Shown here: one piece after another, positions 1 through 51,853 of the stretch | Layout: every line of letters starts with the position of its first letter | How positions within the stretch are numbered: the first letter of the stretch is position 1 | Virus record (IMG/VR): IMGVR_UViG_3300044998_000080 | Length of the DNA stretch: 51,853 nt | DNA from: a virus | Direction: 5' to 3' (one strand) | Program-made: the position numbers and the translations under genes | Notes under the pieces: model-generated | Told to the model about the DNA's origin: nothing | The model's database searches: none | The model's input: only the letters and a program-made list of their open reading frames with translations

Positions 1-127
1 GCGTCGAAGACTTTCTGACCGTGCTCAATAGCATTCTCGGCGGCAACTATTGGGATCGCCCCTTCGCGATCGACGCGAACGATACGTTCACGGGCCCGTC
101 AGGAGCGAAGGGCGGCGATCAGGTTCT
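1..127. repeat. Terminal direct repeat, identical to 51727-51853 (circular-assembly overlap)
   Basis: Both copies read gcgtcgaagactttctgacc...ggcggcgatcaggttct. The repeat lies inside one continuous reading frame. Confidence 0.9.
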
Positions 128-350
128 CTTCGTCGAAGACGTTGGCGCACCGTACCCGCCCAGCGACCCGCCGAGTCAAGCGAAGGTCGAAGAGGCGCTA
201 GGGTTTCTGAAAGTGATCGCTCCCGCTGGCTCGCGTGTGATTCTCGCGACCGTGATCGATCCGGCGCTAGGCGCGAACGTTTTCCGCCTGGATAGCGGCG
301 GATCTTCTCTTGACGTTGGATACTTCTACAGCGCGTTCGATCGCGTGTGA
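1..350 (+). CDS. 3' part of a wrap-around baseplate / fibre-attachment gene (Mu gp48 / P2 gpI-like); the 5' part is 51432-51853
   Basis: ORF 21..350 is in the same frame as ATG 51432 once the 127-bp overlap is collapsed. It lies between the baseplate-J-like gene and the tail fibre gene. Confidence 0.6.
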   Translation, partial: VEDFLTVLNSILGGNYWDRPFAIDANDTFTGPSGAKGGDQVLFVEDVGAPYPPSDPPSQAKVEEALGFLKVIAPAGSRVILATVIDPALGANVFRLDSGGSSLDVGYFYSAFDRV

Positions 351-362
351 GGTTTTGAAACA

Positions 363-1748
363 ATGGCTCAACCTTCGCAAACTCCCGACTGGAACACGGG
401 CGGCTCGAACCGCACCGACCCGCCGAGCGGTCAGAAGATCTCGGGTTGGACGGTCAACCAAACCCCGCCCTCGTCGTATTTCAATTGGTGGATGAACCTC
501 GTTTATCAATGGGTTCTCTACCTGAAGAACCTCACGACCGAAGCTCTCACTTGGGGCGCGTTTCAGACGTTCAACGCGGCTCTTCGCGGGTTCGGAACCA
601 ACTTGAACCCCGGCGTTCGCGGTGACTCGGGCGGCTCGGGTTTCGCTGGCGTGCGCGGGCACTCGGTGTTCACGGGCGTCGGTGAACACGGCGTTCTCGG
701 CACGCACCAAACGACCGGAACCGGCGTGAAGGGTGAGACCGCGACCGGGATCGGTGCTCACGGTGACGCGTCGGGCTCGGGCGCGGGTGTGAAGGGCTCG
801 AGCAACACCGGCCTCGGCGTCTACGCAACTTCGAACTCGGGAATCGCTTTGTCGGCCGCGAGCACCTCGAACATTGGTGCGGTCTTGACGGGTGGAACGA
901 TCGCTTTGTCGGTCGGAAACCAACCGGGCTCGGGCGGTGATTCTTTCCCGGCCGTTGCTGCTTACGGCTCTTCGCCGAATTCGCTCTATCCCGGCAAGCC
1001 CGCGATCTCCGCATTTGGCGGCGGTATTGACGATCCCGCCGACGCTCAAGTCACGGCCTCGGCCTCGGCGATCCTGGCGCAAGGCGGCAACGCCTACGGC
1101 AACGATTCGATCGCACCGGCAATCGCCAACCAAAACGCGGGGCACGGTGTCGTTGCTCGCGGCGGCGCGACGCAAGGTGAGTTCAACGACGGTCGACCGG
1201 GAACCGGCGTCATTGCCTACGGCGGCGATCAGATCGACCTGGCGTTCAACGATACGATTGGCGGCGTGGGTCTCAAGGCGGTTGCTGGTACGGGCGCGGG
1301 TGGGCGCGGCAACGCGATCGAGGCCGACGGCGTGATCGAGGTCAACGACAAGATCAGACTCACGGGCTCAAGCCTTGCCGCTTCCGTCGGTCAGACGAAC
1401 GAAATCTCACCCGGTCTCGTCGTGAAGGCATGGGCTCGAATTCGAATCTCGAGCGGAACCTACACGCTTCAAGCGGGTCAGAACGTGACGAGCGTTGTCG
1501 CGGGCGGTTCGCCGACGACGGGTCAGTTCAAGATCAACCTTGCGGCCGCCATTCCGCGCGCGTCGCGTTGTATCATTGTTCACTCTGACGTGCCCTCGCA
1601 CGCGGCGCACGCCTACGACGACACGGCGGTGCTCGGTGCCTCGAACACGGTCGTTACGTTCGAGGTCGTCGACCGGCTCTTGACTTCGACGATCAACCTC
1701 ACCACGAACACCGTGCGGTTGCACGTCATGATCCTCGGGATCCAGTGA
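363..1748 (+). CDS. Tail fibre protein (Gly-rich)
   Basis: 461-aa ORF. The N-terminus DWNTGGSNRTDPPSGQKISGW...YFNWWMN resembles phage fibre N-domains. The middle is a long GxG-rich region. It follows the baseplate genes. Confidence 0.7.
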   Translation: MAQPSQTPDWNTGGSNRTDPPSGQKISGWTVNQTPPSSYFNWWMNLVYQWVLYLKNLTTEALTWGAFQTFNAALRGFGTNLNPGVRGDSGGSGFAGVRGHSVFTGVGEHGVLGTHQTTGTGVKGETATGIGAHGDASGSGAGVKGSSNTGLGVYATSNSGIALSAASTSNIGAVLTGGTIALSVGNQPGSGGDSFPAVAAYGSSPNSLYPGKPAISAFGGGIDDPADAQVTASASAILAQGGNAYGNDSIAPAIANQNAGHGVVARGGATQGEFNDGRPGTGVIAYGGDQIDLAFNDTIGGVGLKAVAGTGAGGRGNAIEADGVIEVNDKIRLTGSSLAASVGQTNEISPGLVVKAWARIRISSGTYTLQAGQNVTSVVAGGSPTTGQFKINLAAAIPRASRCIIVHSDVPSHAAHAYDDTAVLGASNTVVTFEVVDRLLTSTINLTTNTVRLHVMILGIQ

Positions 1749-1754
1749 GGCGAC

Positions 1755-2069
1755 ATGATCCCTACTCTTCTCGCTCAAGTCGACCCGAGCACCGTCGCAA
1801 ACGGGCTCTCGAAAGACCTGAACACGGCGCTCGCGTGGGGCCTGGCTCTCGCGCTTCTCGCGATCGCCTACCTCTTCAAGAGCCAAAACGACGAGCGTAA
1901 GGAATACGCGAAGGCGCTCGAAGCGGCTCAAACGAAGCTTGTTGAGACGATTCGAGCGGACGCGAAAGAGCAGCGCGAGATCCTTTCGCAGATCGTGCCG
2001 CTCTCAACGAAGTTGACCGAGGGTCTCGAGATCCTCGAGCGTGTAACCGACACGCTCACGAGGGAATGA
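1755..2069 (+). CDS. Small membrane protein, holin candidate
   Basis: 104 aa with one hydrophobic span (ALAWGLALALLAIAYLF) followed by a charged helical tail. GAGG Shine-Dalgarno (SD) upstream. First gene after the fibre gene. Confidence 0.5.
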   Translation: MIPTLLAQVDPSTVANGLSKDLNTALAWGLALALLAIAYLFKSQNDERKEYAKALEAAQTKLVETIRADAKEQREILSQIVPLSTKLTEGLEILERVTDTLTRE

Positions 2070-2269
2070 CCATGTTTCGAAAGAAACCAGCGGTTCATGT
2101 CGACACCGTGCAAGCCGAAGCCGAGCGCGCGCAAGTTCGCAAGGCATTCGAAGCCATGCGAGCCGAACTCGATCAGACGACGACTCGAGCCGACGCCGTG
2201 CTCGAGCGGCTCAAGACGCGGGCGCACCTCTCACAAGAGCCGAAGTTGAAGCTCGTCAAGGTGAAGTGA
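2066..2269 (+). CDS. Hypothetical small charged protein
   Basis: 67 aa. ATGA start/stop overlap with the upstream gene. No hydrophobic span. Confidence 0.5.
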   Translation: MTMFRKKPAVHVDTVQAEAERAQVRKAFEAMRAELDQTTTRADAVLERLKTRAHLSQEPKLKLVKVK

Positions 2270-2679
2270 TGAAACTCGAACTCAAACGAAAATGGTTCAC
2301 CGACAAGAGCACGATCGGCGAACTCTACGTGAACGGCGTCTTCGAGTGTTTCGTGCTCGAGGATCGCGTGCGCGAAGTGAAGATCCAGAATGAGACCGCG
2401 ATCCCGGCCGGTCACTACGCGATCGACATGGCGACGAAGAGCCCGAAGTTCGGCCGAGTTCTTCCGCGACTCGTGAGCGTTCCCGGTTACACGGGCGTTC
2501 TGATCCACCCTGGCAACAATCCCGCCGACACGGCCGGTTGCCTCTTGCCCGGCATGATCCGCGAGACCGACCGAGTTCTTCAGTCGAAGATCGCGTTCGA
2601 TCGGCTCTTTGCGAAGCTCGAGGTCGCGCACCTCAACCACGAAGCGATCTGGCTCACGATCACCAATGAAGCTCACTGA
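2266..2679 (+). CDS. DUF5675-like protein, endolysin candidate
   Basis: 137 aa. IPAGHYAI...VLIHPGNNPADTAGCLLPG fits my memory of the DUF5675 pattern. GTG at 2266 or ATG at 2269 overlaps the upstream stop. Confidence 0.6.
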   Translation: MMKLELKRKWFTDKSTIGELYVNGVFECFVLEDRVREVKIQNETAIPAGHYAIDMATKSPKFGRVLPRLVSVPGYTGVLIHPGNNPADTAGCLLPGMIRETDRVLQSKIAFDRLFAKLEVAHLNHEAIWLTITNEAH

Positions 2680-3187
2680 CCCGGCGTCACGTTGGCTCGT
2701 GTGGCCCGCGCTCTCTCTCGCGCTCGTTGCGGCGGCGGGCGCGGGGCGTTGGTTCGACCCTCCCACGATCACCGAGACGAAGAGCGACGTTCGGATCGTG
2801 ACTCGTGAGGTCGTGCGTTGGAAGACCCGCGCAACGAAAGACACCTACGAGAAGCGAACGCCCGTTGCGATCGCTACACCCGACGGCGGGATCACGATCG
2901 CGAACGTCGTCGAACGCTCAACGCGTGAGTTGACCTCGAGCGAGGGTGAGTCGAAGCGCGATGCGTTGACCGACTCGAAGAGCTACACGAAGAGCGGCGT
3001 CGACCTCTCGCGCTACCGCGTCGGCTTGCAAGTCGGCGCTACCTGGCGCGAGCCCGCCATTCCGATCGCGGGCCCTCTCGTCGTCGGTGCAACCGCCGAA
3101 GCGCGGATCGGGAACCTTCCGATCTGGCTCGGTGCATGGGGCGGCACGTACAACGCGGCCGGGATCTCACTGTCAGGGGAGTTCTGA
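2666..3187 (+). CDS. Signal/anchor-bearing envelope protein (spanin-like or small Lom/OmpX-like outer-membrane protein)
   Basis: ATG 2666 overlaps the end of the upstream gene. N-terminal hydrophobic WLVWPALSLALVAAAGAG. The C-terminus has amphipathic strands and ends ...GISLSGEF. Confidence 0.5.
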   Translation: MKLTDPASRWLVWPALSLALVAAAGAGRWFDPPTITETKSDVRIVTREVVRWKTRATKDTYEKRTPVAIATPDGGITIANVVERSTRELTSSEGESKRDALTDSKSYTKSGVDLSRYRVGLQVGATWREPAIPIAGPLVVGATAEARIGNLPIWLGAWGGTYNAAGISLSGEF

Positions 3188-3189
3188 AC

Positions 3190-4380
3190 ATGACCGAAGC
3201 AAAGAAGCGTTGCCCGATCTGCACTCGAGATCGGGCACTCGACGAATTCGCTCGCAACCCTTCACGAACCGACGGCCGAGACGGGTATTGCAAGCCATGC
3301 AAAGCCGAGCGCGCCCGAGAGTATTCGGCGAAGCATCGCGAGAAGAACGCACCCGAGCCCGTCGACCCGCTCAAGGCGGCTCAACAACGACACGCCGAAC
3401 GCGTCGCGACCTCGAGCTTGAAAGCCGAGCACGCGGCGTTGCTCGAGGAAAACAAGAGGCTCAAATGGTCGCTCGAGGTCGCGGCGCACATGAACGCGAA
3501 CGCTCGAGCGGCCGAGATTCACCGCGCCGTTCCGACGAAGGGCGAAGCGGTTGCGTGCATGATCGCGAGTGATTGGCACGTCGAAGAGCCCGTTCAAGCC
3601 GACAAGGTTCACGGGCTCAACGAGTTCGACCTGGCGATCGCCGAGAAGCGGGCTCACGCGTTCTTCGCGAACGGGTTGCGCCTGGCCGAGATCATGGCGC
3701 GCGAAGTGAAGATCGAGACGCTCTTTCTCGGTCTTCTCGGCGACTTCTTCTCGGGTCACATTCACGAAGAGTTGCGAGAGAGCAACTTGCTTGCCCCCGG
3801 TGAAGCGGCTCACTTCGTTCTGAACACGCTCGCGAGCGGGATCGAATTCCTCATTCGCGAGAGCAAGTTTCAGATCGAGATCGATGCGTTGCCCGGCAAT
3901 CACGGGCGAATGACCGTCAAGCCGAGAATTCAGAACGCGACTGAAACGAGCCTCGAGACGTTCATGTTTCACTCGCTGGCGTTCCGCTTCGCTGGCAACC
4001 CTCGCGTGAACTTCCGCGTCGCGAACTCGAAGATCGTTTACCGTCGATTCTTCGAGCGCTTCAACATGCGCCTCTTGCACGGCGACGACGTGAAGTTCGG
4101 CGGCGGCGTCGGCGGCGTCACGATCCCGATTCGAAAGAAGCTCGCGCCCTGGGATAAGGCGATCCGCGCCGACCTGACGGTCATGGGTCACTTTCACCAA
4201 CTTCTAGACGGCGGCGATTTCATCGTGAACGGCTCGTTGATTGGTTACAACGAGTTCGCTCAAGCGATCGGCGCGAGCCCTGAAGAAGCGCGGCAAGCGT
4301 TCTTTTTGATCCACAATCGGAACGGCGGCGAGAAATCGATCACCGCGCCGATCTGGCTCGATCGGGCTCACGGTCGCTGA
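3190..4380 (+). CDS. Zn-ribbon + calcineurin-like metallophosphoesterase (SbcD/Mre11-like motif set)
   Basis: N-terminal CPICx24CKPC. Then SDWH, LGDFFSGH, PGNHG, LLHGDD and GHFHQ in the canonical order. Last gene of the late unit. Confidence 0.75.
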   Translation: MTEAKKRCPICTRDRALDEFARNPSRTDGRDGYCKPCKAERAREYSAKHREKNAPEPVDPLKAAQQRHAERVATSSLKAEHAALLEENKRLKWSLEVAAHMNANARAAEIHRAVPTKGEAVACMIASDWHVEEPVQADKVHGLNEFDLAIAEKRAHAFFANGLRLAEIMAREVKIETLFLGLLGDFFSGHIHEELRESNLLAPGEAAHFVLNTLASGIEFLIRESKFQIEIDALPGNHGRMTVKPRIQNATETSLETFMFHSLAFRFAGNPRVNFRVANSKIVYRRFFERFNMRLLHGDDVKFGGGVGGVTIPIRKKLAPWDKAIRADLTVMGHFHQLLDGGDFIVNGSLIGYNEFAQAIGASPEEARQAFFLIHNRNGGEKSITAPIWLDRAHGR

Positions 4381-4384
4381 AAAG

Positions 4385-4419
4385 ACAAGAGCCCCTCGAT
4401 CTAATCGAGAGGCTCTTGT
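4385..4419. terminator. Hairpin at the convergence point of the late (+) and early (-) units
   Basis: acaagagcccctcgat / cta / atcgagaggctcttgt forms a 16-bp stem with 1 mismatch. On the minus strand it is followed by CTTTTC. Confidence 0.65.
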
Positions 4420-4464
4420 GCGCTCGCGCACGGTGGGAGGGGGAAACCGAACGCGGCGACTTGA

Positions 4465-4893
4465 TCAGCCGAGCGTGTAGACGTTCGGGCGGCGGCCGGT
4501 CGAACCGTCGGCCTTGCGAATCGTCGTCTTCACGCCCGAGAGCTTCGCGACCTGGCGCTTCACGGCGATCGCCGAGCGCTTGAAGATCTTCGCGAGTTCT
4601 TTCGCGGTGTGCGGCCGCTTCTTCAGAAGAGCGGTGAGCTTCTCGGTCGTGATCGCCGACTCGACGCCGAACTTGCGATCGGCCTTCTTCGCCTTCGCGG
4701 GCTTGCTCTTCTTCGCGGCGGGCTTCTTCGCCTTCGCGGGCTTGCTCTTCTTCGCGGCGACCTTCTTCGGCTTCACGTCGGCGACCTTCGCGGTCGTCTT
4801 CGCGGGCTTGTTCCCGCCGACCGTGCCGTTCTTCAACGCGGTCGCGAGTTCGCTCGAGGTCATGTCTTCAGGGCTCTTCGTCGTCGTGTCCAT
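4465..4893 (-). CDS. Histone H1/AlgP-like lysine-rich protein with a C-terminal winged-helix-like domain
   Basis: ATG at 4893 (MDTTTKSPED...). Contains KPKKVAAKKSKPAKAKKPAAKKSKPAKAKK, then ...LTALLKKRPHTAKELAKIFKRSAIAVKRQV. Confidence 0.65.
   Translation of the reverse strand: MDTTTKSPEDMTSSELATALKNGTVGGNKPAKTTAKVADVKPKKVAAKKSKPAKAKKPAAKKSKPAKAKKADRKFGVESAITTEKLTALLKKRPHTAKELAKIFKRSAIAVKRQVAKLSGVKTTIRKADGSTGRRPNVYTLG
4684..4761. repeat. 2 x 39-bp tandem repeat inside the H1-like gene
   Basis: cttcttcgccttcgcgggcttgctcttcttcgcggcg occurs at 4684 and again at 4723. It encodes the PAAKKSKPAKAKK units. Confidence 0.85.
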
Positions 4894-5302
4894 TTTGGGG
4901 CCTTTCGTTTGTGTTCGGCGTTTCCGCGCCGAGCGGTTTCGCAACATTGCCAGAATCGAAACCCTCGGGCAAGGGCTCTCTCGGATCGAGTTCGACGGGC
5001 AACGAATCCTCGGGCCCGACGTACCCTTTGATCGCCTCGAACTTGAACTCACCCTTGGCGAAATCCCAGGTCGTTTCAAACCCGAGCTTTCGGAAGGCTT
5101 CGCGAGTGATCATGAACGGCAAGAGGCCGAGCTTCGGCCCGCGCGCCACGCCGATCGGCGCAAGGTGCCCGTTGAAGAGATAGGTCGCCTCGAGCCCGAT
5201 CCCTTTCTCGGTCGTATCGAGGCGGGTGAACTTCGCGTCAGGAAACACCTTGCGAAGCACCTTGAGACACTTCTTTTCGTTTGGGAAGTTCACCCGATCC
5301 AC
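4868..5302 (-). CDS. Hypothetical protein
   Basis: 144-aa ORF with a GTG start. An alternative GTG at 5293 forms a GTGA overlap with the upstream stop. Confidence 0.55.
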   Translation of the reverse strand: MDRVNFPNEKKCLKVLRKVFPDAKFTRLDTTEKGIGLEATYLFNGHLAPIGVARGPKLGLLPFMITREAFRKLGFETTWDFAKGEFKFEAIKGYVGPEDSLPVELDPREPLPEGFDSGNVAKPLGAETPNTNERPQNGHDDEEP

Positions 5303-6045
5303 CCGAACCCTTCGATCATGTCGCGCACGTCGACCTCGAGCTTCGCGAGCCCGAGCGATTTCTTGTTGTTGATCACCGCGTGGAATCGACCGGGTGAGAT
5401 CCCGATCAAGCCGCGTTCGCTGGCGTGTTGAACAATCGGGATCGGCTCGCTCTCGGTGTCGATCACGCGCACGATGCGCGCGCCCGAGCGCTCGAAGATC
5501 TCGACCTCATTCGCGAACCGGCCGTCGGTGATCACCGTGACCGCTTCGGTGTTCTTCCTGGCCCGCTCGAGCGCGATGTTCGCCCACACGTCAGGCCCGA
5601 ACACCGTGCGACCGAGATCGGTTCCCAAGGTTTGCAGAACGCGGCGCGGCGAGAACTCGAACGCACGGTTCGCGAACGCGCCTTTCTCGAGCATCGTGAA
5701 CGGGCTCAAGCTCTCGAACCAAGCGATCACCGCATCACCCGGCGCGGGGCGCTTCGCGGCTCGAGCCCATTCCCGAACGAACGTCGCGCCGACGTTCCAA
5801 AGCCGCTCGCGACTCTGATCCCAATACGTGAGATCCGAACCTCGAGGGTCGACCTTGTTTCGTTCCTGACTTGAGCCCCAAAGTTGCGACTCGTTGAAAA
5901 GAAACACGGCGCGGGCGAACTCTTTGAGCGGCGCGGCGAGAGCCAGTCGCGCGACCTGACCGGGAAGCATGTTTTCGATCATGCTCGCGATCGTGTCTTT
6001 GCCCGATCCGGCCTGACCGCACAACAAGATCACTTTGCCGCTCAT
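5290..6045 (-). CDS. P-loop dNMP-kinase-like protein
   Basis: N-terminal VILLCGQAGSGKDT Walker A. Later LQTLGTDLGR and ITDGRFANE, as in phage deoxynucleoside-monophosphate kinases. Confidence 0.65.
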   Translation of the reverse strand: MSGKVILLCGQAGSGKDTIASMIENMLPGQVARLALAAPLKEFARAVFLFNESQLWGSSQERNKVDPRGSDLTYWDQSRERLWNVGATFVREWARAAKRPAPGDAVIAWFESLSPFTMLEKGAFANRAFEFSPRRVLQTLGTDLGRTVFGPDVWANIALERARKNTEAVTVITDGRFANEVEIFERSGARIVRVIDTESEPIPIVQHASERGLIGISPGRFHAVINNKKSLGLAKLEVDVRDMIEGFGWIG

Positions 6046-6046
6046 G

Positions 6047-6331
6047 TCACTTCACCGAGGGCCAGGAGAATTCACCCGCGTTCGTGCCCTCGCGAGCCGA
6101 GCCGATCCACGCGATCGGGGCGAGGATCAACGGCACGCGGTTCGCCTCGGGCTCCCATTGCACGACTTGCGGCATGTCGGCGCGCCCGTTGAGGAACGCG
6201 CCGAGGTTCGCGGTTCCGTCTTTGTTCACGGCGATCACGAGAGCGGGAACGATCTCGCCGACGCGATCCTTCGACATGGTTTCGCGCTCGGTGAGACGGA
6301 AGTGAACGATTCGGCCGACGGTGAGCTTCAT
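6047..6331 (-). CDS. Hypothetical protein
   Basis: 94-aa ORF. ATGA overlap with the upstream stop. Confidence 0.55.
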   Translation of the reverse strand: MKLTVGRIVHFRLTERETMSKDRVGEIVPALVIAVNKDGTANLGAFLNGRADMPQVVQWEPEANRVPLILAPIAWIGSAREGTNAGEFSWPSVK

Positions 6332-6558
6332 TGTTTGACCTCGTAGGTTTTCGACATGGGGCCACGCTTACCGGCGCGGCGGCGGTTGGTCTCGAGCTTG
6401 AGACCGAGATCGGTCGTGAGCCGAGCGAGCCACGCGAACGCGGTCGGCTTGCTCACCTTGAATCGTTCGCAGATCTCGCGAACGGTGAAAGGCTTCTCTC
6501 GAAGAGCGTCGGCGAGACGCTCGAGATCGCTTTTGTTCAGGTCTTCCAAGTAGCTCAA
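6328..6558 (-). CDS. Small winged-helix/HTH DNA-binding protein
   Basis: The only start downstream of the RuvC stop is TTG 6558 (TTGA overlap). Contains FTVREICERFKVSKPTAFAWLARL. The N-terminal part of track ORF 6328..6984 is an Arg-rich artefact. Confidence 0.45.
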   Translation of the reverse strand: MSYLEDLNKSDLERLADALREKPFTVREICERFKVSKPTAFAWLARLTTDLGLKLETNRRRAGKRGPMSKTYEVKQ

Positions 6559-7154
6559 GAATTCCTCGACAAGACCTCTTCGGGGCTCGGCTCGTAGGTC
6601 ACAACGGTTGCGCCAGGGTAAACACGATGCGGCTCGAGGCGCTCGAGATACTTCAGACCGATCCCGATCGCGTCGATCACGTTGTGTCGCAAGCTCTTCG
6701 GCGTCGGCTCGATTCGGCTCGCTTCGCCTTTCGAAAGTCGGGCCTCGATTCGGCGAATCATCGTGTCGCCGTCGATCGTGCCCTTCCAGTCTCGCGGGAA
6801 GTAGCGAACACGAACCTCGGCCGCAACGACCGAGCACGCGAGCGCGTAGGCTACGCCAGCGAGAGCAATCAGATCGTTCTGATCGCCTTTCTGGCGCGCG
6901 GCCGGGTACACGCGCGGGATCTCGACAACGACGACACGAACGCGCCGAGCGTCGACGTTGAGCCAGCGGTGAAGCGCTTCGCACGCGGCGAATGCGACGG
7001 CCGGATCGTTGTCGCTCTTGATCGGGTTGCGGATCAAGGCCGCTCGGCCGAGCGAATTGTTCACGTCGAAATCGTCAAGAGGGTGAAGGTCGGCCTCTTG
7101 CGAGAAGAGAGCCGCGCCGAAGTGACGCACGCCAGGATCGATCGAAAGAATCAC
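6555..7154 (-). CDS. RuvC-like Holliday junction resolvase
   Basis: N-terminal ILSIDPGVRHFGAALF (RuvC DPG motif). GTGA overlap with the upstream stop. Confidence 0.75.
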   Translation of the reverse strand: MILSIDPGVRHFGAALFSQEADLHPLDDFDVNNSLGRAALIRNPIKSDNDPAVAFAACEALHRWLNVDARRVRVVVVEIPRVYPAARQKGDQNDLIALAGVAYALACSVVAAEVRVRYFPRDWKGTIDGDTMIRRIEARLSKGEASRIEPTPKSLRHNVIDAIGIGLKYLERLEPHRVYPGATVVTYEPSPEEVLSRNS

Positions 7155-7756
7155 CCGAGCACCTTGTGAGCCGCGTCGCGGAAGTATTCGCGCAAGTCGT
7201 CGAAGCTCGTGCGATGAATGCCGAGGTCGGAATCAACGCGGCACCAAGCGTGCTCGAGCGCTTCGGTCACACCGAGCGGCGCGGTCGGCATGTTCCACGC
7301 GCGCGGCGGCGGCCCGAGAAGCAACCAACGTTCGACGTTGCACGACTCCACGTCGATCATGCGAACGGCGGCGAGTTCGTCGGCGTCGACGTTGATCGAG
7401 AAGCGCGCGCGAATGCGGTTGTCGATCTCGGCCTCGAGCTTTCGATATTCCTCGAACACGAACGTTCGCTTCACCGGGTTCGCAACGTCGTTGAGGAACG
7501 CTTCGCCGAAGTCGTGCGCCAGGGCCCAACGGCGCGCTTGCTCGCTCAAGCCGAGTTCACACGCGGCGTGCCACACGATCATTGAATGCTCGGCGACCGA
7601 GTAGAAACGTGAGGTGCGGCCCGTGTAGCGGCACAAGAAACCGAGCGCGTGCGTCACGTCGTCGATCTGAATTTGCTCGAGTTGCAGATCGAGCGGCGTG
7701 ATCATCGGTGCCGACTCGGTGCCCTGGATCCATGCGTCTTTCGCGACTTGGTTCAC
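7151..7756 (-). CDS. HD-domain phosphohydrolase (YfbR/5'-deoxynucleotidase-like)
   Basis: SVAEHSMIVWH...LAHDFGEAFLNDV. GTG 7756 is preceded by GAAAGG. The track ORF extends to 7810. Confidence 0.75.
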   Translation of the reverse strand: MNQVAKDAWIQGTESAPMITPLDLQLEQIQIDDVTHALGFLCRYTGRTSRFYSVAEHSMIVWHAACELGLSEQARRWALAHDFGEAFLNDVANPVKRTFVFEEYRKLEAEIDNRIRARFSINVDADELAAVRMIDVESCNVERWLLLGPPPRAWNMPTAPLGVTEALEHAWCRVDSDLGIHRTSFDDLREYFRDAAHKVLG

Positions 7757-7781
7757 GTTGTGCCTTTCGATAGTTGACGGT

Positions 7782-8309
7782 TTACTTCGAGAGCGAGCCG
7801 AACGCAACAAGCGCGACCGGGAACGGGGCGGCGTCGCCGACCTTCCCGGCCGCGTCGGCGAAGCGCATTCGACCTCGCCAGAAGATCACTTCACCGGGCT
7901 TCTCGCCGAGCCGCACGGGCTCAACGAAGTTGTGCCACCAAGACGTGTCACTTCGCACCGGCAAGAGCGCGATCACGCACGCACCCTTGTCGGCCTCGAG
8001 CGCGGCTTTCTCAACCCAACGGTTGATCACACCGCGACCGAACGGCGGATTCATCCACGCGGCCCCGCCGAGATAGCGGCACCAAGCGGCCCAATCCTGA
8101 ATCAAACCGTCGACCGCGCGGATCGTGTCGCCGAACGCGTTCGAAAGGTCGGCCCCTGGCGGCGCGAAATAGTTCGGCGCTTTCTGGCGGCCGGGCGTCG
8201 CGCACACGTCCAAGACGAGCGGGTATTGAGTCCGCACGAGCGCGATCACGTCGTCGGGCGTGCCCCATTCGATCGATGCGCTCGAGAAGTGAACGTCAAG
8301 GCGACTCAT
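7782..8309 (-). CDS. Phage Dam-family N6-adenine DNA methyltransferase
   Basis: HFSSASIEWGTPDDV... and WMNPPFGR (NPPF catalytic motif). Size 175 aa. Confidence 0.8.
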   Translation of the reverse strand: MSRLDVHFSSASIEWGTPDDVIALVRTQYPLVLDVCATPGRQKAPNYFAPPGADLSNAFGDTIRAVDGLIQDWAAWCRYLGGAAWMNPPFGRGVINRWVEKAALEADKGACVIALLPVRSDTSWWHNFVEPVRLGEKPGEVIFWRGRMRFADAAGKVGDAAPFPVALVAFGSLSK

Positions 8310-8860
8310 TCGACGGGTGCCCCGTTCGCGTCGAACCCTTCGTCGGCGTAGTGGTTGCGAGCGGCGCTCGCATACTCTTCTTCGAGCGCTTCGACCGTCG
8401 GCGAACCGGCGTGAGGCTTCGGCCAGGTCTCGAGAGCGTATGAGCCCGCCTCGAGCCCGCCCGCTTCACGGTGCGCGAGACCCTCGAGCCCGGTTCGAAC
8501 GCTGAAGATCGCCGTCGGCGCGGTCGGTGCCGGGTTCGGGATCTCGTCGCGCTTCGCCTTCGACGCTTCGACCGAGAAACCGGCCGGGTAACGCGCGCGC
8601 AACTTCGCGACGTTCGTTTGAGCGATCACGTCGAGAGAGATCCCGAGTTGATCGGCCAACGTGGCGATGTACCAAAGCACGTCGCCGAGTTCTTTCGTGA
8701 CCTTCGACTTGTCGAGATCGTGCCCGTGGCCCTTGTGTTTCTTGATCAGGTCGGCGACCTCGCCCGCCTCACCGCACAAGCCGAGCGCGAAGATCGCGAC
8801 CTTATCGCCTTCGTTGCTAGCCGTTCGGATCGCTTCGTTCTGATACGTATCGAAATCCAT
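8306..8860 (-). CDS. MazG-like nucleotide pyrophosphohydrolase with a C-terminal extension
   Basis: MDFDTYQNEAIRTA...GLCGEAGEVADLIKK...ELGDVLWYIATLA. ATG 8860 lies 2 nt after the polymerase stop. Confidence 0.8.
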   Translation of the reverse strand: MDFDTYQNEAIRTASNEGDKVAIFALGLCGEAGEVADLIKKHKGHGHDLDKSKVTKELGDVLWYIATLADQLGISLDVIAQTNVAKLRARYPAGFSVEASKAKRDEIPNPAPTAPTAIFSVRTGLEGLAHREAGGLEAGSYALETWPKPHAGSPTVEALEEEYASAARNHYADEGFDANGAPVE

Positions 8861-8862
8861 GT

Positions 8863-11133
8863 TCACTGACCTTTCTTCTTCGGTTCCCACGGGATCAATT
8901 TCCCGTTCGCGTCATACACCGGATCGGCCGCCTTGTACCAACGGCGCATGAGAGCGGGTTCGCAATTGATCGCCACGTCGGGAACGAACTTGCGCATTCC
9001 GAGTTCAGGATCGCGCATGATCTCGGCGAGGCGCATCGCGGCGTCATGAGCCTGGCTCTCGGGCAAGAGAGCTAGAATTTCGTCGTGTGCGAACACGATC
9101 GGTTTCGACCCGTAGAGAGCCGAGCGCTTGTCGGTGTAGCACTCTCGAGACACGTTCCAAAGCGCGTGTTTCGCTCCCATCGCGGCGAGGTGTTGAAAGC
9201 AATGGTTCGCGGCTTGCGAGGCGTTGAGCTTTCCGCGAACGAATCCCGTGCCCGGTGAAAGGATCTGGCCCTCGCCCTCGTCAATCCCAGGAATGGAAGA
9301 GATCCATTCGAAATAGTCGTTCATTTCGGGCCAGGTATCGAGCCACCCGGCTTTCAACTCGGCCGAGACCTCGGCGCATTGGTCGCACACGGGCGGAACC
9401 GGGCGCTTCTTCCACGTCGTGATCTTCACCGAGCCGCACGGGTGAACCTCGCGACCCATGAGCCGACACATTGACCCGTGATCGCCCCCGACCTTCGCGC
9501 GGCGTTGCGTGATCGCGAACTTCACCGGGCCCATGAGCCCGCCGAAGCCGAAGTTACCGGCCTTCGAGCCCTGGCGAATGAGCTTGTAGAACTCGGCCTT
9601 CGCGTCGACTTGCGCCTTGAATGCGGCATATTCGATCGAGGTCATGCGCGCGCCGAGGATCGAGTGAGCGTCTTTCCCGGCGTTGATCGCTTCGGCGATC
9701 CTCGAGTAACCGACGACCCAAAGCGCGACCTGGCCCAACGTCGCGAACTCAAGAGCGTTGTAGTCGACCGAAACGAGAACCCAACCCTCGGGAGCAACGA
9801 TGCACTCGCGAACCCCGCCCTCGGGTCGCTTCACGAGGCGATCGTTCGCGTCGTGAATGAACACGAACTTCGGCAACGTCTGAAGAATGCCCCACGAAGC
9901 GCGCGCCGTTTCGAGAATCACGTTCGGCGAAATGATCGCGGGCGCTCGAGCGGCGTTGCGCAAAAACGGAACGTAAGTGTCGAGAACCTTCGCGTCTCGC
10001 TCGGCGAGACCCTCTAACACCTCGTCGTGTGACTCGAGCAACGTGTCACGGTCGGCCTTGATCCCGTCGGCGGGCGTGCGCGGCACGGTGGGCGCAATCT
10101 CGAGCCCGGTCGCCGAGCACGTCTTGCACTGGATCAGGTTCTTCGTCTTCGCGCTCTTGACCTTGCCCGTGCCGTTGCAGTTCGAACACTTTGAGTTCGG
10201 GTCGGTGCCGTAGGCGATCGCAACGCGCGCCTTCACCGCGCTTCCGTTCTCTTTCCATTCGTCGCCCTCGAGCTTGAGCAAATTCGCGGCGCGAAGTTGC
10301 CCCTCGGTGCGCTCGTGCTCGCGCACCATGTCGGCGGCGAGAGCTTCGACGGCGGCGGGATCCGCGCGAATGCCCCACACGGCGGCGAGTTGCATCGCGA
10401 ACGCGGCGCGCGTTTGGTGCGTGAGGTGTGACCAACCAAGCGGCTCGGCCGATTGCGTGCGCGGGATCCAGCGGAAGATCGGGCCCTGGTTTTCGTAGTC
10501 GCCCGAGAGCGCTCGGCGGCGTTGCTCTTGCGCGACCTCTCGCGTGTTGTTCGCGTCGTCGATCGGGTACGTGCGCGCTTTCTCGGGCCACGCCGAGATC
10601 GGGAGCGCGGCAAGCTCACCGTAGCGCAACCGATATTCGTCATTTTCCTTCGCGTTGTTGCGACCGAGGATCAGGCGAACGCATGTCTCGAGGCTATAGC
10701 GTTTCGTAACCTTTCCCCATGAGCCGTCATGCTTCATGACTCGAAGCGGCCCGCCCGTGTTCGGGTCTTTGTAGAGAATGCCCTTCGCGATCGCGTCGAG
10801 AGCGATCGAGTGTTGCACGTCATGCACAAGCCCGCGCTCGAGGTGCTCGAAGATCTCGGGCAAGAGATCGAGCCGAAACGCGCCGACGATCGCCAGGTCG
10901 AACGAAATGTTCGCGCCGTCGAGAATCTTTCGCTCTCGGAAGATCCGGCCGAAGGTCTCGAGCGCTTGATCGGCGGGCTCGAGCCAGGAACCGCCCGCGT
11001 CGGCGAACGATCCACACACGGGCGGCGGCGTGAGATTGCCCGGCGTGATCAAGAAGGTCTCGAGGTCGCCTGACACGGCGTCGCCCTCGAACTCGTCGGG
11101 CTCGGGTTCCACGTATCCGATCGGCTCAACCAT
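8863..11133 (-). CDS. Family A DNA polymerase with 3'-5' exonuclease domain
   Basis: Exonuclease motifs: GDLETF, ANISFDL, YPIDDA. Polymerase motifs: VSVDYNALEFATL (A), RQGSKAGNFGFGG (B), VFAHDEIL (C). Also a CSNCNGTG...CKTCSATG insert. Confidence 0.9.
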   Translation of the reverse strand: MVEPIGYVEPEPDEFEGDAVSGDLETFLITPGNLTPPPVCGSFADAGGSWLEPADQALETFGRIFRERKILDGANISFDLAIVGAFRLDLLPEIFEHLERGLVHDVQHSIALDAIAKGILYKDPNTGGPLRVMKHDGSWGKVTKRYSLETCVRLILGRNNAKENDEYRLRYGELAALPISAWPEKARTYPIDDANNTREVAQEQRRRALSGDYENQGPIFRWIPRTQSAEPLGWSHLTHQTRAAFAMQLAAVWGIRADPAAVEALAADMVREHERTEGQLRAANLLKLEGDEWKENGSAVKARVAIAYGTDPNSKCSNCNGTGKVKSAKTKNLIQCKTCSATGLEIAPTVPRTPADGIKADRDTLLESHDEVLEGLAERDAKVLDTYVPFLRNAARAPAIISPNVILETARASWGILQTLPKFVFIHDANDRLVKRPEGGVRECIVAPEGWVLVSVDYNALEFATLGQVALWVVGYSRIAEAINAGKDAHSILGARMTSIEYAAFKAQVDAKAEFYKLIRQGSKAGNFGFGGLMGPVKFAITQRRAKVGGDHGSMCRLMGREVHPCGSVKITTWKKRPVPPVCDQCAEVSAELKAGWLDTWPEMNDYFEWISSIPGIDEGEGQILSPGTGFVRGKLNASQAANHCFQHLAAMGAKHALWNVSRECYTDKRSALYGSKPIVFAHDEILALLPESQAHDAAMRLAEIMRDPELGMRKFVPDVAINCEPALMRRWYKAADPVYDANGKLIPWEPKKKGQ

Positions 11134-11250
11134 TGCGAAACCCTCTCATGAAAACGACGGCGGCCCGTTGTTCAGGCGGGCCCTTACCGAGCCTCTAGCA
11201 TTCGTGCTTAGTCCGCACGCGCTTAGAGTGAACGTGCTCGGTGCCGTCTA

Positions 11251-11321
11251 CTGACCCGCTAGGATTCGAACCTAGATAGCGCGAGTCAAAGTCGCGCGTC
11301 CTACCGTTAGACGACGGGTCA
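11251..11321 (-). tRNA. tRNA-Gln (anticodon UUG)
   Basis: Hand-folded cloverleaf: TGACCCG/CGGGTCA acceptor (U1-A72, G73), anticodon arm CGCGA-CTTTGAC-TCGCG, T-arm CTAGG-TTCGAAT-CCTAG. No encoded CCA. Confidence 0.8.
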
Positions 11322-11520
11322 AAAGCGAGGGTTTTTGCGCTGACCGAATCGGCTTGCCCTCGGGCGTAGCGGGGCGTTCCGATCATGTTCTTTGCCCGAT
11401 ATTTTCGGGGCGCGCGGTTGACCCTCAACCGCTCTTTCGACCGCTGCTAGCAAGCGAGCGAAAGCTATGTGACGCGTTACTTATTCGCCAAATTGGCTAC
11501 TTGTTCACGCGCGTTCGCGT

Positions 11521-12069
11521 TCACTTCTTCGAGAGCAGCGCGCGAAGCTCGGCGATCTCTTCGGCCGTCGCGGCGTAGGGACGCCAGTTGTACCCGGTGA
11601 AGGGCTTGCCAGCGTTCGGCCCACCCTTGATCGGCTTGCGGAAGGTCGCCACGCGAACGGGGCGGCCCGTGTAGGGCTGATCGTTCCCGACGGCCTTCTT
11701 GATCTCGCCCGCGAACCACGTCGGATCCGCGTCGGCCTCGGCCTCGGCCTTCCCGAGAAGAGCGCAGAGAAGCGCCTTCGCGTTGCCCTGGCCGGTCTGC
11801 TTACCAATGTCGGTGATGAACACCGCATCGGAATTGACCGGGTTCGGCGTCGGCGCGGCCTCACCGGGCTTCAACATGTTCGCGTCGACCGACACGGCGG
11901 CCGCCTCGATCACGTAGAACTCGGCCTTGAACCAGACCTCGGAACCCTTCACGCTCGGCTCGATCAGGAGCTTGCGCACGGCGACCGTGTATTCACCGTC
12001 GCGGATCACGTTACCGCCCGCGTTCGCCTTCGCCTTCACGATCTTGTCAACGTAGCTCGAAACGTCCAT
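11521..12069 (-). CDS. DUF669-like protein, possible ssDNA-binding protein
   Basis: 182 aa. The GEYTVAVRKLLIEPSVKGSEVWFKAEFYVIEA pattern recalls DUF669. Good SD (AAAGAGGAAG). Sits in the replication-module context. Confidence 0.4.
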   Translation of the reverse strand: MDVSSYVDKIVKAKANAGGNVIRDGEYTVAVRKLLIEPSVKGSEVWFKAEFYVIEAAAVSVDANMLKPGEAAPTPNPVNSDAVFITDIGKQTGQGNAKALLCALLGKAEAEADADPTWFAGEIKKAVGNDQPYTGRPVRVATFRKPIKGGPNAGKPFTGYNWRPYAATAEEIAELRALLSKK

Positions 12070-12120
12070 TTTGTTCTTCCTCTTTCGCGTTCGAAACGAC
12101 CGAGAAATTCGGTCGTGTTT

Positions 12121-12309
12121 TCAGGCTCGCGCCCGAAACTTGTTGCGCTCTCGCTCGGTGAGCTTGAGCGCTTGAATCAGATCCGCGCCCGTGTGCTCGT
12201 AGATCCGACAACGGGGCGAGTGCCACGAAGCGATCCAGCAACCGAGCCAGCGAAGCGCGTTGAGCATGTCGAGAGTAATAGTTAGTTTTCGATCGGGCGT
12301 CAAGCTCAA
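12121..12309 (-). CDS. Hypothetical small protein
   Basis: 62-aa ORF. TTG start in a TTGA overlap with the helicase stop. Confidence 0.4.
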   Translation of the reverse strand: MSLTPDRKLTITLDMLNALRWLGCWIASWHSPRCRIYEHTGADLIQALKLTERERNKFRARA

Positions 12310-14321
12310 TCGTCAAGATCCCACGTTTTCGAAGCGAAGTTCAGACGTTGCGGCGTGCTCGTCGTCGTCTCGGCGTAGCGGGCTTGAGCTTCGGCTTGAG
12401 CAATGTCGCTCACGAGTTCGGCGTGATAGCGGTAGAACTCGGCCGAAACCTCGTCGGCGGGTTGCCCTTCGCGGTGCGTGCGGCCGAGAAGTTGTTCAGT
12501 CGTCTTGCCGTTCGACGGCGGGTGAACAATCAGGTTTCGCGAGAAAGCATATTGAAGGTTCTTGCCTTCGCCGTGCGCCTTGATCGACGCGAAGATCGAG
12601 CGGTCGCCTTTCTCGAGAATGATCGTCGCGCTCGCTTCTTTGCCCCCAGGGAAGAAACCGAAGTTGAGTTTTTGTTCGCGCGCGATTTGTCGGGCTCGAG
12701 TCATGAACTCGTCGTGTTCGAACCAAACGATTCCCGGTTGAGTCTTCGCCCATTCGATCGAATCACGCACGAGCCAATCAGAGATCCAAACGGCCTCGGT
12801 CTCGGGTTGGACGGTCTTGTGAACGGCCTTCCACGCGAGCCAGTGTTGAGCGGCGAACACGGGAAGCGGCCCGTTGCGTGTTCCTGGCGGGAAGAACTTT
12901 CGTTCACCGTTCACGTCGGCGTGATAGCCCTCGAACCAACGAATCGCGGCGCGCGTCACGTTGCCCGGTGAATCGTAGTTTTCGCGCGGGTATTGAAGCT
13001 CGGCGCGGATCTCGGCGCGCCATGCCTTGCGCAGCTTGAGCCAGGTCTTGATCTGATCGACGGTCTCGCCTCGAGGGTAGCGCCAACGGTAGAAGAATCC
13101 CGACGCGACCTGACGCACGCAACGCGCGATCTCGAGCACCTCGATCAATTCTTCGCCGTCGGGTCGTTGCTTCAACTCACGAACGAAGTTCACACACTTC
13201 GAGATCAGATTTGCTCTCGAGCCGTTCTCGAGCCACGTCACGAACTCGGGCGCGAGCTTCGGCACGCTCTCGGCGTCGACGGCGGCCGGAATCATGACAC
13301 GGCGTTCCGAGAGCACGAGCGAGCACTTCAGCGGTGAGTCTTGCGTGACGATCACGCCATGAACCGAGGTGAACCGCCGTTGAAAGAGCAATCGCGCGCG
13401 CTCGGTGTCGTCGGCGTGCTTTCGGATCTCGTCGGTCGCGAACACCGAGAACGCCTCGAGCAACGAGCCAGGGTGTTTCAAAAACGGTTGCGTCGAACTC
13501 ACGGCGTCGAGAGCGGCGGCCCATTCGTCGGTCGTCGGCGGGTGAATCGGGAGCGGTGACCGCTCACGCATCGCGAGCGCGGCAAGGTGCGCGTAGTCTT
13601 TCAGGCTTCGCGTTGTGAGCGTGCCCGAGAGCGCGGCGAAACGGGTGTTCGGGAGCTTCGCGAACGCGCGAAGGAATCGAATCGTTCGCGCGGCACTCGG
13701 ATCGCGCAAGTTGTGAGCTTCGTCGGCGATGATCAGATCCACATGAGGGATCCGCGACAAGAGATCGGAATTCTTGAGCGCAGAAAGCTCGTGATAGGTG
13801 ACAACGTGAAGCGTCGGGCGGTTCTCGAAGAACTCGCGACCGAGGTTCGCGGCGAGGTTCGGCGTTCGAAAGTGTGCGGACCATTGCGGATAGTCGCGCA
13901 TGAGGAATTGCGGCTTGAGCGAGGGCGGGATCAGCAACACGGCCGTTCGCACGCCTGGGATCGCCATAGCGAGCAAAATATCAATACCCGTCTTGCCGTC
14001 GCCAACACCGATCGAGGCGAGCAAGCCTCGAGCGTCGCTCGCTTCCTCGAGAGCCCACCCTTGCACGGGGCGCAGATCGGTAATGCATCGGCCCCAACGA
14101 GCGACGCAATCACACGGCGTCGTGCGTTCGCGCCGAAGGTGTTTTGTCCAAAGCTCGGCGGCGAGAGGGTCGCGAACGTTGAGTTCGCGCGCCTCGAGCG
14201 CGGCGATCCGCGTGAGGTCTTCGCTCGGCCCGACGGGTTGCCCCTGGCGAAAGCGCGCAACGGGTCGACCGTCGCCTTTGGACGCGGCGAGATCAAAAGC
14301 CAGATTCGGATCGAACTTCAC
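12306..14321 (-). CDS. SNF2/DEAD-like superfamily 2 helicase
   Basis: GVGDGKTG (Walker A), LIIADEAHNL (DEAH box), ALSGTLTTRS, and C-terminal LLGRTHREGQ. GTGA overlap at the start. Confidence 0.85.
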   Translation of the reverse strand: MKFDPNLAFDLAASKGDGRPVARFRQGQPVGPSEDLTRIAALEARELNVRDPLAAELWTKHLRRERTTPCDCVARWGRCITDLRPVQGWALEEASDARGLLASIGVGDGKTGIDILLAMAIPGVRTAVLLIPPSLKPQFLMRDYPQWSAHFRTPNLAANLGREFFENRPTLHVVTYHELSALKNSDLLSRIPHVDLIIADEAHNLRDPSAARTIRFLRAFAKLPNTRFAALSGTLTTRSLKDYAHLAALAMRERSPLPIHPPTTDEWAAALDAVSSTQPFLKHPGSLLEAFSVFATDEIRKHADDTERARLLFQRRFTSVHGVIVTQDSPLKCSLVLSERRVMIPAAVDAESVPKLAPEFVTWLENGSRANLISKCVNFVRELKQRPDGEELIEVLEIARCVRQVASGFFYRWRYPRGETVDQIKTWLKLRKAWRAEIRAELQYPRENYDSPGNVTRAAIRWFEGYHADVNGERKFFPPGTRNGPLPVFAAQHWLAWKAVHKTVQPETEAVWISDWLVRDSIEWAKTQPGIVWFEHDEFMTRARQIAREQKLNFGFFPGGKEASATIILEKGDRSIFASIKAHGEGKNLQYAFSRNLIVHPPSNGKTTEQLLGRTHREGQPADEVSAEFYRYHAELVSDIAQAEAQARYAETTTSTPQRLNFASKTWDLDD

Positions 14322-14563
14322 GAGCCCCTCTCGAGCTTCTCAAGGTCGAAGTGTTTCGACCAACCAACGAAACCGCACGATTCACAACGATACTCGCGCG
14401 CTTGCGACGACATGCGCGCGTTTCGATTCGCGCGCACCTCACGCTTGCCCCCGGTGAGCTTGACGTGAAAACGCGAGCCCTCGGGCCAACGTGCGCCGCT
14501 TCGACGGCACCTCGAACAACGGAAGTTGATCGGGCACCCGGTGCCCGCGTTCGTTCCCGGCAT
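14318..14563 (-). CDS. Zinc-ribbon protein
   Basis: 81 aa with CPINFRCSRC ... CESCG. Its ATG directly abuts the 3' end of the tRNA-like gene. Confidence 0.5.
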   Translation of the reverse strand: MPGTNAGTGCPINFRCSRCRRSGARWPEGSRFHVKLTGGKREVRANRNARMSSQAREYRCESCGFVGWSKHFDLEKLERGS

Positions 14564-14651
14564 TGTCGACGGAAGGGATTCGAACCCTTCAAGCTCTCTC
14601 GAGCAACCGAGGGTGCGACCCTCGTGCGGTTTCCAGTTACGCCACGTCGAC
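14564..14651 (-). tRNA. Atypical type-II (long variable arm) tRNA-like gene, apparent anticodon CGC
   Basis: Fold: GTCGACG-TG-GCG-TAACTGGAAAC-CGC-A-CGAGG-GTCGCAC-CCTCG-GTTGCTCGAGAGAGCTT-GAAGGG-TTCGAAT-CCCTTC-CGTCGAC-A. U8, A14 and G18G19 are present. 6-bp T stem. Confidence 0.55.
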
Positions 14652-14656
14652 GAAAA

Positions 14657-14681
14657 CCGCGCGGGCTCGCGACCCGCGCGG
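14657..14681 (-). terminator. Intrinsic terminator upstream of the tRNA-like gene
   Basis: 9-bp GC stem CCGCGCGGG/CCCGCGCGG with a 7-nt loop. On the minus strand it is followed by TTTTC. Confidence 0.6.
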
Positions 14682-14686
14682 GTGCT

Positions 14687-14956
14687 TCACCGCGAAATGT
14701 AGCCTTCGGCCTCGAGCATGTCGAAGAGCGACATTCGCTCGAGCCGAGCGTTCGCACGCTTCGCGGCCTTCTCGGCGTGCTCGCGCATTTCGCGCTCGAG
14801 ACGAACGCGCCCGTCTTCGCTCACGTTCGCCTGACCTCGGATCGTGAACGTGTACCACGGGGCGGGCTCATGAAACCGAGACGAGACCGGCGCGCCGTTG
14901 AGCCGAGCCCGCTTGCGCTTTTGGTAGCGCGTCGTGATCTTCGCGGCCTCGCTCAC
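14687..14956 (-). CDS. Hypothetical basic protein
   Basis: 89-aa ORF. GTG start in a GTGA overlap. Confidence 0.5.
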   Translation of the reverse strand: MSEAAKITTRYQKRKRARLNGAPVSSRFHEPAPWYTFTIRGQANVSEDGRVRLEREMREHAEKAAKRANARLERMSLFDMLEAEGYISR

Positions 14957-15084
14957 GGTGCGGCCCTCGCTTCGGCGTTGCGCTTCTCGCGGGCCTCACG
15001 GCGGGCCAGCGGGTGAAGGTGGCTCTTCGCACGCGCGCGCAACTTCTCGGCGTGAACTTGCCAGGGTTGCGGCTTCGTGTTCAC
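14953..15084 (-). CDS. Hypothetical 43-aa basic micro-protein (not in the ORF track)
   Basis: GTG 15084 and stop 14953 both sit in GTGA overlaps, linking the two flanking ORFs. Translation: VNTKPQPWQVHAEKLRARAK... Confidence 0.3.
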   Translation of the reverse strand: MNTKPQPWQVHAEKLRARAKSHLHPLARREAREKRNAEARAAP

Positions 15085-15311
15085 CGTCGGAAGCGCGCGC
15101 GCGCATGATGCACGAGCGGCGAGCGGCCCGAGTAGATCAGGCGACCGCCACCGATGCGGCGCGGCGCGGGGAACGGGTTCGAGCCCCGCGCGGATTGCGC
15201 GCGGAAGATCGACGAACGAAGCTCGTAAGCCTTCTTCTGCTCACCGCGCTTCTCGAGCCCGAGCGCGATCGCGAGAAGCGCGCCGAGATTGAAACCTCGA
15301 ATGCCCTTCAC
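15081..15311 (-). CDS. Hypothetical small protein
   Basis: GTG 15311 forms a GTGA overlap with the nuclease stop. Translation: VKGIRGFNLGALLAIALGLEKRGEQKKAYEL... Confidence 0.4.
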   Translation of the reverse strand: MKGIRGFNLGALLAIALGLEKRGEQKKAYELRSSIFRAQSARGSNPFPAPRRIGGGRLIYSGRSPLVHHARARFRR

Positions 15312-17137
15312 CGACGACCTCGGATCACCAACGAGGCGAGGCCCGAGAGCGCCTCGATCACCGGCTCGGCGAGGTCGCTCGAGTAGATCGAGCACAAGCC
15401 CGACGGCGGCGACTCACGCGCGGCGGCGGCGAGAGCCCCGCGCCACGCCATGAACGCCAACGGGTTGTCTTTCGGCGCGAACCGCACGTCGGGAACGTTC
15501 GCGCTCTTCGCGAGGTTCTCGGCCAGGTCGGCGACGTAGGGCGTGAGGTCGGTCGCACCGACGCTCGGGGCGCAGTCGACGCACAACACGAGCCCGTTGA
15601 AGAGGCTCGCGCTCGCTTCGCCCGTGGCGATCGCCTCGGCGGCCGCGCTCGCGTTCTTCGAGCCCTTCGGCCGACCGCGACCGCGCTTCGCGGGCTCTTC
15701 GGGAGCGGCGGGCGGCGGCACGTTCGAGCCCGTCGCGGCGATCGCGGCGTTCGGCGAAACGGCGGCGGGCGGCGCGCTCGCGGCGAGTTCTTCGGGGTTC
15801 TTCGCGGCGGGCGGTTGATCGGGCGGCGCGACCGCGTTCGGCACGTCGACGATCAGCATTCGACGCGCGGGCTTCTCGGGCGCGGCGGGCGGCGTGCTCA
15901 CGGCGGAAGCCGACGCGGGCGGCGAGAGCGGCGGCAAGCCGAAGTGAGCCCGGCTCGTGTCGTCGTCGGTCACGTCGATCACTTCTTCGGTGAGCCCGAC
16001 GCGCGCGGGCGAACCGTCAGGCTTCGAGAAGAAGCCACCCGTCGGCGAGAGCGCCTCGAGGCGAGCGAGACCGCCCCCGCTCGGGAGCAAATACAGCTTG
16101 CCCGAGACCGCGTTCGCAACGGCGAGACGCACGAGACCGCCCGACGCGGCGGGAGGTGCCGACGCGGGAGCCGTCGCGGGAGCGACGACGGGCGGCGGCG
16201 AGTTCACGGCGGGAGCCGTCGCGGGAGCGGCGGCCGGGGTTGACTTCATGGCGCTTCGAACGGCGTCAACGAGACCCATGTTCGGATCTTCCTTCAAGGT
16301 AATCCCAGGGCGGGGCACGCCTGGGATCAGGGTTTGCGCGAAACGTCGCGCGGGCGCATTCGGGCATGTCGACAAGAAATCGCACCCGCCGAATTTCGAG
16401 CACGAATCTTCTCTTGCTGCAACTTCGAGATCAACGAGTCGCTTCGCGGCCTCTTGCATCGGCCCGTCAACAAGAGAGCAGATCTCGGCGAAGCGGTCAA
16501 GAATATGTTCGCGATCGAGTTCGACCGGAACCGCAAACGCGAGACGCGGCCCTTGCGTTTGGTGGTTATGGTGCGCGAACAAAACACTCTTCGCGCTCGG
16601 CCAGCGCATGAGGCACCAAGCCGCATAGACGATCGCTTGATCGTCGGTGCGAAGCTCTTCCTTTGTCTCGGCGTAGAGTTCGAGATCCTTCCTGAACTTG
16701 TGATCGATCACGATCGCTTGCCCGGCCTGGATCACGTCGGGCGGGAGAATGAGATCGGAATAACCGACGAACTCAACTCCTTTCGGCGTGAAGAGAGTCG
16801 GGTTCGTGATCGCGGCCTCAACGAGCAACGGGCCCTTTTGAAACGGCGCGTGCGGCACGTAAGGTTCGAGCAACTCGCTACCCGAGCGCGCAAGCGGCCC
16901 GCGCACGTCTTCACCCGTGAGCAAGTAATGTTCGATCTGTTTGTGCCCCGCGTCGCCGATCGCCTGACCTTTCGAGGGTGGCTTTTTCGGAAGGTGCGCG
17001 CGTTTGTCGTACCACCATTTTCGAGCGCAATCGCGAAACGCCTTGATTTGAGTCACTGAAACTCTTACGAGGCGGCCGTTCTCGATCGAGGCACGGCGCG
17101 AAGCGCGGTCTTCTTTCTTCACCGGGGCGTCGGTCAC
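15308..17137 (-). CDS. Cas4/RecB-like PD-(D/E)XK nuclease fused to a Pro/Ala-rich linker, an AT-hook and a C-terminal domain of unknown function
   Basis: TQIKAFRDCARKWWY, GYSDL...VIDHKFRKD, DQAIVYAAW, CSKFGGCDFLSTC. Then ~200 aa of P/A-rich sequence, then KRGRGRPKGSKN. Confidence 0.75.
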   Translation of the reverse strand: MTDAPVKKEDRASRRASIENGRLVRVSVTQIKAFRDCARKWWYDKRAHLPKKPPSKGQAIGDAGHKQIEHYLLTGEDVRGPLARSGSELLEPYVPHAPFQKGPLLVEAAITNPTLFTPKGVEFVGYSDLILPPDVIQAGQAIVIDHKFRKDLELYAETKEELRTDDQAIVYAAWCLMRWPSAKSVLFAHHNHQTQGPRLAFAVPVELDREHILDRFAEICSLVDGPMQEAAKRLVDLEVAAREDSCSKFGGCDFLSTCPNAPARRFAQTLIPGVPRPGITLKEDPNMGLVDAVRSAMKSTPAAAPATAPAVNSPPPVVAPATAPASAPPAASGGLVRLAVANAVSGKLYLLPSGGGLARLEALSPTGGFFSKPDGSPARVGLTEEVIDVTDDDTSRAHFGLPPLSPPASASAVSTPPAAPEKPARRMLIVDVPNAVAPPDQPPAAKNPEELAASAPPAAVSPNAAIAATGSNVPPPAAPEEPAKRGRGRPKGSKNASAAAEAIATGEASASLFNGLVLCVDCAPSVGATDLTPYVADLAENLAKSANVPDVRFAPKDNPLAFMAWRGALAAAARESPPSGLCSIYSSDLAEPVIEALSGLASLVIRGRR

Positions 17138-17379
17138 GCAACACTCTTACGCGGTTTCGAAACTTGAGTCAACGACACGGGCGCGCGAAATGCGCCAGGG
17201 CTCGCGAGGGCTCGCGAGAAATCACCCGCGTCGACCTTGATCGTGAGTTCGCTCGTACCATTCGGCCCTGGCACGTTGAGAATGAGCTTGACGAACTTGT
17301 GAGGCTTCGTGCTCGGGCCCGATGCGGTGTGCGTCGTGATCTCGCGCTCGAGTGACTCGACATGAACGGAAGGGCTCAC
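17134..17379 (-). CDS. Hypothetical protein
   Basis: 81-aa ORF. GTGA overlaps at both ends. Confidence 0.5.
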   Translation of the reverse strand: MSPSVHVESLEREITTHTASGPSTKPHKFVKLILNVPGPNGTSELTIKVDAGDFSRALASPGAFRAPVSLTQVSKPRKSVA

Positions 17380-17570
17380 GGGTTCTCGATCCTTTCTTCG
17401 CGTTGGTCTTCGCGCTCGGCCGCTTCAACTTGCACGCGGGCGAGTTGCTCGGCTTGCGACTCACCGCGAATAATCGCGCGCCTCGAGCGCTCGGGCACCA
17501 TGCGCCAATGGTGCGAGCAAAACTCGCTCGAGCGCTTTCCGCGTCGACATTTGCGCACGATGCAACTCAC
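17376..17570 (-). CDS. Small CCCH zinc-finger protein
   Basis: CIVRKCRRGKRSSEFCSHHW. The same C-x-V-x2-C-x9-C-S-x-H-[WY] pattern occurs in 20429..20737. Confidence 0.55.
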   Translation of the reverse strand: MSCIVRKCRRGKRSSEFCSHHWRMVPERSRRAIIRGESQAEQLARVQVEAAEREDQREERIENP

Positions 17571-17812
17571 GCGCGGGCCTCGGGAAACGCGTTGCGTGAG
17601 AGGTTCGCCTTGATCGCGTAGTCTCGAGCGTTTCGAATTTGCTCGATCAACGCGCTCGCCTGATCCTCGTCGAGAATCATCGCGGTTCCGAGTTCTTCAT
17701 TCTCGAGCACGACGACGATCGCGGTTTTCGGCCGATCGTCTACCGTGATTTCGCTCGCGATCACCTTGATCGATTCCATGAGCCGAGCGGGCTTGTTGTT
17801 ATCATCACTCAT
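17567..17812 (-). CDS. Hypothetical acidic protein
   Basis: 81-aa ORF. ATG start overlapping the primase stop by 8 nt. Confidence 0.55.
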   Translation of the reverse strand: MSDDNNKPARLMESIKVIASEITVDDRPKTAIVVVLENEELGTAMILDEDQASALIEQIRNARDYAIKANLSRNAFPEARA

Positions 17813-20432
17813 GAGCTTCTTTCCTCTCGCTGATTACCGAGTTCTCGGTGTGAAGTTTCGTGCGAATCGCGCCAACGTCGCCGATCTGAAGTCGCTCAAC
17901 CCAATTCAGGATCAAGCCCGCGTCGATTCGGTGGAACGTGATCGACTTGCCTTGAACGATTGCCGATGCGCCCTCGTGCGAGAGCGAGCGCAACGCGCGG
18001 CCGAGTTGCGCGGCCGTCGGCACTTTGACCGAAGGCACGTAGCGCAACCAATGCGATTCTTTCGCGAGCGCTTCGGTGTTGACCCACACTTCGCCCGAGC
18101 CGAACATGACAAGCGGTGTCGGGATCGGCGCAACGTCGGCCAGGTAGCGAGCGAGCCATTCGCACACGAGCGACGCCATACCCGCGCCCGTTGCGAGGTG
18201 TCGATGAAACTCGCTGGCGTTGCCTTCGACGAGAAAACGCGCGCCCTCGTTGACCGTGCGATTCGCTCGCAACCAAAGCGAGTGTTCGGCGATCATGTCG
18301 TGCTCGATCCAGCGAGTGATCGTCGGCGGCCCGCCGATGCTCTCGAGGTATTCCTTCGGCCGGTTGTCGGATCGCAAGTAATAGATGCGGCTCGCGATCG
18401 CCTCGAGGTCATTCGCCGAAAGCTCTTCGCCCGTGTCGAGAAGCCGATCGTTATTGCCCGCGATGATCACGCGCACGGCACCCTCGAGCGGTGCGGTCGG
18501 GAGAAACTTTCGATTCAGGGTGCGTTTCGTCGACCCGATGAAACGACGAAGCTCGGCCGTGATTCCCTTGCGCGTAGGAAGCGCTTCGTCGGCCAGCACG
18601 AGCGGACACGCGATCAACGACTCGTTGAATCCGTCGAGAACGCGCGCAAGCTCACTCGGCCCGCCCGTTGTCCAAAGGCGAGCGAGACCCGACGCGAGAA
18701 GCGTTTTCCCGATTCCGCCCGGCCCGTCGAGATACACGGCGCACGACTGACGATCGAGACGAGAAGCGGTCGCGACCCAATCGAGCAACCGCAACGAGGG
18801 ATCGAGCAAGCGAAGCCACATGTCGACTTGCTCGTGAAAGCGCGGCTCGAGTCGGCGGATTGGTGTCGTCGCCTCGAAGAACGTTTGCGAGGTCGGCTCG
18901 TAGTAGCTTCGTTGCAGCGAGAGCGACGCTTCTACCTGACGCGCAACGGTCGAATAGTCGTGAAGGATCGCGCGCACCTCACGCATTCGCGTATTGCCCC
19001 GCTGATCGGTCGCGAAGAGCGAAACGGGAGCGCGGGCCAGGTCACGCACGATCGAATGCTCGAGGTTCGAGCGCGGGATCGGCGGGAGGTAGCGACCCTC
19101 AACGAAAATGTAGAACGAATCAGCCCGCGCGATGATCCATCGGCGTTGGAAGTCGAGAACGTCGACGCACCGTTGAGCCCGAGCCCATTCGGCAAGCTCG
19201 CTCTCTTCGTAGGGCCCGATCACCGTCGGCGCGGCCGAGGTCTCGAGCGATTCCGAACTTCCTGGCGCGTCGCCCGTCGGCGTGTTCGAGGTCGCGACCC
19301 GATCGGGAATGTGACCCGAGCGAGCGGCCTCGGCGCGAAGTCGACCGAAGATTTCCTCATTTGTTGCGGCTCGCGCGGCGTCGTGAGCGATCCGACGCTC
19401 GAGCGCGCGATCGAGCTTCTTTCGGGCCTCTTCGTGCCAATCTTCGAGTTCGCCCGAGGGAAGGATCTTGCGCTCGAATCGACCGACGCTCTCGGCCAGG
19501 ATCGCGAGAAGTACACCCGTCGGGATCGTCGGCGGAACCGCGAAGCGTGCGGCCGCACACAAGCGGTTCAAGGTGTCGTCGCGCGAACCCTCTTCGGCGA
19601 GTTGCTCACCCTTGAGAGCGCGCTTGATCAGGTCGGCGTTTCGCCCGCCCGCGCTCGAGAGCAGCTTGCGAACGTGCTCGAGATCGACGGGTTGATCGTG
19701 CGCGGCGTGCGCGGCGGCTCGAGCTTCGGCGATCTTCGAGTCGGCGATCTCGCTCGCCCGCGCGGTGATCAGCAAGGCGCGCGATTCGGTCAAGATCTCG
19801 TCGACGTTGAGCGGCGCGGTTCCGTCAGTCGTCGCGGCGAACGTCAACGCGTCGGGCGGCGCGGCCGGGAGGTAATAGAGGCGCGCGGGATCTTTGGTGC
19901 TCGGGTCGTTGTAGAAGCCGAACCGCTTTTCGACACCCGCTCGAAACGGCACGTTCTCGGCCGGGAGCAACGGGCGCGAGAGTTTGAACGCGATTCGACA
20001 CTTCGGGCGTTCGGGGTTGTAGCGGTAGCTTGAATGCACAACGGCGGCGACGCCTGACGATTCGATCGACTCGAGCACGCGGCCGAAGGTCTCGGGATCG
20101 ATCGGCTCTTTGGGCGCTCTCTCGTCGAGATCGAACACGCCAACGGTCACACGTTCGACGTTCACCGCGAGACGCTTCGAGCCTGGCTTGAACTCGGCCG
20201 GAACCCACGCGGGCCCGCTCTTGCCCGAATCCGTTGAGCCCGTGCCTTTGCACGCATCACACCCGGTGCCCGCGCCTTCACACCTCGGGCACGGGAGCGA
20301 CGGGCGGCGATCGTGGTGAAGCAAAAGCGCGGTGAGGTCTTCCCACGGGAGCGCGATCGGCTTCGGCTGATTATCGCGCTCGTGATCGAAGAGCGCGAGC
20401 GTAATTTGATCGGTCATGGGCGGGCGGCTCAC
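17805..20432 (-). CDS. Primase-helicase (AEP prim-pol domain + D5/P4-like SF3 helicase)
   Basis: VGVFDLDE and VVHSSYR (AEP-like). YLDGPGGIGKTLLA (Walker A) and PLVLADEAL (Walker B). N-terminal CPRCEGAGTGCDACKGTG. Confidence 0.8.
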   Translation of the reverse strand: MSRPPMTDQITLALFDHERDNQPKPIALPWEDLTALLLHHDRRPSLPCPRCEGAGTGCDACKGTGSTDSGKSGPAWVPAEFKPGSKRLAVNVERVTVGVFDLDERAPKEPIDPETFGRVLESIESSGVAAVVHSSYRYNPERPKCRIAFKLSRPLLPAENVPFRAGVEKRFGFYNDPSTKDPARLYYLPAAPPDALTFAATTDGTAPLNVDEILTESRALLITARASEIADSKIAEARAAAHAAHDQPVDLEHVRKLLSSAGGRNADLIKRALKGEQLAEEGSRDDTLNRLCAAARFAVPPTIPTGVLLAILAESVGRFERKILPSGELEDWHEEARKKLDRALERRIAHDAARAATNEEIFGRLRAEAARSGHIPDRVATSNTPTGDAPGSSESLETSAAPTVIGPYEESELAEWARAQRCVDVLDFQRRWIIARADSFYIFVEGRYLPPIPRSNLEHSIVRDLARAPVSLFATDQRGNTRMREVRAILHDYSTVARQVEASLSLQRSYYEPTSQTFFEATTPIRRLEPRFHEQVDMWLRLLDPSLRLLDWVATASRLDRQSCAVYLDGPGGIGKTLLASGLARLWTTGGPSELARVLDGFNESLIACPLVLADEALPTRKGITAELRRFIGSTKRTLNRKFLPTAPLEGAVRVIIAGNNDRLLDTGEELSANDLEAIASRIYYLRSDNRPKEYLESIGGPPTITRWIEHDMIAEHSLWLRANRTVNEGARFLVEGNASEFHRHLATGAGMASLVCEWLARYLADVAPIPTPLVMFGSGEVWVNTEALAKESHWLRYVPSVKVPTAAQLGRALRSLSHEGASAIVQGKSITFHRIDAGLILNWVERLQIGDVGAIRTKLHTENSVISERKEAHE

Positions 20433-20737
20433 TTCGACGAGCGACGAGCCTCACGCTTCGAGCGCACGGCGTCAAGGGTCGTCTTGACGTGCGCTTCGAC
20501 GATCGAGCGAACGAACTCGCTCGCGCTCTTCTTCGCCTTGCGGGCCTCGAGGAACACGGCCGCCTTGCCGTCGCGAGAGAGAGTGAAGTTCACGGTCGCG
20601 CCTTCACCGGGCTTCGAGATCGAGCGGCTCTTTCCGAGCCGACCTCGGCGATCTTGCATGTAGTGACGAGAGCACATGCCTTTTGCTCGCGCCCCCTCGT
20701 TACAGCCCGCGACCTCACACTTCGTTTCGGTGCTCAT
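20429..20737 (-). CDS. CCCH zinc finger + ribbon-helix-helix-like DNA-binding protein
   Basis: CEVAGCNEGARAKGMCSRHY, then VNFTLSRDGKAAVFLEARKAKKSASEFVRSIV. SD is AAAGG. Confidence 0.6.
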   Translation of the reverse strand: MSTETKCEVAGCNEGARAKGMCSRHYMQDRRGRLGKSRSISKPGEGATVNFTLSRDGKAAVFLEARKAKKSASEFVRSIVEAHVKTTLDAVRSKREARRSSK

Positions 20738-20774
20738 GGTGCCTTTGCTACTACTCTTCGGGTGAGAGTGTCAA
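20738..20774 (-). promoter_or_regulatory. Candidate internal promoter sharing the TTGACACTCTCACCCGA box with the 25177-25210 cassette
   Basis: Minus strand reads TTGACACTCTCACCCGAAGAGTAGTAGCAAAGGCACC-ATG. The -10 is weak and uncertain. This one has a leader. Confidence 0.35.
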
Positions 20775-21194
20775 CTAGAGAACTTCGGCCAGGTCTCGAA
20801 CGTGCCAGTCGCCGAGTTCGATCCACCCGGCGATCTCGCTCACGCGACGCTCGAACGCGTGATCGTGAAGGTCGTTCTTTCGTTCGACCCATTCGACGAC
20901 GTGCGCGCATTCGTGCGCCAGGGTGAGCCAGGTCGCGCACGGGTCAAGCTCGAGGCGACCGAAGCGCAACGACCCGCGCGTTTGCAGGTCGGCAATCGAA
21001 GTGTGGAGCTTGTCACACGAGCGATTGCGCTTGATCGAGGTCACGAGCGGGCGGCCGATCAACGATCGACCGATCGCGTTCAACCGCTCGAGGTGACGCA
21101 CGAAAGCCCACGCGCCACGAAGCGAGACCGGGTGACACGCGAGTTCGGGCCAGCGCTCGAGTTCTCGCGCGTACACCTTGAACGCGTAGCGCAT
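20775..21194 (-). CDS. SprT-like zinc metalloprotease
   Basis: 139 aa with LTLAHECAHVVEW (HExxH) and a downstream HDHAF. Confidence 0.6.
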   Translation of the reverse strand: MRYAFKVYARELERWPELACHPVSLRGAWAFVRHLERLNAIGRSLIGRPLVTSIKRNRSCDKLHTSIADLQTRGSLRFGRLELDPCATWLTLAHECAHVVEWVERKNDLHDHAFERRVSEIAGWIELGDWHVRDLAEVL

Positions 21195-21196
21195 GG

Positions 21197-21403
21197 TCAG
21201 CGAATCCGAACGCGACCTTCGCGGTTGAGATCGAGCCCGTCTTGAGTCTCGTCAATCTCAACGTTCGTTGAGAGAGCGATCACCTCGTCGACGTTGAGCA
21301 GCACGCCGATCTCGTCGGTATTGATCTTCGCGAGGATCTCTTTCGCGAGCGTGCTCTTACCCGACGCGTGCGGCCCGCTGATCAGGACCTTGATCGTTCG
21401 CAT
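21197..21403 (-). CDS. 68-aa protein with a Walker A motif only
   Basis: MRTIKVLISGPHASGKSTLAKEIL... No Walker B or lid region fits in 68 aa. Confidence 0.5.
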   Translation of the reverse strand: MRTIKVLISGPHASGKSTLAKEILAKINTDEIGVLLNVDEVIALSTNVEIDETQDGLDLNREGRVRIR

Positions 21404-21404
21404 G

Positions 21405-21617
21405 TCACACGCTCCCGAGCAACTCGTGATAAGTCAGATCGATCTCGTCGCCCGGCTTGCGCTTGCTCTTCGCTTCGTTGTACGCGGCGATCGCGAGTTC
21501 GCGAATGTCGAACACGATCTCAAACTCGGTCGGGCTCGCCTTACCGACGGCCGAGATCGTGTTGAAGCGGTTCGGGAGCTTCGTGTCACGCGTGCGAATC
21601 TTGAGAACGTAGCTCAT
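21405..21617 (-). CDS. Hypothetical protein
   Basis: ATG 21617 in an ATGA overlap (MSYVLKIRTRD...). The upstream part of the track ORF is Arg-rich junk. Confidence 0.5.
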   Translation of the reverse strand: MSYVLKIRTRDTKLPNRFNTISAVGKASPTEFEIVFDIRELAIAAYNEAKSKRKPGDEIDLTYHELLGSV

Positions 21618-21916
21618 TTCTTCCTCTTGAATGCATCGGGGTTGTTGTAGCGAAAGCCGAAGGTTTCGTTCTTCCTCTTCTGACGCTCGATCTTGCGCTG
21701 CTCTTCGGCCTCGAGCTTCGCGCGCTTTTCGTTCTCGTGCTCGAACACGAGGTTCGCAAGGCGGTTGATCTTCTCGCTTCGCTTGCCAGGGTAGAAGCAA
21801 TGAACGCCTCGGTGCCCTGGCGAAAGCGAGCAATAGGCGACCTCGAACGTGAGAACGCCCGCGCTCGAGCCGAGGTGATACGCGAACCGAGCCGAGCAAA
21901 ACTCGAGCGGCTTCAC
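21614..21916 (-). CDS. Hypothetical protein with a basic C-terminus
   Basis: 100-aa ORF. GTGA overlap at the start. Confidence 0.5.
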   Translation of the reverse strand: MKPLEFCSARFAYHLGSSAGVLTFEVAYCSLSPGHRGVHCFYPGKRSEKINRLANLVFEHENEKRAKLEAEEQRKIERQKRKNETFGFRYNNPDAFKRKK

Positions 21917-22131
21917 GGCGCGATCTCTCGGTCGACGAACTCGATCGCGGCGGCGAAGACCTTCGAGATCGCGTCGGCGCGGTTGCGGCCGCTCTCGATC
22001 AACTCGCGGTAGCGAAGCTCTTGCGTTTCGTCAGTCTCGATCGAGAACGTGATCCGCATGTTCGCGTGGCACATGTCGTCAACCGTGCGAGTCGAGATCT
22101 TGAGAGCCTTGATCACCTTGTCGTGAGCCAT
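21913..22131 (-). CDS. Hypothetical small protein (possible RHH-type regulator)
   Basis: ATG 22131 is preceded by GAGGTGAACAA. Translation: MAHDKVIKALKISTRTVDDMCHANMRITFSIE... Confidence 0.5.
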   Translation of the reverse strand: MAHDKVIKALKISTRTVDDMCHANMRITFSIETDETQELRYRELIESGRNRADAISKVFAAAIEFVDREIAP

Positions 22132-22135
22132 TTGT

Positions 22136-22435
22136 TCACCTCGAACCGATCGTGAAGGCACGACACGCGCGCGGATCGGTCGGCACGCACGGGTCAGGGT
22201 AGAAGTTGAAACACTTTCGAATGAACCCCTCGGCGTCACGCTCTAACACGACGCAAAGCCCAGGGTAAAGGTGCAAGTAATGACCGGGCTCGAGCACGTC
22301 GACGCCGTTCGGGGTTTCGCCGATCACGACCGAGGGAAGCGGCGGCGGCTCGATCTCGGGCTCGAGCGGGCCACACGCCACGAAGAGAAACGCGGTGAGG
22401 TAAAGAGCGCGCACGGTTCGCCTTTCAGTCGCCAT
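22136..22435 (-). CDS. Putative lipoprotein
   Basis: MATERRTVRALYLTAFLFVAC-GPLE: basic n-region, hydrophobic core, lipobox-like FVAC. Confidence 0.5.
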   Translation of the reverse strand: MATERRTVRALYLTAFLFVACGPLEPEIEPPPLPSVVIGETPNGVDVLEPGHYLHLYPGLCVVLERDAEGFIRKCFNFYPDPCVPTDPRACRAFTIGSR

Positions 22436-22507
22436 AGCCGAGGGTGCCGTTGAACTCGCGCACATTGAGCGGCGAGACCCATTCGCGGCGATCCTCGTAG
22501 TAGAAGC

Positions 22508-22975
22508 TCACGAACACGTCGAAAACGTGCCCCTCGGTGTCGGCCTCGATCTTCCGAACGTGCGCTTCGCCTTTCGGGCGCACCTCGAGCCGCAAAAGCG
22601 CTTCGGCCGATTCCCGCGCCCGTCGGCGCGCTTCGGCGCACCCTGGATCGGCTTGCCACACTCGAGGCACGTCGACGGGCGTTCGACGGCGCGCGCTTCG
22701 GTCGCCTTGCGGTTGTGGAACCTCACGCGGCATTTATCCGAGCAATACGAGCGCAACCAACCCTTGCCCGTGCCACGGTGATCGAATTCGCGACCGCACC
22801 CTTTGCAGGGCTCGATCGTCGACCGCTTCAACCGTGGGGCTCGAGCGTCGGCGGCCGCAACGCGTTTCACCTCGAGGTCATGCGCTCGAAGGTCGTAGGC
22901 GATTGCGCTCGCAACGGGCCAGGGCTCACCGTACCCGAGAAGCTCGAGCGTTTCCGAGTCGAGTTCGAGGCTCAC
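22508..22975 (-). CDS. Double zinc-ribbon protein
   Basis: Two units: CKGCGREF...YCSDKCRVRF and CLECGKPI...FCGSRCARKA. GTGA overlap at the start. Confidence 0.6.
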   Translation of the reverse strand: MSLELDSETLELLGYGEPWPVASAIAYDLRAHDLEVKRVAAADARAPRLKRSTIEPCKGCGREFDHRGTGKGWLRSYCSDKCRVRFHNRKATEARAVERPSTCLECGKPIQGAPKRADGRGNRPKRFCGSRCARKAKRTFGRSRPTPRGTFSTCS

Positions 22976-23418
22976 GTTTTGTTCTCGAGGTCAGCTGCGT
23001 TCATTTCCTGGATCGCCCGCTCTTCAGGATCTTTGATTCGGCTGATCCAGATCCTTCGACCCGCGATCGTGAGTTCGATCGCTTCCGCGAAGTTGGTTGC
23101 GGTCTTCTCGAACTTCCCGCCCTTCGCGTGACCGAGTGCCTCGAGCTTGCGCGCATACTGGCGCGCGGTGACCGTTGAGAGCCCCGTTTCACGCACGAGC
23201 CCCGCGACCGTCAACGCGCCGCACCTCGCGAGCGCATCGCGCACGAGGGCTTGCCCGTGGGGCTCGGCGAAGTCGAATCCTTCGGTCTCGGCTCGAACCT
23301 TGTTGATCAAGCTCTCGAACGCCAGCGAGAGATCGTCGATTTTTCGAATCCTGGCGTAGCGCTGGATCCAGTCGAACGCGGGGTGAGACAAGAGGATTTG
23401 AAGCGGTTGTTTTTCCAT
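22972..23418 (-). CDS. Winged-helix DNA-binding protein, first gene of the leftward unit
   Basis: 148 aa. LTVAGLVRETGLSTVTARQYARKLEALG. ATG with a GAGG SD. Confidence 0.6.
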   Translation of the reverse strand: MEKQPLQILLSHPAFDWIQRYARIRKIDDLSLAFESLINKVRAETEGFDFAEPHGQALVRDALARCGALTVAGLVRETGLSTVTARQYARKLEALGHAKGGKFEKTATNFAEAIELTIAGRRIWISRIKDPEERAIQEMNAADLENKT

Positions 23419-23437
23419 TTTTCGACCTCGTTTTATT

Positions 23438-23465
23438 CCGAGAAATTCGGAAACGGCAGTTTCCC
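23438..23465. repeat. Operator-like repeat, left copy (contains the dyad GGAAAC-GGCA-GTTTCC)
   Basis: CCGAGAAATTCGGAAACGGCAGTTTCCC. 20 of 28 positions are identical to 23555-23582. Confidence 0.5.
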
Positions 23466-23478
23466 AACTAACGCGCGC

Positions 23479-23490
23479 GATCTATAGATC
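23479..23490. promoter_or_regulatory. Perfect 12-bp palindrome GATCTATAGATC, operator candidate at the predicted PL start site
   Basis: Read directly from the sequence. It lies immediately downstream of the candidate PL -10. Confidence 0.5.
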
Positions 23491-23518
23491 AATATCATCA
23501 CTTCTTTCTATATGTCAA
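23491..23518 (-). promoter_or_regulatory. Candidate leftward promoter PL
   Basis: Minus strand reads TTGACA (23518-23513), 16 nt, GATATT (23496-23491). This is the AT-richest part of the window. Confidence 0.4.
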
Positions 23519-23554
23519 GAGAGAAAGAGGATCATTGGTAGTAGTAGGTAGCGG

Positions 23555-23582
23555 CCGAGATTTCGGGAAACCGCCGTTTTCG
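23555..23582. repeat. Operator-like repeat, right copy
   Basis: CCGAGATTTCGGGAAACCGCCGTTTTCG, just upstream of the PR -35. Confidence 0.5.
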
Positions 23583-23591
23583 ATTTTCGAA

Positions 23592-23621
23592 TTGACAAAG
23601 GCGAATTTTCACCCGTAAATT
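23592..23621 (+). promoter_or_regulatory. Candidate rightward promoter PR
   Basis: TTGACA (23592-23597), 18 nt, TAAATT (23616-23621). The ATG at 23632 is only 10 nt downstream, so the leader is very short or absent. Confidence 0.4.
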
Positions 23622-23631
23622 CACGCTCACC

Positions 23632-24123
23632 ATGTCTTCGCCAGATCAGCGCATCATTCGAGACCCGCGCACGGGCCAGATTCAGAAGGGCTCGAGGCTC
23701 AACCCGAGCGGGCGCAACGGGTCGCGCTCGCCCATGTGGAACATGCTCGATCAAATGCTCGGCGAGAACGCGATCGAGTGCTACGTGTTCGCGGCGAACG
23801 TCATGCGAGGTCAGGTCAGCGCACCCGCTCGAAAGCCCGCGCCCGGTGAGGATTCCTCGAGCGCGGCCTTGATCCCGCTGATCGGGCCCACCATTCGCGA
23901 GAGACTCGACGCGGCTCTTTGGTTGGCCGAGCAACGCAACGGGCGCGCGCCCTCGAGCACGAGCGTTGAACTCACCGCAAACGTGAACATGCCGCTCGCC
24001 CGCCTGGATCCCTCGAGGCTCACCGACGCCGAGCTTGAGCAATTCGAAACCCTCGCCTTGAAAGCGGTCACGCATGACGCCGAGGGTGAGATCGTCGACG
24101 CCGAGATCGTGAGCCCGAAATGA
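23632..24123 (+). CDS. DUF5681-like protein, small terminase candidate
   Basis: The N-terminal GQIQKGSRLNPSGRNGSRS resembles the G.SGNP.GRP motif of DUF5681/TerS-like proteins. First rightward gene. Confidence 0.45.
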   Translation: MSSPDQRIIRDPRTGQIQKGSRLNPSGRNGSRSPMWNMLDQMLGENAIECYVFAANVMRGQVSAPARKPAPGEDSSSAALIPLIGPTIRERLDAALWLAEQRNGRAPSSTSVELTANVNMPLARLDPSRLTDAELEQFETLALKAVTHDAEGEIVDAEIVSPK

Positions 24124-24166
24124 TCGCGCTCTCGGTCGCGTTCTTCATGGCGCTCGTGATCCTCGG

Positions 24167-24355
24167 TTACGACGACGACCCGCCCTCGCCCGCCTGAACC
24201 CAACGAGCGAGCGTCGACCCACACTCGCAATTTCGAAACTCGAGCTTTTGATCGTGAAGTTCGTCGGTCGGGTCGTCGACGCGATCACCGTGCCCGATTA
24301 GCTCGAGGTCGCCCCATTCGGCCGACCTCGAGCAACAAGAGCAATCGACCTTCAC
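24167..24355 (-). CDS. Hypothetical Cys-rich small protein
   Basis: 62 aa with CSCC...CECG. GTGA overlap with the upstream stop. Confidence 0.5.
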   Translation of the reverse strand: MKVDCSCCSRSAEWGDLELIGHGDRVDDPTDELHDQKLEFRNCECGSTLARWVQAGEGGSSS

Positions 24356-24792
24356 GCGTAGAACCGAGCCAGGATCCGCAAGAAAGCCGCGTGAACGGCC
24401 GTTTCATCGTGCCAGGATTCACGCACGGTAACCATGCGCCCGCCACCGAGCGCGGCCGAATCCCATTCGCGCACCTTGCGGCCGGTGAACACGACCTTCA
24501 CAAGATCGCTGTAGACGTGCCACCCGAGCCGAAAGGTCGTTTCGTAAGGGTGAACGTAACGCTCGCCCGATTCGGTCTCGTAGATCTCAAGATTGCTCTC
24601 ATGCTTAGGGTTCGCGTTCGGCCAAAGAGCCGAGAACTCGATCGCGATCGCCTTCCACAAACGGCGCATTCCCTCGAGGTCGCCTTTCTTCGAGAGCGCG
24701 GGAAGCAAGCGATAGAGAACCTCGGTCATGGGCGAAGCGGGGTTCACGTCGATCAAGCGGCGGGCGAAAACCTTGTCGGTCGTGTCGGTCAT
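24352..24792 (-). CDS. Hypothetical protein (cassette-proximal, leaderless ATG)
   Basis: 146 aa. ATG 24792 lies 6 nt downstream of the cassette -10. No SD. Confidence 0.6.
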   Translation of the reverse strand: MTDTTDKVFARRLIDVNPASPMTEVLYRLLPALSKKGDLEGMRRLWKAIAIEFSALWPNANPKHESNLEIYETESGERYVHPYETTFRLGWHVYSDLVKVVFTGRKVREWDSAALGGGRMVTVRESWHDETAVHAAFLRILARFYA

Positions 24793-24866
24793 GAGAGAAA
24801 GATAACAGAACGCTTCGAGTTGTCAACACGAAATCGAAGAGCCCGGTCGATTTCTCGATCGGGCCC
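24793..24866 (-). promoter_or_regulatory. Terminator-promoter cassette, class A copy 1
   Basis: Hairpin 24839-24866. -35 TTGACA 24826-24821. Extended -10 TGTTATCTT ending at 24799. TCTCTC, then ATG. Confidence 0.6.
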
Positions 24867-24879
24867 TGATTTCGCTCGC

Positions 24880-25176
24880 TTAGAGCTTCGTGTAAAGGCC
24901 GGTGAGATCCTCGAACACGCGGCGCAACGAATCCGCGTAGACCTGGCTCACGGGCTCACCGTAGGCGCACATATTGAGCCCGCGCCCGCGATAGGCTTGC
25001 ACGGTGTAAGTATCGTCGGCCTCGAGGGTGATCACGATGCACGACGCACGCGAGATCGTCGGGAGCTTCATTTGCAGCCCGCGCCCGGTATCGAGCAAGC
25101 CCTTCGCGCCCGTCATGGTGAGGAATCGGTTACCGCCGAGTTGCTCGAGAATCGTCGTCGCGATCGCGTTGGTCAT
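24880..25176 (-). CDS. Conserved phage protein of unknown function (cassette-proximal, leaderless ATG)
   Basis: 98 aa. MTNAIATTILEQLGGNRFLTMTGAKGL... resembles a widespread phage/plasmid family whose name I cannot recall. Confidence 0.6.
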   Translation of the reverse strand: MTNAIATTILEQLGGNRFLTMTGAKGLLDTGRGLQMKLPTISRASCIVITLEADDTYTVQAYRGRGLNMCAYGEPVSQVYADSLRRVFEDLTGLYTKL

Positions 25177-25252
25177 GAGGGAATAATAACGGGTCGGGTG
25201 AGAGTGTCAACAAGAAAAGAGCGGGCCCGGTCGATTTCTTCCGAGCCCGCTC
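25177..25252 (-). promoter_or_regulatory. Terminator-promoter cassette, class B variant
   Basis: Hairpin GAGCGGGC/GCCCGCTC 25219-25252. TTGACA 25210-25205, 16 nt, TATTAT 25188-25183, TCCCTC, then ATG 25176. Confidence 0.55.
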
Positions 25253-25258
25253 GAGCGG

Positions 25259-25489
25259 TCAGGTCTCTTCGTAGCGCACGACTCCAGGGGCCTCGAACAT
25301 GGGCCCGTTGAGCCCGGTCACGAAAGGCGCGCCGTCGATCTCGGGCTTGATCGGGAGCCGAACCGCGCGCTTCACCTTGCCCGTGAAGAACCAACCACGA
25401 ACCGCGCACGCGGGCTCGAGGTTCTCGAACTTCACGCGGATCGTGCCCGCGCTCTTCGTGACGATCACCGCTTCGGTTGCCGTGCTCAT
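25259..25489 (-). CDS. Hypothetical protein
   Basis: 76 aa. SD GAAAGGAAC upstream of ATG 25489. Confidence 0.55.
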   Translation of the reverse strand: MSTATEAVIVTKSAGTIRVKFENLEPACAVRGWFFTGKVKRAVRLPIKPEIDGAPFVTGLNGPMFEAPGVVRYEET

Positions 25490-25508
25490 TTTGTTCGTTC
25501 CTTTCAGG

Positions 25509-25688
25509 TCACTTGTTGCGAAGGGTCTCGTAGATCTCGCCCGCCAACTTCTCGAACGCGCCCGCGCCGAGCACTCGATCGAACGATTCTCGAGTCGAGA
25601 GCCCGGCCGCCTTGTGCGCCAGGATCGCGGCGGAAATGAGAGCGTTCTTTTCAGCGGTCTTCGTGTCGGTCGCGGCGTTTGCGTTCAT
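25509..25688 (-). CDS. Hypothetical 59-aa protein (not in the ORF track; cassette-proximal, leaderless ATG)
   Basis: MNANAATDTKTAEKNALISAAILAHKAAGLSTRESFDRVLGAGAFEKLAGEIYETLRNK. ATG lies 6 nt after the -10. Confidence 0.5.
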   Translation of the reverse strand: MNANAATDTKTAEKNALISAAILAHKAAGLSTRESFDRVLGAGAFEKLAGEIYETLRNK

Positions 25689-25722
25689 GAGAGAAAGATA
25701 ACAGAACGATTCAAGGTGTCAA
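25689..25722 (-). promoter_or_regulatory. Class A promoter copy (no upstream hairpin)
   Basis: TTGACA 25722-25717, 16 nt, TATCTT 25700-25695, TCTCTC, then ATG 25688. Confidence 0.55.
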
Positions 25723-25776
25723 CACCTAATCGAACGAAAATCGACCGACGCGGCGCGTTGCGGTAGGGTCGCGCGT

Positions 25777-27276
25777 ATGCCCCCGGTTTCCCTGGATCAA
25801 GTTGATCTCTTGCGGCTCTCGAGCGAGCGCATGAGGCGATCGTTTGCGCTTTTCGTTCGGCGCGCCTGGCAATACGTCGATCCCGCGCCGATCGTGTGGA
25901 ATTGGCACCTAGACGCGTTGTGTACGTGCCTTCAAGCGGTGAGCGACGGGCGCATTCGAGAGTTGCTGATCAACATTCCGCCCGGTCACGCGAAGAGCTT
26001 GATCGTGTCGGTGCTTTGGCCCGCGTGGGTTTGGACCCGCGACCCTCGTTGGTCTTCGATCTTCGGCTCGTATGAACTCGGGCTCGTGACGCGTGACGCG
26101 GTGAGAACGCGCACGCTCGTTGAAAGTGAATGGTACATTCGACACTTTCGCTCGAGCGAAGAGGGCGCGGTTACCTGGGAGTTCGCCGACGATCAGAACT
26201 TGAAAAAGTTCTACAAGAACACGCTCGGCGGCGCGCGCACCGGAACAAGCGTCGGCTCGGGTACGGGCTACCGCGCGAACGCTCTCGTCGTAGACGACCC
26301 GATCTCGGCCGACGACTCATACTCGGAAGTTGAACGCGTGAAGGCGAACCGTTGGTTTTTCGAAACCATGTCTTCGCGCTTCAACGATCAGGCGACCGCG
26401 ATCCGCGTCGTGATCATGCAACGGTTGCATGAAGAGGATCTCTCGGGCGAGATCCTTCGGCGCGGCGGCTTTCAACACTTGAACCTTCCGAGCGAGTTCA
26501 ACCCGCTCGAGCGCTCGATCGTGCGCGCGCATGACGGCTCGGTGATCTGGCAAGACCCGCGCACGCAAGCGGGCGAACTTCTCTTTCCCGCGAAGTTCTC
26601 TCGAGCGGTTCTCGCGCAAGCGCGAAAAGACCTCGGCCCTTACGGGTACGCGGCACAACACGATCAGAAACCGACGCCCGCCGAGGGCGGCTTGCTGAAA
26701 CGCGCTTGGTTCACCCGTCGCTATTTGCGGCCCGGTGAGGTCGCGCGCGAAGGGTTCGAATGCGTCACGCTCCCGACACGCTTCGACATGATCGCGATCG
26801 TGACCGACGCCGCGTTCAAGAAAACGGAAACGAGCGATCGTGTCGCGATCGGTGTCGTCGGTCGCAAGGGGCCGAAGCTCTATTTGCTCGCGATGCGTTG
26901 GGATCGCATGAGCTTCACCGAGACCCTTCAAGCGATCCGCGATTTGCGCGCGGTCTGGAAACCGATCGAGATCGCGATCGAAGACAAGGCGAACGGCTCG
27001 GCGATTATCGAACTCTTGAAGCAAGAGCTACCGGGCGTGATTCCGATCGAGCCCGACGGCGGGAAAGAAGCGCGCATCATGGCGGCGACCTCGAGCCTCG
27101 AGGCGGGCGATCTCTATCTCCCGCTTTCTGAACCGTGGGTCGACCCGTTGATCGAAGAGGCGGCCGCATTCCCTCGAGGTCGACACGACGACGGGATCGA
27201 TATGCTCGCCTACGCGATCAACCGCTACCTCACGCGCTCGAACCTGGCGCGCCTCGAAGCGCTTGCGTCAGGCTAA
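25777..27276 (+). CDS. terL: Terminase large subunit
   Basis: 499 aa. FVRRAWQYVDP...WNWHLDALC...LLINIPPGHAKS (Walker A-like), VVDDPIS, and a C-terminal nuclease region. Confidence 0.85.
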   Translation: MPPVSLDQVDLLRLSSERMRRSFALFVRRAWQYVDPAPIVWNWHLDALCTCLQAVSDGRIRELLINIPPGHAKSLIVSVLWPAWVWTRDPRWSSIFGSYELGLVTRDAVRTRTLVESEWYIRHFRSSEEGAVTWEFADDQNLKKFYKNTLGGARTGTSVGSGTGYRANALVVDDPISADDSYSEVERVKANRWFFETMSSRFNDQATAIRVVIMQRLHEEDLSGEILRRGGFQHLNLPSEFNPLERSIVRAHDGSVIWQDPRTQAGELLFPAKFSRAVLAQARKDLGPYGYAAQHDQKPTPAEGGLLKRAWFTRRYLRPGEVAREGFECVTLPTRFDMIAIVTDAAFKKTETSDRVAIGVVGRKGPKLYLLAMRWDRMSFTETLQAIRDLRAVWKPIEIAIEDKANGSAIIELLKQELPGVIPIEPDGGKEARIMAATSSLEAGDLYLPLSEPWVDPLIEEAAAFPRGRHDDGIDMLAYAINRYLTRSNLARLEALASG

Positions 27277-27477
27277 ACCCTCGAGAGCACCGACGCGACG
27301 CCGCACGCGCTCGGCGCGAGAGCTTGCGCCAGGGTGCCGCTACGAGATACCCTCGAGCGCGGACCCACTAGCAGGGCGGCCGGGGCGTAACCCGCGACAC
27401 GCGTGCGGGGCTAGAAATCGCGAGGGCATGGCATGGTTGGGCGCAAGCCTCGAGTGCCGCGTGTTCTACCGAGCGCG

Positions 27478-27503
27478 CCCGCTTCGGTGGGTTTCCTCTT
27501 TTT
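27478..27503 (+). terminator. Weak intrinsic-terminator-like hairpin in the TerL-portal spacer
   Basis: CCCGC-TTCG-GTGGG followed by TTTCCTCTTTTT. Confidence 0.35.
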
Positions 27504-27534
27504 CGCTCGCGTGCGTGCGTGGTAGCTTCGGCTC

Positions 27535-29337
27535 ATGGCTCGCAAGTCAAGCAAAAACGATCGTGCTCGAGGCGATTCGCTCGCACGTCAAGACGGGTGG
27601 AACAACGTTCTCACGGCGTTGGGCTCGAAGACTCGTGACAAGCGCGAGTCACACATTCCCGTTCCCGAGCCGCTCTCGTATGCCGACGCGCTCTCGATCT
27701 ATCGAGCGAGCGACACGGCCGCCCGAATCGTCGACGTGCCCGCCGAGGAAATGTTGCGGCAAGGGTTCGAGATCAAGATTCCCGAGGGCCACGAAGAGAG
27801 CGAAGCGATCGTTTCTGCTCTCGACGATCTCGAGGTCGATTCGAAGTTGCTCGATCTCGCGAAGAAGACCCGCGCGTTCGGCGGCGCGGTTGCGCTCATG
27901 GGCGCACAAGACGGCGCAACGGATCTCTCGAAGCCGCTCAACGAGAACGCCATTCGCTCGATCGATTTTCTCACGGTCTTCGATCCTTCCGAGGTCTCGG
28001 TTCTCGAGTTCGTCGGCGCGCCTGGCGATCGGAATTATGGCGAGCCCGCCATGTATTCGATCCACCCGAAGGTGTTGAGCGTCGCGCCGAAAGCGCTCGG
28101 GCTCGAGCGCGTTCACGCTTCGCGTGTTCTTCACTTCCGAGGCCCGTCGATCTCGCGCTTGCAAGAGCAGGCGAACCGAGGGTTCGGTGACTCGGTGTTC
28201 GATCTCGTGTGGAAGGTCGTTCGCAACTTCGACACGGCGCACGAGAACGCGCACGCGCTCGTTGAAGACTTCGCGCAAGCGGTCTTCAAGATCAAAGGTC
28301 TCGCCGAAGCGATCGCGGGTGATCGCGCCGACGTGGTGAAGAAGCGCCTCGAGATCATGGATCTCTCGCGCTCGGTCTTGCGCGGGATCGCTCTCGACGG
28401 TGAGAGCGAAGATTTCGAGCGCAAGCCGACGCCGATCAGCGGTCTTGCCGATCTTCTCGATCGCTTCGCGCAACGTCTCGCGGCCGCAACGCGAATCCCG
28501 GTGACCGTGCTCATGGGCCAAAGCCCGGCCGGGTTGAACGCCACGGGCGCGAGCGACATTCGCATTTTCTACGACTTCATTGCGAGCCAGCAAAACGCGA
28601 TCTTGAAAAAGCCGCTCGAGCGTTTCGTTCGCTTGCTCATGCTCTCGAAGAAGGGCCCGACGAAGGGAATCGAGGCCGATAATTGGTGCGTCGAATTCCG
28701 GCCGTTGTGGCAACCGAGCGAGCAAGAGCAAGCCCAAACGCGTCAGACGATCGCGCAAGCCGATCAGGTCTACCTGACGAACGGTGTCGTCTCGGCCGAC
28801 GAGGTGCGAAAGGCGCGGTTCGGCGGCGACAAGTTCTCGGTCGACACCTCGATCGACGACGACAACGAGACCGAGAACGAAGCGAGCGACCTCGCCGACG
28901 AAGAGGGTGTGACTCGCGAGGTCGACGCCGAGGGCAACCCGATCCAAGTCAAGCCCGGTGAGACCGCGCCCGAGGGCTCGAGCGGCGCACCCGGCGCGCC
29001 TGCGATGGGCGGCGCACCCGGCGCACCCTCGAGCGGCGGCGCGCCCAAGGTGCAAGATCAGGCGATGAATGGTGCGCAAGTCACCTCGTTGATCGAGGTC
29101 GTGCGCGCGTACCACGCCGAAGAGATCCCGCGTGAGAGCGCGCTTGCGATCGTTCGGATCGCGTTCCGCCTGACCGATCAAGAGGCGAGCGACCTGATCG
29201 GGCCCGAGAACTTTCAGCCGAAGGAACCGCCCGCGCCCGTGATCGCGCCTGGGATCGGCGGCAAGCCCGGCGCGCCCGAGCAACCGAAGCAACCCTCAAC
29301 CCCGCGACCCGCGCCACCGAGCGCGAAGGAAACCTGA
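27535..29337 (+). CDS. Portal protein (DUF1073 family)
   Basis: 600 aa. N-terminal LARQDGWNNVLTALGSKTRD. C-terminal GAQVTSLIEVVRAYHAEEI after a P/G/A-rich stretch. Confidence 0.8.
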   Translation: MARKSSKNDRARGDSLARQDGWNNVLTALGSKTRDKRESHIPVPEPLSYADALSIYRASDTAARIVDVPAEEMLRQGFEIKIPEGHEESEAIVSALDDLEVDSKLLDLAKKTRAFGGAVALMGAQDGATDLSKPLNENAIRSIDFLTVFDPSEVSVLEFVGAPGDRNYGEPAMYSIHPKVLSVAPKALGLERVHASRVLHFRGPSISRLQEQANRGFGDSVFDLVWKVVRNFDTAHENAHALVEDFAQAVFKIKGLAEAIAGDRADVVKKRLEIMDLSRSVLRGIALDGESEDFERKPTPISGLADLLDRFAQRLAAATRIPVTVLMGQSPAGLNATGASDIRIFYDFIASQQNAILKKPLERFVRLLMLSKKGPTKGIEADNWCVEFRPLWQPSEQEQAQTRQTIAQADQVYLTNGVVSADEVRKARFGGDKFSVDTSIDDDNETENEASDLADEEGVTREVDAEGNPIQVKPGETAPEGSSGAPGAPAMGGAPGAPSSGGAPKVQDQAMNGAQVTSLIEVVRAYHAEEIPRESALAIVRIAFRLTDQEASDLIGPENFQPKEPPAPVIAPGIGGKPGAPEQPKQPSTPRPAPPSAKET

Positions 29338-29340
29338 TCC

Positions 29341-29631
29341 ATGAACCCCAAAATCGACGCGTTGATCGACGCTCTCGCCGCTTTCGCGGCCGCGCAAAAC
29401 CCCGCGATCACCGAGACCGAAGCGCTCACGATCGCGGCCGTTCGTCTCGTGAAACGCTACTCGGCCGCCCGAAGCGTGAACGAATGCCGCACGCTCGAGC
29501 CCGTGATCGCGCGGTTGACCTCGCGTTACGCGAAGCTCTCGAACGTCGAAGCGAACGCGCGCGAAACGATCCTCACCAACAACCAAGCCGCGATCGACGC
29601 GGCGATCTCTTCGGCGAACGTCGCCGAGTAA
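29341..29631 (+). CDS. Hypothetical protein
   Basis: 96-aa ORF starting 4 nt after the portal stop. Confidence 0.55.
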   Translation: MNPKIDALIDALAAFAAAQNPAITETEALTIAAVRLVKRYSAARSVNECRTLEPVIARLTSRYAKLSNVEANARETILTNNQAAIDAAISSANVAE

Positions 29632-29643
29632 GGGACGCAAGTC

Positions 29644-30054
29644 ATGGCAAACGTGGTTTACACCGAGTTTCTCAACTCGCTTCTCGATCTGAACCCCTCG
29701 ATCGACTTCGACACCGACACGATCAAGGTCGCAATGGTGACCTCGGCTTACACGCCGAGCGCGGCTCACCAATTCTTCTCGAGCGTGACCGGCGTTGTCG
29801 GCACACCTCAAACGCTCACGACGCCGACGGTCACGGCGGGCGTGTTCGATGCGGCCGACGTGACGTTCACGGCCGTTGCGGCGGGTTCGACCGTCGTTGG
29901 TCTCGTGCTCTACAAAGACACGGGCGTTGCCGCGACTTCGCCCCTGATCGCTTTCATCGATTCCGTTGCGTCGGGGCTCCCGGTCGCGACGAACGGCGGT
30001 AACATCGTGATCGCGTGGGATAACGGCGCGAACAAGATCTTGAAGGTCGGGTGA
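29644..30054 (+). CDS. Conserved phage protein of unknown function
   Basis: 136 aa. ...DTIKVAMVTSAYTPSAAHQFF...GLVLYKDTGVAATSPLIAFID resembles a recurrent phage family. SD is AAGGGA. Confidence 0.6.
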   Translation: MANVVYTEFLNSLLDLNPSIDFDTDTIKVAMVTSAYTPSAAHQFFSSVTGVVGTPQTLTTPTVTAGVFDAADVTFTAVAAGSTVVGLVLYKDTGVAATSPLIAFIDSVASGLPVATNGGNIVIAWDNGANKILKVG

Positions 30055-30058
30055 TCAC

Positions 30059-30307
30059 ATGGCCGCTCCCTACTGGCTTTTCGTCGAATCCATGAACGCC
30101 GAGGTCGGCCCCATCGCGCCCGAGTTCGGCTCGGTCGAAGCGGCGGCCCTCGTTGCGGCCGCCCGTTCCGACAACATTCGCGCGGTCTCGGGCGCGAGCG
30201 ATTTCGTTTCTCGCTGGCGTTTGCGCCCGGTCGTCGGTCTTCTCGACGAGACCGAAGCGGCCGCCTGGGAAGCTCTCGCCTCGATCAACGCGTTCGCCAC
30301 GTTCTAA
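30059..30307 (+). CDS. Hypothetical protein
   Basis: 82-aa ORF in the operon. Confidence 0.5.
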   Translation: MAAPYWLFVESMNAEVGPIAPEFGSVEAAALVAAARSDNIRAVSGASDFVSRWRLRPVVGLLDETEAAAWEALASINAFATF

Positions 30308-30319
30308 GGAACCGACGCC

Positions 30320-30511
30320 ATGCCGAAAACGAAACACTTGCCGATCCTCGATTCGGTGACCTCGAACACGATCGAAGTTGCGATCGTTCGAGGTCGCGTG
30401 CGAATTCAGTTCTCGATCACGCACGGCGTCGAACTCACACCCGTTGCGGCTCGAGCGCTGGCGAAGCGCTTGCGCGAACTCGCCGACACTCTCACAACCC
30501 CGGTGATCTGA
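30320..30511 (+). CDS. Hypothetical protein
   Basis: 63-aa ORF in the operon. Confidence 0.45.
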   Translation: MPKTKHLPILDSVTSNTIEVAIVRGRVRIQFSITHGVELTPVAARALAKRLRELADTLTTPVI

Positions 30512-30512
30512 C

Positions 30513-31301
30513 ATGGCGATCTCGACTCTCGACGGATTGATCGCGGCCTCGAAGCAAGTTCGACCGTTCTACAAGGTGAGCGCAACGAGCAAGGCGGCCG
30601 GTTCGTTTCACTCGCTTTGGACCCTGGCCGGTTTGCCCGGCGCGGGTTCGGCTCCCGGTACGGCGGCGGGCGCGGCGTGCAATAACACGACCGTCGGCGC
30701 GTTGCCGTGGACCTCACCGGACGGCGCAAACCTGGCTTACCTGGCGGCGCTCGAGCTTGCGGGCGCGACGATCGGCAACTTCATTCTCTACGATCGTCTT
30801 GTCCACACGTCGACGCTCTCGGGCACGGTCACGACTGCGCAAACCGTGAACTCGGCCGCTCTCACCCGCTACACGACGGGCGAAGACGTTGAGGCGTGGC
30901 TCGAGTTCTACGCGGCGACGGGCTCAACGGCAACGACCGCAACCGTGAGCTACACGAACGAAGCGGGAACGGCGGGGCGCACGGGTTCGGCGGCGATCGT
31001 CGCAACCACGGTGATCGGTCAAATGATCCCGATCACGTTGCAAGCTGGCGACAAGGGTGTTCGCTCGGTGCAATCGGTCACGCTCGCGGCGTCGACCCTC
31101 ACGGCCGGAAACTTCGGCGTGACGCTCATGAAGCGGCTTCAAAACGCGCCCATGATGATCGCGAACGTCGGCCAAACCTTCGACTTCGGCGCAACCGGGT
31201 TGCCGCAAGTCGTCGCGGGTGCGTGCCTCGCATTCGCGGTGTTGTGCTCGGCGACGAACACGGGCATCGTGACGGGAGCGGTCAAGACCGCCGAGGGCTG
31301 A
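30513..31301 (+). CDS. Hypothetical structural-type protein
   Basis: 262 aa, rich in Ala/Thr/Gly. ATG lies 1 nt after the upstream stop. Confidence 0.55.
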   Translation: MAISTLDGLIAASKQVRPFYKVSATSKAAGSFHSLWTLAGLPGAGSAPGTAAGAACNNTTVGALPWTSPDGANLAYLAALELAGATIGNFILYDRLVHTSTLSGTVTTAQTVNSAALTRYTTGEDVEAWLEFYAATGSTATTATVSYTNEAGTAGRTGSAAIVATTVIGQMIPITLQAGDKGVRSVQSVTLAASTLTAGNFGVTLMKRLQNAPMMIANVGQTFDFGATGLPQVVAGACLAFAVLCSATNTGIVTGAVKTAEG

Positions 31302-31304
31302 TCC

Positions 31305-32522
31305 TTGGGTATCCCGTTTCGCAATCCGAACGCGGGTCGACTCACCCGGCGCTTTGTTGCGCGCTCGGGCGTCGATCTGCTTACGGGTCGTGTCGACGGT
31401 GGATCAGCACAAGCGGCCGAGAACGTTTTTCGTGACGGTATTTTCGGAACGGTCGCGAGCAACGTAACCGTTTCGCCGAATGGTCTCGCGATCGCGGTGA
31501 CGCTCGGTGCGCCTGGCGTGTCAGCGACCGCGACCGTTTCACCGAACGGGCTTGCGATCCCGATCGCCTTCGGTTCGCCGACGGTGCAACCGGGCTCGGT
31601 GAACGTCTCGCCGAACGGTCTCGCAATCGCGGTGACGCTCGGCGCGCCCTCGGTGCAACCGGGTTCGGTGAACGTCTCGCCGAATGGTCTCGCGATCCCG
31701 GTGAGCTTCGGTTCGCCTTCGGTCACGCAACCGATCGTGATCTCGCCGAACGGGCTTGCGATCCCGCTCGCGTTCGGCGCGCCCTCGGTGCAACCGGGCT
31801 CGGTGAGCATCGCACCGAACGGCGTTGCGATCGCGGTGACGCTCGGCGCGCCCTCGGTGCAACCGGGCTCGGTGAACGTCTCGCCGAACGGTGTTGCGAT
31901 CCCGCTCGCGTTCGGCGCGCCCTCGGTGCAACCGGGCTCGGTGAACATCGCGCCGAACGGCGTGCTCATTCCGCGCACGCTCGGCACGCCAACGATCACG
32001 GCGACCGCTTCGATCTCACCGAACGGCGTTGCGATCTCGGTGAGCTTCGGTTCGCCGACGGTGCAACCGGGCTCGGTGAGCATCGCGCCGAACGGCGTTG
32101 CGATCCCGGTGAGCTTCGGTTCGCCGACGGTTGGCAACAACACGATCGCGCCGAGCAACGTCAGTGTGAACGGGCTCGCTATTCCGTTCAACTTCGGCCG
32201 CCCGTCGATCACGCCCGGCTCGGTGAACGTCTCGCCGAATGGGCTTTCGATCTCGGTCGCGTTCGGGTCACCCTCGGTCACCTCGATCGCTACGGTCTCG
32301 CCGAGCGGGTTCAAGATCCCGGTCACGTTCGGCGCGCCTGCTCTCGTCTACAACCAAAACGTTTCACCGAACGGCGTCTTGATTCCTCTCACGTTCGGGT
32401 TGCTCGTGATCGCTGATCGCTCGAATGAGCGGGTCGTGTATCGTGGCCCGCCGTTGCGGTTTCCGTCAGGCTCGAGCCGAGGTGCGCTCGGGTTCACTCC
32501 TAAGCGGGGCAAATGGACATGA
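31305..32522 (+). CDS. Tandem-repeat protein (~14 x 21-23 aa SPNG-AI-x-G-P-VQPGSV units)
   Basis: 405-aa ORF. The start (TTG 31305) is uncertain. The repeats are read directly. Confidence 0.6.
   Translation: MGIPFRNPNAGRLTRRFVARSGVDLLTGRVDGGSAQAAENVFRDGIFGTVASNVTVSPNGLAIAVTLGAPGVSATATVSPNGLAIPIAFGSPTVQPGSVNVSPNGLAIAVTLGAPSVQPGSVNVSPNGLAIPVSFGSPSVTQPIVISPNGLAIPLAFGAPSVQPGSVSIAPNGVAIAVTLGAPSVQPGSVNVSPNGVAIPLAFGAPSVQPGSVNIAPNGVLIPRTLGTPTITATASISPNGVAISVSFGSPTVQPGSVSIAPNGVAIPVSFGSPTVGNNTIAPSNVSVNGLAIPFNFGRPSITPGSVNVSPNGLSISVAFGSPSVTSIATVSPSGFKIPVTFGAPALVYNQNVSPNGVLIPLTFGLLVIADRSNERVVYRGPPLRFPSGSSRGALGFTPKRGKWT
31464..32403 (+). repeat. In-frame tandem repeat array, unit 63-69 bp, ~14 copies
   Basis: Several units are near-identical in DNA, e.g. 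gcgccctcggtgcaaccgggctcggtgaacgtctcgccgaacgg recurs. Confidence 0.85.
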
Positions 32523-33355
32523 TGAATCGGGGCGCATTCAAGGCACTCGTGCAAGCGGGCGGCGCACAACGCGCGCGCGTAGCGCTTCCGAAAATGGCGC
32601 TTCCGACGGCGCAAGCTCGGCGCTACTCGCGCGCGTTGCGCGGGAAACTTCTCGCCGACGCTCTCGCGCTCGTGCGCGCGAAGCTCGTGCCGAAGCTCGA
32701 GGCTCTCGCCGAGAACACCTCGAAGATCGCAACGAGCGTTCGCACCGACGCCGACGAGATCGGGAACACTCTCGACGAGATTCAAACCGAGTTTCTTTCG
32801 AAATGGTCGCGTCGACGAATGACCTCGCTCGTGCGCCCGGTCGCCGAAGAGATCGAGCGCTTTCACGCGACGCAACTCAACCGCTCGTTGCGCGCGGCCG
32901 TCGGTGTTGACGTGGTTGGGTCTGAACCCTGGCTCGAGAAATCGATCGACGAGTTCACGGCCGAGAACGTCGGCTTGATCAAGTCGATCCCGACGCGGTT
33001 CTTCGACGACCTCGAGACGAACTTGAAGCGTGAACTCGCCGACGGTGCCCGCTGGGAAGAACTCGCGGGAATCGTAGAAGAGCGCTACGGCGTCGCTCAA
33101 TCACGCGCGGAATTGATCGCGCGCGATCAGGCGGGAAAGTTCTTCGGCGATCTCAACCGAGTTCGTCAGGGCGACCTCGGGATCGAGCGCTTCACATGGC
33201 GCACGATGCACGACAACCGAGTTCGTGAAGAGCACGAGGCGCGAGACGGCGAAGCGTTCGCTTGGAACGATCCGCCCGACGGTGAGACACCGGGCGAGCC
33301 CGTGTTGTGCCGCTGCTACGCCGAGCCCGACCTTGCGGGCTTGCTCGAAGACTAG
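32513..33355 (+). CDS. Head morphogenesis protein (Mu F / SPP1 gp7 family)
   Basis: C-terminal FTWRTMHDNRVREEHEARDGEAFAWNDPPDGETPGEPVLCRCYAEP. Confidence 0.8.
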   Translation: MDMMNRGAFKALVQAGGAQRARVALPKMALPTAQARRYSRALRGKLLADALALVRAKLVPKLEALAENTSKIATSVRTDADEIGNTLDEIQTEFLSKWSRRRMTSLVRPVAEEIERFHATQLNRSLRAAVGVDVVGSEPWLEKSIDEFTAENVGLIKSIPTRFFDDLETNLKRELADGARWEELAGIVEERYGVAQSRAELIARDQAGKFFGDLNRVRQGDLGIERFTWRTMHDNRVREEHEARDGEAFAWNDPPDGETPGEPVLCRCYAEPDLAGLLED

Positions 33356-33627
33356 TCTCGACGAAAGAACACGAGCGCGAACGCGTGAGAGAGGATCGGC
33401 GCGGGCGGGTTCTTCGGGTCGGCCGAAAGCCGATCGACCTCATACCCGAGCGCGATCCGAAGCTCACGCGTCGCGTTGTCGAGAGCGGCTTGTTCGTGCG
33501 GCTCGAGCTTGAAGTGTGCGCGGATCTTCTCGCACGCCTGGGAAATCGCCTGAAACGCGAAGACCTTCTCACGCGCCCGATCTGAGAGAACCTCGAGCGC
33601 TTCTCGGTACGTGAACGGGAGCTTCAT
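33352..33627 (-). CDS. Hypothetical protein
   Basis: ATG 33627 in an ATGA overlap (MKLPFTYREALEVLSD...). Its stop shares CTAG with the MuF-like stop. Confidence 0.5.
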   Translation of the reverse strand: MKLPFTYREALEVLSDRAREKVFAFQAISQACEKIRAHFKLEPHEQAALDNATRELRIALGYEVDRLSADPKNPPAPILSHAFALVFFRRD

Positions 33628-33872
33628 TCGATCGCCTTCCTGATTGCGTTGATTGCCGCGTGAGGATCTTCGAAACCGTAGAACTCGGCGCGCGCCGTTC
33701 CCTTGCGAGCAACGATCACGTAAGGCCCGCTCATGCCCTGGCGCGGCTCGCTCGAAAGCTCGAGCTTCGGCCCGCGCTTTCCCGACCAATCCCGCTCGCT
33801 CAACACGTGGATCACCGCGTCGGTACGTCGACGCCAGCGACCGAACACGAACACTTCGTCATGCTCGCTCAT
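33624..33872 (-). CDS. Hypothetical protein
   Basis: ATG 33872 in an ATGA overlap (MSEHDEVFVFGRWRRR...). Confidence 0.5.
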   Translation of the reverse strand: MSEHDEVFVFGRWRRRTDAVIHVLSERDWSGKRGPKLELSSEPRQGMSGPYVIVARKGTARAEFYGFEDPHAAINAIRKAIE

Positions 33873-34324
33873 GCGCGCACCTTGACCCATTCGACAACCG
33901 CGTTCAAGTCGGCCGACTCGATCCGATCCCATTTGTTCGGCCCGACCTTGTGCGCGGCATGGAATCCGCCGAAACCGTTGAGGCCGATCTTGAACGCGGC
34001 GGCCGCATTCTCGGGCGACGACTTGCGAAGGTTCGTGATCGCTTCGACCGACGCCTGATATTCGCGCTCGTAGAGACCGCGATCGAAAGCGCGCGCACAC
34101 GCGATCTGCTCTTCGTGTGCCCGCTCGGTCTCGCGACGAATCTTCGCGGCGTTGAACTTCTCACCCGTGCGACCGCTCAACGCGCGGGCGGCGCACACAC
34201 ACCCGAAATAGACGATCTCGCCGTCGACCTCGAGGGCGGCCGTCGACTTGAGCCCGGTCTTGCCGCACAAGTCGCACGCCGAAACTTCGTCAGTCCAACC
34301 GAGAAACGTGATCGCGTTGTTCAT
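33869..34324 (-). CDS. Hypothetical Cys-cluster protein (cassette-proximal, leaderless ATG)
   Basis: 151 aa. MNNAITFLGW...CDLCGK...GCVC. ATG lies 6 nt after the -10. Confidence 0.6.
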   Translation of the reverse strand: MNNAITFLGWTDEVSACDLCGKTGLKSTAALEVDGEIVYFGCVCAARALSGRTGEKFNAAKIRRETERAHEEQIACARAFDRGLYEREYQASVEAITNLRKSSPENAAAAFKIGLNGFGGFHAAHKVGPNKWDRIESADLNAVVEWVKVRA

Positions 34325-34399
34325 GAGAGAAAGATAACAGAATGATTCGAGGTGTCAACACGAAAAGTGAAGGGCCCGGTCGATTTCTTGATCGGGCCC
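34325..34399 (-). promoter_or_regulatory. Terminator-promoter cassette, class A copy
   Basis: Hairpin 34372-34399. TTGACA 34358-34353, 16 nt, TATCTT 34336-34331, TCTCTC, then ATG 34324. Confidence 0.6.
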
Positions 34400-34412
34400 T
34401 GGTTTCGGTCGC

Positions 34413-34625
34413 TTACGCGCCGATCCCGGCGTCTCGCAAGTCACCTCGAGTGACCCAAATCAGCGAACCGCAAATGTCGGCTTGCGCCCGACAATTCACT
34501 TCGCCGATCGAGACGATCGTGAAGCGGTGACCCGCGCGGAAGAAACAACCGATCGGCGAGGTGTAGTCGCGCGCGATCGTGAAGGTGGAACCGACAACGA
34601 GAGAGGAAGTGTTGTTGTTGTTCAT
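34413..34625 (-). CDS. Hypothetical protein (cassette-proximal, leaderless ATG)
   Basis: 70 aa. MNNNNTSSLVVG... A single-gene unit flanked by two cassettes. Confidence 0.55.
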   Translation of the reverse strand: MNNNNTSSLVVGSTFTIARDYTSPIGCFFRAGHRFTIVSIGEVNCRAQADICGSLIWVTRGDLRDAGIGA

Positions 34626-34698
34626 GAGAGAAAGATAACAGAACGCTTCGAGTTGTCAACACGAAATCGAAAGGGCCCGGTCGATTTCGATCGGGCCC
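34626..34698 (-). promoter_or_regulatory. Terminator-promoter cassette, class A copy
   Basis: Hairpin 34673-34698. TTGACA 34659-34654, 16 nt, TATCTT 34637-34632, TCTCTC, then ATG 34625. Confidence 0.6.
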
Positions 34699-34711
34699 TG
34701 GTTTCGCGCGT

Positions 34712-35014
34712 TTAGGCCCAACGAGTGAGCTTCAAACGGTCACCAACGACGATCACCGCGAACCCCGTTGCGAGCGCGAACCGATTGCGGTTGCGGTTGA
34801 AACCGCCCGACACGCACGACCAATTGAAGAGGTGATTACCGCCACCCGACGCGACGAACATGCGCCCGTCATTGTTGACGGGAACGCTCGCGCGGGTCAC
34901 CTCTTCGTTGAGGCACGCGGGATCGTACCCGTTGAGGTCGACTCGGCCGAGCAAGCCGAGCCGCTCGAGTTCGTTGCGAAGCGTCGTGATCTCTTCAGTC
35001 TTGAGAAAGTTCAT
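34712..35014 (-). CDS. Hypothetical protein
   Basis: 100 aa. SD GAAAGG upstream of ATG 35014. Confidence 0.55.
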   Translation of the reverse strand: MNFLKTEEITTLRNELERLGLLGRVDLNGYDPACLNEEVTRASVPVNNDGRMFVASGGGNHLFNWSCVSGGFNRNRNRFALATGFAVIVVGDRLKLTRWA

Positions 35015-35032
35015 TGTGTGCGCCTTTCGTTT

Positions 35033-35224
35033 TCAGCCGAGGGTGTAGTGAGCGACTTGTTGATCGTGCGGAAGAGAGTTGAGGTGCGCGGCAAGCTCGA
35101 GCGCTTGCGCGTGCGTGAGGTCGGTTTTGAAGAAGCGGCCGCCAACGACCGCGAAGGTGTGATCCGGGCCCGACGAGATTTTCGAAAGACCGTTGAGAGC
35201 AGCGGTGAAGAGCGCGTTGTTCAT
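35033..35224 (-). CDS. Hypothetical protein (cassette-proximal, leaderless ATG)
   Basis: 63 aa. MNNALFTAALNG... Confidence 0.55.
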   Translation of the reverse strand: MNNALFTAALNGLSKISSGPDHTFAVVGGRFFKTDLTHAQALELAAHLNSLPHDQQVAHYTLG

Positions 35225-35290
35225 GAGAGAAAGATAACAGAACGCTTCGAGATGTCAACACGAAATCGAAAGGGCCCGGTCGATTTCTCG
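35225..35290 (-). promoter_or_regulatory. Class A cassette copy with a truncated hairpin
   Basis: TTGACA 35258-35253, 16 nt, TATCTT 35236-35231. Only the left hairpin arm (gggcccggtcgatttc) is present. Confidence 0.55.
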
Positions 35291-35351
35291 GTTTACCGTT
35301 AGGTTTCGCACACTTGCGCGCGCGGTCGAAAAGCTCGATCCTTCGATCATC

Positions 35352-36542
35352 ATGGATCGCGTTCGTCGTCTTGATCGTTCGAGTTTCGGCCGAGCCCAAC
35401 GGCTCGATAACGGAATGATCCGCGCGCCCGCGCGCCTGACGCGAACGGGCGTGTTCACGTATCTCACGGCCGACGGTAAGACCGTGCGTGAACTTCGCTT
35501 GCCCGAGGAAGTGTTCGCGCCCGAGTCGCTCTCGAGCTTCGAGCTTGTGCCGCTCACGAACGATCACCCGACCGAGAACGGCGGTGAGGTCACGGCCGAG
35601 AACGCGAAGCGCTTGAGCGTCGGAACCGTCGGCAACGTGAAGCGCGACGAGACCGATCGAAACTATGTCGGCGCGGTTCTCATGATTCACGACGCCGACG
35701 CCGCTTCGCTCGTTGAGTCGGGCAAGCGCGAGATTTCGTGCGGCTATTTCTGCGATCGCGAACCGGCCGAGCCTGGCGCGACGTACCGCGATCCGCTCAC
35801 GGGCGACGCCGAGCCCTACGACTTCGTTCAACGAAACATTCGCGGCAACCACGTTGCGATCGTGAACGTCGGGCGCGCGGGCCCCGAAGTGCGGATCATC
35901 ATGGACGCGGCCGACGGTGTTCAGGTAGATTCGACCGATGTTCGAGTCATGAAGACTCAAACCGAGGGCGTCACGCCCGAAAGAAAGGCAACTGAAATGC
36001 TGAAGATCACGATCGACGGCGTGACCTACGAGGTCGCGCCCCAGGTTTCCGAAGCGCTCGCGAAGGAACGCAAGATCAACGCCGACATGCTCGAGGCCGT
36101 TCGCGGTGAGTCCGCGAAGGTGAAGAGCGATCTCGACAAGGCGATCGCTCGCGCCGACGCGCTCGAGGCCGAGAAGAAGACCCTCGCCGAGAAGCTCGAG
36201 AAGGCGACCAAGCCCGAGGCGATCTCGGCGGCCGTGACCGAGCGTGTTTCGCTCGAGTCGATCGCGGCTCGTTTCGAGGTGAAGACCGACGGTCTCGACA
36301 ACCTCGCCGTTCGGCGCGCGGTGATCACCAAGATCGACGCGAACGTGAAGCTCGAGGGCAAGAGCGACGACTACGTGATCGGCATGTTCGATCACGTCAC
36401 CAAGACCGACGCGAACACGGCGGTCTCGAAGCTCAAGGGTGAGCCCTCGAGCGTCGTGAAGGTCGACGAGAAGACCCTGAAGAACGCGGCCGATCGTCGC
36501 GCCGAGTTCAACAACGCGTTCTTCGGCAAGAGCGCGAAGTAA
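35352..36542 (+). CDS. DUF2213-like prohead scaffold/protease protein
   Basis: ARLTRTGVFTYL...ELRLPEEVF...LVPLTNDHP...NIRGNHVAIV, then a coiled-coil C-terminal half. Confidence 0.7.
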   Translation: MDRVRRLDRSSFGRAQRLDNGMIRAPARLTRTGVFTYLTADGKTVRELRLPEEVFAPESLSSFELVPLTNDHPTENGGEVTAENAKRLSVGTVGNVKRDETDRNYVGAVLMIHDADAASLVESGKREISCGYFCDREPAEPGATYRDPLTGDAEPYDFVQRNIRGNHVAIVNVGRAGPEVRIIMDAADGVQVDSTDVRVMKTQTEGVTPERKATEMLKITIDGVTYEVAPQVSEALAKERKINADMLEAVRGESAKVKSDLDKAIARADALEAEKKTLAEKLEKATKPEAISAAVTERVSLESIAARFEVKTDGLDNLAVRRAVITKIDANVKLEGKSDDYVIGMFDHVTKTDANTAVSKLKGEPSSVVKVDEKTLKNAADRRAEFNNAFFGKSAK

Positions 36543-36578
36543 ACCTCAACCCAACTTTCCCGAAAGGAAAACGAAACC

Positions 36579-37070
36579 ATGTCGCAAACCAGCTACCTGT
36601 CAACGATGCAAACCGCCTACGAGGGCGGGCACGGTGTTCTCGAGAAGGTGATCACCGTTCGCAACAACTCGGGCGCGGAAATCCCGCACGGCCGCGCGGT
36701 CGTCTTCGACGGCGGCGCGGGCACGACCGAGATCGCCGCGAAGCTCCCGAGCGGTTCGACCGACGTGATCATGGGCGCGCTGCTCTACGAGCACTCGCAC
36801 GAGACCGCGAACGGCAACGGCATTCCCGCGAACGGCACCGGCTCGGTCGTCTCGCGCGGTGAGATCTGGATGTTCACCGAGCAAGCCGTGACTCCCGCCG
36901 ATCCCGTGTTCGTGCGCTACAACGCGGCGGGCGGCACCGGCTCGAGCCCGGCCGTCGGCCAGGTTCGCAAAGACGCCGACACCGCGAAGGCGGTCGCGGC
37001 GACGAACGCTCGTTTCCGCACGGTCGCGGCGGCGGGTGCCCTGGTTCTCGTCGAATGGAACCTCCCGTAA
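36579..37070 (+). CDS. Head decoration/cement-type structural protein (putative)
   Basis: 163 aa between the scaffold and capsid genes. Strong GAAAGGAAAACGAAACC initiation region. Confidence 0.5.
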   Translation: MSQTSYLSTMQTAYEGGHGVLEKVITVRNNSGAEIPHGRAVVFDGGAGTTEIAAKLPSGSTDVIMGALLYEHSHETANGNGIPANGTGSVVSRGEIWMFTEQAVTPADPVFVRYNAAGGTGSSPAVGQVRKDADTAKAVAATNARFRTVAAAGALVLVEWNLP

Positions 37071-37112
37071 CACTCTTCTGATCCTCGTGATCAACTGAAA
37101 GGAAACGAAACC

Positions 37113-38027
37113 ATGTTCATGCACCTCGACGCCGTTCAAACGGCGTTCTTCTCACGGCAACTCGAAGAGATCGACACTCAACTCTACGAGGTCAAAATGG
37201 CGGACCTTGAGGTTCGTCAACTCGTCGACGTGAAGCCGATCAACCCCGGCGCGGAAAGCCACACCTACCGACAATTCGACAAGCGCGGCGTCGCCAAGAT
37301 CATGGCGAACTACGCGAGCGGCTCGCCCCGCGTCGACGTGGACGGGAAGGAATACACGGCGACGCTCAAGAGCGTTCGTGATTCCTTCGGCTACTCGATT
37401 CAGGAGATCCGCAACGCTTCGTTCGCGGGCCTTCCTCTCGACGCCATGAAGGCAATGGCGGCTCGTCGCGCGATCGACGAGAAGCTCAACGCGATCGGCC
37501 TCTCGGGTGATTCCGAGTTCGGCTTGCTCGGTCTCTTCAACCAGACCAACGCGCAAACCTACACCGTTCCCGCCGACGGCACCGGCTCGAGCGCGTTGTG
37601 GGCGAACAAGACGAGCGACCTGATCCTTCGCGACATGTTCGGGATCGTCGATCAGATCCCGACCGTGACGAAGGAAGTCGAGAAGCCGAAGCGGCTACTC
37701 ATGCCCTACTCGCGGTTCCGCCTGATCAGCTCGAAGCGCATGGGTTCCGGTGACGGCACCCTGACCGTGCTCACGTTCTTCAAGACGCAACGCCCCGATA
37801 TCGAAGTTCGCGGCGCGCTGCTTCTCGACACGGCGGGCGCGGGCGGCACGGCTCGCATGGTCGCCTACGACCCGAGCCCCGTGAACGTTCAATGGGCGGT
37901 CGCGGTTCCGTTCGAGTCGTTCCCCCCGCAACTTCAGGGCATGGAATACGTGATCGAGTGTCACGCGCGCGCGGGCGGCGTGTTCATGCGCTACCCGCTC
38001 ACGATGGCTTACGGCGACGGGATCTAA
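37113..38027 (+). CDS. Major capsid protein (DUF2184 / HK97-fold family)
   Basis: 304 aa. N-terminal FFSRQLEEIDTQLYEV...INPGAESHTYRQFD. Module DUF1073-DUF2213-DUF2184. Strong SD. Confidence 0.8.
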   Translation: MFMHLDAVQTAFFSRQLEEIDTQLYEVKMADLEVRQLVDVKPINPGAESHTYRQFDKRGVAKIMANYASGSPRVDVDGKEYTATLKSVRDSFGYSIQEIRNASFAGLPLDAMKAMAARRAIDEKLNAIGLSGDSEFGLLGLFNQTNAQTYTVPADGTGSSALWANKTSDLILRDMFGIVDQIPTVTKEVEKPKRLLMPYSRFRLISSKRMGSGDGTLTVLTFFKTQRPDIEVRGALLLDTAGAGGTARMVAYDPSPVNVQWAVAVPFESFPPQLQGMEYVIECHARAGGVFMRYPLTMAYGDGI

Positions 38028-38039
38028 CCTCGCCAGGGT

Positions 38040-38080
38040 GAAGGGGCCGCGCACGTCTAGAGCGTGCGCGGTTCCCCTTC
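38040..38080 (+). terminator. Long hairpin after the capsid gene (attenuator/stabiliser)
   Basis: GAAGGGGCCGCGCACG-tctagag-CGTGCGCGG(tt)CCCCTTC. No clear U-tract. Confidence 0.5.
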
Positions 38081-38144
38081 GAGATTCGAAATCGCTCGAG
38101 TCTCGAAGGGGCGCAAGAGCCCACCAACCCCGAAAGGATTTCAC

Positions 38145-38468
38145 ATGCAAGAGAGCGTTTCGATTCGCAACAACACCGTGAGCGTCCACATGATCGGCCC
38201 GATCGAGGTCGGCGGCGAGAGCTACACCCTCCCGCCCGGCGTGCCCGTGCGCGTGCCGCTCGCGTTCCTCGAGCGCTTCGACGGCTCGGCCGTGCTCGCG
38301 CACAAGTTCAAGAACGGCGATCTCGAGTTCATCACCAACGAGACCGACGAGAAGAAGGCCGTCGAAGAGGCGAAGAACCTCGCCGAGATCATCGCGGCGA
38401 CCGGCGCGAAGGTCGACGGCGGCGGCGCGCCCGAGAGCGCGCCCGAGACCAACACCGAGCCGAAGTGA
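38145..38468 (+). CDS. Hypothetical head-associated protein
   Basis: ATG 38145 is preceded by GAAAGGA. Translation: MQESVSIRNNTVSVHMIG... The track ORF start at 38064 lies inside the hairpin. Confidence 0.55.
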   Translation: MQESVSIRNNTVSVHMIGPIEVGGESYTLPPGVPVRVPLAFLERFDGSAVLAHKFKNGDLEFITNETDEKKAVEEAKNLAEIIAATGAKVDGGGAPESAPETNTEPK

Positions 38469-38483
38469 TTCGAGGGATCGACC

Positions 38484-38864
38484 GTGGCGCTTTGGACCAA
38501 AGACGACGTTCGGAATCGCGCGCCTGAAATGAGCGTCGCGAACGGCGTTCCTGACGCCACGGTCGATCTCTACATTTCGATCGCAGAAAAGCAGGTCGAC
38601 GATCGCATTTTCGGTGACCTCACGATCGACGCGGGTTCGTACCTGACCGCTCACTTGCTCAAGACCGACGGTTACGGCGCGGCGGGGCAAGGCGCGGGCG
38701 GCAACGCGGCGGGCCCGGTGACCGGGATCACCGTCGGCAAGGTGTCGGTGCAATACGCGAGCGCCTCGAGCCCGGCCGCGTCGGCTGAACTCGCACGGTC
38801 ACGCTACGGCGTCGCATTCTCGAGACTGATCCGCCTGGCGGGGCCAACCCCGATCGTGATTTGA
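38484..38864 (+). CDS. DUF4054-like head-tail connector protein
   Basis: 126 aa, GTG start. ...ISIAEKQVDDRIFG...GSYLTAHLL. Confidence 0.55.
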   Translation: MALWTKDDVRNRAPEMSVANGVPDATVDLYISIAEKQVDDRIFGDLTIDAGSYLTAHLLKTDGYGAAGQGAGGNAAGPVTGITVGKVSVQYASASSPAASAELARSRYGVAFSRLIRLAGPTPIVI

Positions 38865-38870
38865 GGCCCC

Positions 38871-39380
38871 ATGAAAGGGCGCGTCACGATCAAAAAGAAC
38901 TCGAAGGGCCGAGCGGCCCTCGAACGTGCGCTCAAGCGCATTGATTCCGATCGCCCAATCGTGAAGGTCGGGCTTCTCGCGGGCTCGAGCGCGAAGCGTG
39001 AAGACGGGCTCTCGAATCCCGAACTCGGCGTGATTCACGAGTTCGGCACGTCGCGCATTCCCGCGCGCCCGTTTCTTCGGCCCGCGATTCGAAAGCACGC
39101 CGACGAATACACACGCGCGCTCGAGGGCGTCTTGAAGCGCGCTCTCAACGGCGAAGACTACGAGCGCGGGCTCAAGTTGATCGGCCAAAAAGCATCGGCC
39201 GACGTGAAGAACTTCGTCACGCGCGGGCCCGCGATCCCGCCTCCCAATGCCCCCGCGACCCTGGCTCGCAAAGAGGCGAAGCGGCGACCGGGCTCGAAGG
39301 GTGCCGTTCGCACGCTCGTTGACACCGGGCGCATGGTCGGTTCGATCTCCTACGAGGTTCAGAAAGGATCGAAAAAATGA
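38871..39380 (+). CDS. HK97 gp10-like head-tail joining protein
   Basis: LGVIHEFGTSRIPARPFLRPAI. Confidence 0.65.
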   Translation: MKGRVTIKKNSKGRAALERALKRIDSDRPIVKVGLLAGSSAKREDGLSNPELGVIHEFGTSRIPARPFLRPAIRKHADEYTRALEGVLKRALNGEDYERGLKLIGQKASADVKNFVTRGPAIPPPNAPATLARKEAKRRPGSKGAVRTLVDTGRMVGSISYEVQKGSKK

Positions 39381-39745
39381 GTCTCTTCGATCTCTCGGGT
39401 GCCGTTGCACTCGCGTTCACGCACACGATCACGGTGACGCGCTTCGCGACCGATTCGTTCGCGAGCAACGGCAAGGCAAACGCGCGCTCGGTCTCGAGCA
39501 CGTTCACGACCGGCGCGAGCGTGCAACCCATCGGGCGCAAGCTCGATCGCGAAGACCGACAAGGCTTCAACGAGCGAGACGACAACGTGACCGTGCTCAC
39601 CTCGGTCGAACTCTCGATTCGAGATCGTCTCACCGTGCCCGGTCTCGGTGACTTCGAGGTCGAAAGTGTCGAGATCTGGCACCCGGCCGGGGGATACTGC
39701 GAAGCGACCGCGCGCAAACTCGCCGCGCCGTTCGAGCCGAGGTGA
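39377..39745 (+). CDS. Hypothetical neck/tail completion protein
   Basis: 122 aa. ATGA overlap. Call is by position only. Confidence 0.5.
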   Translation: MSLFDLSGAVALAFTHTITVTRFATDSFASNGKANARSVSSTFTTGASVQPIGRKLDREDRQGFNERDDNVTVLTSVELSIRDRLTVPGLGDFEVESVEIWHPAGGYCEATARKLAAPFEPR

Positions 39746-39748
39746 CCT

Positions 39749-40282
39749 ATGGGGATCGCGAATTGGTCGACGATCGAAGACACGATTCAAGCTCAAATCG
39801 CGGCGGGCTCGGGCATCGCGGGCGCGTCGGTTCGTTGGGCGGATCAGTCGCGAGACTCGCCCGCGTCGGGCGATTCCGTTCGCCTGGCGATCACGAACGG
39901 CGCAACCGTCGGTCACGCCGAAGAGCACGAGATCAATAACCCGACGCCGAGCGCGGGAAATGAGATCTTGCTTCGCGAGCACGAGCACCTCGAGTTCGAC
40001 GTTGAAGTTCAGTTCTTCAGCATGACGCCGCACGGCAACTCGTCGGCCTGGGCTCGAGCGCGCACGACCTCGAGCTACCTTCAACGCGACGACGTGACCG
40101 AGAACCTTTTCGCGGCGGGGCTCGCGCTCGTGTCGGTCGACCGTGTGCAACGAGCACCCGCCGTGCTAGAAACTGAGATTCAGGATCGAGCGGTTTTCAC
40201 GGCTCGTTTCCGCACGCTTGACGGTAGCGAGCAAGCTACCACGTACATCGAAAGGGCCGAATGGATCGGCTCGTTGACCTGA
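39749..40282 (+). CDS. Hypothetical neck/tail terminator-type protein
   Basis: 177 aa, immediately upstream of the sheath gene. Call is by position only. Confidence 0.5.
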   Translation: MGIANWSTIEDTIQAQIAAGSGIAGASVRWADQSRDSPASGDSVRLAITNGATVGHAEEHEINNPTPSAGNEILLREHEHLEFDVEVQFFSMTPHGNSSAWARARTTSSYLQRDDVTENLFAAGLALVSVDRVQRAPAVLETEIQDRAVFTARFRTLDGSEQATTYIERAEWIGSLT

Positions 40283-40295
40283 AAGGATCGAACAA

Positions 40296-41615
40296 ATGGC
40301 TTCTCTCTCTGACATTGTGACCGTGAACGTGAGCACTCTCACGACGGCCGTGAAGCAACCGGGTTTCGGAACCCCGTTGATCGCAGATTACAACACCCGC
40401 TTCGCCGAGCGCGTGCGCTTCTACACGTCGCTTCAAGGGCTGATCGACGACGGGTTCACCGTCAACGACGGTGCATACCGCACGGCGGCCGCGATCTTCG
40501 CGCAATCGCCCCAGGTCACCAAGATCGCGATCGGTCGTCGCGCTCTCGCGCCCGATCTTCAGATCGACCTGACGCCGACGGCGGTGAACTCGCGCACCTA
40601 CAAGGTCGATTTGATCGGCCCGGCCGGTCTCACCGCGACCGCTTCGTTCACGAGCGATTCGACCGCGACCGTTGCCGAGATCACGGCGGGTCTCACCTCG
40701 GCGATCAACACGGCGGCCGTCGGGATCACCGCGACCGATCAGACGACCTTCGTTCGTCTCAAGGCGGCGTCGGCGGGTCTGCACTTCTGCGCTTCCGCGC
40801 AAGACCTCTCGCTGATCACCGCACAACAAACCCACGTCGATCCTGGCATCGCGACCGACCTCGCCGCGATCGCTCTCGAGTCGGCCGACTGGTACGGCCT
40901 GACGCTCTCGACGGCGGGCAAGGCCGAGATCGTCGCGGCGGCCGCGTGGGTCGAGTCGAACAAGAAGTTCGGCGCGTTCACCTCGCAAGACGGCGACATT
41001 CTCGGTTCGGGCTCGAGCGACGTTGCTTCGACCGTGAAGACCGCGAACAACTTCCGCTCGATCGTGTTCTTCTCGAACAAGGGTCTCGCGCAATCGGCGG
41101 CGGCCGCGCTTCTCGGCGCGACCTTCCCGTTCGATCCCGGCTCGGTGACCTTCAAGTTTCGCAAGCTCGCGGGCGTCACTTCCGACGCTCTCACGGCGAC
41201 GCAACTCACGAACCTTCGCAACAAGAACGCGATGTTCTTCACCGACTACGGCGGGATCTCGATCACGGCCGAGGGCAAGACGGCGGCCGGTGAGTTCGCC
41301 GACGTGATCCGCGACCGCGATTGGTTCGAGTCGCGGCTTCAAGCGCGCGTGTTCAACGTGCTCGTGAACAACGCGAAGGTGCCGTTCACCGATCGCGGGA
41401 TCGCGGCGATCGAGGCCGAGCTTCGCGCGCAACTGACCGAGGGCATTCAATCGGGGTTCCTCACCGACAACCCCGCGCCCGTCGTCTCGGTTCCGCTCGC
41501 TTCGGCCGTCGCGTCGATCGACAAGGCGGCGCGCCTGCTCAAGCCGATTTCGTTCACCGCGAAGGTCGCGGGAGCGATCCACGCCATCACGATCACCGGA
41601 ACGATCACGGTCTAA
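40296..41615 (+). CDS. Tail sheath protein (DUF3383-like)
   Basis: 439 aa. N-terminal LSDIVTVNVS...QPGFGTPLI. Followed by the tube gene. SD is GAAAGGA. Confidence 0.65.
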   Translation: MASLSDIVTVNVSTLTTAVKQPGFGTPLIADYNTRFAERVRFYTSLQGLIDDGFTVNDGAYRTAAAIFAQSPQVTKIAIGRRALAPDLQIDLTPTAVNSRTYKVDLIGPAGLTATASFTSDSTATVAEITAGLTSAINTAAVGITATDQTTFVRLKAASAGLHFCASAQDLSLITAQQTHVDPGIATDLAAIALESADWYGLTLSTAGKAEIVAAAAWVESNKKFGAFTSQDGDILGSGSSDVASTVKTANNFRSIVFFSNKGLAQSAAAALLGATFPFDPGSVTFKFRKLAGVTSDALTATQLTNLRNKNAMFFTDYGGISITAEGKTAAGEFADVIRDRDWFESRLQARVFNVLVNNAKVPFTDRGIAAIEAELRAQLTEGIQSGFLTDNPAPVVSVPLASAVASIDKAARLLKPISFTAKVAGAIHAITITGTITV

Positions 41616-41648
41616 CCGATCGCTCACAACCCGAAAGGAAACTGAAAC

Positions 41649-42071
41649 ATGGCAACCAAGACCTACAACGCGAAGAAGGTTCTCATTTCGTTCGCGGGCA
41701 AGACTCTCACGGGCGTTCTCGACGGTTCATTCGTGAAGGTCTCGCGCAACAACGATTCCTTCATGCTCGCGATCGGTTCCGACGGCGAAGCGGCTCGAGC
41801 CGCGAACGCCGACAAGTCGGGCACGGTGACGGTGACGCTCATGCAAACGTCGCCGAGCAACGACGATCTCTCGAACCTCATGAGCACCGACGAACTCACG
41901 AACACGGGCACGGGCGCGCTCTTCGTGAAAGACGCGAGCGGCCGAACGCTCGTGTCGGCCGTCGACGCCTGGATCCGCAAGCCCGCCGACGTGGAGTTCG
42001 CTCGCGAGATCACCGGGCGTGAATGGGTCTTCGAGACCGGCAACCTCGAGATCTTCAACGCTGGCAACTGA
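41649..42071 (+). CDS. Tail tube protein (DUF3277-like)
   Basis: 140 aa. YNAKKVLISFAGKTLTG...VTVTLMQTSPSN. Strong GAAAGGAAACTGAAAC initiation region. Confidence 0.65.
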   Translation: MATKTYNAKKVLISFAGKTLTGVLDGSFVKVSRNNDSFMLAIGSDGEAARAANADKSGTVTVTLMQTSPSNDDLSNLMSTDELTNTGTGALFVKDASGRTLVSAVDAWIRKPADVEFAREITGREWVFETGNLEIFNAGN

Positions 42072-42097
42072 CGCGAACTCGATCTTCGTGTAGAACC

Positions 42098-42125
42098 GAG
42101 GGCGGGGCCGAAAGGCCCCGCCCTC
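42098..42125 (+). terminator. Intrinsic terminator after the tube gene
   Basis: Perfect 12-bp stem GAGGGCGGGGCC-GAAA-GGCCCCGCCCTC, then ACTCTTTGG. Confidence 0.65.
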
Positions 42126-42144
42126 ACTCTTTGGAGATCACAAC

Positions 42145-42576
42145 ATGATTCAGACGAAAGAAATCGAACTCGAGACCTCGAAGGGCCGCGCCGTTTTCGA
42201 GGTGCCGCAACTCGACGGCGTGCGCGCGGTGAAGCTCTTCGTTCGACTCACCAACAAGGCGGGGCCCGCGATCGCAATGCTCAAGTCGGGCGGCGCGGCG
42301 GCGGCCCTCGGCGCATTCCTCGAGCACCTCGAGCCCGACGAATACGAGCGGATTCAAAACGAGTTGCTCGCTCGCGTGTCGTGCCGCTGGCCCGAGGGTG
42401 ACGACACCGACTCGAACGCCGTGCGGAACCTGGGAACGATCTTCACCGGGCACCCGTTCGAGCTTGGTCGGCTCGTGCTCTTCGCTCTCGAGGCGAACTA
42501 TGGTTCTTTCTTCGAGCGCCTTCGCGACGCCGTGACGAAGGCTCTCGCCGAAACGGCGACGGTGAAGAAGAGCTAA
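42145..42576 (+). CDS. Tail assembly chaperone
   Basis: 143 aa. Sits between the tube and tape-measure genes. Acidic C-terminus. Confidence 0.6.
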   Translation: MIQTKEIELETSKGRAVFEVPQLDGVRAVKLFVRLTNKAGPAIAMLKSGGAAAALGAFLEHLEPDEYERIQNELLARVSCRWPEGDDTDSNAVRNLGTIFTGHPFELGRLVLFALEANYGSFFERLRDAVTKALAETATVKKS

Positions 42577-42620
42577 CGCTTGATCAGATCGACCCCTCGA
42601 TTTGTTGGCCGATCGAGCGG

Positions 42621-42770
42621 TTGATCCTCGAGCGCATCGCGACCCGCCGAGACCTCGAAACCTGCTATTCTTTCGACGACGTGATCGAAGAGAACAAAGC
42701 ACTCGACGCCTGGCATTGGGCGCAACGCGAACAAGAGCGCCGAGCGGCGTCGAAGAAGGGTAACCGATGA
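42621..42770 (+). CDS. Small ORF or -1 frameshift extension of the chaperone
   Basis: The frame is open from 42402 to 42770 and ends in an ATGA overlap with the tape-measure start. The only internal start is TTG 42621. Confidence 0.3.
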   Translation: MILERIATRRDLETCYSFDDVIEENKALDAWHWAQREQERRAASKKGNR

Positions 42771-44413
42771 TCGTCGAAGAACTTGTTGCGGTTCTCGGTG
42801 CCAAGATCGAGAAGGGTGATTTCGCCGACGCGTTCGCCCTTCTCGATCACCTCGGCGGCGCATTCGACGCGGTGTTCGGCGCGATCGAAAAGGGCGTGAC
42901 CGAAGCGTTCAAGACCGTTCACGAGGTCGCCATGATGGGCGACGAGATCGGCTCAACCGCCGAGCAACTCGGGATCGCGGCGGGCGCGCTTCAAGAACTC
43001 GGGTACGCGGCGAAGCTCTCGGACGCGGACGCCGAAGGGCTCACGGCGGGGTTGCGCTTCCTTTCGCGCGCGGCGGCCGAAGCGGCGGGCGGATCGAAAG
43101 AAGCGCAAGAGGCGTTGCGCGGGATCAAGTATTCCGACGCGAAGGGGCTGCTTTCGGTTCAAGACATTTTCGAAAACGTCGCCGACAAGTTCGCGACGTT
43201 GCCGAACGGTGTTGAGAAAGTAAACCTCGCAATGAAGTTGTTCGGGCGTCAGGGTGCGAGCCTGATCCCGATGCTCAACAAAGGGGCCGACGGGATCGCG
43301 GCTCTTCGCGCCGAGGCTCAAGCCTCGGGCGTCGTGCTTTCTGATTCCGTTCTTCAAGCGAGCGGGGCTTATGACGACGCGTTCAAGCGGCTCGAGGGCT
43401 CGATCCAGGGCTTGAAGAACCAATTCGCGGGGCCCGTGATCGAGAAGGTGACCGAGCTTTTCGGTCGTCTTCGCGAGTTGCTCGCGAGCCCGCAAGTGAA
43501 GCGAGCCGTCGACGGGCTCTCGCGCGGGTTCGGCCGACTCGTCGACACGCTCTCACTTCTCGCGCGTTTCGTCGGTTGGCTTCCGAAGCTCGTCGACGGG
43601 TTCGTTTCAGTCGTGCGCGCTTTCGACCGCTTCGGTGTGATCGCCGACTTCTTCGAATGGCTCTTTTCGGTTGAGGGCGGGATCTTCGCCATTGCGACCG
43701 TGCTCGGCGCGTTGGCGGCGGCGGCCCTCACGGCGGGCGCTTCGCTCGTTGGTGCGGCGATCTCGGCGGCGGCGGCCTGGCTCGCGGCGGCCGCGCCTTT
43801 CATCGCGCTCGGTGCGCTGATCGCGTTGGTCGTTGACGATCTCTACACGTTCGCCGAGGGTGGTGATTCCATGCTCGGGCGTGTGATCCGTTGGTTCAAC
43901 GCGATCAACCCCGAAGACAACGCTTTCATTCGCCTTCTCAAGACGGCGGGCGCGCTGCTCTTCGACCTCACCGATCCGGTCAAATGGCAAAAGCTCGGGC
44001 AAGCGATTTTCGATTTCGCCTTGTCTCCCGTGCGCGGGATCATCGATTCGCTCAAATGGGTTCTCGATCTGATCAACAAGACCGCGCCCGGTCTGAAAGA
44101 CCCGCTCTCGCTCGGCGACAAATCGTTCGGCGACGCCATGCGCGAGAAGTTTCCCGGTCTCTCGGATCCGCTCTCGCTCGGCGACAAATCGTTCGGCGAC
44201 GCCATGCGCGAGAAGTTTCCCGGCATGGCTCCCGTTCTTCCGAGTTCTTCGACGGTCTCGAATCGGAACAACACGACGATCTCGGCACCGATCACGATCA
44301 CCGTTCCGCCTGGCACCGACGCGGCGGGTGTCGCCGAAGCGGCTCGAACGGCCGTGCGTGAAGAACTCGGCGCGCAACTTCAAGACGCTCACGCGGCGAA
44401 CGGCGGAAACTGA
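42767..44413 (+). CDS. Tape measure protein
   Basis: 548 aa, helical and Ala-rich, with hydrophobic AALTAGASLVGAAISAAAAWLAAAAPFIALGALIALVV. Position fits. Confidence 0.8.
   Translation: MIVEELVAVLGAKIEKGDFADAFALLDHLGGAFDAVFGAIEKGVTEAFKTVHEVAMMGDEIGSTAEQLGIAAGALQELGYAAKLSDADAEGLTAGLRFLSRAAAEAAGGSKEAQEALRGIKYSDAKGLLSVQDIFENVADKFATLPNGVEKVNLAMKLFGRQGASLIPMLNKGADGIAALRAEAQASGVVLSDSVLQASGAYDDAFKRLEGSIQGLKNQFAGPVIEKVTELFGRLRELLASPQVKRAVDGLSRGFGRLVDTLSLLARFVGWLPKLVDGFVSVVRAFDRFGVIADFFEWLFSVEGGIFAIATVLGALAAAALTAGASLVGAAISAAAAWLAAAAPFIALGALIALVVDDLYTFAEGGDSMLGRVIRWFNAINPEDNAFIRLLKTAGALLFDLTDPVKWQKLGQAIFDFALSPVRGIIDSLKWVLDLINKTAPGLKDPLSLGDKSFGDAMREKFPGLSDPLSLGDKSFGDAMREKFPGMAPVLPSSSTVSNRNNTTISAPITITVPPGTDAAGVAEAARTAVREELGAQLQDAHAANGGN
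44087..44218 (+). repeat. 2 x 66-bp tandem duplication in the tape measure gene
   Basis: DPLSLGDKSFGDAMREKFPG is encoded twice. A 55-nt core is identical at 44102 and 44168. Confidence 0.85.
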
Positions 44414-44415
44414 TC

Positions 44416-45015
44416 ATGGCAACGACCTTCACTTTCGAACAAGGCAACTCGGTTGACACGATCGTTTTCGATGCGACGACGCAAGAGGTTCCCATGTTCG
44501 ACGCCGACGTGACCGAACACGCGGTCGAAACGGGCGCGGCGAACAACGACAACGTGCGCGCGAAGCCGACGAATCTTCGACTCGAGGTGACCGTGACAGA
44601 TTACCCGCTCTCGTCGAAGGGGCGCGGGATCGGCGGGCAAGCCGAGAAGGGGCGCGCGGCTCGCATTCTCGAGAAGCTCGTGAGTCTTCGCGCCGACGGT
44701 GTGCGGCTCTTCGTTGAGACCGGGCTTCGCACATACGAGAACATGGTGATCAAGAGCGTCTCGAGCCCGCGCGACAAGGCGGTGAGCGGCGCGCTTCGGA
44801 TCTCTATGCTGCTCACCGAGATCAAGACGGTGCGCAACGAGAGCGTGCCCGTGAAGCTCTCGCCGACGAACACGAAAGCGAAACCGAAAGTCGACGGCGG
44901 CAAGCAACCAACGACGCCCACCGACGACGCGACCAAGCGGAAAAGCTGGCTCGCTGGCGGGGCTGACTCACTCTCTGACGGGCTGAAAAAGGTCGGCTCG
45001 ATCCTCGGAAACTGA
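44416..45015 (+). CDS. Baseplate-proximal tail protein (hypothetical)
   Basis: 199 aa, immediately after the tape measure gene. Confidence 0.5.
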   Translation: MATTFTFEQGNSVDTIVFDATTQEVPMFDADVTEHAVETGAANNDNVRAKPTNLRLEVTVTDYPLSSKGRGIGGQAEKGRAARILEKLVSLRADGVRLFVETGLRTYENMVIKSVSSPRDKAVSGALRISMLLTEIKTVRNESVPVKLSPTNTKAKPKVDGGKQPTTPTDDATKRKSWLAGGADSLSDGLKKVGSILGN

Positions 45016-45017
45016 TC

Positions 45018-45362
45018 ATGGCTCAAACGATCCCGACTCGCACCGATCCGCGCTATTCGATCGAGGTCGAACTTGACGGCACGAACTTCGTGCTCGAGTT
45101 CGAATGGAACGATCGCGCGACGTCATGGTTTCTCGACGTGCTCAACGAGGCGCGCGAACGGTTGCTCACGGGCGTTCGAATCGTCGTCGGGTTCCCGCTG
45201 ATCGCTCGCTACCGCGACTCGAGGCTTCCGAAAGGTGACCTCTCGGCCGTCGACACTTCGGGGCTCGGGCTTGATCCTGCCCTCGAAGACCTCGGCGATC
45301 GCGTGCTCTTGGTCTACACGCCGTTCGACGAGATCCCGGCCGGGTTCAAGGTGCTCGCGTGA
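45018..45362 (+). CDS. Hypothetical baseplate-module protein
   Basis: 114 aa. Its start context GGAAACTGATCATGGC is identical to that of 44416. Confidence 0.5.
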   Translation: MAQTIPTRTDPRYSIEVELDGTNFVLEFEWNDRATSWFLDVLNEARERLLTGVRIVVGFPLIARYRDSRLPKGDLSAVDTSGLGLDPALEDLGDRVLLVYTPFDEIPAGFKVLA

Positions 45363-46189
45363 ACGATCTTCTTTTCGGTCGAAAGTATTCGCTGATCGTC
45401 GGCGACCTGAAGATCGACGCGTTGCGCGTCGCTTTCAAGGTGAAGAAGACGCTTACGAAAGAGCCGAACACGGCCGAGATCACGGTGACGAACCTCGCCG
45501 AGACCTCGAGGCGAAAGATCCAGGGGAAAGGGATCCCGGTCGTGCTCTCGGCCGGGTACGTCGACAATCTCGCGGTGATCTTCTCGGGTGACGCACGCTT
45601 CACCGATCACGGGCGCGAAGGTGCCGACTGGCGCACGCGCATTCGGTGCGGTGACGGTGAGCGAGCCTATGCGTTCAAGCGCTTTCAGGGTTCGTTCGCG
45701 CCTGGCACCTCGATCGCCGACGTGATTCGAGCGGCCGCGTCGGCTCTCTCGCTCAACACCGGCAACTTGAACGATGCTCTCGCGCTCCCGTTTCGCGGCG
45801 GGCGCACGGTGTTTCGCAACGGGTTCTCGGCGAACGGTGACGCGATCGACGTGCTCGAAGGGCTCTTGCGCGGCGCGGGCTTCACGCTCTCGATTCAAAA
45901 CGGCGCGTTGCAGGTCTTGCAAGGCGGCTCACCCGTGCCGTCGACCGCGATCCTTCTCACGCCTGACACCGGGCTCGTCGGCTCGCCTGAACTTGGAACG
46001 CCCGCGAAGAAAGGCGAAGCACCTCGAGTCAAGGCGCGCTCGTTGCTGCAACCGAAGATCCGTTGCGGCGGCGTCGTTGAGCTTCGCGCCGACGGGTTCA
46101 AGGGTCAATTCCGAGTCGAGACCGTCGAACACTCGGGAGACACCGACGGGCGCGACTGGTACACTGACCTTGAACTCAAGCCGATCTGA
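45359..46189 (+). CDS. Baseplate hub protein (XkdQ / late-control-D-like)
   Basis: LRVAFKVKKTLTKEPNTAEITVTNL...VVLSAGYVDNLAVIFSGD. GTGA overlap. Confidence 0.6.
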   Translation: MNDLLFGRKYSLIVGDLKIDALRVAFKVKKTLTKEPNTAEITVTNLAETSRRKIQGKGIPVVLSAGYVDNLAVIFSGDARFTDHGREGADWRTRIRCGDGERAYAFKRFQGSFAPGTSIADVIRAAASALSLNTGNLNDALALPFRGGRTVFRNGFSANGDAIDVLEGLLRGAGFTLSIQNGALQVLQGGSPVPSTAILLTPDTGLVGSPELGTPAKKGEAPRVKARSLLQPKIRCGGVVELRADGFKGQFRVETVEHSGDTDGRDWYTDLELKPI

Positions 46190-46197
46190 CTCTTTCC

Positions 46198-47007
46198 ATG
46201 TCGAACCGCTCGCCCGCCCTCGCCGAAGTGATCCGCCTTGCGCTCGAGCGCCAGGGTCGGGCGCTTCGTGTCGGCTTGCCTGGCCGAATCGATCGCTTCG
46301 ACGCGGCGAATCAACTCGCCGACGTGACCCCTCTCTTGCAAGAGACGACGTTCGACGAGACCGGGGCCGAGGTCGTTGAATCGCTCCCGGTTCTGACGAA
46401 CGTTCCCGTTCAATTCGCGGGCGGCGGCGGGTACGCGGTGACGTTCCCGGTCGCGAGCGGTGACCCGTGTTGGCTCACGTTCGCCGACCGATCGATCGAT
46501 GAATGGATCGAGCGCGGCGGCGTTGTCGATCCGGTTGACCTTCGCCGACACGACTTCGCCGATCCCGTGGCGATCCTCGGCGTGCGCTCGAAAGCCGACA
46601 AGCTCACCGAGTTCGACGGCTCGCGCGCGGTGTTCGGCAACAAGGGCCCTCGGATCGCAGTCGACGGTTCGAGCGTTCACCTCGGCGTCGGGAATGGCGC
46701 GAGCGCGGGTCAACGCGTGTTGCGCGGCGACGCATACCGCACGGCCGAAGACACGTTGCTTGATTCGATCGCGTCGGCGGCTCAATCGGCGGCAACGGCG
46801 TTGATCGCGGCGACCGCTGCTCTCGCTTCGGCGGGCACGGCGAACGCGGTTCCCGTCGTCGGCGGAATTCCGGCCGCGCCCTTTTTCGCAACGGCGGCGA
46901 CGCAACTCACGACGGCCGCGATCGCGTTGCAATCGATCCAGGGGATCGTGAACGCGTTCAAGGCGCAAGATTCGACCTTCAAGGCAAATGAGGTGAAGGT
47001 TCCATGA
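46198..47007 (+). CDS. Central baseplate spike (Gp138_N / Mu gp45-like)
   Basis: LRVGLPGRIDRFD...LPVLTNVPVQF...FPVASGDPCWLTFADRSIDEW. Confidence 0.7.
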   Translation: MSNRSPALAEVIRLALERQGRALRVGLPGRIDRFDAANQLADVTPLLQETTFDETGAEVVESLPVLTNVPVQFAGGGGYAVTFPVASGDPCWLTFADRSIDEWIERGGVVDPVDLRRHDFADPVAILGVRSKADKLTEFDGSRAVFGNKGPRIAVDGSSVHLGVGNGASAGQRVLRGDAYRTAEDTLLDSIASAAQSAATALIAATAALASAGTANAVPVVGGIPAAPFFATAATQLTTAAIALQSIQGIVNAFKAQDSTFKANEVKVP

Positions 47008-47561
47008 GTCTGATCGTGACCGATTGGGAGCTTGCGCGCGCCAACGAGATCGCCGACCGCGCGAAAGAAGCGAACGTGAACGGTGTCGCGGGTGCCGAAG
47101 ACCTCGGGCCTTCGTTCCCGAGCGGTGTCGCCTGGCCCGCGTCGGCCGACGCCGAACTTCGTCGCCTGTCTTACTCGTTGCTTGGATCGCTCGCGATCAC
47201 GCAAGAATGGATCGAAGTCTCGAGCTTCGAGAACAATTGGATCCCGCTCGGAAACTCTTCGTCGCACAACCCCGCGTTCATGATCGATCCGTTCGGGTTC
47301 GTTCACTGGCGCGGGCTCGTTGGTCGCTCGAGCGGGGCGGCCGTGAACGGTGAGACGATCTGCAACTTCCCGGCGCGCTACATGCCCGCGAAACTGATCG
47401 GGTTCCCGTGCATTACGAACTCGGGTTTGATCCACGTCGGCGTTTTCAACGACGGGGCCGACGGCGGCGGGCGGCTCGTGTGGCGCACTACTGGCGGCTT
47501 CACGGGCGGTTATTCGTTCGTCTATCTCGACAATATCGGCGTGTACGACACGCGAGGGTGA
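47004..47561 (+). CDS. Receptor-binding-domain-like protein
   Basis: 185 aa. FENNWIPLGN...FMIDPFGFVHWRGLV...NFPARYMP resembles fibre-tip jelly-roll domains. Confidence 0.45.
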   Translation: MSLIVTDWELARANEIADRAKEANVNGVAGAEDLGPSFPSGVAWPASADAELRRLSYSLLGSLAITQEWIEVSSFENNWIPLGNSSSHNPAFMIDPFGFVHWRGLVGRSSGAAVNGETICNFPARYMPAKLIGFPCITNSGLIHVGVFNDGADGGGRLVWRTTGGFTGGYSFVYLDNIGVYDTRG

Positions 47562-47564
47562 CCC

Positions 47565-49271
47565 ATGCCAAACGTGATTCCTTCACCGATCCCTTTCGCT
47601 ACCGCGACCGCTCCCGGCGTTGTGTCGACGGCGGCGCAAACGCTCGGCGCGGGAGCGAAAACTTTCTCGGCCGACGTTGTTCTTGCGTCGGGTGCGCTGC
47701 TCACGGGAACCGCGTTCACGTTCGGCGCGGGCGGTTTCTTCGGGAGTAACCCCGCGTGGGTCACGACGAACACAACGAAGTTCATCATTCAAAACGGAAC
47801 CCCGATTTCGGGTTTCGCTGGGATCGATCTTCGAGCAACGGCCGGGGTTCAATTCGCGTCAAGTCTCGGCGCTTCCGCGTCTGACGTGGTGATCAAGATC
47901 GGTTCGAGCCAGGTCGACGGGTCGGTGAATGCGAGCGCAAAGATCGCCTCATTCTTGACCGGGCTCACGGGAACCGAGGTCGAGTCGTTGTATGTTGCGA
48001 AAGGCGGCGTTCTCGGCGGGAGCGGCGGAAAGCTCACGATCAATTCGACCGTCGGCACGCAAGCGACTTGGGGATCTTCAGGCTTGTTCGTGACCGGCTC
48101 GGTCGCCGAGATCGCTTCGTTGAGCATTCCGGTTCAAGTTCGCGGCAACGGTGCCGTTGCGCGCTTGATCTCGAATCTCGGCGCGGGTGCGTCGGATCTC
48201 TGCACCGTTGCGGGTTCAACGAGGGCCGACGGGTCGGTGAACGCGACCGCGAAGCTCTTCAGTGTTCGATCCGGGATCGGTGGAACCGAGGTCGATAAGC
48301 TCTATGTGCAAGGCGACGGTGGGGTTGTCGCGAATGCGCCCTCAACGATCGGAACGGGATTCGCAAACCCGGCTTTGCGAATCCCGATTGTTGGTAGCAC
48401 GCAAACGAACCTCTTTCAGATCGGCGGAACCACGGTTTCGACCTGGGAGCTTGCGATCGGATTCTACACGGGTGCTGGTGCCCCCGTGATTTCGTCTCGT
48501 GCTGGCCCTCTTCTGATCAGTCTCGCGTCAGGCACGAGCGTTTCACCGTTCACGCCTGGCACGGCTGACGTTGGTTCGACAACGAACTATTGGCGGCGTG
48601 TGTATGCGAACGCTTTCTCAAACGTGAACGGATCGGGCGCAACCGACATTTGCACGACACTCGGCACGTCTACGGCTGACGGTTCGGTGAACTCGAGCGC
48701 CAAGCTCTTGTCACTTCGCACCGGGATCGGTGGAACCGAAGTCGAGTATCTTTCGATCGCGAAGAATACCGTTGTTTTCCCATCGGCAAGTCAGACGATT
48801 ATCAAATGGGATTCTGGTGACGTGAACCATTGGGAGCTTCGCGCGCAACCGGGCGGCAATTTCTCGATCGGGAACAATACGGTCGACTATTTGCGCCTTC
48901 GTTTGAGCGACGGCGCGATCGCTTCCGATTTCGGTCTCGTTGCCACCAACGGATCGGGAACGGCGGATTACTTCAAAGTCGTCGCGGGCGTCGGTCGCGT
49001 CGACCAATGGGGCACCGACTCGAGCGGAACGCCTGGCGCGGCGACGATCAACAAGCCGACCGGGATCAGCGCAATCGCGAGCGGAACGAACACGGTCACG
49101 ATCACGAACTCGCTCGCAACGGCGACGAGTCGAGTGATGATCACTTGGCTCGGCGATCACGGTGCGGCGCGTTGGTGGGTCAATCGCTCGGCGGGTGCCT
49201 TCACGGTTGTTCTTCCGACGAACGCGACCGCGAACACGGCGTTCGCGTGGGAAGTGTCTTCGCTTCTCTGA
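47565..49271 (+). CDS. Tail fibre/spike protein with three internal repeats
   Basis: 568 aa. N-terminal ATATAPGVVSTAAQTLGAGAKTF. Contains ADGSVN[AS][ST]AK...G[IL][GT]GTEV..LY three times. Confidence 0.6.
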   Translation: MPNVIPSPIPFATATAPGVVSTAAQTLGAGAKTFSADVVLASGALLTGTAFTFGAGGFFGSNPAWVTTNTTKFIIQNGTPISGFAGIDLRATAGVQFASSLGASASDVVIKIGSSQVDGSVNASAKIASFLTGLTGTEVESLYVAKGGVLGGSGGKLTINSTVGTQATWGSSGLFVTGSVAEIASLSIPVQVRGNGAVARLISNLGAGASDLCTVAGSTRADGSVNATAKLFSVRSGIGGTEVDKLYVQGDGGVVANAPSTIGTGFANPALRIPIVGSTQTNLFQIGGTTVSTWELAIGFYTGAGAPVISSRAGPLLISLASGTSVSPFTPGTADVGSTTNYWRRVYANAFSNVNGSGATDICTTLGTSTADGSVNSSAKLLSLRTGIGGTEVEYLSIAKNTVVFPSASQTIIKWDSGDVNHWELRAQPGGNFSIGNNTVDYLRLRLSDGAIASDFGLVATNGSGTADYFKVVAGVGRVDQWGTDSSGTPGAATINKPTGISAIASGTNTVTITNSLATATSRVMITWLGDHGAARWWVNRSAGAFTVVLPTNATANTAFAWEVSSLL

Positions 49272-49283
49272 TAGGGTGAGCCC

Positions 49284-50225
49284 ATGCACTTCTTGACGCT
49301 CTATCAGGCTTCGAGCCCGTCGACGCCCAAGACTGACGCGACGCCGACGATCACGGTGTATCGTGATCGCTTCGGCGCGAGTCGGCTCGCGGGTGCCCCG
49401 GTGATTCGAAACCTCGGCGGCGGGTGCTACGGGTTCGATCCTTCAACGGCCGATGAAGCGATCGGTTGCGGTTACCTGATCGACGCGGGCGCGGCGTCGA
49501 CGCCTCGATACGCGTTCGGCACGGTGGGGAATGTCGCGGTGTTCTTCGCGCTCTTCGACGGTGCGGGCGCACCTCTCGCAACCGCAACGCCAGCGATCAA
49601 CACGTACAAAAAGCCCGACGGCACCGACGCGACGCCGATCCCGGCGATCTCGAACATGACGGGCGGTCTCTACGGCTTCACGCCGAGCGATTCCGATCGG
49701 GTGCTCGGTGTCGGTTACGAGGGCTCGAGCGGCTCGGCGTCGGCTTTCCCGACGCGTTTCGGCGGCGTGGTGAGTGACGGTGTGATCACGGGCGGCGGCC
49801 TTCCCGCGATCACGTCGACGACGAACGCGGGAACGGTGAGCACAACCGCCGTGCCGCGTGAGCGAGATCTTGCCTTCGATTTCAAGACGAAGAAGTTCAT
49901 TCTCGCGGCGGGCGATCTCACGCTTACGAAAGACCTCGAGGCGATTCGACAAGCGGTTCAGATTCGTTGTCAGACGTTCCTCGGTGAATGGTTTCTCGAT
50001 CTCGAGGCCGGGATTCCCTACTTTCAAAACGTGCTCGTCAAGTCGCCGAACATCGCGGCGATTCGCCAAATCTTCCGCAACAAGATCGAAACCGTGCCCG
50101 GCGTCGTTGCGGTGACGCGGCTCGATCTCAACTTCGATCGCCAGACTCGAAGCCTTACGTTGAGCTTCTCGGCGAATACTGACCTCGGCGAAATCACCGG
50201 AACGATCACGCCCCCGACGGCGTAA
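49284..50225 (+). CDS. Baseplate wedge protein (gp25/W-like C-terminal domain) with a duplicated N-terminal extension
   Basis: C-terminal IRQAVQIRCQTFLGEWFLDLEAGIPYF. Two N-terminal copies of ...GG.YGF.PS..D...G.GY. Confidence 0.55.
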   Translation: MHFLTLYQASSPSTPKTDATPTITVYRDRFGASRLAGAPVIRNLGGGCYGFDPSTADEAIGCGYLIDAGAASTPRYAFGTVGNVAVFFALFDGAGAPLATATPAINTYKKPDGTDATPIPAISNMTGGLYGFTPSDSDRVLGVGYEGSSGSASAFPTRFGGVVSDGVITGGGLPAITSTTNAGTVSTTAVPRERDLAFDFKTKKFILAAGDLTLTKDLEAIRQAVQIRCQTFLGEWFLDLEAGIPYFQNVLVKSPNIAAIRQIFRNKIETVPGVVAVTRLDLNFDRQTRSLTLSFSANTDLGEITGTITPPTA

Positions 50226-50236
50226 GAGGATCTCCC

Positions 50237-51418
50237 ATGCCTGGCCCCTACGGTATCACCGCGACCGGATTCACCGCGAAGCCTCTCGCCGACATTCGTT
50301 CGGATCTCGAGGCCCGCTTTCGCACGACGTTCGGCAACGGGATCGATCTCTCGGCTGATTCGGTGTTCGGCCAACTGATTGGGATCTTCGCTGATCGTCT
50401 CGCCGACGCCTGGCAACTCGGGCAAGGGATCTACGCGAACGCATTCACCGACGGGGCGCAAGGTGCCGCGCTTGACGCGTTGTGCGCTCTCACCGGGATC
50501 GCACGCAAGGCGGCGACCTCGAGCCGCGTCATGGTGACGTTGACGGGCACGCCGAGCACCTTGATCCCGGCTGGTAAGATCCTCTCGGTGACCGGCGTAG
50601 GCTCGCGCTTTCAACTCGTCGCCAACGCGACGATCGGCGGCGGTGGCACGGTCTCGGCCGAGTTCATCGCGATCGCGTCGGGCCCGGTTGTCGCACCGGC
50701 CGGAACGCTCACAACGATCGAAACTCCCGTTTCCGGTTGGGCCAGCGCAACGAACCCTCTCGATCAGTTCTACCTCGGCACGAACACCGAGACCGACGCC
50801 GAGCTTCGCCTTCGTCGTGAGCAATCGCTTCGGGCGCTCGGCGGCGGTTCGGTCGACGCGATTCAAGCGGCGATCTTCGAGGTGCTCAACGTGTCAGACG
50901 TTTACGTGTTCGCGAACGAAACCGACGCGACCGACGCGAACGGGCTCCCGCCTCATTCGTTCGAGTGTGTTGTGAACGGCGGTCTCGACGCGGACATTGC
51001 GGCGAAGATCTTCGCGGTGAAACCGGCCGGGATCGCGACCTACGGCACGACGACCTCGAGCGTCGCCGATTCCGTCGGCACGTCGCACACGATCAAGTTC
51101 TCTCGGCCGACGGTGCTCAACGTGTACGTGACGATCGACGTGATCGCCTACCGCGCAACGGCACCTTCGAACCTGGCAAGCCTGATCTCGGCGGCCGTTG
51201 TCGCGTTCGGCGACCTGAATTACAACGTTGGCTCGCCCGTGATCGCGGCGGCCTTGGTTCCGACCGTGTTCGGCTCGAGCGTCGGCATTCGCGACGTTCC
51301 CTCGGTCAAGATCGGAACCGCGCCGAGCCCGACCCTATCGACGACGATCACGCCGACCAATCGCCAGATCGCCGACCTCGACACTTCGCGCGTTGTGGTG
51401 AACGTGACCCTCATTTGA
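50237..51418 (+). CDS. Baseplate J-like protein
   Basis: 393 aa. FTAKPLADIRSDLEARFRTTFGNGIDLSADSVFGQLIGIFADRLA. SD is AAGAGGA. Confidence 0.75.
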   Translation: MPGPYGITATGFTAKPLADIRSDLEARFRTTFGNGIDLSADSVFGQLIGIFADRLADAWQLGQGIYANAFTDGAQGAALDALCALTGIARKAATSSRVMVTLTGTPSTLIPAGKILSVTGVGSRFQLVANATIGGGGTVSAEFIAIASGPVVAPAGTLTTIETPVSGWASATNPLDQFYLGTNTETDAELRLRREQSLRALGGGSVDAIQAAIFEVLNVSDVYVFANETDATDANGLPPHSFECVVNGGLDADIAAKIFAVKPAGIATYGTTTSSVADSVGTSHTIKFSRPTVLNVYVTIDVIAYRATAPSNLASLISAAVVAFGDLNYNVGSPVIAAALVPTVFGSSVGIRDVPSVKIGTAPSPTLSTTITPTNRQIADLDTSRVVVNVTLI

Positions 51419-51431
51419 TAGGCTCGAGCAC

Positions 51432-51853
51432 ATGGCGCTCGAGGCGATCAACGATCACGTCAGTCAAGCTCTCGCGCGGCTCGAGTTGCAGTTTCGCGAC
51501 TCGGCCGACGTGCTCGGGATCACGAGCGCGCTCGCCCTCGAGGTGCAAGCGCTCGAAGACGCGTTTCAGCAACTCAACACGTTGTTTCGCTCGGTCAATG
51601 CCGCAACGGGCGCGACACTCGATCGCATTGGCGAGATCGTCAACGCACCCGCTCGGGGTCTTCGAGACGACGCCGAAACGCGAACGATGCTCTATGCGGC
51701 GATCTCGCGCAACGTGTCTTTCGGTCGCGTCGAAGACTTTCTGACCGTGCTCAATAGCATTCTCGGCGGCAACTATTGGGATCGCCCCTTCGCGATCGAC
51801 GCGAACGATACGTTCACGGGCCCGTCAGGAGCGAAGGGCGGCGATCAGGTTCT
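51432..51853 (+). CDS. 5' part of the wrap-around baseplate / fibre-attachment gene (continues at 128..350 after collapsing the overlap)
   Basis: ATG 51432. No stop before the window end. Same frame as ORF 21..350. Confidence 0.6.
   Translation, partial: MALEAINDHVSQALARLELQFRDSADVLGITSALALEVQALEDAFQQLNTLFRSVNAATGATLDRIGEIVNAPARGLRDDAETRTMLYAAISRNVSFGRVEDFLTVLNSILGGNYWDRPFAIDANDTFTGPSGAKGGDQV
51727..51853. repeat. Terminal direct repeat, identical to 1-127
   Basis: See the first feature. Confidence 0.9.

Follow-up and report, generated by a model that had tools for sequence, protein, structure and literature searches.

A tRNA-Leu-like element directly before a start codon in the replication module of an uncultured phage, and its possible role as operon punctuation

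The locus considered here raises the question of what a phage could use an 88-nt tRNA-shaped gene for, when its anticodon position reads CGC without the identity of an alanine tRNA: does the RNA decode GCG, or does it serve another purpose? The window, meaning the whole stretch of 51,853 nucleotides that was analysed, is the complete-looking record of an uncultured phage (51.9 kb, 62.6% G+C), and an exact direct repeat of 127 bp at its two ends (1-127 and 51727-51853) fits a terminally redundant or circularly assembled genome. The tRNA-like gene occupies positions 14564-14651 of the minus strand, within the replication module. In the order of transcription, this module comprises a primase-helicase (17805-20432), a PD-(D/E)XK exonuclease (15308-17137), an 89-aa gene (14687-14956, minus strand) stopping just short of a terminator-like hairpin with a U-tract (14652-14681, minus strand; the hairpin itself 14657-14681, with 10 pairs, 9 of them G-C), the tRNA-like gene, an 81-aa zinc-ribbon gene (14318-14563, minus strand), a DEAD/SNF2-type helicase as the downstream gene of the unit (12306-14321, minus strand), a 182-aa ORF without a family match (11521-12069), a canonical phage tRNA-Gln(UUG) (11250-11322, minus strand) and, last, a family-A DNA polymerase. 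The U-tract reaches within one base of the 5′ end of the tRNA-like gene (UUUUC, then G1). At the other end, the zinc-ribbon ATG at 14563 adjoins the discriminator base without any spacer, and the stop codon of the zinc-ribbon gene overlaps the GTG of the helicase gene (GTGA). The tRNA-like gene exactly fills the gap between the terminator hairpin and the zinc-ribbon ATG, which is the setting that the first-pass annotation had described, and no convincing promoter was found between the hairpin and the element.

The only other tRNA in the window, tRNA-Gln(UUG), was called by ARAGORN and scored 60.9 bits with Rfam, and it agrees with the preference of the phage for CAA over CAG. In this 62.6% G+C genome, CAA was counted 247 times and CAG 100 times, in a greedily chosen ORF set that may hold some wrong-strand ORFs. 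A weak match to the Rfam Twister-sister model was also noted at 32604-32697 on the plus strand, just downstream of a tandem-repeat head-module gene, and is probably due to chance (25.4 bits against a cut-off of 34, E = 0.3).

The element is, with high confidence, a genuine gene for a tRNA-shaped RNA of class II. With its default thresholds, ARAGORN reports it as tRNA-Ala(cgc), 88 nt, at 14564-14651. The Rfam tRNA model RF00005 matches it over model positions 1-71 with 35.5 bits, above the curated cut-off of 29 bits, which places it structurally in the tRNA family; the E-value is 6e-6 in a search of 401 nt and 1.9e-7 for the whole phage record, and clan competition picked tRNA and not tRNA-Sec. 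The minimum free energy (MFE) fold is likewise a cloverleaf (-39.1 kcal/mol, z = -2.97), with 1 of 200 shuffles folding as well. The cloverleaf gene of the first-pass annotation is therefore borne out on this strand by ARAGORN, by the covariance model and by the fold. On the other hand, the ARAGORN call by itself is weak evidence. Composition-matched random sequence (10.4 Mb) gave nine false calls, or about 0.045 per window, all nine of them long-arm types of 79-97 nt, and at 90% thresholds long-arm calls flooded G+C-rich coding DNA and were excluded as evidence. Furthermore, whole-window Rfam runs failed to report the element, which means that its detection hinges on the speed filters. Such observations would be expected if a chance cloverleaf had arisen in G+C-rich DNA with no real feature behind it, yet this explanation is extremely improbable, because the covariance-model score, the 24-27 base pairs without mismatch and the way in which the element exactly fills a non-coding gap argue jointly against chance, as do the consensus T arm and a Leu-type D arm common to the element and a related phage described below.

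Read along the minus strand, the element consists of the acceptor 5′ strand (14651-14645), U8 and G9 (14644-14643), the D arm (14642-14626), A26 (14625), the anticodon-position arm (14624-14608) with the loop GUCGCAC (14619-14613), a variable region of 18 nt (14607-14590) with a 4-bp GCUC/GAGC stem, the T arm (14589-14573) with the loop UUCGAAU, an extra C (14572), the acceptor 3′ strand (14571-14565) and the discriminator A73 (14564). All seven acceptor pairs are Watson-Crick, U8, A14 and G18G19 are present, the 3-bp D stem closes an 11-nt loop, and CCA is not encoded at the 3′ end. The features listed in the first-pass annotation (7-bp acceptor, U8, A14, G18G19, 3-bp D stem, variable arm and T loop) were thus all recovered, and its reading of the anticodon loop, with a G32 and a C38 able to pair, holds both in sequence and in the fold. 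Its T stem of 6 bp holds in part: a sixth pair can be drawn, but the same letters equally give a 5-bp stem and one unpaired C, which is how ARAGORN presents them. An additional base of this kind is seen in 25 of the 229 sampled phage tRNA calls as drawn by ARAGORN, so the feature is not unique to this element. Alternative folds with 8/4, 9/3 or 8/5 stems, or with a shifted anticodon stem, were inspected and do not pair.

Judged from its letters, the body of the element is specifically a Leu-type class-II body. In its D arm, U8-G9 is followed by a GCG/CGC stem of 3 bp and a loop of 11 nt that contains AAYUGG; this layout, together with A73, is that of phage and bacterial tRNA-Leu and not of tRNA-Ser, which has G73. 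Among 229 phage tRNAs, five of the seven best D-arm matches were tRNA-Leu, and all sampled phage tRNA-Leu genes carry A73, in keeping with the discriminator A73 pointed out at first. The wobble pair G3:U70 is the identity element of AlaRS. In the acceptor stem of the element, 3:70 is C:G and no G:U pair occurs, so tRNA-Ala was rejected and the CGC anticodon indeed stands without alanine identity; the same failure applies to the look-alike in the related phage L004, because neither of the two has G3:U70. LeuRS, an enzyme not known to read the anticodon, takes the identity of its tRNA from A73 and the core. According to one report, the recognition elements of LeuRS include base A73 (PMC2377443). 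The element has the A73 and the D arm and core of a tRNA-Leu, with CGC where a leucine anticodon (NAG or YAA) would stand. Several other assignments were considered and rejected. An allo-tRNA with 8/4 or 9/3 stems does not fit an acceptor of 7 bp, which U8 cannot extend by pairing with the C that precedes its 3′ strand, or a T stem of 5 or 6 bp. For tRNA-Sec, 8/5 stems, a 6-bp D stem and UCA would be needed, in place of the 7-bp acceptor, 3-bp D stem and CGC found here. A tRNA remnant at an attP or integration site was set aside as well, the cloverleaf being of full length and situated in a replication module, and the record having no match to a tyrosine integrase.

Relatives of the locus were sought at several levels. 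By blastn against cultured phages, the locus gave no match and the 88 nt gave T-arm fragments only. One uncultured Caudoviricetes record, with 35% identity, was found by tblastn with the helicase. The helicase as a single-protein query in viral contigs returned no close relatives, an exact search for the T-arm/acceptor pattern no match, and a search of contigs from metagenome-assembled genomes two distant matches only. The closest protein relatives were helicases with 69-78% identity (P0002-P0005) and a zinc-ribbon protein with 89% identity (P0123). At the DNA level, the closest relative compared is L196, a metagenome contig of 1980 nt whose helicase N-terminus is 76% identical to that of the window. 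The order of stop codon, hairpin, U-tract, tRNA-like element and ATG is the same there as in the window, and the upstream gene is homologous to the 89-aa gene, both reading HEPAPWYTF by eye, from which it follows that the two elements occupy the same slot. The L196 element itself is 79 nt long; its D arm is degenerate, and the arm in the anticodon position folds into a closed helix under a GAAA cap, with no anticodon loop. It lies below the Rfam tRNA cut-off, its best match being tRNA-Sec with 23.6 bits, and it can barely be aligned to the window element despite the 76% identity of the helicases.

A second look-alike is present at 7376-7455 of L004, from a phage whose helicase shares 41% identity with that of the window. 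It shares with the window element the D loop AACUGGAA, GGGUCGC in the anticodon position and A73; an ATG stands one base past its 3′ end, and its D arm is identical at 18 of 19 positions to that of a phage tRNA-Leu(CAA). Position 37 is a pyrimidine (C37), and the MFE fold has a 6-bp stem closing a 5-nt loop. Rfam gave no match at all for this element, and a search with the combined D-loop and anticodon pattern gave 114 matches, all of them due to chance except L004 itself. Just 5′ of it, at 7290-7372, a T-arm and acceptor remnant or a mini tRNA-like fold can be drawn (GGGGUUCGAUUCCCC followed by CCGAGGCCA), called by neither ARAGORN nor Rfam. In L008 and L077, an 87-nt long-arm element has a 6-nt loop in the anticodon position. 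This element, which also has an 8-nt T loop, is the third of three tRNA-shaped elements arranged back to back at 5936-6178 of L008, a segment identical in L077; an anticodon arm is absent from the first, which matches both mascRNA (32.5 bits) and the tRNA-like domain of tmRNA, and the second is a tRNA-Met (39.3 bits). In L002, about 400 nt of non-coding structured sequence (6595-6990) lie 5′ of a tRNA-Gln, and positions 6635-6726 within it can be drawn as a tRNA-like fold of 92 nt, whose acceptor stem has 8 bp and whose T stem has 5 bp, a call that ARAGORN makes at lowered thresholds only.

With its ATG at +1 after A73, the window element shows the arrangement of a tRNA-like processing element, namely a tRNA shape abutting a start codon. 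[quoted passage not shown] It is the true start, since the 11 residues of the N-terminus, MPGTNAGTGCP, are invariant across three database homologues of the zinc-ribbon protein. The segment encoding them lies at 14530-14563 on the minus strand, and the homologues are only 53-89% identical overall; a GGGCAC/GUGCCC hairpin can be drawn over the codons of GTGCP, and part of the constraint on this N-terminus may therefore act at the level of RNA. A tie between the tRNA-like element and the zinc-ribbon gene as such was rejected, as no tRNA-like element was found upstream at six homologous zinc-ribbon loci in other phages. There, the gene closely follows another ORF, with an SD-like GGAGG or GGAGA before the ATG in at least three.

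Similar junctions recur among related phages. In L196, the conserved helicase start MKFDP lies directly at the 3′ end of the tRNA-like element, while in L002 the canonical tRNA-Gln abuts the ATG of a following ORF of 734 aa, the size of a polymerase, and a tRNA-Pro (L041) and a tRNA-Met (L013) abut an ATG likewise. Counted over distinct genes, and taking only an ATG that opens an ORF of 60 aa or more, 6 of the 16 tRNA or tRNA-like genes at the helicase-related loci (window, L196, L002, L041, L013 and L004) are followed after 0-1 nt by such a start without a Shine-Dalgarno sequence, against 2 of 215 in the unrelated phage loci sampled. The enrichment (Fisher p ~1e-6) is only indicative, because these loci are relatives of one another and were compared with an unmatched set. 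Encoded CCA is missing in 15 of the 16 genes of the group.

A further pattern concerns the anticodon-position arm, whose G+C-rich hairpin core in the window fold is GGGUCGCACCC (14611-14621, minus strand), a motif that recurs in tRNA-shaped RNAs of IMG/VR. The core GGGUCGCNCCC was found 14-32 nt 5′ of a consensus T arm at 27 IMG/VR loci. With the loop relaxed to GGGU-NNNN-CCC, IMG/VR gave only 108 matches, in 67 sequence clusters. The triplet CGC occupies 16 of the 67 clusters where about one would be expected (binomial p ~2e-14, and ~4e-6 even at a background of 6%), AGC occupies 5, and every other triplet 4 or fewer. The hairpin caps the anticodon-position arm of differing tRNA bodies (L202, L205, L206, L211, L215, L218, L220 and L221), whereas in L199 and its relatives, a prophage-associated family of 118-122 nt, it sits in an enlarged variable region. 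The fifth base of the loop can be A, C, G or U, and the first base after the U is C or A. Such recurrence suggests a sequence-specific interaction. A role of GGGTCGC at the level of DNA was rejected for this genome, where the word is not enriched (15 found, 19 expected). As to the prophage-derived family (L199 11620-11738; L200, L201, L209, L210, L212-L214, L216, L217, L219 and L288), its members score 45-48 bits with the Rfam tRNA model, and their acceptor stem, D arm and T arm are canonical. The closing bases of their anticodon-position hairpin covary around a CGC/CGU triloop, two further hairpins stand before the T arm, one of them with GGGGU(C/A)GCGCCCC, and the sequence after the 3′ end is ATGATGG in most of the family.

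Several explanations of the element have to be weighed against these observations. The first-pass annotation had considered that the RNA, once charged, could insert a residue other than alanine at GCG, with a tRNA-like decoy or processing element as the alternative. A working GCG decoder would be matured, charged (by LeuRS through A73 and the Leu-type body, or with alanine by some other route) and used on the ribosome, either to supply a tRNA for the commonest codon or to mistranslate. GCG is in fact the commonest codon of the phage, with about 60 per 1000 codons and 51% of the alanine codons, which would suit a supply tRNA, and the fit of tRNA-Gln(UUG) to the CAA preference makes codon supply a plausible logic. 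The nominal loop of 7 nt has U33 and A37 and could still open in the window element; tRNAs with strong G-C anticodons tend to have pairable bases at 32 and 38. LeuRS identity, moreover, has its basis in A73 and the core. Irregular long-arm tRNAs can follow their identity elements when they decode, as allo-tRNAs show (PMC5389517). Nevertheless, decoding in either variant is improbable. A decoding loop has a pyrimidine at 32, U33 and a purine at 37, and the element carries instead G32, a base seen in 12 of 222 ARAGORN calls even though that sample was enriched for it. Pairing is possible between G32 and C38 and between U33 and A37, and in the MFE fold the arm is a 7-bp stem with a CGC triloop. 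Likewise, L004 has C37, L008 and L077 have the 6-nt loop, and L196 has a GNRA cap (GAAA) in the same slot. In regard to charging, alanine is not expected without G3:U70, and we know of no route by which this RNA would receive it, while a leucine-charged reader of the top codon would place leucine at ~6% of all codons and so damage the proteins of the phage itself. The anticodon-position arm being probably closed, the RNA is probably not a GCG decoder. For these reasons the insertion of a non-alanine residue is unlikely, and the alternative of a decoy or processing element is the better reading, its processing part being supported by the ATG junctions without Shine-Dalgarno sequences.

The element could also be a decaying pseudo-tRNA, that is, a former phage tRNA-Leu (or tRNA-Ser) with a mutated anticodon that drifts without function, its position at the ATG reflecting tight packing. 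The turnover in the slot, where the window and L196 elements have diverged so far beside similar helicases, and the marginal Rfam scores (35.5 bits here, tRNA-Sec at 23.6 bits in L196 and nothing in L004) would agree with decay. On the other hand, decay would break helices first, and here all 24-27 pairs are intact and the T loop and G18G19 are consensus. Moreover, L196 preserves the order of terminator, U-tract, tRNA-like element and ATG, junctions of this kind are over-represented in the group and the hairpin is a recurrent motif, so we hold this scenario to be unlikely. Somewhat less doubtful, although still a minority view, is a trans-acting tRNA mimic or decoy, in which the excised RNA would act through its Leu-type body and the GGGUCGCNCCC hairpin by occupying or inhibiting a host factor. 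Candidate targets would be a tRNA-directed defence nuclease, a pentad-specific toxin RNase, LeuRS or a modification enzyme, and such a role is compatible with processing. The excess of GGGU-CGC-N-CCC before a consensus T arm and its presence on otherwise unrelated tRNA bodies speak for it. Related to this, phage tRNAs have been reported to counter tRNA-cleaving defences (PMC10264068, PMC11464382, PMC11555353), and the toxin MazF-mt7 cuts U^CGCU (PMC5408214), which makes it a lead, and only a lead, as a reader of the hairpin. Against a mimic stand the variation of the fifth loop base and of the first base after the U, the L196 element that occupies the same slot without the motif, and the tentative nature of any link to a nuclease; no common neighbouring protein was found next to the hairpin-bearing elements. 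A paper on Schlafen defence, considered for a possible link to type-II tRNAs, held nothing specific. In its most far-reaching form, the GGGU(C/A)GCNCCC-capped arm would be a selected ligand for a host factor, presented by a wide and so far undescribed range of phage tRNA-shaped RNAs with several different bodies, and the window RNA would be both a counter-defence decoy and operon punctuation. The factor could then be an anticodon-arm nuclease, a MazF-mt7-like pentad toxin RNase or a reader of Ala-type anticodon loops, but this version is speculative and unlikely to be correct.

The best reading, in our opinion, is that the element descended from a class-II leucine tRNA and punctuates the replication operon. 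The specific proposal of a tRNA-Leu-derived, non-decoding element whose excision by RNase P and RNase Z releases a leaderless mRNA has about an even chance of being right. The parts gripped by tRNA-processing enzymes have been kept: the acceptor stem, which is perfectly paired, the T arm, and the D arm, whose G18G19 forms the elbow. Precursors without CCA are substrates of RNase Z, whose cut after the discriminator leaves a 5′ phosphate on the trailer. On transcripts predicted to read through the upstream hairpin and U-tract, RNase P would cut at G1, and RNase Z would then cut directly after A73, because no CCA is encoded. The downstream fragment would start with 5′-phosphate-AUG and serve as a leaderless mRNA for the zinc-ribbon protein, with the helicase translationally coupled, and the RNA, once excised, may in addition act in trans through the recurrent hairpin. 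Leaderless mRNAs are apparently made elsewhere in this phage too: six copies of a cassette were found in which a hairpin is followed by TTGACA-N17-TATCTT-N6-ATG, with putative promoters standing 6-7 nt 5′ of the ATG. The junction pattern, the conserved slot and these cassettes support punctuation. Points against it are that the upstream hairpin and U-tract look like an efficient terminator with no convincing promoter after it, that the loci behind the junction statistic are interrelated and their comparison set is unmatched, and that the recurrent hairpin suggests a sequence-specific role beyond a pure processing signal.

If operon punctuation is true, this phage lineage would punctuate with tRNAs as well as with their look-alikes, and host RNase P and RNase Z would make AUG-first mRNAs for it in the style of mitochondria. 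It would also explain phage 'tRNAs' that are senseless as decoders, and would warn against inferring codon reassignment or mistranslation from the anticodons called by ARAGORN. A limited literature search gave no report of tRNA punctuation making leaderless mRNAs in phages, and no paper on the ATG-junction pattern or the hairpin motif for phages.

Among known systems, mascRNA/MEN-beta (RF01684) resembles the element as a non-decoding tRNA-like RNA excised by RNase P and RNase Z, a processing proposed for the element, but it is eukaryotic, lacks a normal anticodon arm and matches the element with 17 bits over the T/acceptor half only. The acceptor and T helices sum to 13 bp in tRNA-Sec, as they would in the element if its extra G-C pair forms, and the variable arm is long in both, whereas bacterial tRNA-Sec has 8/5 stems, a 6-bp D stem and UCA, none of which are found in the element. 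Closer parallels exist with the allo-tRNAs of soil bacteria and phages, whose acceptor and T stems are of the 8/4 or 9/3 type, whose identity is mostly that of Ser (G73) or Ala (G3:U70), and some of which are thought to be non-translational (PMC5389517; PMC7609411). They share with the element the long variable arm, an anticodon that mismatches the identity elements and an origin in metagenomes or phages; they differ from its 7/5+1 (or 7/6) stems, A73 and Leu-type D arm. Class-II tRNA-Leu (RF00005) itself is alike in U8-G9, in the 3-bp D stem and 11-nt loop with A14, A15, YU and G18G19, in the long variable arm with a stem, in A73 and in the consensus T arm, and the missing CCA is seen in the phage's own tRNA-Gln as well. 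Unlike a tRNA-Leu, the element has CGC in place of NAG or YAA, a pairable G32 and C38 and an extra nucleotide or sixth pair, and is probably not a decoder. Finally, in plant mitochondrial t-elements and in mitochondrial tRNA punctuation, cuts by RNase P and RNase Z define mRNA ends (PMC1920247; PMC3790967). The likeness lies in a tRNA shape within a longer transcript, with a predicted 3′ cut that would here fall exactly at the AUG. The differences are that an organelle is replaced by a bacteriophage, and that the element has a full cloverleaf with a class-II arm. All considered, the element would work most like a t-element or a punctuation tRNA.

Follow-up and report, generated by a model that had tools for sequence, protein, structure and literature searches.

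A cassette-organised island of small antisense genes in the head module of a myovirus-like phage, a probable accessory dock

Why does a block of minus-strand genes of approximately 2 kb separate two plus-strand head-assembly genes, and what do its genes do there? The window (the whole stretch of 51,853 nucleotides that was analysed) carries a virus-derived 51.7-kb genome that is myovirus-like, with tail-sheath and baseplate genes. The block, which we call island B, lies between a MuF-like gene and a DUF2213 scaffold-like gene. In the reading we favour, to which we give a probability of roughly 0.6, island B is one of two hypervariable accessory docks in the late (virion) arm, holding early leaderless units that are expressed from cassettes and carry shuffled cargo.

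Island anatomy and coding strand

The genes of island B and its two flanking genes are as follows.

32513..33355, plus strand: MuF-like head morphogenesis gene, flank (PF04233, E 7e-17)
33352..33627, minus strand: B91, 91 aa, last gene of unit 1, modelled as a helical bundle (AF2 pLDDT 88.5), stop codon overlapping the MuF stop in CTAG
33624..33872, minus strand: B82, 82 aa, start overlapping the B151 stop (ATGA); the B151-B82 pair is kept in two relatives (L138, L089)
33869..34324, minus strand: B151, 151 aa, opens unit 1; zinc-ribbon-like domain (CxxC...CxC) at the N-terminus (AF2 pLDDT 91)
34413..34625, minus strand: B70, 70 aa, sole gene of unit 2, beginning MNNNN at the cassette ATG (ORF and coding-strand analysis)
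34712..35014, minus strand: B100, 100 aa, second gene of unit 3, with its own Shine-Dalgarno sequence GAAAGG; ORFan
35033..35224, minus strand: B63, 63 aa, first gene of unit 3, beginning MNN right at the cassette ATG; no family matches
35352..36542, plus strand: DUF2213 (Pa193_gp24 family) scaffold-like gene, flank (PF09979, E 3e-41)

The six ORFs fall into three units, with B151-B82-B91 forming unit 1, B70 alone unit 2 and B63-B100 unit 3. A first-pass annotation had described seven small minus-strand ORFs; strand and lengths were right and the count was wrong, since the ORF list holds six and the annotation itself gave only six lengths. Its three cassette-driven units, antisense to the head genes between MuF and scaffold, were borne out by the ORF and repeat analysis. 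The shared CTAG stop palindrome that it reported is also there: the TAG of the MuF gene occupies 33353-33355 and the B91 stop is the complement of 33352-33354. Two ATGA start/stop overlaps (33624-33627 and 33869-33872) occur within the island, and because of the overlap between their start and stop codons B82 is probably translationally coupled to B151.

Codon-position GC of the island genes is approximately 0.6/0.45/0.77 (GC1/GC2/GC3), equal to that of bona fide genes, and the plus-strand shadow ORFs opposite them do not have this pattern. B151, compared with a copy that is 92% identical, gave a dN/dS of 0.31 and is under purifying selection. Since codon-position GC fits the minus strand and B151 has this ratio, the island B ORFs are real minus-strand genes.

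The first-pass statement that no known domains are apparent held up, as the six proteins had no significant match in Pfam, PHROGs, NCBIfam or PDB sequences. None matched a known anti-defence or takeover protein in profile, PDB sequence and fold, and PADLOC searches, and for known Acr proteins there was likewise no significant PDB sequence or fold match; the PADLOC scan of the six gave a single marginal match (B91, E 0.007). B100 is a true ORFan whose sole match among 5.8 billion proteins is B100 itself. The Cys clusters noted earlier were found in B151 (C17-x2-C20...C42-x-C44) and are invariant across its homologues, of which 7 are close; the N-terminal domain was recovered in 1152 representative proteins. 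The AF2 model of B151 has no fold match in the PDB, and its best BFVD match is an uncharacterised protein of Mycobacterium phage DS6A (E 3.8e-5). The model of B91 has no PDB fold match and no HTH.

Predicted promoter cassettes, hairpins and leaderless starts

A near-identical cassette stands at the head of each unit, with the layout GC hairpin, TTGACA, 16 nt, TGnTATCTT, 6 nt, ATG. This repeat family (D4) has six copies in the genome, all on the minus strand, three in island B and three in a second island at 24.8-25.7 kb. That second island, island A, sits antisense in front of the large terminase gene (TerL).

34331..34358, minus strand: cassette 1 promoter, upstream of B151-B82-B91 (pattern scan)
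34361..34407, no strand assigned: cassette 1 GC hairpin (core 34371-34400), which follows the B70 stop and precedes the B151 promoter (folding)
34632..34659, minus strand: cassette 2 promoter, upstream of B70 (pattern scan)
34662..34706, no strand assigned: cassette 2 GC hairpin (core 34672-34699), a candidate bidirectional terminator that follows the B100 stop and precedes the B70 promoter (folding)
35231..35258, minus strand: outer cassette promoter, TTGACA-16-TG-n-TATCTT; 6 nt separate the end of the -10 from the B63 ATG (pattern scan)
35259..35351, no strand assigned: divergent intergenic region from the outer cassette to the scaffold start, with the half hairpin and AAATCGACCG; orthologous in L003 and L138
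24167..25760, minus strand: island A, five small genes (62, 146, 98, 76 and 59 aa) between a 163-aa ORF and TerL, with the same cassette system
24799-24826, 25183-25210 and 25695-25722, minus strand: island A promoters (cassette pattern)

All six cassettes share one geometry (promoter pattern expected 0.00 times), and the 38-nt promoter pattern was matched 5 times against an expectation of 0.00. A genome scan for a -35, a -10, 5-8 nt, a start codon and an ORF of at least 30 aa returned exactly the six cassette sites. The predicted cassette promoters score 10-11 of 12 against the sigma-70 consensus, although the host may follow other promoter rules and may differ in its capacity for leaderless translation; the only other promoters in the genome that score at least 10/12 are a divergent pair at 23491-23621. 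A hint of the host comes from TerL, which is 40-44% identical to proteins in Acidobacteriota, Planctomycetota and Armatimonadota MAGs. No phage RNA polymerase gene was found in the genome, so the phage probably relies on the host enzyme. Since the genome has no strong sigma-70-type promoters besides those of the islands and the divergent pair, early transcription and a takeover or anti-defence role are suggested.

The distance between the -10 and the start codon is unusual in its constancy. The start codon was ATG, the spacing 6-7 nt and a Shine-Dalgarno sequence absent in 12/12 aligned cassettes from the window, L003, L138 and L087, while the intervening bases vary (TCTCTC, TCCCTC, TTCGTC, GGAAAGC, AGGGGC, GTGGGGC). 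In L003 the cassette -10 is TATCTA and does not have the conserved final T. Genes internal to the units carry GGAAGG, AAGGTG or GAAAGG, which the cassette-led genes do not. With the -10 ending 6 nt before the ATG and no Shine-Dalgarno sequence, transcription should begin on the A of that ATG, and the cassette-led genes are predicted to give leaderless mRNAs. In Deinococcus-Thermus, leaderless genes have an experimentally validated signature, a TANNNT element 6-7 bp 5' of the ORF (PMC12340547), and all 12 cassettes have a -10 element at this distance from the AUG and no Shine-Dalgarno sequence.

From this architecture we infer promoter and terminator activity, the leaderless start, early timing and protein function as follows. 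The GC hairpin of each cassette would end the transcript of the unit upstream, and the near-consensus host-type promoter (TTGACA, 16 nt, extended -10 TGnTATCTT) would then start a leaderless mRNA, with non-first genes being translated from ordinary AAGG-type ribosome sites or by ATGA coupling. Unmodified host RNA polymerase would transcribe the island immediately after infection, before and opposite to the head genes, and the products may serve in host takeover or anti-defence. The cassettes would double as portable homology; relatives retain the slot and its outer flank, and their gene sets differ.

The inner cassettes fold stably on the minus strand (-25 to -31 kcal/mol, z -2.1 to -3.1 vs shuffles). 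Cassette 2 reaches -30.9 kcal/mol (z -3.1) on the minus strand and, as a perfect stem, -31.6 kcal/mol (z -5.4) on the plus strand; the values for cassette 1 are -25.3 (z -2.6) and -28.5 kcal/mol (z -4.5). One compensatory change was seen in the hairpin, GGGCCCG/CGGGCCC in the window against GGGCTCG/CGAGCCC in L003. Since the hairpins are followed by poor U-tracts and pair more perfectly on the plus strand, late read-through may be their main target, or they may function as DNA elements or protein-binding sites. The outermost cassette does have only half of the hairpin, as described in the first pass: its 5' arm is missing and it folds no better than shuffles (z -0.5). The outermost cassettes of island A and of relatives likewise have no full hairpin, which is explained by there being no island gene upstream that needs termination.

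No terminator was detected, in either direction, where MuF and B91 converge, and unit-1 transcripts should therefore run antisense into MuF. Collision of island and late transcripts, or their temporal separation, is plausible. This raises the alternative that regulation is the main function, with convergent antisense transcription silencing MuF and the upstream head genes early (for island A, the TerL side) through transcriptional interference or antisense RNA, and with the ORFs as passengers. Besides the missing terminator, the placement of both islands at the start of key late genes (TerL, scaffold/MCP) and the stronger plus-strand hairpins are consistent with it, and unrepressed strong acr promoters in the equivalent slot of Mu-like phages do disturb downstream late transcription (PMC9410906). 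However, the ORFs carry signatures of coding and of purifying selection and have conserved homologues, and cargo in the relatives includes enzymes (C5 methylases). Island A, moreover, is absent or reduced to one gene in the close relatives L087, L007, L088 and L089, so that the antisense arrangement is not essential at that site. We consider it quite unlikely that the regulatory function is the main one.

Slot conservation and shuffled cargo in relatives

The accessory-dock reading draws its main support from comparison with other phages. The MuF-to-scaffold gap measures 0.8-5.8 kb in thirteen other tabulated relatives (TerL 32-82% identical), and antisense ORFs fill it in L005, L089, L090 and L095, and also in L138. 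Antisense genes occupy the slot at TerL identities of 82, 81, 59, 54 and 49%, in every relative examined down to 49%. Below approximately 45% the gap contains mostly plus-strand ORFs or MuF C-terminal fusions, and in eight more distant relatives (L010, L096, L097, L101, L104, L106, L114 and L117) MuF abuts the scaffold gene with a gap of <200 nt. The adjacency in these eight marks the block as an addition to the ancestral gene order, and the filled slot down to 49% marks the addition as old.

The contents of the slot change from phage to phage. L138 carries a C5 methylase with B151-like and B82-like genes; L089 a gene like the B151 N-terminus, a B82-like gene and a 71-aa gene; L003 a 117-aa gene, a B91-like gene, a C5 methylase and a 65-aa ORF; and L146 the L003-type 117-aa gene, a new 69-aa gene and a B91-like gene. 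The two C5 DNA methylases are different from each other, and DNA methylase is the only recognisable cargo in any relative. In an unrelated genome (L137) B151 recurs at 92% nucleotide identity, the similarity being limited to the ORF, and in the left early arm of L005 a cassette of this type precedes a homologue of A59 from island A. Only L143-L145 were found to be near-identical genomes, and they showed no variants. Checked in the relatives, the island ORFs proved not to be conserved structural genes, and the cassettes and shuffled cargo support the earlier description of a variable accessory block of small genes, each unit with its own predicted promoter.

The earlier notion that the half hairpin marks an insertion boundary was not supported. 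It belongs to a wider alternative, a recent mobile island inserted in a previously continuous, presumed MuF-scaffold operon, with the truncated outer cassette as its scar. The adjacency of the two genes in the eight distant relatives and the missing hairpin arm speak for such an event. Against it, the slot is already filled at 49% TerL identity, and the outer cassette with its flank toward the scaffold gene is orthologous across genomes (69-77% identical between phages; the outer-type cassette is duplicated in L138). The loss of the full hairpin is shared with the outermost cassettes of island A and of relatives. The block does not stand out from the genome in base composition or codon-position GC, and there was no sign of an integrase, a transposase, terminal inverted repeats or target duplications. 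A recent insertion is thus very unlikely.

Morons, as defined by Hendrix and Juhala in lambdoid and other tailed phages, are extra genes with their own promoter and terminator between otherwise adjacent genes; classic examples have a base composition unlike that of the neighbouring DNA and are typically prophage-expressed. Island B resembles them in being a set of extra genes, with predicted promoter and terminator, placed where other phages have two adjoining genes, and it could in principle hold lysogenic-conversion genes, for example for superinfection exclusion or host fitness. Its composition is native, however, with a GC of 0.60-0.63 against 0.58-0.71 genome-wide, an identical GC3 pattern and no difference from the flanks, and its units share one repeated cassette. 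The phage also looks virulent: no integrase, repressor or excisionase was found among the 56 window ORFs scanned, and the replication arm, with PolA, helicases, primase, dNMP kinase and MazG, is typical of virulent phages. No close prophage copy was present in 185,579 species genomes, where the best TerL match was 44%. We therefore regard expression from a prophage as most improbable.

Identity among promoter cores is 92-100% in the window and 97% in L003 but falls to 50-64% between genomes, so that the cores are homogenised within each genome (concerted evolution). A genome-specific regulator, instead of recombination, could also produce this identity. The corresponding proposal is that the cassettes share an operator, GAAATCGA-N9-TCGATTTC upstream of the -35, through which a phage regulator shuts the early promoters off together with no recombination involved. 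Each cassette has one copy of the 10-mer AAATCGACCG, exactly six in all (expected 0.55), and the 10-mer is kept in the hairpin-less outer cassettes and in the cassettes of L003, L089 and L138; the -35/-10 spacer, too, is conserved within genomes and different between them. Nevertheless, a DNA-binding protein, HTH or other, was identified neither in the two islands nor beside the divergent promoters, and the GAAATCGA-N9-TCGATTTC dyad also belongs to the extended RNA hairpin. We hold the shared operator to be doubtful; it is compatible with the accessory-dock reading and does not exclude it.

A bolder extension of the dock would be a plug-and-play device, in which the leaderless module has any captured ORF expressed at once by unmodified host machinery, cassette identity across distant sites of the genome is kept by gene conversion or by co-evolution with a regulator at the candidate operator, antisense placement at TerL and at scaffold/capsid acts as a timer that delays head-gene expression until shut-off of the early promoters, and the ORFans, including B151-B82, are new anti-defence or takeover proteins. 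As a complete scheme this is speculative and improbable.

Comparison with known systems

Integron cassettes, which are promoterless and rely on attC sites and an integron integrase, are not a fitting parallel, as no integrase was found and every unit bears its own predicted promoter. Lambda cI transcribed from PRM is a leaderless gene with its -10 next to the ORF, and the cassette-led genes resemble it in this geometry. They share with the Deinococcus-Thermus leaderless genes (PMC12340547) a TAnnnT 6-7 nt from the ATG and no ribosome-binding site, whereas the phage cassettes add a perfect -35 and an extended -10. The arrangement here also differs from known leaderless genes in being confined to one repeated phage cassette, with a start predicted from its spacing.

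The closest likeness in design is to the PeSL (promoter-early stem-loop) cassettes of T4-type phages (Arbiol et al. 2010, PMC2839356; Comeau et al. 2014, PMC4122927). These are small repeated motifs with a strong sigma-70-like early promoter and a stem-loop terminator, located directly 5' of ORFans in hyperplastic regions among conserved core genes and linked to gene gain, loss and replacement between relatives. At the sequence level the same combination was found here: a sigma-70-consensus promoter lies inside the repeat, the inner cassettes fold into stable stem-loops with a putative terminator role, and 6/6 copies stand in two variable islands directly 5' of genes that have no family matches. 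The differences are considerable. This phage is not T4-like and has 6 copies, in contrast to approximately 50 for PeSL; its hairpin lies upstream of the -35 in a GC-rich context, compared with the AT-rich tract of PeSL; and where PeSL carries a Shine-Dalgarno sequence and start codon at its 3' end, here there is no Shine-Dalgarno sequence and the -10 abuts the ATG. The units here run antisense inside the head module, and recombination and mini-circles are features of PeSL, while the present cassettes are known as sequence. If the transcription predictions hold, cassettes that express and shuffle genes, so far mainly T4-like, extend to an unrelated uncultured lineage and to a leaderless design, and strong early promoters aimed head-on into late head genes would make a testable transcriptional-interference timer.

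In location the nearest counterpart is the acr-aca locus of Mu-like Pseudomonas phages, which lies between the Mu G homologue and the protease/scaffold gene (Pawluk et al. 2014, PMC3993853). Island B occupies the equivalent head-morphogenesis slot (PF04233 / PF09979), and both loci hold variable sets of small unrelated genes at one conserved position, with a strong early promoter, here a predicted one, amid late genes. Unlike the acr-aca genes, those of island B are antisense to the head genes and have a cassette per unit instead of one operon. Family searches and the B91 model gave no aca-type HTH gene in island B, and the proteins have no similarity to known Acr, the only anti-defence hint being the DNA methylase cargo of relatives. 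In analogy to the Mu-like anti-CRISPR locus, accessory genes seem to settle recurrently at the MuF/scaffold junction. If the transcription predictions hold, this gives a simple rule of position by which candidate counter-defence genes could be sought in metagenomic phages, and which here points to six ORFans that include the conserved B151-B82 pair, and to an N-terminal zinc-ribbon-like domain in B151 with over a thousand unannotated relatives.

Antisense genes within the head module

The window is a complete phage genome of 51.7 kb, for which a DNA similarity search against 50,697 deposited phages returned no match. A crude gene map drawn from codon-position GC resolved two arms, and no RNA polymerase, sigma factor, integrase or repressor was found among the 56 window ORFs scanned. 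The sole match in an Rfam scan was tRNA, with none inside island B, the minus-strand gene block between the MuF gene and the DUF2213 scaffold-like gene. The features used below are as follows.

23632 round to 5431, plus strand: virion arm, with TerL, portal (PF06381), MuF (PF04233), DUF2213 scaffold-like protein (PF09979), cement protein, major capsid protein, sheath-like DUF3383 and baseplate J
5290-23418, minus strand: replication arm, with PolA, DEAD helicase, PD-(D/E)XK nuclease, DUF5906 primase-helicase, dNMP kinase, MazG and Dam
11250-11322, minus strand: tRNA-Gln(UUG) in the replication arm, on which ARAGORN and Rfam agree
14564-14651, minus strand: tRNA-Ala(CGC)-like sequence of 88 nt in the replication arm, called by ARAGORN alone
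24167-25760, minus strand: island A, five small ORFans (62, 146, 98, 76 and 59 aa) with the same cassette system as island B
33352-35224, minus strand: island B

Bases 1-127 recur at 51727-51853 as an exact direct repeat of 127 nt, either a circular assembly overlap or the terminal redundancy of a complete genome.

Between the end of the MuF gene (33355) and the start of the scaffold gene (35352) the minus strand carries six ORFs, of 63, 100, 70, 151, 82 and 91 aa, and not the seven that the first-pass annotation had counted. Named here by length, they form three units, B63-B100, B70 and B151-B82-B91 (unit 1), each headed by one cassette. In GC1/GC2/GC3 pattern they match the structural genes. 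The shadow ORFs on the plus strand (230, 156 and 132 aa) were not accepted as genes, having the wrong codon-position GC or containing translated cassette repeats. Integron, transposon, CRISPR-array and intron readings of the island were also set aside, with no integrase/transposase, terminal repeats or regular spacing found in it.

No terminator was detectable in either direction where MuF and B91 converge. Unit-1 transcripts should therefore enter MuF antisense, and MuF transcripts should enter the island until they reach its hairpins. A search for a late-promoter motif common to the region upstream of the scaffold gene and other plus-strand intergenic regions found none. Given these two negative results, temporal separation of the opposed transcripts, or interference between them, is plausible.

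Elsewhere in the virion arm, 258 nt of non-coding sequence (27277-27534) separate TerL from the portal gene and contain a terminator-like hairpin at 27477-27492, so that the late arm looks split into several transcription units. Two further proteins, of 405 and 262 aa, sit between portal and MuF; they are kept in the relatives L003 and L089 (also L088), with no match in more distant relatives. The 405-aa protein (31305-32522, plus strand) consists of about 13 tandem units of 22-23 aa with a 66/69-nt period and a consensus of roughly VSPNGLAIPxxFGxPSVQPGS, and has no Pfam match.

Predicted promoter cassettes and their evolution

Read along the minus strand, a cassette runs from the preceding gene's stop codon through a GC hairpin, a T-rich stretch and a promoter to a start codon. 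The hairpin is GGGCCCGATC...GACCGGGCCC, lengthened by CGAAAUC/GAUUUCG, and the promoter consists of TTGACA, a 16-nt spacer and TG-T-TATCTT, followed by TCTCTC and ATGAAC. Five copies of the 38-nt pattern are present where 0.00 are expected, and a sixth is a variant with TATTAT and TCCCTC. All six lie on the minus strand, three in each island. A search for the exact cassette in IMG/VR gave no match. Scanning the genome for a -35, a -10, a 5-8 nt interval and a start codon that opens an ORF of 30 aa or more returned precisely the six cassette sites, and in the genome-wide promoter scan scores of at least 10 of 12 occurred only at the cassettes and at a divergent pair at 23491-23621.

Genes led by a cassette have no Shine-Dalgarno sequence, while internal island genes have GGAAGG, AAGGTG or GAAAGG sites or ATGA coupling. 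Since the -10 lies 6 nt from the ATG, transcription is expected to start at its A. This spacing matches the validated geometry of leaderless genes in Deinococcus-Thermus, in which TANNNT precedes the ORF by 6-7 bp (PMC12340547).

The inner hairpins beat shuffled sequences on both strands, with -25 to -31 kcal/mol (z -2.1 to -3.1) on the minus strand and a perfect 12-13 bp stem (z -4.5 and -5.4) on the plus strand. The outermost cassette of either island lacks a full hairpin (z -0.5 and 0.0). Each cassette has one copy of a 10-mer, AAATCGACCG, that is absent from the rest of the genome (6 copies versus 0.55 expected). This 10-mer makes a dyad, GAAATCGA-N9-TCGATTTC, immediately upstream of the -35. 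The dyad is kept in the outer island-B cassette, which has no GC stem, and is also present in relatives; it may be an operator. No candidate for a protein that binds it was found.

The only other strong sigma-70-type promoters belong to an AT-rich divergent control region (23420-23631), one on the minus strand (23518-23491) and one on the plus strand (23592-23621). The -10 of the latter stops 10 nt short of the ATG of a 163-aa ORF, likewise without a Shine-Dalgarno sequence, and on these grounds that gene may also be near-leaderless. Island A is flanked by this ORF and TerL, and the 163-aa product, which has no family match, is possibly the small terminase. A 25-aa hydrophobic ORF, MIALSVAFFMALVILGYDDDPPSPA (24120-24197, plus strand), starts in overlap with the stop of the 163-aa ORF (ATGA).

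Twelve cassettes from four phage contig sets (the window and the relatives L003, L138 and L087) were aligned. Invariant columns were TTGACA, the GTTA of the extended -10 (TGnTA) and CATGA; the -10 lies 6-7 nt from the ATG in all 12, with variable bases in between. Promoter cores from -35 to ATG share 92-100% identity across five copies of the window, drawn from two islands 9 kb apart, and 97% within L003, but only 50-64% when orthologous positions are compared between genomes. The outer flank of island B, by comparison, is 73-77% identical to the corresponding flanks in L003 and L138, and island-A outer flanks are 69-71% identical between genomes. The promoter module thus evolves concertedly on an orthologous scaffold. 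The incomplete outer hairpin had been read as the scar of an insertion, a reading not supported by this pattern, in which the outer flanks track position across genomes and the cores homogenise within each genome.

Island proteins and the MuF-scaffold slot

The six island proteins gave no significant match to Pfam, PHROGs, NCBIfam, PADLOC or PDB sequences (best weak matches: PADLOC E 0.007, PDB E at least 0.05). Because PADLOC, PHROGs and NCBIfam gave nothing significant, the island's function rests on context, and would be suggested by the only strong host-type promoters, the ORFans, DNA methylase cargo in the same slot and a positional analogy to the anti-CRISPR slot of Mu-like phages. No relative of B100 turned up among 5.8 billion proteins. 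For B91 there is one database homologue and, by BLAST, one in L003; its model is a generic helical bundle without an HTH (best PDB E 0.8), and for this reason its candidacy as an Aca-like HTH repressor was dropped.

B151 (33869-34324) has seven close homologues. Its model was predicted with a pLDDT of 91; a fold search found no neighbour in PDB and, in BFVD, uncharacterised viral proteins only, including one from Mycobacterium phage DS6A. For its N-terminal CxxC...CxC domain, 1152 representative proteins/clusters match at E 1e-3 or better, mostly of 110-150 aa, and this zinc-ribbon-like domain defines a large family not in Pfam. A few larger proteins, at least two, join it to ART-PolyVal ADP-ribosyltransferase domains, a type characteristic of the conflict proteins of phages and plasmids. 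A B151 copy that is 92% identical in nucleotides over the ORF and not beyond it (dN/dS 0.31) occurs on L137, a contig from an unrelated phage. This contig has an AT-rich intergenic repeat cassette of its own, about 155 nt long (1436-1600 and 2358-2513) and ending AAAGGATxAGAGACATG; here the same cargo gene is surrounded by another cassette system.

Relatives were recovered by TerL- and scaffold-based searches and mapped by tblastn. In eight more distant relatives (L010, L096, L097, L101, L104, L106, L114 and L117) the MuF-to-scaffold interval is below 200 nt, and this adjacency is ancestral. The antisense island is absent also from L004, a distant relative of low GC. Antisense ORFs fill an interval of 1.0-5.8 kb in L005 (82% TerL identity), L089 (59%), L090 (54%) and L095 (49%), and the same arrangement occurs in L138, from the same sample as L087 (81% relative). 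Nine more relatives at 32-44% TerL identity (L092, L093, L013, L108, L109, L115, L125, L133 and L082) have intervals of 0.3-2.1 kb, most of which contain plus-strand ORFs or C-terminal MuF extensions. The apparent gap in L013, L115, L133 and L125 is a long extension of this kind (495-879 aa), that is, a MuF fusion and not inserted genes.

Cargo of the MuF-scaffold slot (percentages are identities)
Window: B63-B100, then B70, then B151-B82-B91
L138: C5 methylase (368 aa), then B151-like (54%), B82-like (57%)
L003/L005: 117 aa, B91-like (44%), different C5 methylase (295 aa), 65 aa
L089: B151 N-terminal-like, B82-like, 71-aa Cys-rich
L146: L003-type 117 aa (91%), new 69 aa, B91-like (64%)

The cargo is shuffled between phages. 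The slot of L090 holds about twelve antisense ORFans, and a plus-strand ClpP-type protease adjoins its MuF gene. L005 has island A, L087 has it cut down to one gene, and L007, L088 and L089 lack it; a homologue of the island's 59-aa gene is preceded by the same type of cassette in the left early arm of L005. Three other contigs from the same phage population gave 100% identical fragments with no cassette-mediated indels seen, and two of the three break within a cassette, an assembly effect. For host assignment, the best that species genomes offered were TerL matches of 40-44%, in MAGs belonging to three phyla.

Comparison with known systems

The PeSLs of T4-type phages combine a strong sigma-70 promoter with a terminator stem-loop upstream of ORFans in hyperplastic regions, and they mediate modular shuffling (PMC2839356; PMC4122927). 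The cassettes share the promoter, the stem-loop and this location, and by analogy would work like PeSLs. They differ in phage lineage and copy number, in an upstream context that is GC-rich where that of PeSLs is AT-rich, in a predicted leaderless design where PeSLs have Shine-Dalgarno sequences, and in lying antisense within the head module. The units resemble morons in position and in promoter and terminator, but not in composition. In Mu-like phages the anti-CRISPR locus has gene G on one side and the protease/scaffold gene on the other (PMC3993853); island B occupies the equivalent slot, but has no aca gene and no Acr homology. Judged from sequence, the island cassettes would extend a known kind of promoter/terminator cassette, from which their predicted leaderless design and antisense placement in the head module set them apart.

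Follow-up and report, generated by a model that had tools for sequence, protein, structure and literature searches.

The morons of Hendrix and colleagues are independent units of promoter, gene and terminator inserted in late operons; they usually occur as single units with unrelated signals and were described in temperate phages. Leaderless genes are found, among other bacteria, also in Actinobacteria, and leaderless phage mRNAs are known singly, such as the lambda cI message made from PRM. In Deinococcus-Thermus a -10 motif located 6-7 bp before the open reading frame marks leaderless genes (PMC12340547), leaderless translation is enhanced by CA repeats following the AUG and inhibited by a 5' UTR (PMC9031893), and a dRNA-seq map of early phiKZ infection detected no leaderless phage transcript (PMC8244752). 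The closest known system to the element presented here is the PeSL (promoter-early stem-loop) cassette of T4-like phages, which is repeated in their variable regions and for which promoter and terminator activity as well as mini-circles were shown by experiment (PMC2839356, PMC4122927). In the incomplete part of the literature that we covered, no homogenised, repeated leaderless cassette was found described.

In this study we followed up an element at 34325-34399 (minus strand) of a viral DNA of 51,853 nucleotides (IMG/VR record IMGVR_UViG_3300044998_000080), this whole stretch being called the window. The element had been proposed to be a terminator-promoter cassette, present in six copies, whose geometry predicts leaderless mRNAs. 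Our main reading, to which we give a probability of roughly 0.7, is that of a portable leaderless expression cassette shuffled by recombination. It would represent a PeSL-like shuffling element fused to leaderless expression.

The window covers an entire phage genome, of about 62% G+C. Its first 127 bp recur exactly at the other end (1-127 = 51727-51853), and since this duplication indicates circular assembly or terminal redundancy, the genome length comes to about 51.7 kb. The gene map was built from codon usage and functions of the blocks were taken from Pfam matches:

21-5818, plus strand: block of genes from the codon-usage map
6047-25688, minus strand: replication block, with family A DNA polymerase, helicase, PD-(D/E)XK nuclease and DUF5906 primase-like protein (Pfam)
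25777-33355, plus strand: packaging and head block, with large terminase (TerL), portal and Mu-F-like protein (Pfam)
33352-35224, minus strand: short block from the codon-usage map
from 35352, plus strand: structural block, with DUF2213, cement protein and sheath-like DUF3383 protein (Pfam)

A nucleotide search of cultured phages with 8 kb of the window gave no match, and the best match of the portal protein in any cultured phage is 33% identical. Relatives of TerL at 40-48% identity were found in MAGs of Terriglobia, Bryobacterales, Isosphaeraceae, Armatimonadota and Deltaproteobacteria; assigning a host from them was rejected, such identity being too distant. Related phage loci were recovered through TerL, and the one most used below, L004, encodes a TerL 82% identical to that of the window. 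L004, L005, L109 and L116 represent the same genotype (99.98-100% identity) and carry no population-level indel information. Several other features of the genome were recorded on the way. The gene at 31305-32522 (plus strand), placed between head genes, consists of some 13 units in tandem, each 66 or 69 nt long (22-23 aa), and similar repeat genes are present in L001-L004. A tRNA-Gln(ttg) at 11250-11322 (minus strand) was confirmed by Rfam, and an 88-nt tRNA-Ala(cgc) at 14564-14651 (minus strand) is an ARAGORN call alone, without Rfam confirmation. Very stable intergenic hairpins (-28 to -34 kcal/mol) at 42097-42140 and 38037-38080 (both plus strand) and at 4386-4429 look like terminators of structural operons.

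Copies of the cassette are located in two variable regions, which carry the following genes:

24167-25688, minus strand: cargo of variable region 1, genes A-E (gene map)
25688-25509, minus strand: gene A, 59 aa
25489-25259, minus strand: gene B, 76 aa, led by a Shine-Dalgarno (SD) sequence
25176-24880, minus strand: gene C, 98 aa, phrog_9437 (function unknown)
24792-24352, minus strand: gene D, 146 aa
24355-24167, minus strand: gene E, 62 aa, GTGA overlap
33352-35224, minus strand: cargo of variable region 2, opposite in orientation to the Mu-F-like and DUF2213 head genes on either side
35224-35033, minus strand: region 2 gene, 63 aa
35014-34712, minus strand: region 2 gene, 100 aa, SD-led
34625-34413, minus strand: region 2 gene, 70 aa
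34324-33869, minus strand: region 2 gene, 151 aa
33872-33624, minus strand: region 2 gene, 82 aa, overlapping the upstream gene
33627-33352, minus strand: region 2 gene, 91 aa, overlapping the upstream gene

None of the cargo proteins matched Pfam, and PHROGs gave the single family named above. Homologues of gene C, 41-56% identical, occur in phages of Agrobacterium, Rhodobacter, Rhizobium, Vibrio, Pseudomonas, Microcystis and Tenacibaculum, and gene C appears to be a widely travelled accessory gene.

A pattern search for the core TTGACA-N13-TGTTATCTTTCTCTCATG returned five exact matches, on the minus strand only (24790-24826, 25686-25722, 34322-34358, 34623-34659 and 35222-35258), with none in 100 shuffles; these five copies are identical as TTGACA-N13-TGTTATCTTTCTCTC-ATG. 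The looser pattern TTGACA-N16-TANNNT found the five exact copies and a variant at 25183-25210, with 0.02 matches expected by chance, and repeat detection in the window grouped the same six copies into one family (D4). The order of the core is the -35 box, a 16-nt spacer ending in TGT, TATCTT, TCTCTC and ATG; all elements and the 6-nt gap are as originally predicted, except that the TGT described as following the 16 nt lies inside them (13 + 3). The sixth copy reads TTGACA-N16-TATTAT-TCCCTC-ATG. Together with one hybrid site, the copies are:

24790-24875, minus strand: full cassette heading gene D; extended hairpin at about 24875-24829 (-29 kcal/mol, z -4.6), TTGACA 24826-24821, TATCTT 24804-24799, ATG 24792-24790
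25174-25252, minus strand: variant cassette heading gene C, 11/12 to consensus; 12-bp hairpin followed by UUUUCUU, TTGACA 25210-25205, TATTAT 25188-25183, TCCCTC, ATG 25176-25174
25686-25745, minus strand: head copy, promoter without hairpin, heading genes A and B and divergent from TerL (25777, plus strand); T-rich TCGATTTTCG upstream, TTGACA 25722-25717, ATG 25688-25686
34322-34407, minus strand: full cassette with hairpin, heading the 151-aa gene and the two overlapping genes downstream; TTGACA 34358-34353, TATCTT 34336-34331, ATG 34324-34322
34623-34708, minus strand: full cassette with hairpin, heading the 70-aa gene; TTGACA 34659-34654, TATCTT 34637-34632, ATG 34625-34623 (ATGAACAACAACAAC)
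35222-35290, minus strand: head copy with hairpin loop and 3' arm only, divergent from the DUF2213 gene (35352, plus strand); TTGACA 35258-35253, ATG 35224-35222
20738-20774, minus strand: hybrid promoter-like site with the -35 box and first 11 spacer bases (TTGACACTCTCACCCGA) as in the variant cassette

Each range listed for the copies by the original prediction was reproduced by reading of the sequence, and so was the recurrence of a piece of the variant cassette, the 17-nt TTGACACTCTCACCCGA, at 20758-20774, where the hybrid site continues differently, with a short leader that includes AAAGG ahead of the ATG at 20737. The count of six needs qualification: five promoter cores are near-identical and the sixth is a variant, while complete hairpin-promoter cassettes number four. 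The counterpart of the variant copy is the L004 cassette downstream of gene B. The truncated form of the copy at 35222-35290 is found also at L004:18956 and is for this reason old. A scan of IMG/VR for the exact cassette gave no match.

The six cassette sites agree with the sigma-70 consensus in 10-11 of 12 positions with a 16-nt spacer, and TG at -15/-14 is present in five of them. Only eight sites in the whole genome score at least 10/12, namely the six cassettes and a divergent pair near 23.5 kb. Outside 19-38 kb, in the other 33 kb, sigma-70-like matches are weak (9/12) and at chance level, and the consensus scan gave no sigma-70-like promoter above chance in 1-19000 and 38000-51853. These scores speak for the predicted promoters. 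The cassettes are probably early promoters read by the host polymerase, and the replication and structural genes would depend on something other than sigma-70-like promoters.

The divergent pair (23518-23491, minus strand, and 23592-23621, plus strand) lies in a low-GC intergenic region with short AT-rich repeats, 23419-23631. The plus-strand gene that follows (23632-24123) has no SD and its ATG stands 10 nt after the -10 box, which makes it nearly leaderless. AT-rich regions occupy the equivalent position in L001, L003 and L004, and 23419-23631 may be a control or origin region.

We regard it as very improbable that the element is a selfish or neutral repeat of MITE or REP type, or that its promoter serves a phage-encoded sigma factor or RNA polymerase instead of being a host sigma-70-type early promoter. 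The element is short, contains an internal inverted repeat and spreads within the genome, as such a repeat would, but every copy points the same way and is tied to the start codon of the downstream open reading frame, no terminal inverted repeats or target duplications are seen in the aligned copies, and no Rfam family matches the element. A phage-encoded factor is brought to mind by L003, where a putative sigma-like protein, recognised by sequence reading only, is encoded upstream of this locus's own repeated promoters; against it stand the match of 10-11/12 to the housekeeping consensus at canonical spacing and the absence of any such family among the 30 window proteins scanned.

All six cassette genes start with ATG, 6 nt after the -10 box, and as these six nucleotides are all pyrimidines, the A of ATG is the seventh base and the first purine available. 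By E. coli-type spacing rules, +1 should fall on this A. The lack of an SD, claimed for all proximal genes, was borne out in 6/6: pairing with the anti-SD amounts to +0.4 to +1.5 kcal/mol in the cassette genes, while the median of other genes is -5.25 kcal/mol and about 59% of them reach -5 kcal/mol or better. Genes further downstream behave as predicted, having SDs of GAAAGG type (25489, 35014) or ATGA/GTGA overlaps (33872, 33627, 24355). For the open reading frame at 35224 the ATG is the sole possible start codon, gene calls by JGI and Logan, made on independent contigs from this phage, agree on the products of 63, 70, 151, 59 and 98 aa, and alignments of gene C with its homologues in cultured phages begin at residues 1-5.

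Similarity between the copies extends, as noted before, into the first codons. The six genes open with MTDT, MTNA, MNAN, MNNA, MNNNN and MNNA, among which all five openings listed earlier are found, and AAC serves as codon 2 or 3 in five of six cassette genes compared with 7 of 69 others (p = 2.5e-4). The CA/A-rich opening AUG-A(A/C)C-AAC may favour promoter escape or the initiation of leaderless translation; alternatively, the first codons could be alike through common descent of the repeat rather than selection. Weaker mRNA structure at the 5' end of cassette genes was marginal only (p 0.015-0.26) and was given no weight.

In relatives L001, L003, L004 and L006 promoter sequences differ, but the geometry and the ATG-A(A/C)C-AAC opening are kept. 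L004 has six copies of TTGACA, 18 nt, TATCTA or TATAAC and 6 nt, which open with ATG-ACC-AAC or ATG-AAC-AAA and are accompanied by hairpins in three cases. L001 carries TTGACA-N16-TACTAT-N7-ATGAACAAC and a second site 8 nt before its ATG, L006 carries TTGACA-N17-TATAAA-N6-ATGAGCAAC, and L003 carries TTGACA-N17-TATATC-N6-ATGCACAAC, where the same promoter also precedes a gene with a leader. In the window and close relatives 14/14 ATGA[ACG]CAAC sites show the -35 and -10 geometry, compared with 0/30 in distant loci. Gene B, the SD-led second gene of its unit in the window, follows a cassette of its own in L004 and starts there with a leaderless ATG, so the same protein can be expressed either way. 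A scan with the hairpin-loop motif retrieved the L004 genotype again (L109, L116) and chance matches, nothing else.

Geometry, lack of SD, the single-start reading frame, independent gene calls and relatives together support leaderless mRNAs. It is less plausible, and we think it improbable, that the promoters are used but the mRNAs are not truly leaderless, either starting a few nucleotides upstream or being translated independently of SD from read-through transcripts. The distance between -10 and ATG does vary in relatives, from 6 nt in L003, L004 and L006 to 7-8 nt in L001, the host RNA polymerase may have its own start-site preference, and the hairpins may leak. Yet after six pyrimidines the A of ATG comes first among purines and stands at the canonical +1, an mRNA with just one or two nucleotides ahead of the AUG would still function as leaderless, and an SD-independent route for these genes alone would be odd in a genome in which SD use is common elsewhere.

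The upstream half of the cassette is the less certain one. Four copies have strong hairpins (-22 to -29 kcal/mol, z -3.3 to -4.6), which begin 10-20 nt downstream of a stop codon. Folding of the stretches upstream of the two remaining copies agreed with the earlier description of a promoter-only copy at 25689-25722 and a truncated hairpin at 35225-35290: 25723-25780 has no structure (z +0.86) and 35259-35318 holds the loop and 3' arm only. These two copies are the heads of both minus-strand blocks, facing TerL and DUF2213 divergently, and the distribution of hairpins makes functional sense because there is no upstream gene to terminate at divergent junctions. Across window and L004, the seven full copies have a 7-bp core stem in common. 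At one position of the stem C-G is replaced by U-A in L004, with U-G as intermediate, and on the transcribed strand several pairs are G-U; pairs were counted in a trimmed alignment, MAFFT having misaligned the 5' arms of hairpins across genomes. That G-U pairs fit the minus-strand RNA alone is no more than suggestive, as one inner A-C mismatch would be G-U on the plus strand. The cassette hairpins rank among the 25 most stable of about 26,000 windows, in a genome whose GC-rich coding regions fold equally strongly.

The predicted terminator was borne out in its strong GC-rich stems and in part in its U-rich tail, a clean U-tract (UUUUCUU) directly following the hairpin in 2/7 copies of the window and L004 (window 25211-25252 and L004:8462). 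Three window copies have interrupted tails of UUCGAUUUCG type, two L004 copies have poor GAAUUACG tails, and loops measure 10-12 nt unless inner pairs form. We hold with moderate confidence that the hairpin is a terminator or attenuator; this role is the weakest part of our interpretation and deserves lower confidence than the overall mechanism.

Alternatively, the promoters are real and the hairpin is mainly a regulator site, a stabiliser of the RNA 3' end or a processing site, with the T-rich stretch as an UP-like element, which we consider doubtful though worth attention. The U-tracts, weak in 5/7 copies, and the standard terminator scan, which reported none of the cassette hairpins, agree with such a role. 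So do the loop and 3' arm, whose sequence AGAAATCGACCG is shared by window and L004, truncated head copies included, and is conserved beyond the requirements of a terminator, and the interleaved inverted repeats, GAAATCGA of the loop being the reverse complement of TCGATTTC, which adjoins the -35 box on its upstream side. Head copies without a hairpin still have the T-rich TCGATTTTCG ahead of their -35 box, and this stretch may for that reason belong to the promoter. On the other side, hairpins are found only where a same-strand upstream gene ends and are absent at block heads, pairing is kept by compensatory change and transcribed-strand G-U pairs, and the two copies with UUUUCUU have a canonical stem before it. 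We therefore keep the terminator or attenuator as the preferred role.

Shuffling was analysed by blastn against L004, the one well-sampled close relative genotype. Core blocks of the two phages are 73-78% identical, and the core homology ends at window 25716 / L004 9470 and at window 35264 / L004 18960, which are in both cases the -35 box of the head cassette. The stretches separating these blocks have been replaced or permuted. Window 25170-25483 (gene B with the downstream cassette) matches L004 8420-8740, and window 24777-25189 (gene C with flanking cassettes) matches L004 9036-9453, so that the two segments stand in opposite order. Gene A, which adjoins TerL in the window, lies beyond the AT-rich control region in L004 and L001, behind a cassette promoter. 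In variable region 2 the window has three cassette units and L004 a single one, and window 33352-35263 shows no DNA similarity to L004 17139-18959 although both are set between aligned core blocks. The second variable block of L004 includes a gene at about 18220-17900 (minus strand) for a putative C5 DNA methyltransferase, read from its translation, of which no counterpart was seen in the corresponding block of the window.

Promoter cores of the window agree with one another at 91-100% identity and those of an L004 type at 97-100%, while positional counterparts are 64-67% identical in the core and 73% and 87% identical in their upstream flanks. Such homogeneity is the signature of concerted evolution through recombination among copies. 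Metagenome contigs L118 and L120 (ending at window 24809) and L119 (window 25805-24824) come from the same phage (99.9-100% identical) and all end inside cassette copies, which fits assembly breaks caused by a 70-nt repeat. The suggestion that copies might serve as recombination sites for exchanging cargo gains support from the L004 breakpoints at cassettes, the permuted order and the concerted cores; the search of relatives for the element with different cargo, recommended at the outset, found it in L004, whose cassettes flank replaced or permuted genes.

According to the mechanism that we favour, a GC-rich RNA hairpin would close the upstream unit and be followed by a T-rich stretch and a near-consensus promoter for the housekeeping sigma factor of the host. 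The discriminator, 6 nt of pyrimidines only, would leave no purine in the start window before the A of ATG. Transcripts would accordingly begin with AUG at their 5' end, carry neither leader nor SD, and enter translation through leaderless initiation. An internal AUG without SD should be a poor start site, and the first genes would be translated mainly from transcripts of their own promoters, even with leaky hairpins. The cassettes of the two variable regions would act as homology patches, where recombination shuffles, adds and removes gene units and keeps the copies in one genome alike.

A further-reaching interpretation, which we offer tentatively and consider rather unlikely, sees in the cassette a plug-and-play module, tolerant of recombination because it has no 5' UTR, insulated from read-through, and with AUG-A(A/C)C-AAC as a dedicated enhancer of leaderless initiation. 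Recombination anywhere in such a cassette, even in the shared first codons, would yield an expressible gene. If this were true, the cassettes would capture and exchange genes within the phage lineage, as has been proposed for PeSL mini-circles, and the host group would rely heavily on leaderless translation, possibly outside the phyla known for it. Regardless of this extension, the portable leaderless cassette would carry shuffling cassettes, so far T4-like, into an unrelated lineage of uncultured high-GC phages, which suggests that the strategy arose more than once, and would link them with leaderless translation in a unit of about 75 nt holding all expression signals. It suggests efficient translation of leaderless mRNA by the host. 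In practical terms, the cassettes predict transcription start sites and N-termini, which may aid annotation of start codons in this lineage, and are candidate portable promoter parts for high-GC bacteria.

Compared with known systems, the window cassette and PeSL share a repeated composite of upstream stop codon, A/T-rich stretch, strong sigma-70-like promoter and stem-loop with G-U pairs. Either composite is concentrated in variable regions, immediately ahead of small genes without a known function, and coincides with the sites at which relatives differ; for each, the proposed driver is recombination between copies. The A/T-rich stretch of PeSL type is represented upstream of the -35 box by TTTCGATTTCGTG or CTCTTTTCTTG, in a genome of 62% G+C. 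The activity of PeSL is known from experiments, and that of the window cassette is predicted from sequence. PeSL ends in an SD and start codon, whereas the window cassette has no SD and its ATG lies at the predicted +1. The stem-loop of PeSL is usually placed between or over the -35 and -10 boxes, while the window hairpin is wholly upstream of -35. The copy number is about fifty for PeSL and six in the window, and the carriers differ too, PeSL belonging to T4-like myoviruses and the window phage, of about 52 kb and 62% G+C, showing no T4-like homology in our searches.

Region 2 (33352-35263) is also moron-like, consisting of self-contained units set between conserved head genes in opposite orientation and differing from L004; morons, however, usually have unrelated signals, and the window units share one homogenised cassette. 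With leaderless genes of Deinococcus-Thermus the cassettes have in common a -10 box 6 nt before the ATG, lack of SD and a strong preference for AUG as start, but promoters of the former are mostly without a -35 box (PMC12340547), while the window cassettes have a perfect TTGACA. The CA-rich sequence after the AUG matches a reported enhancer of leaderless translation (PMC9031893). The arrangement in the window is a repeated, homogenised module instead of scattered individual genes, in a genome whose remaining genes use SD.
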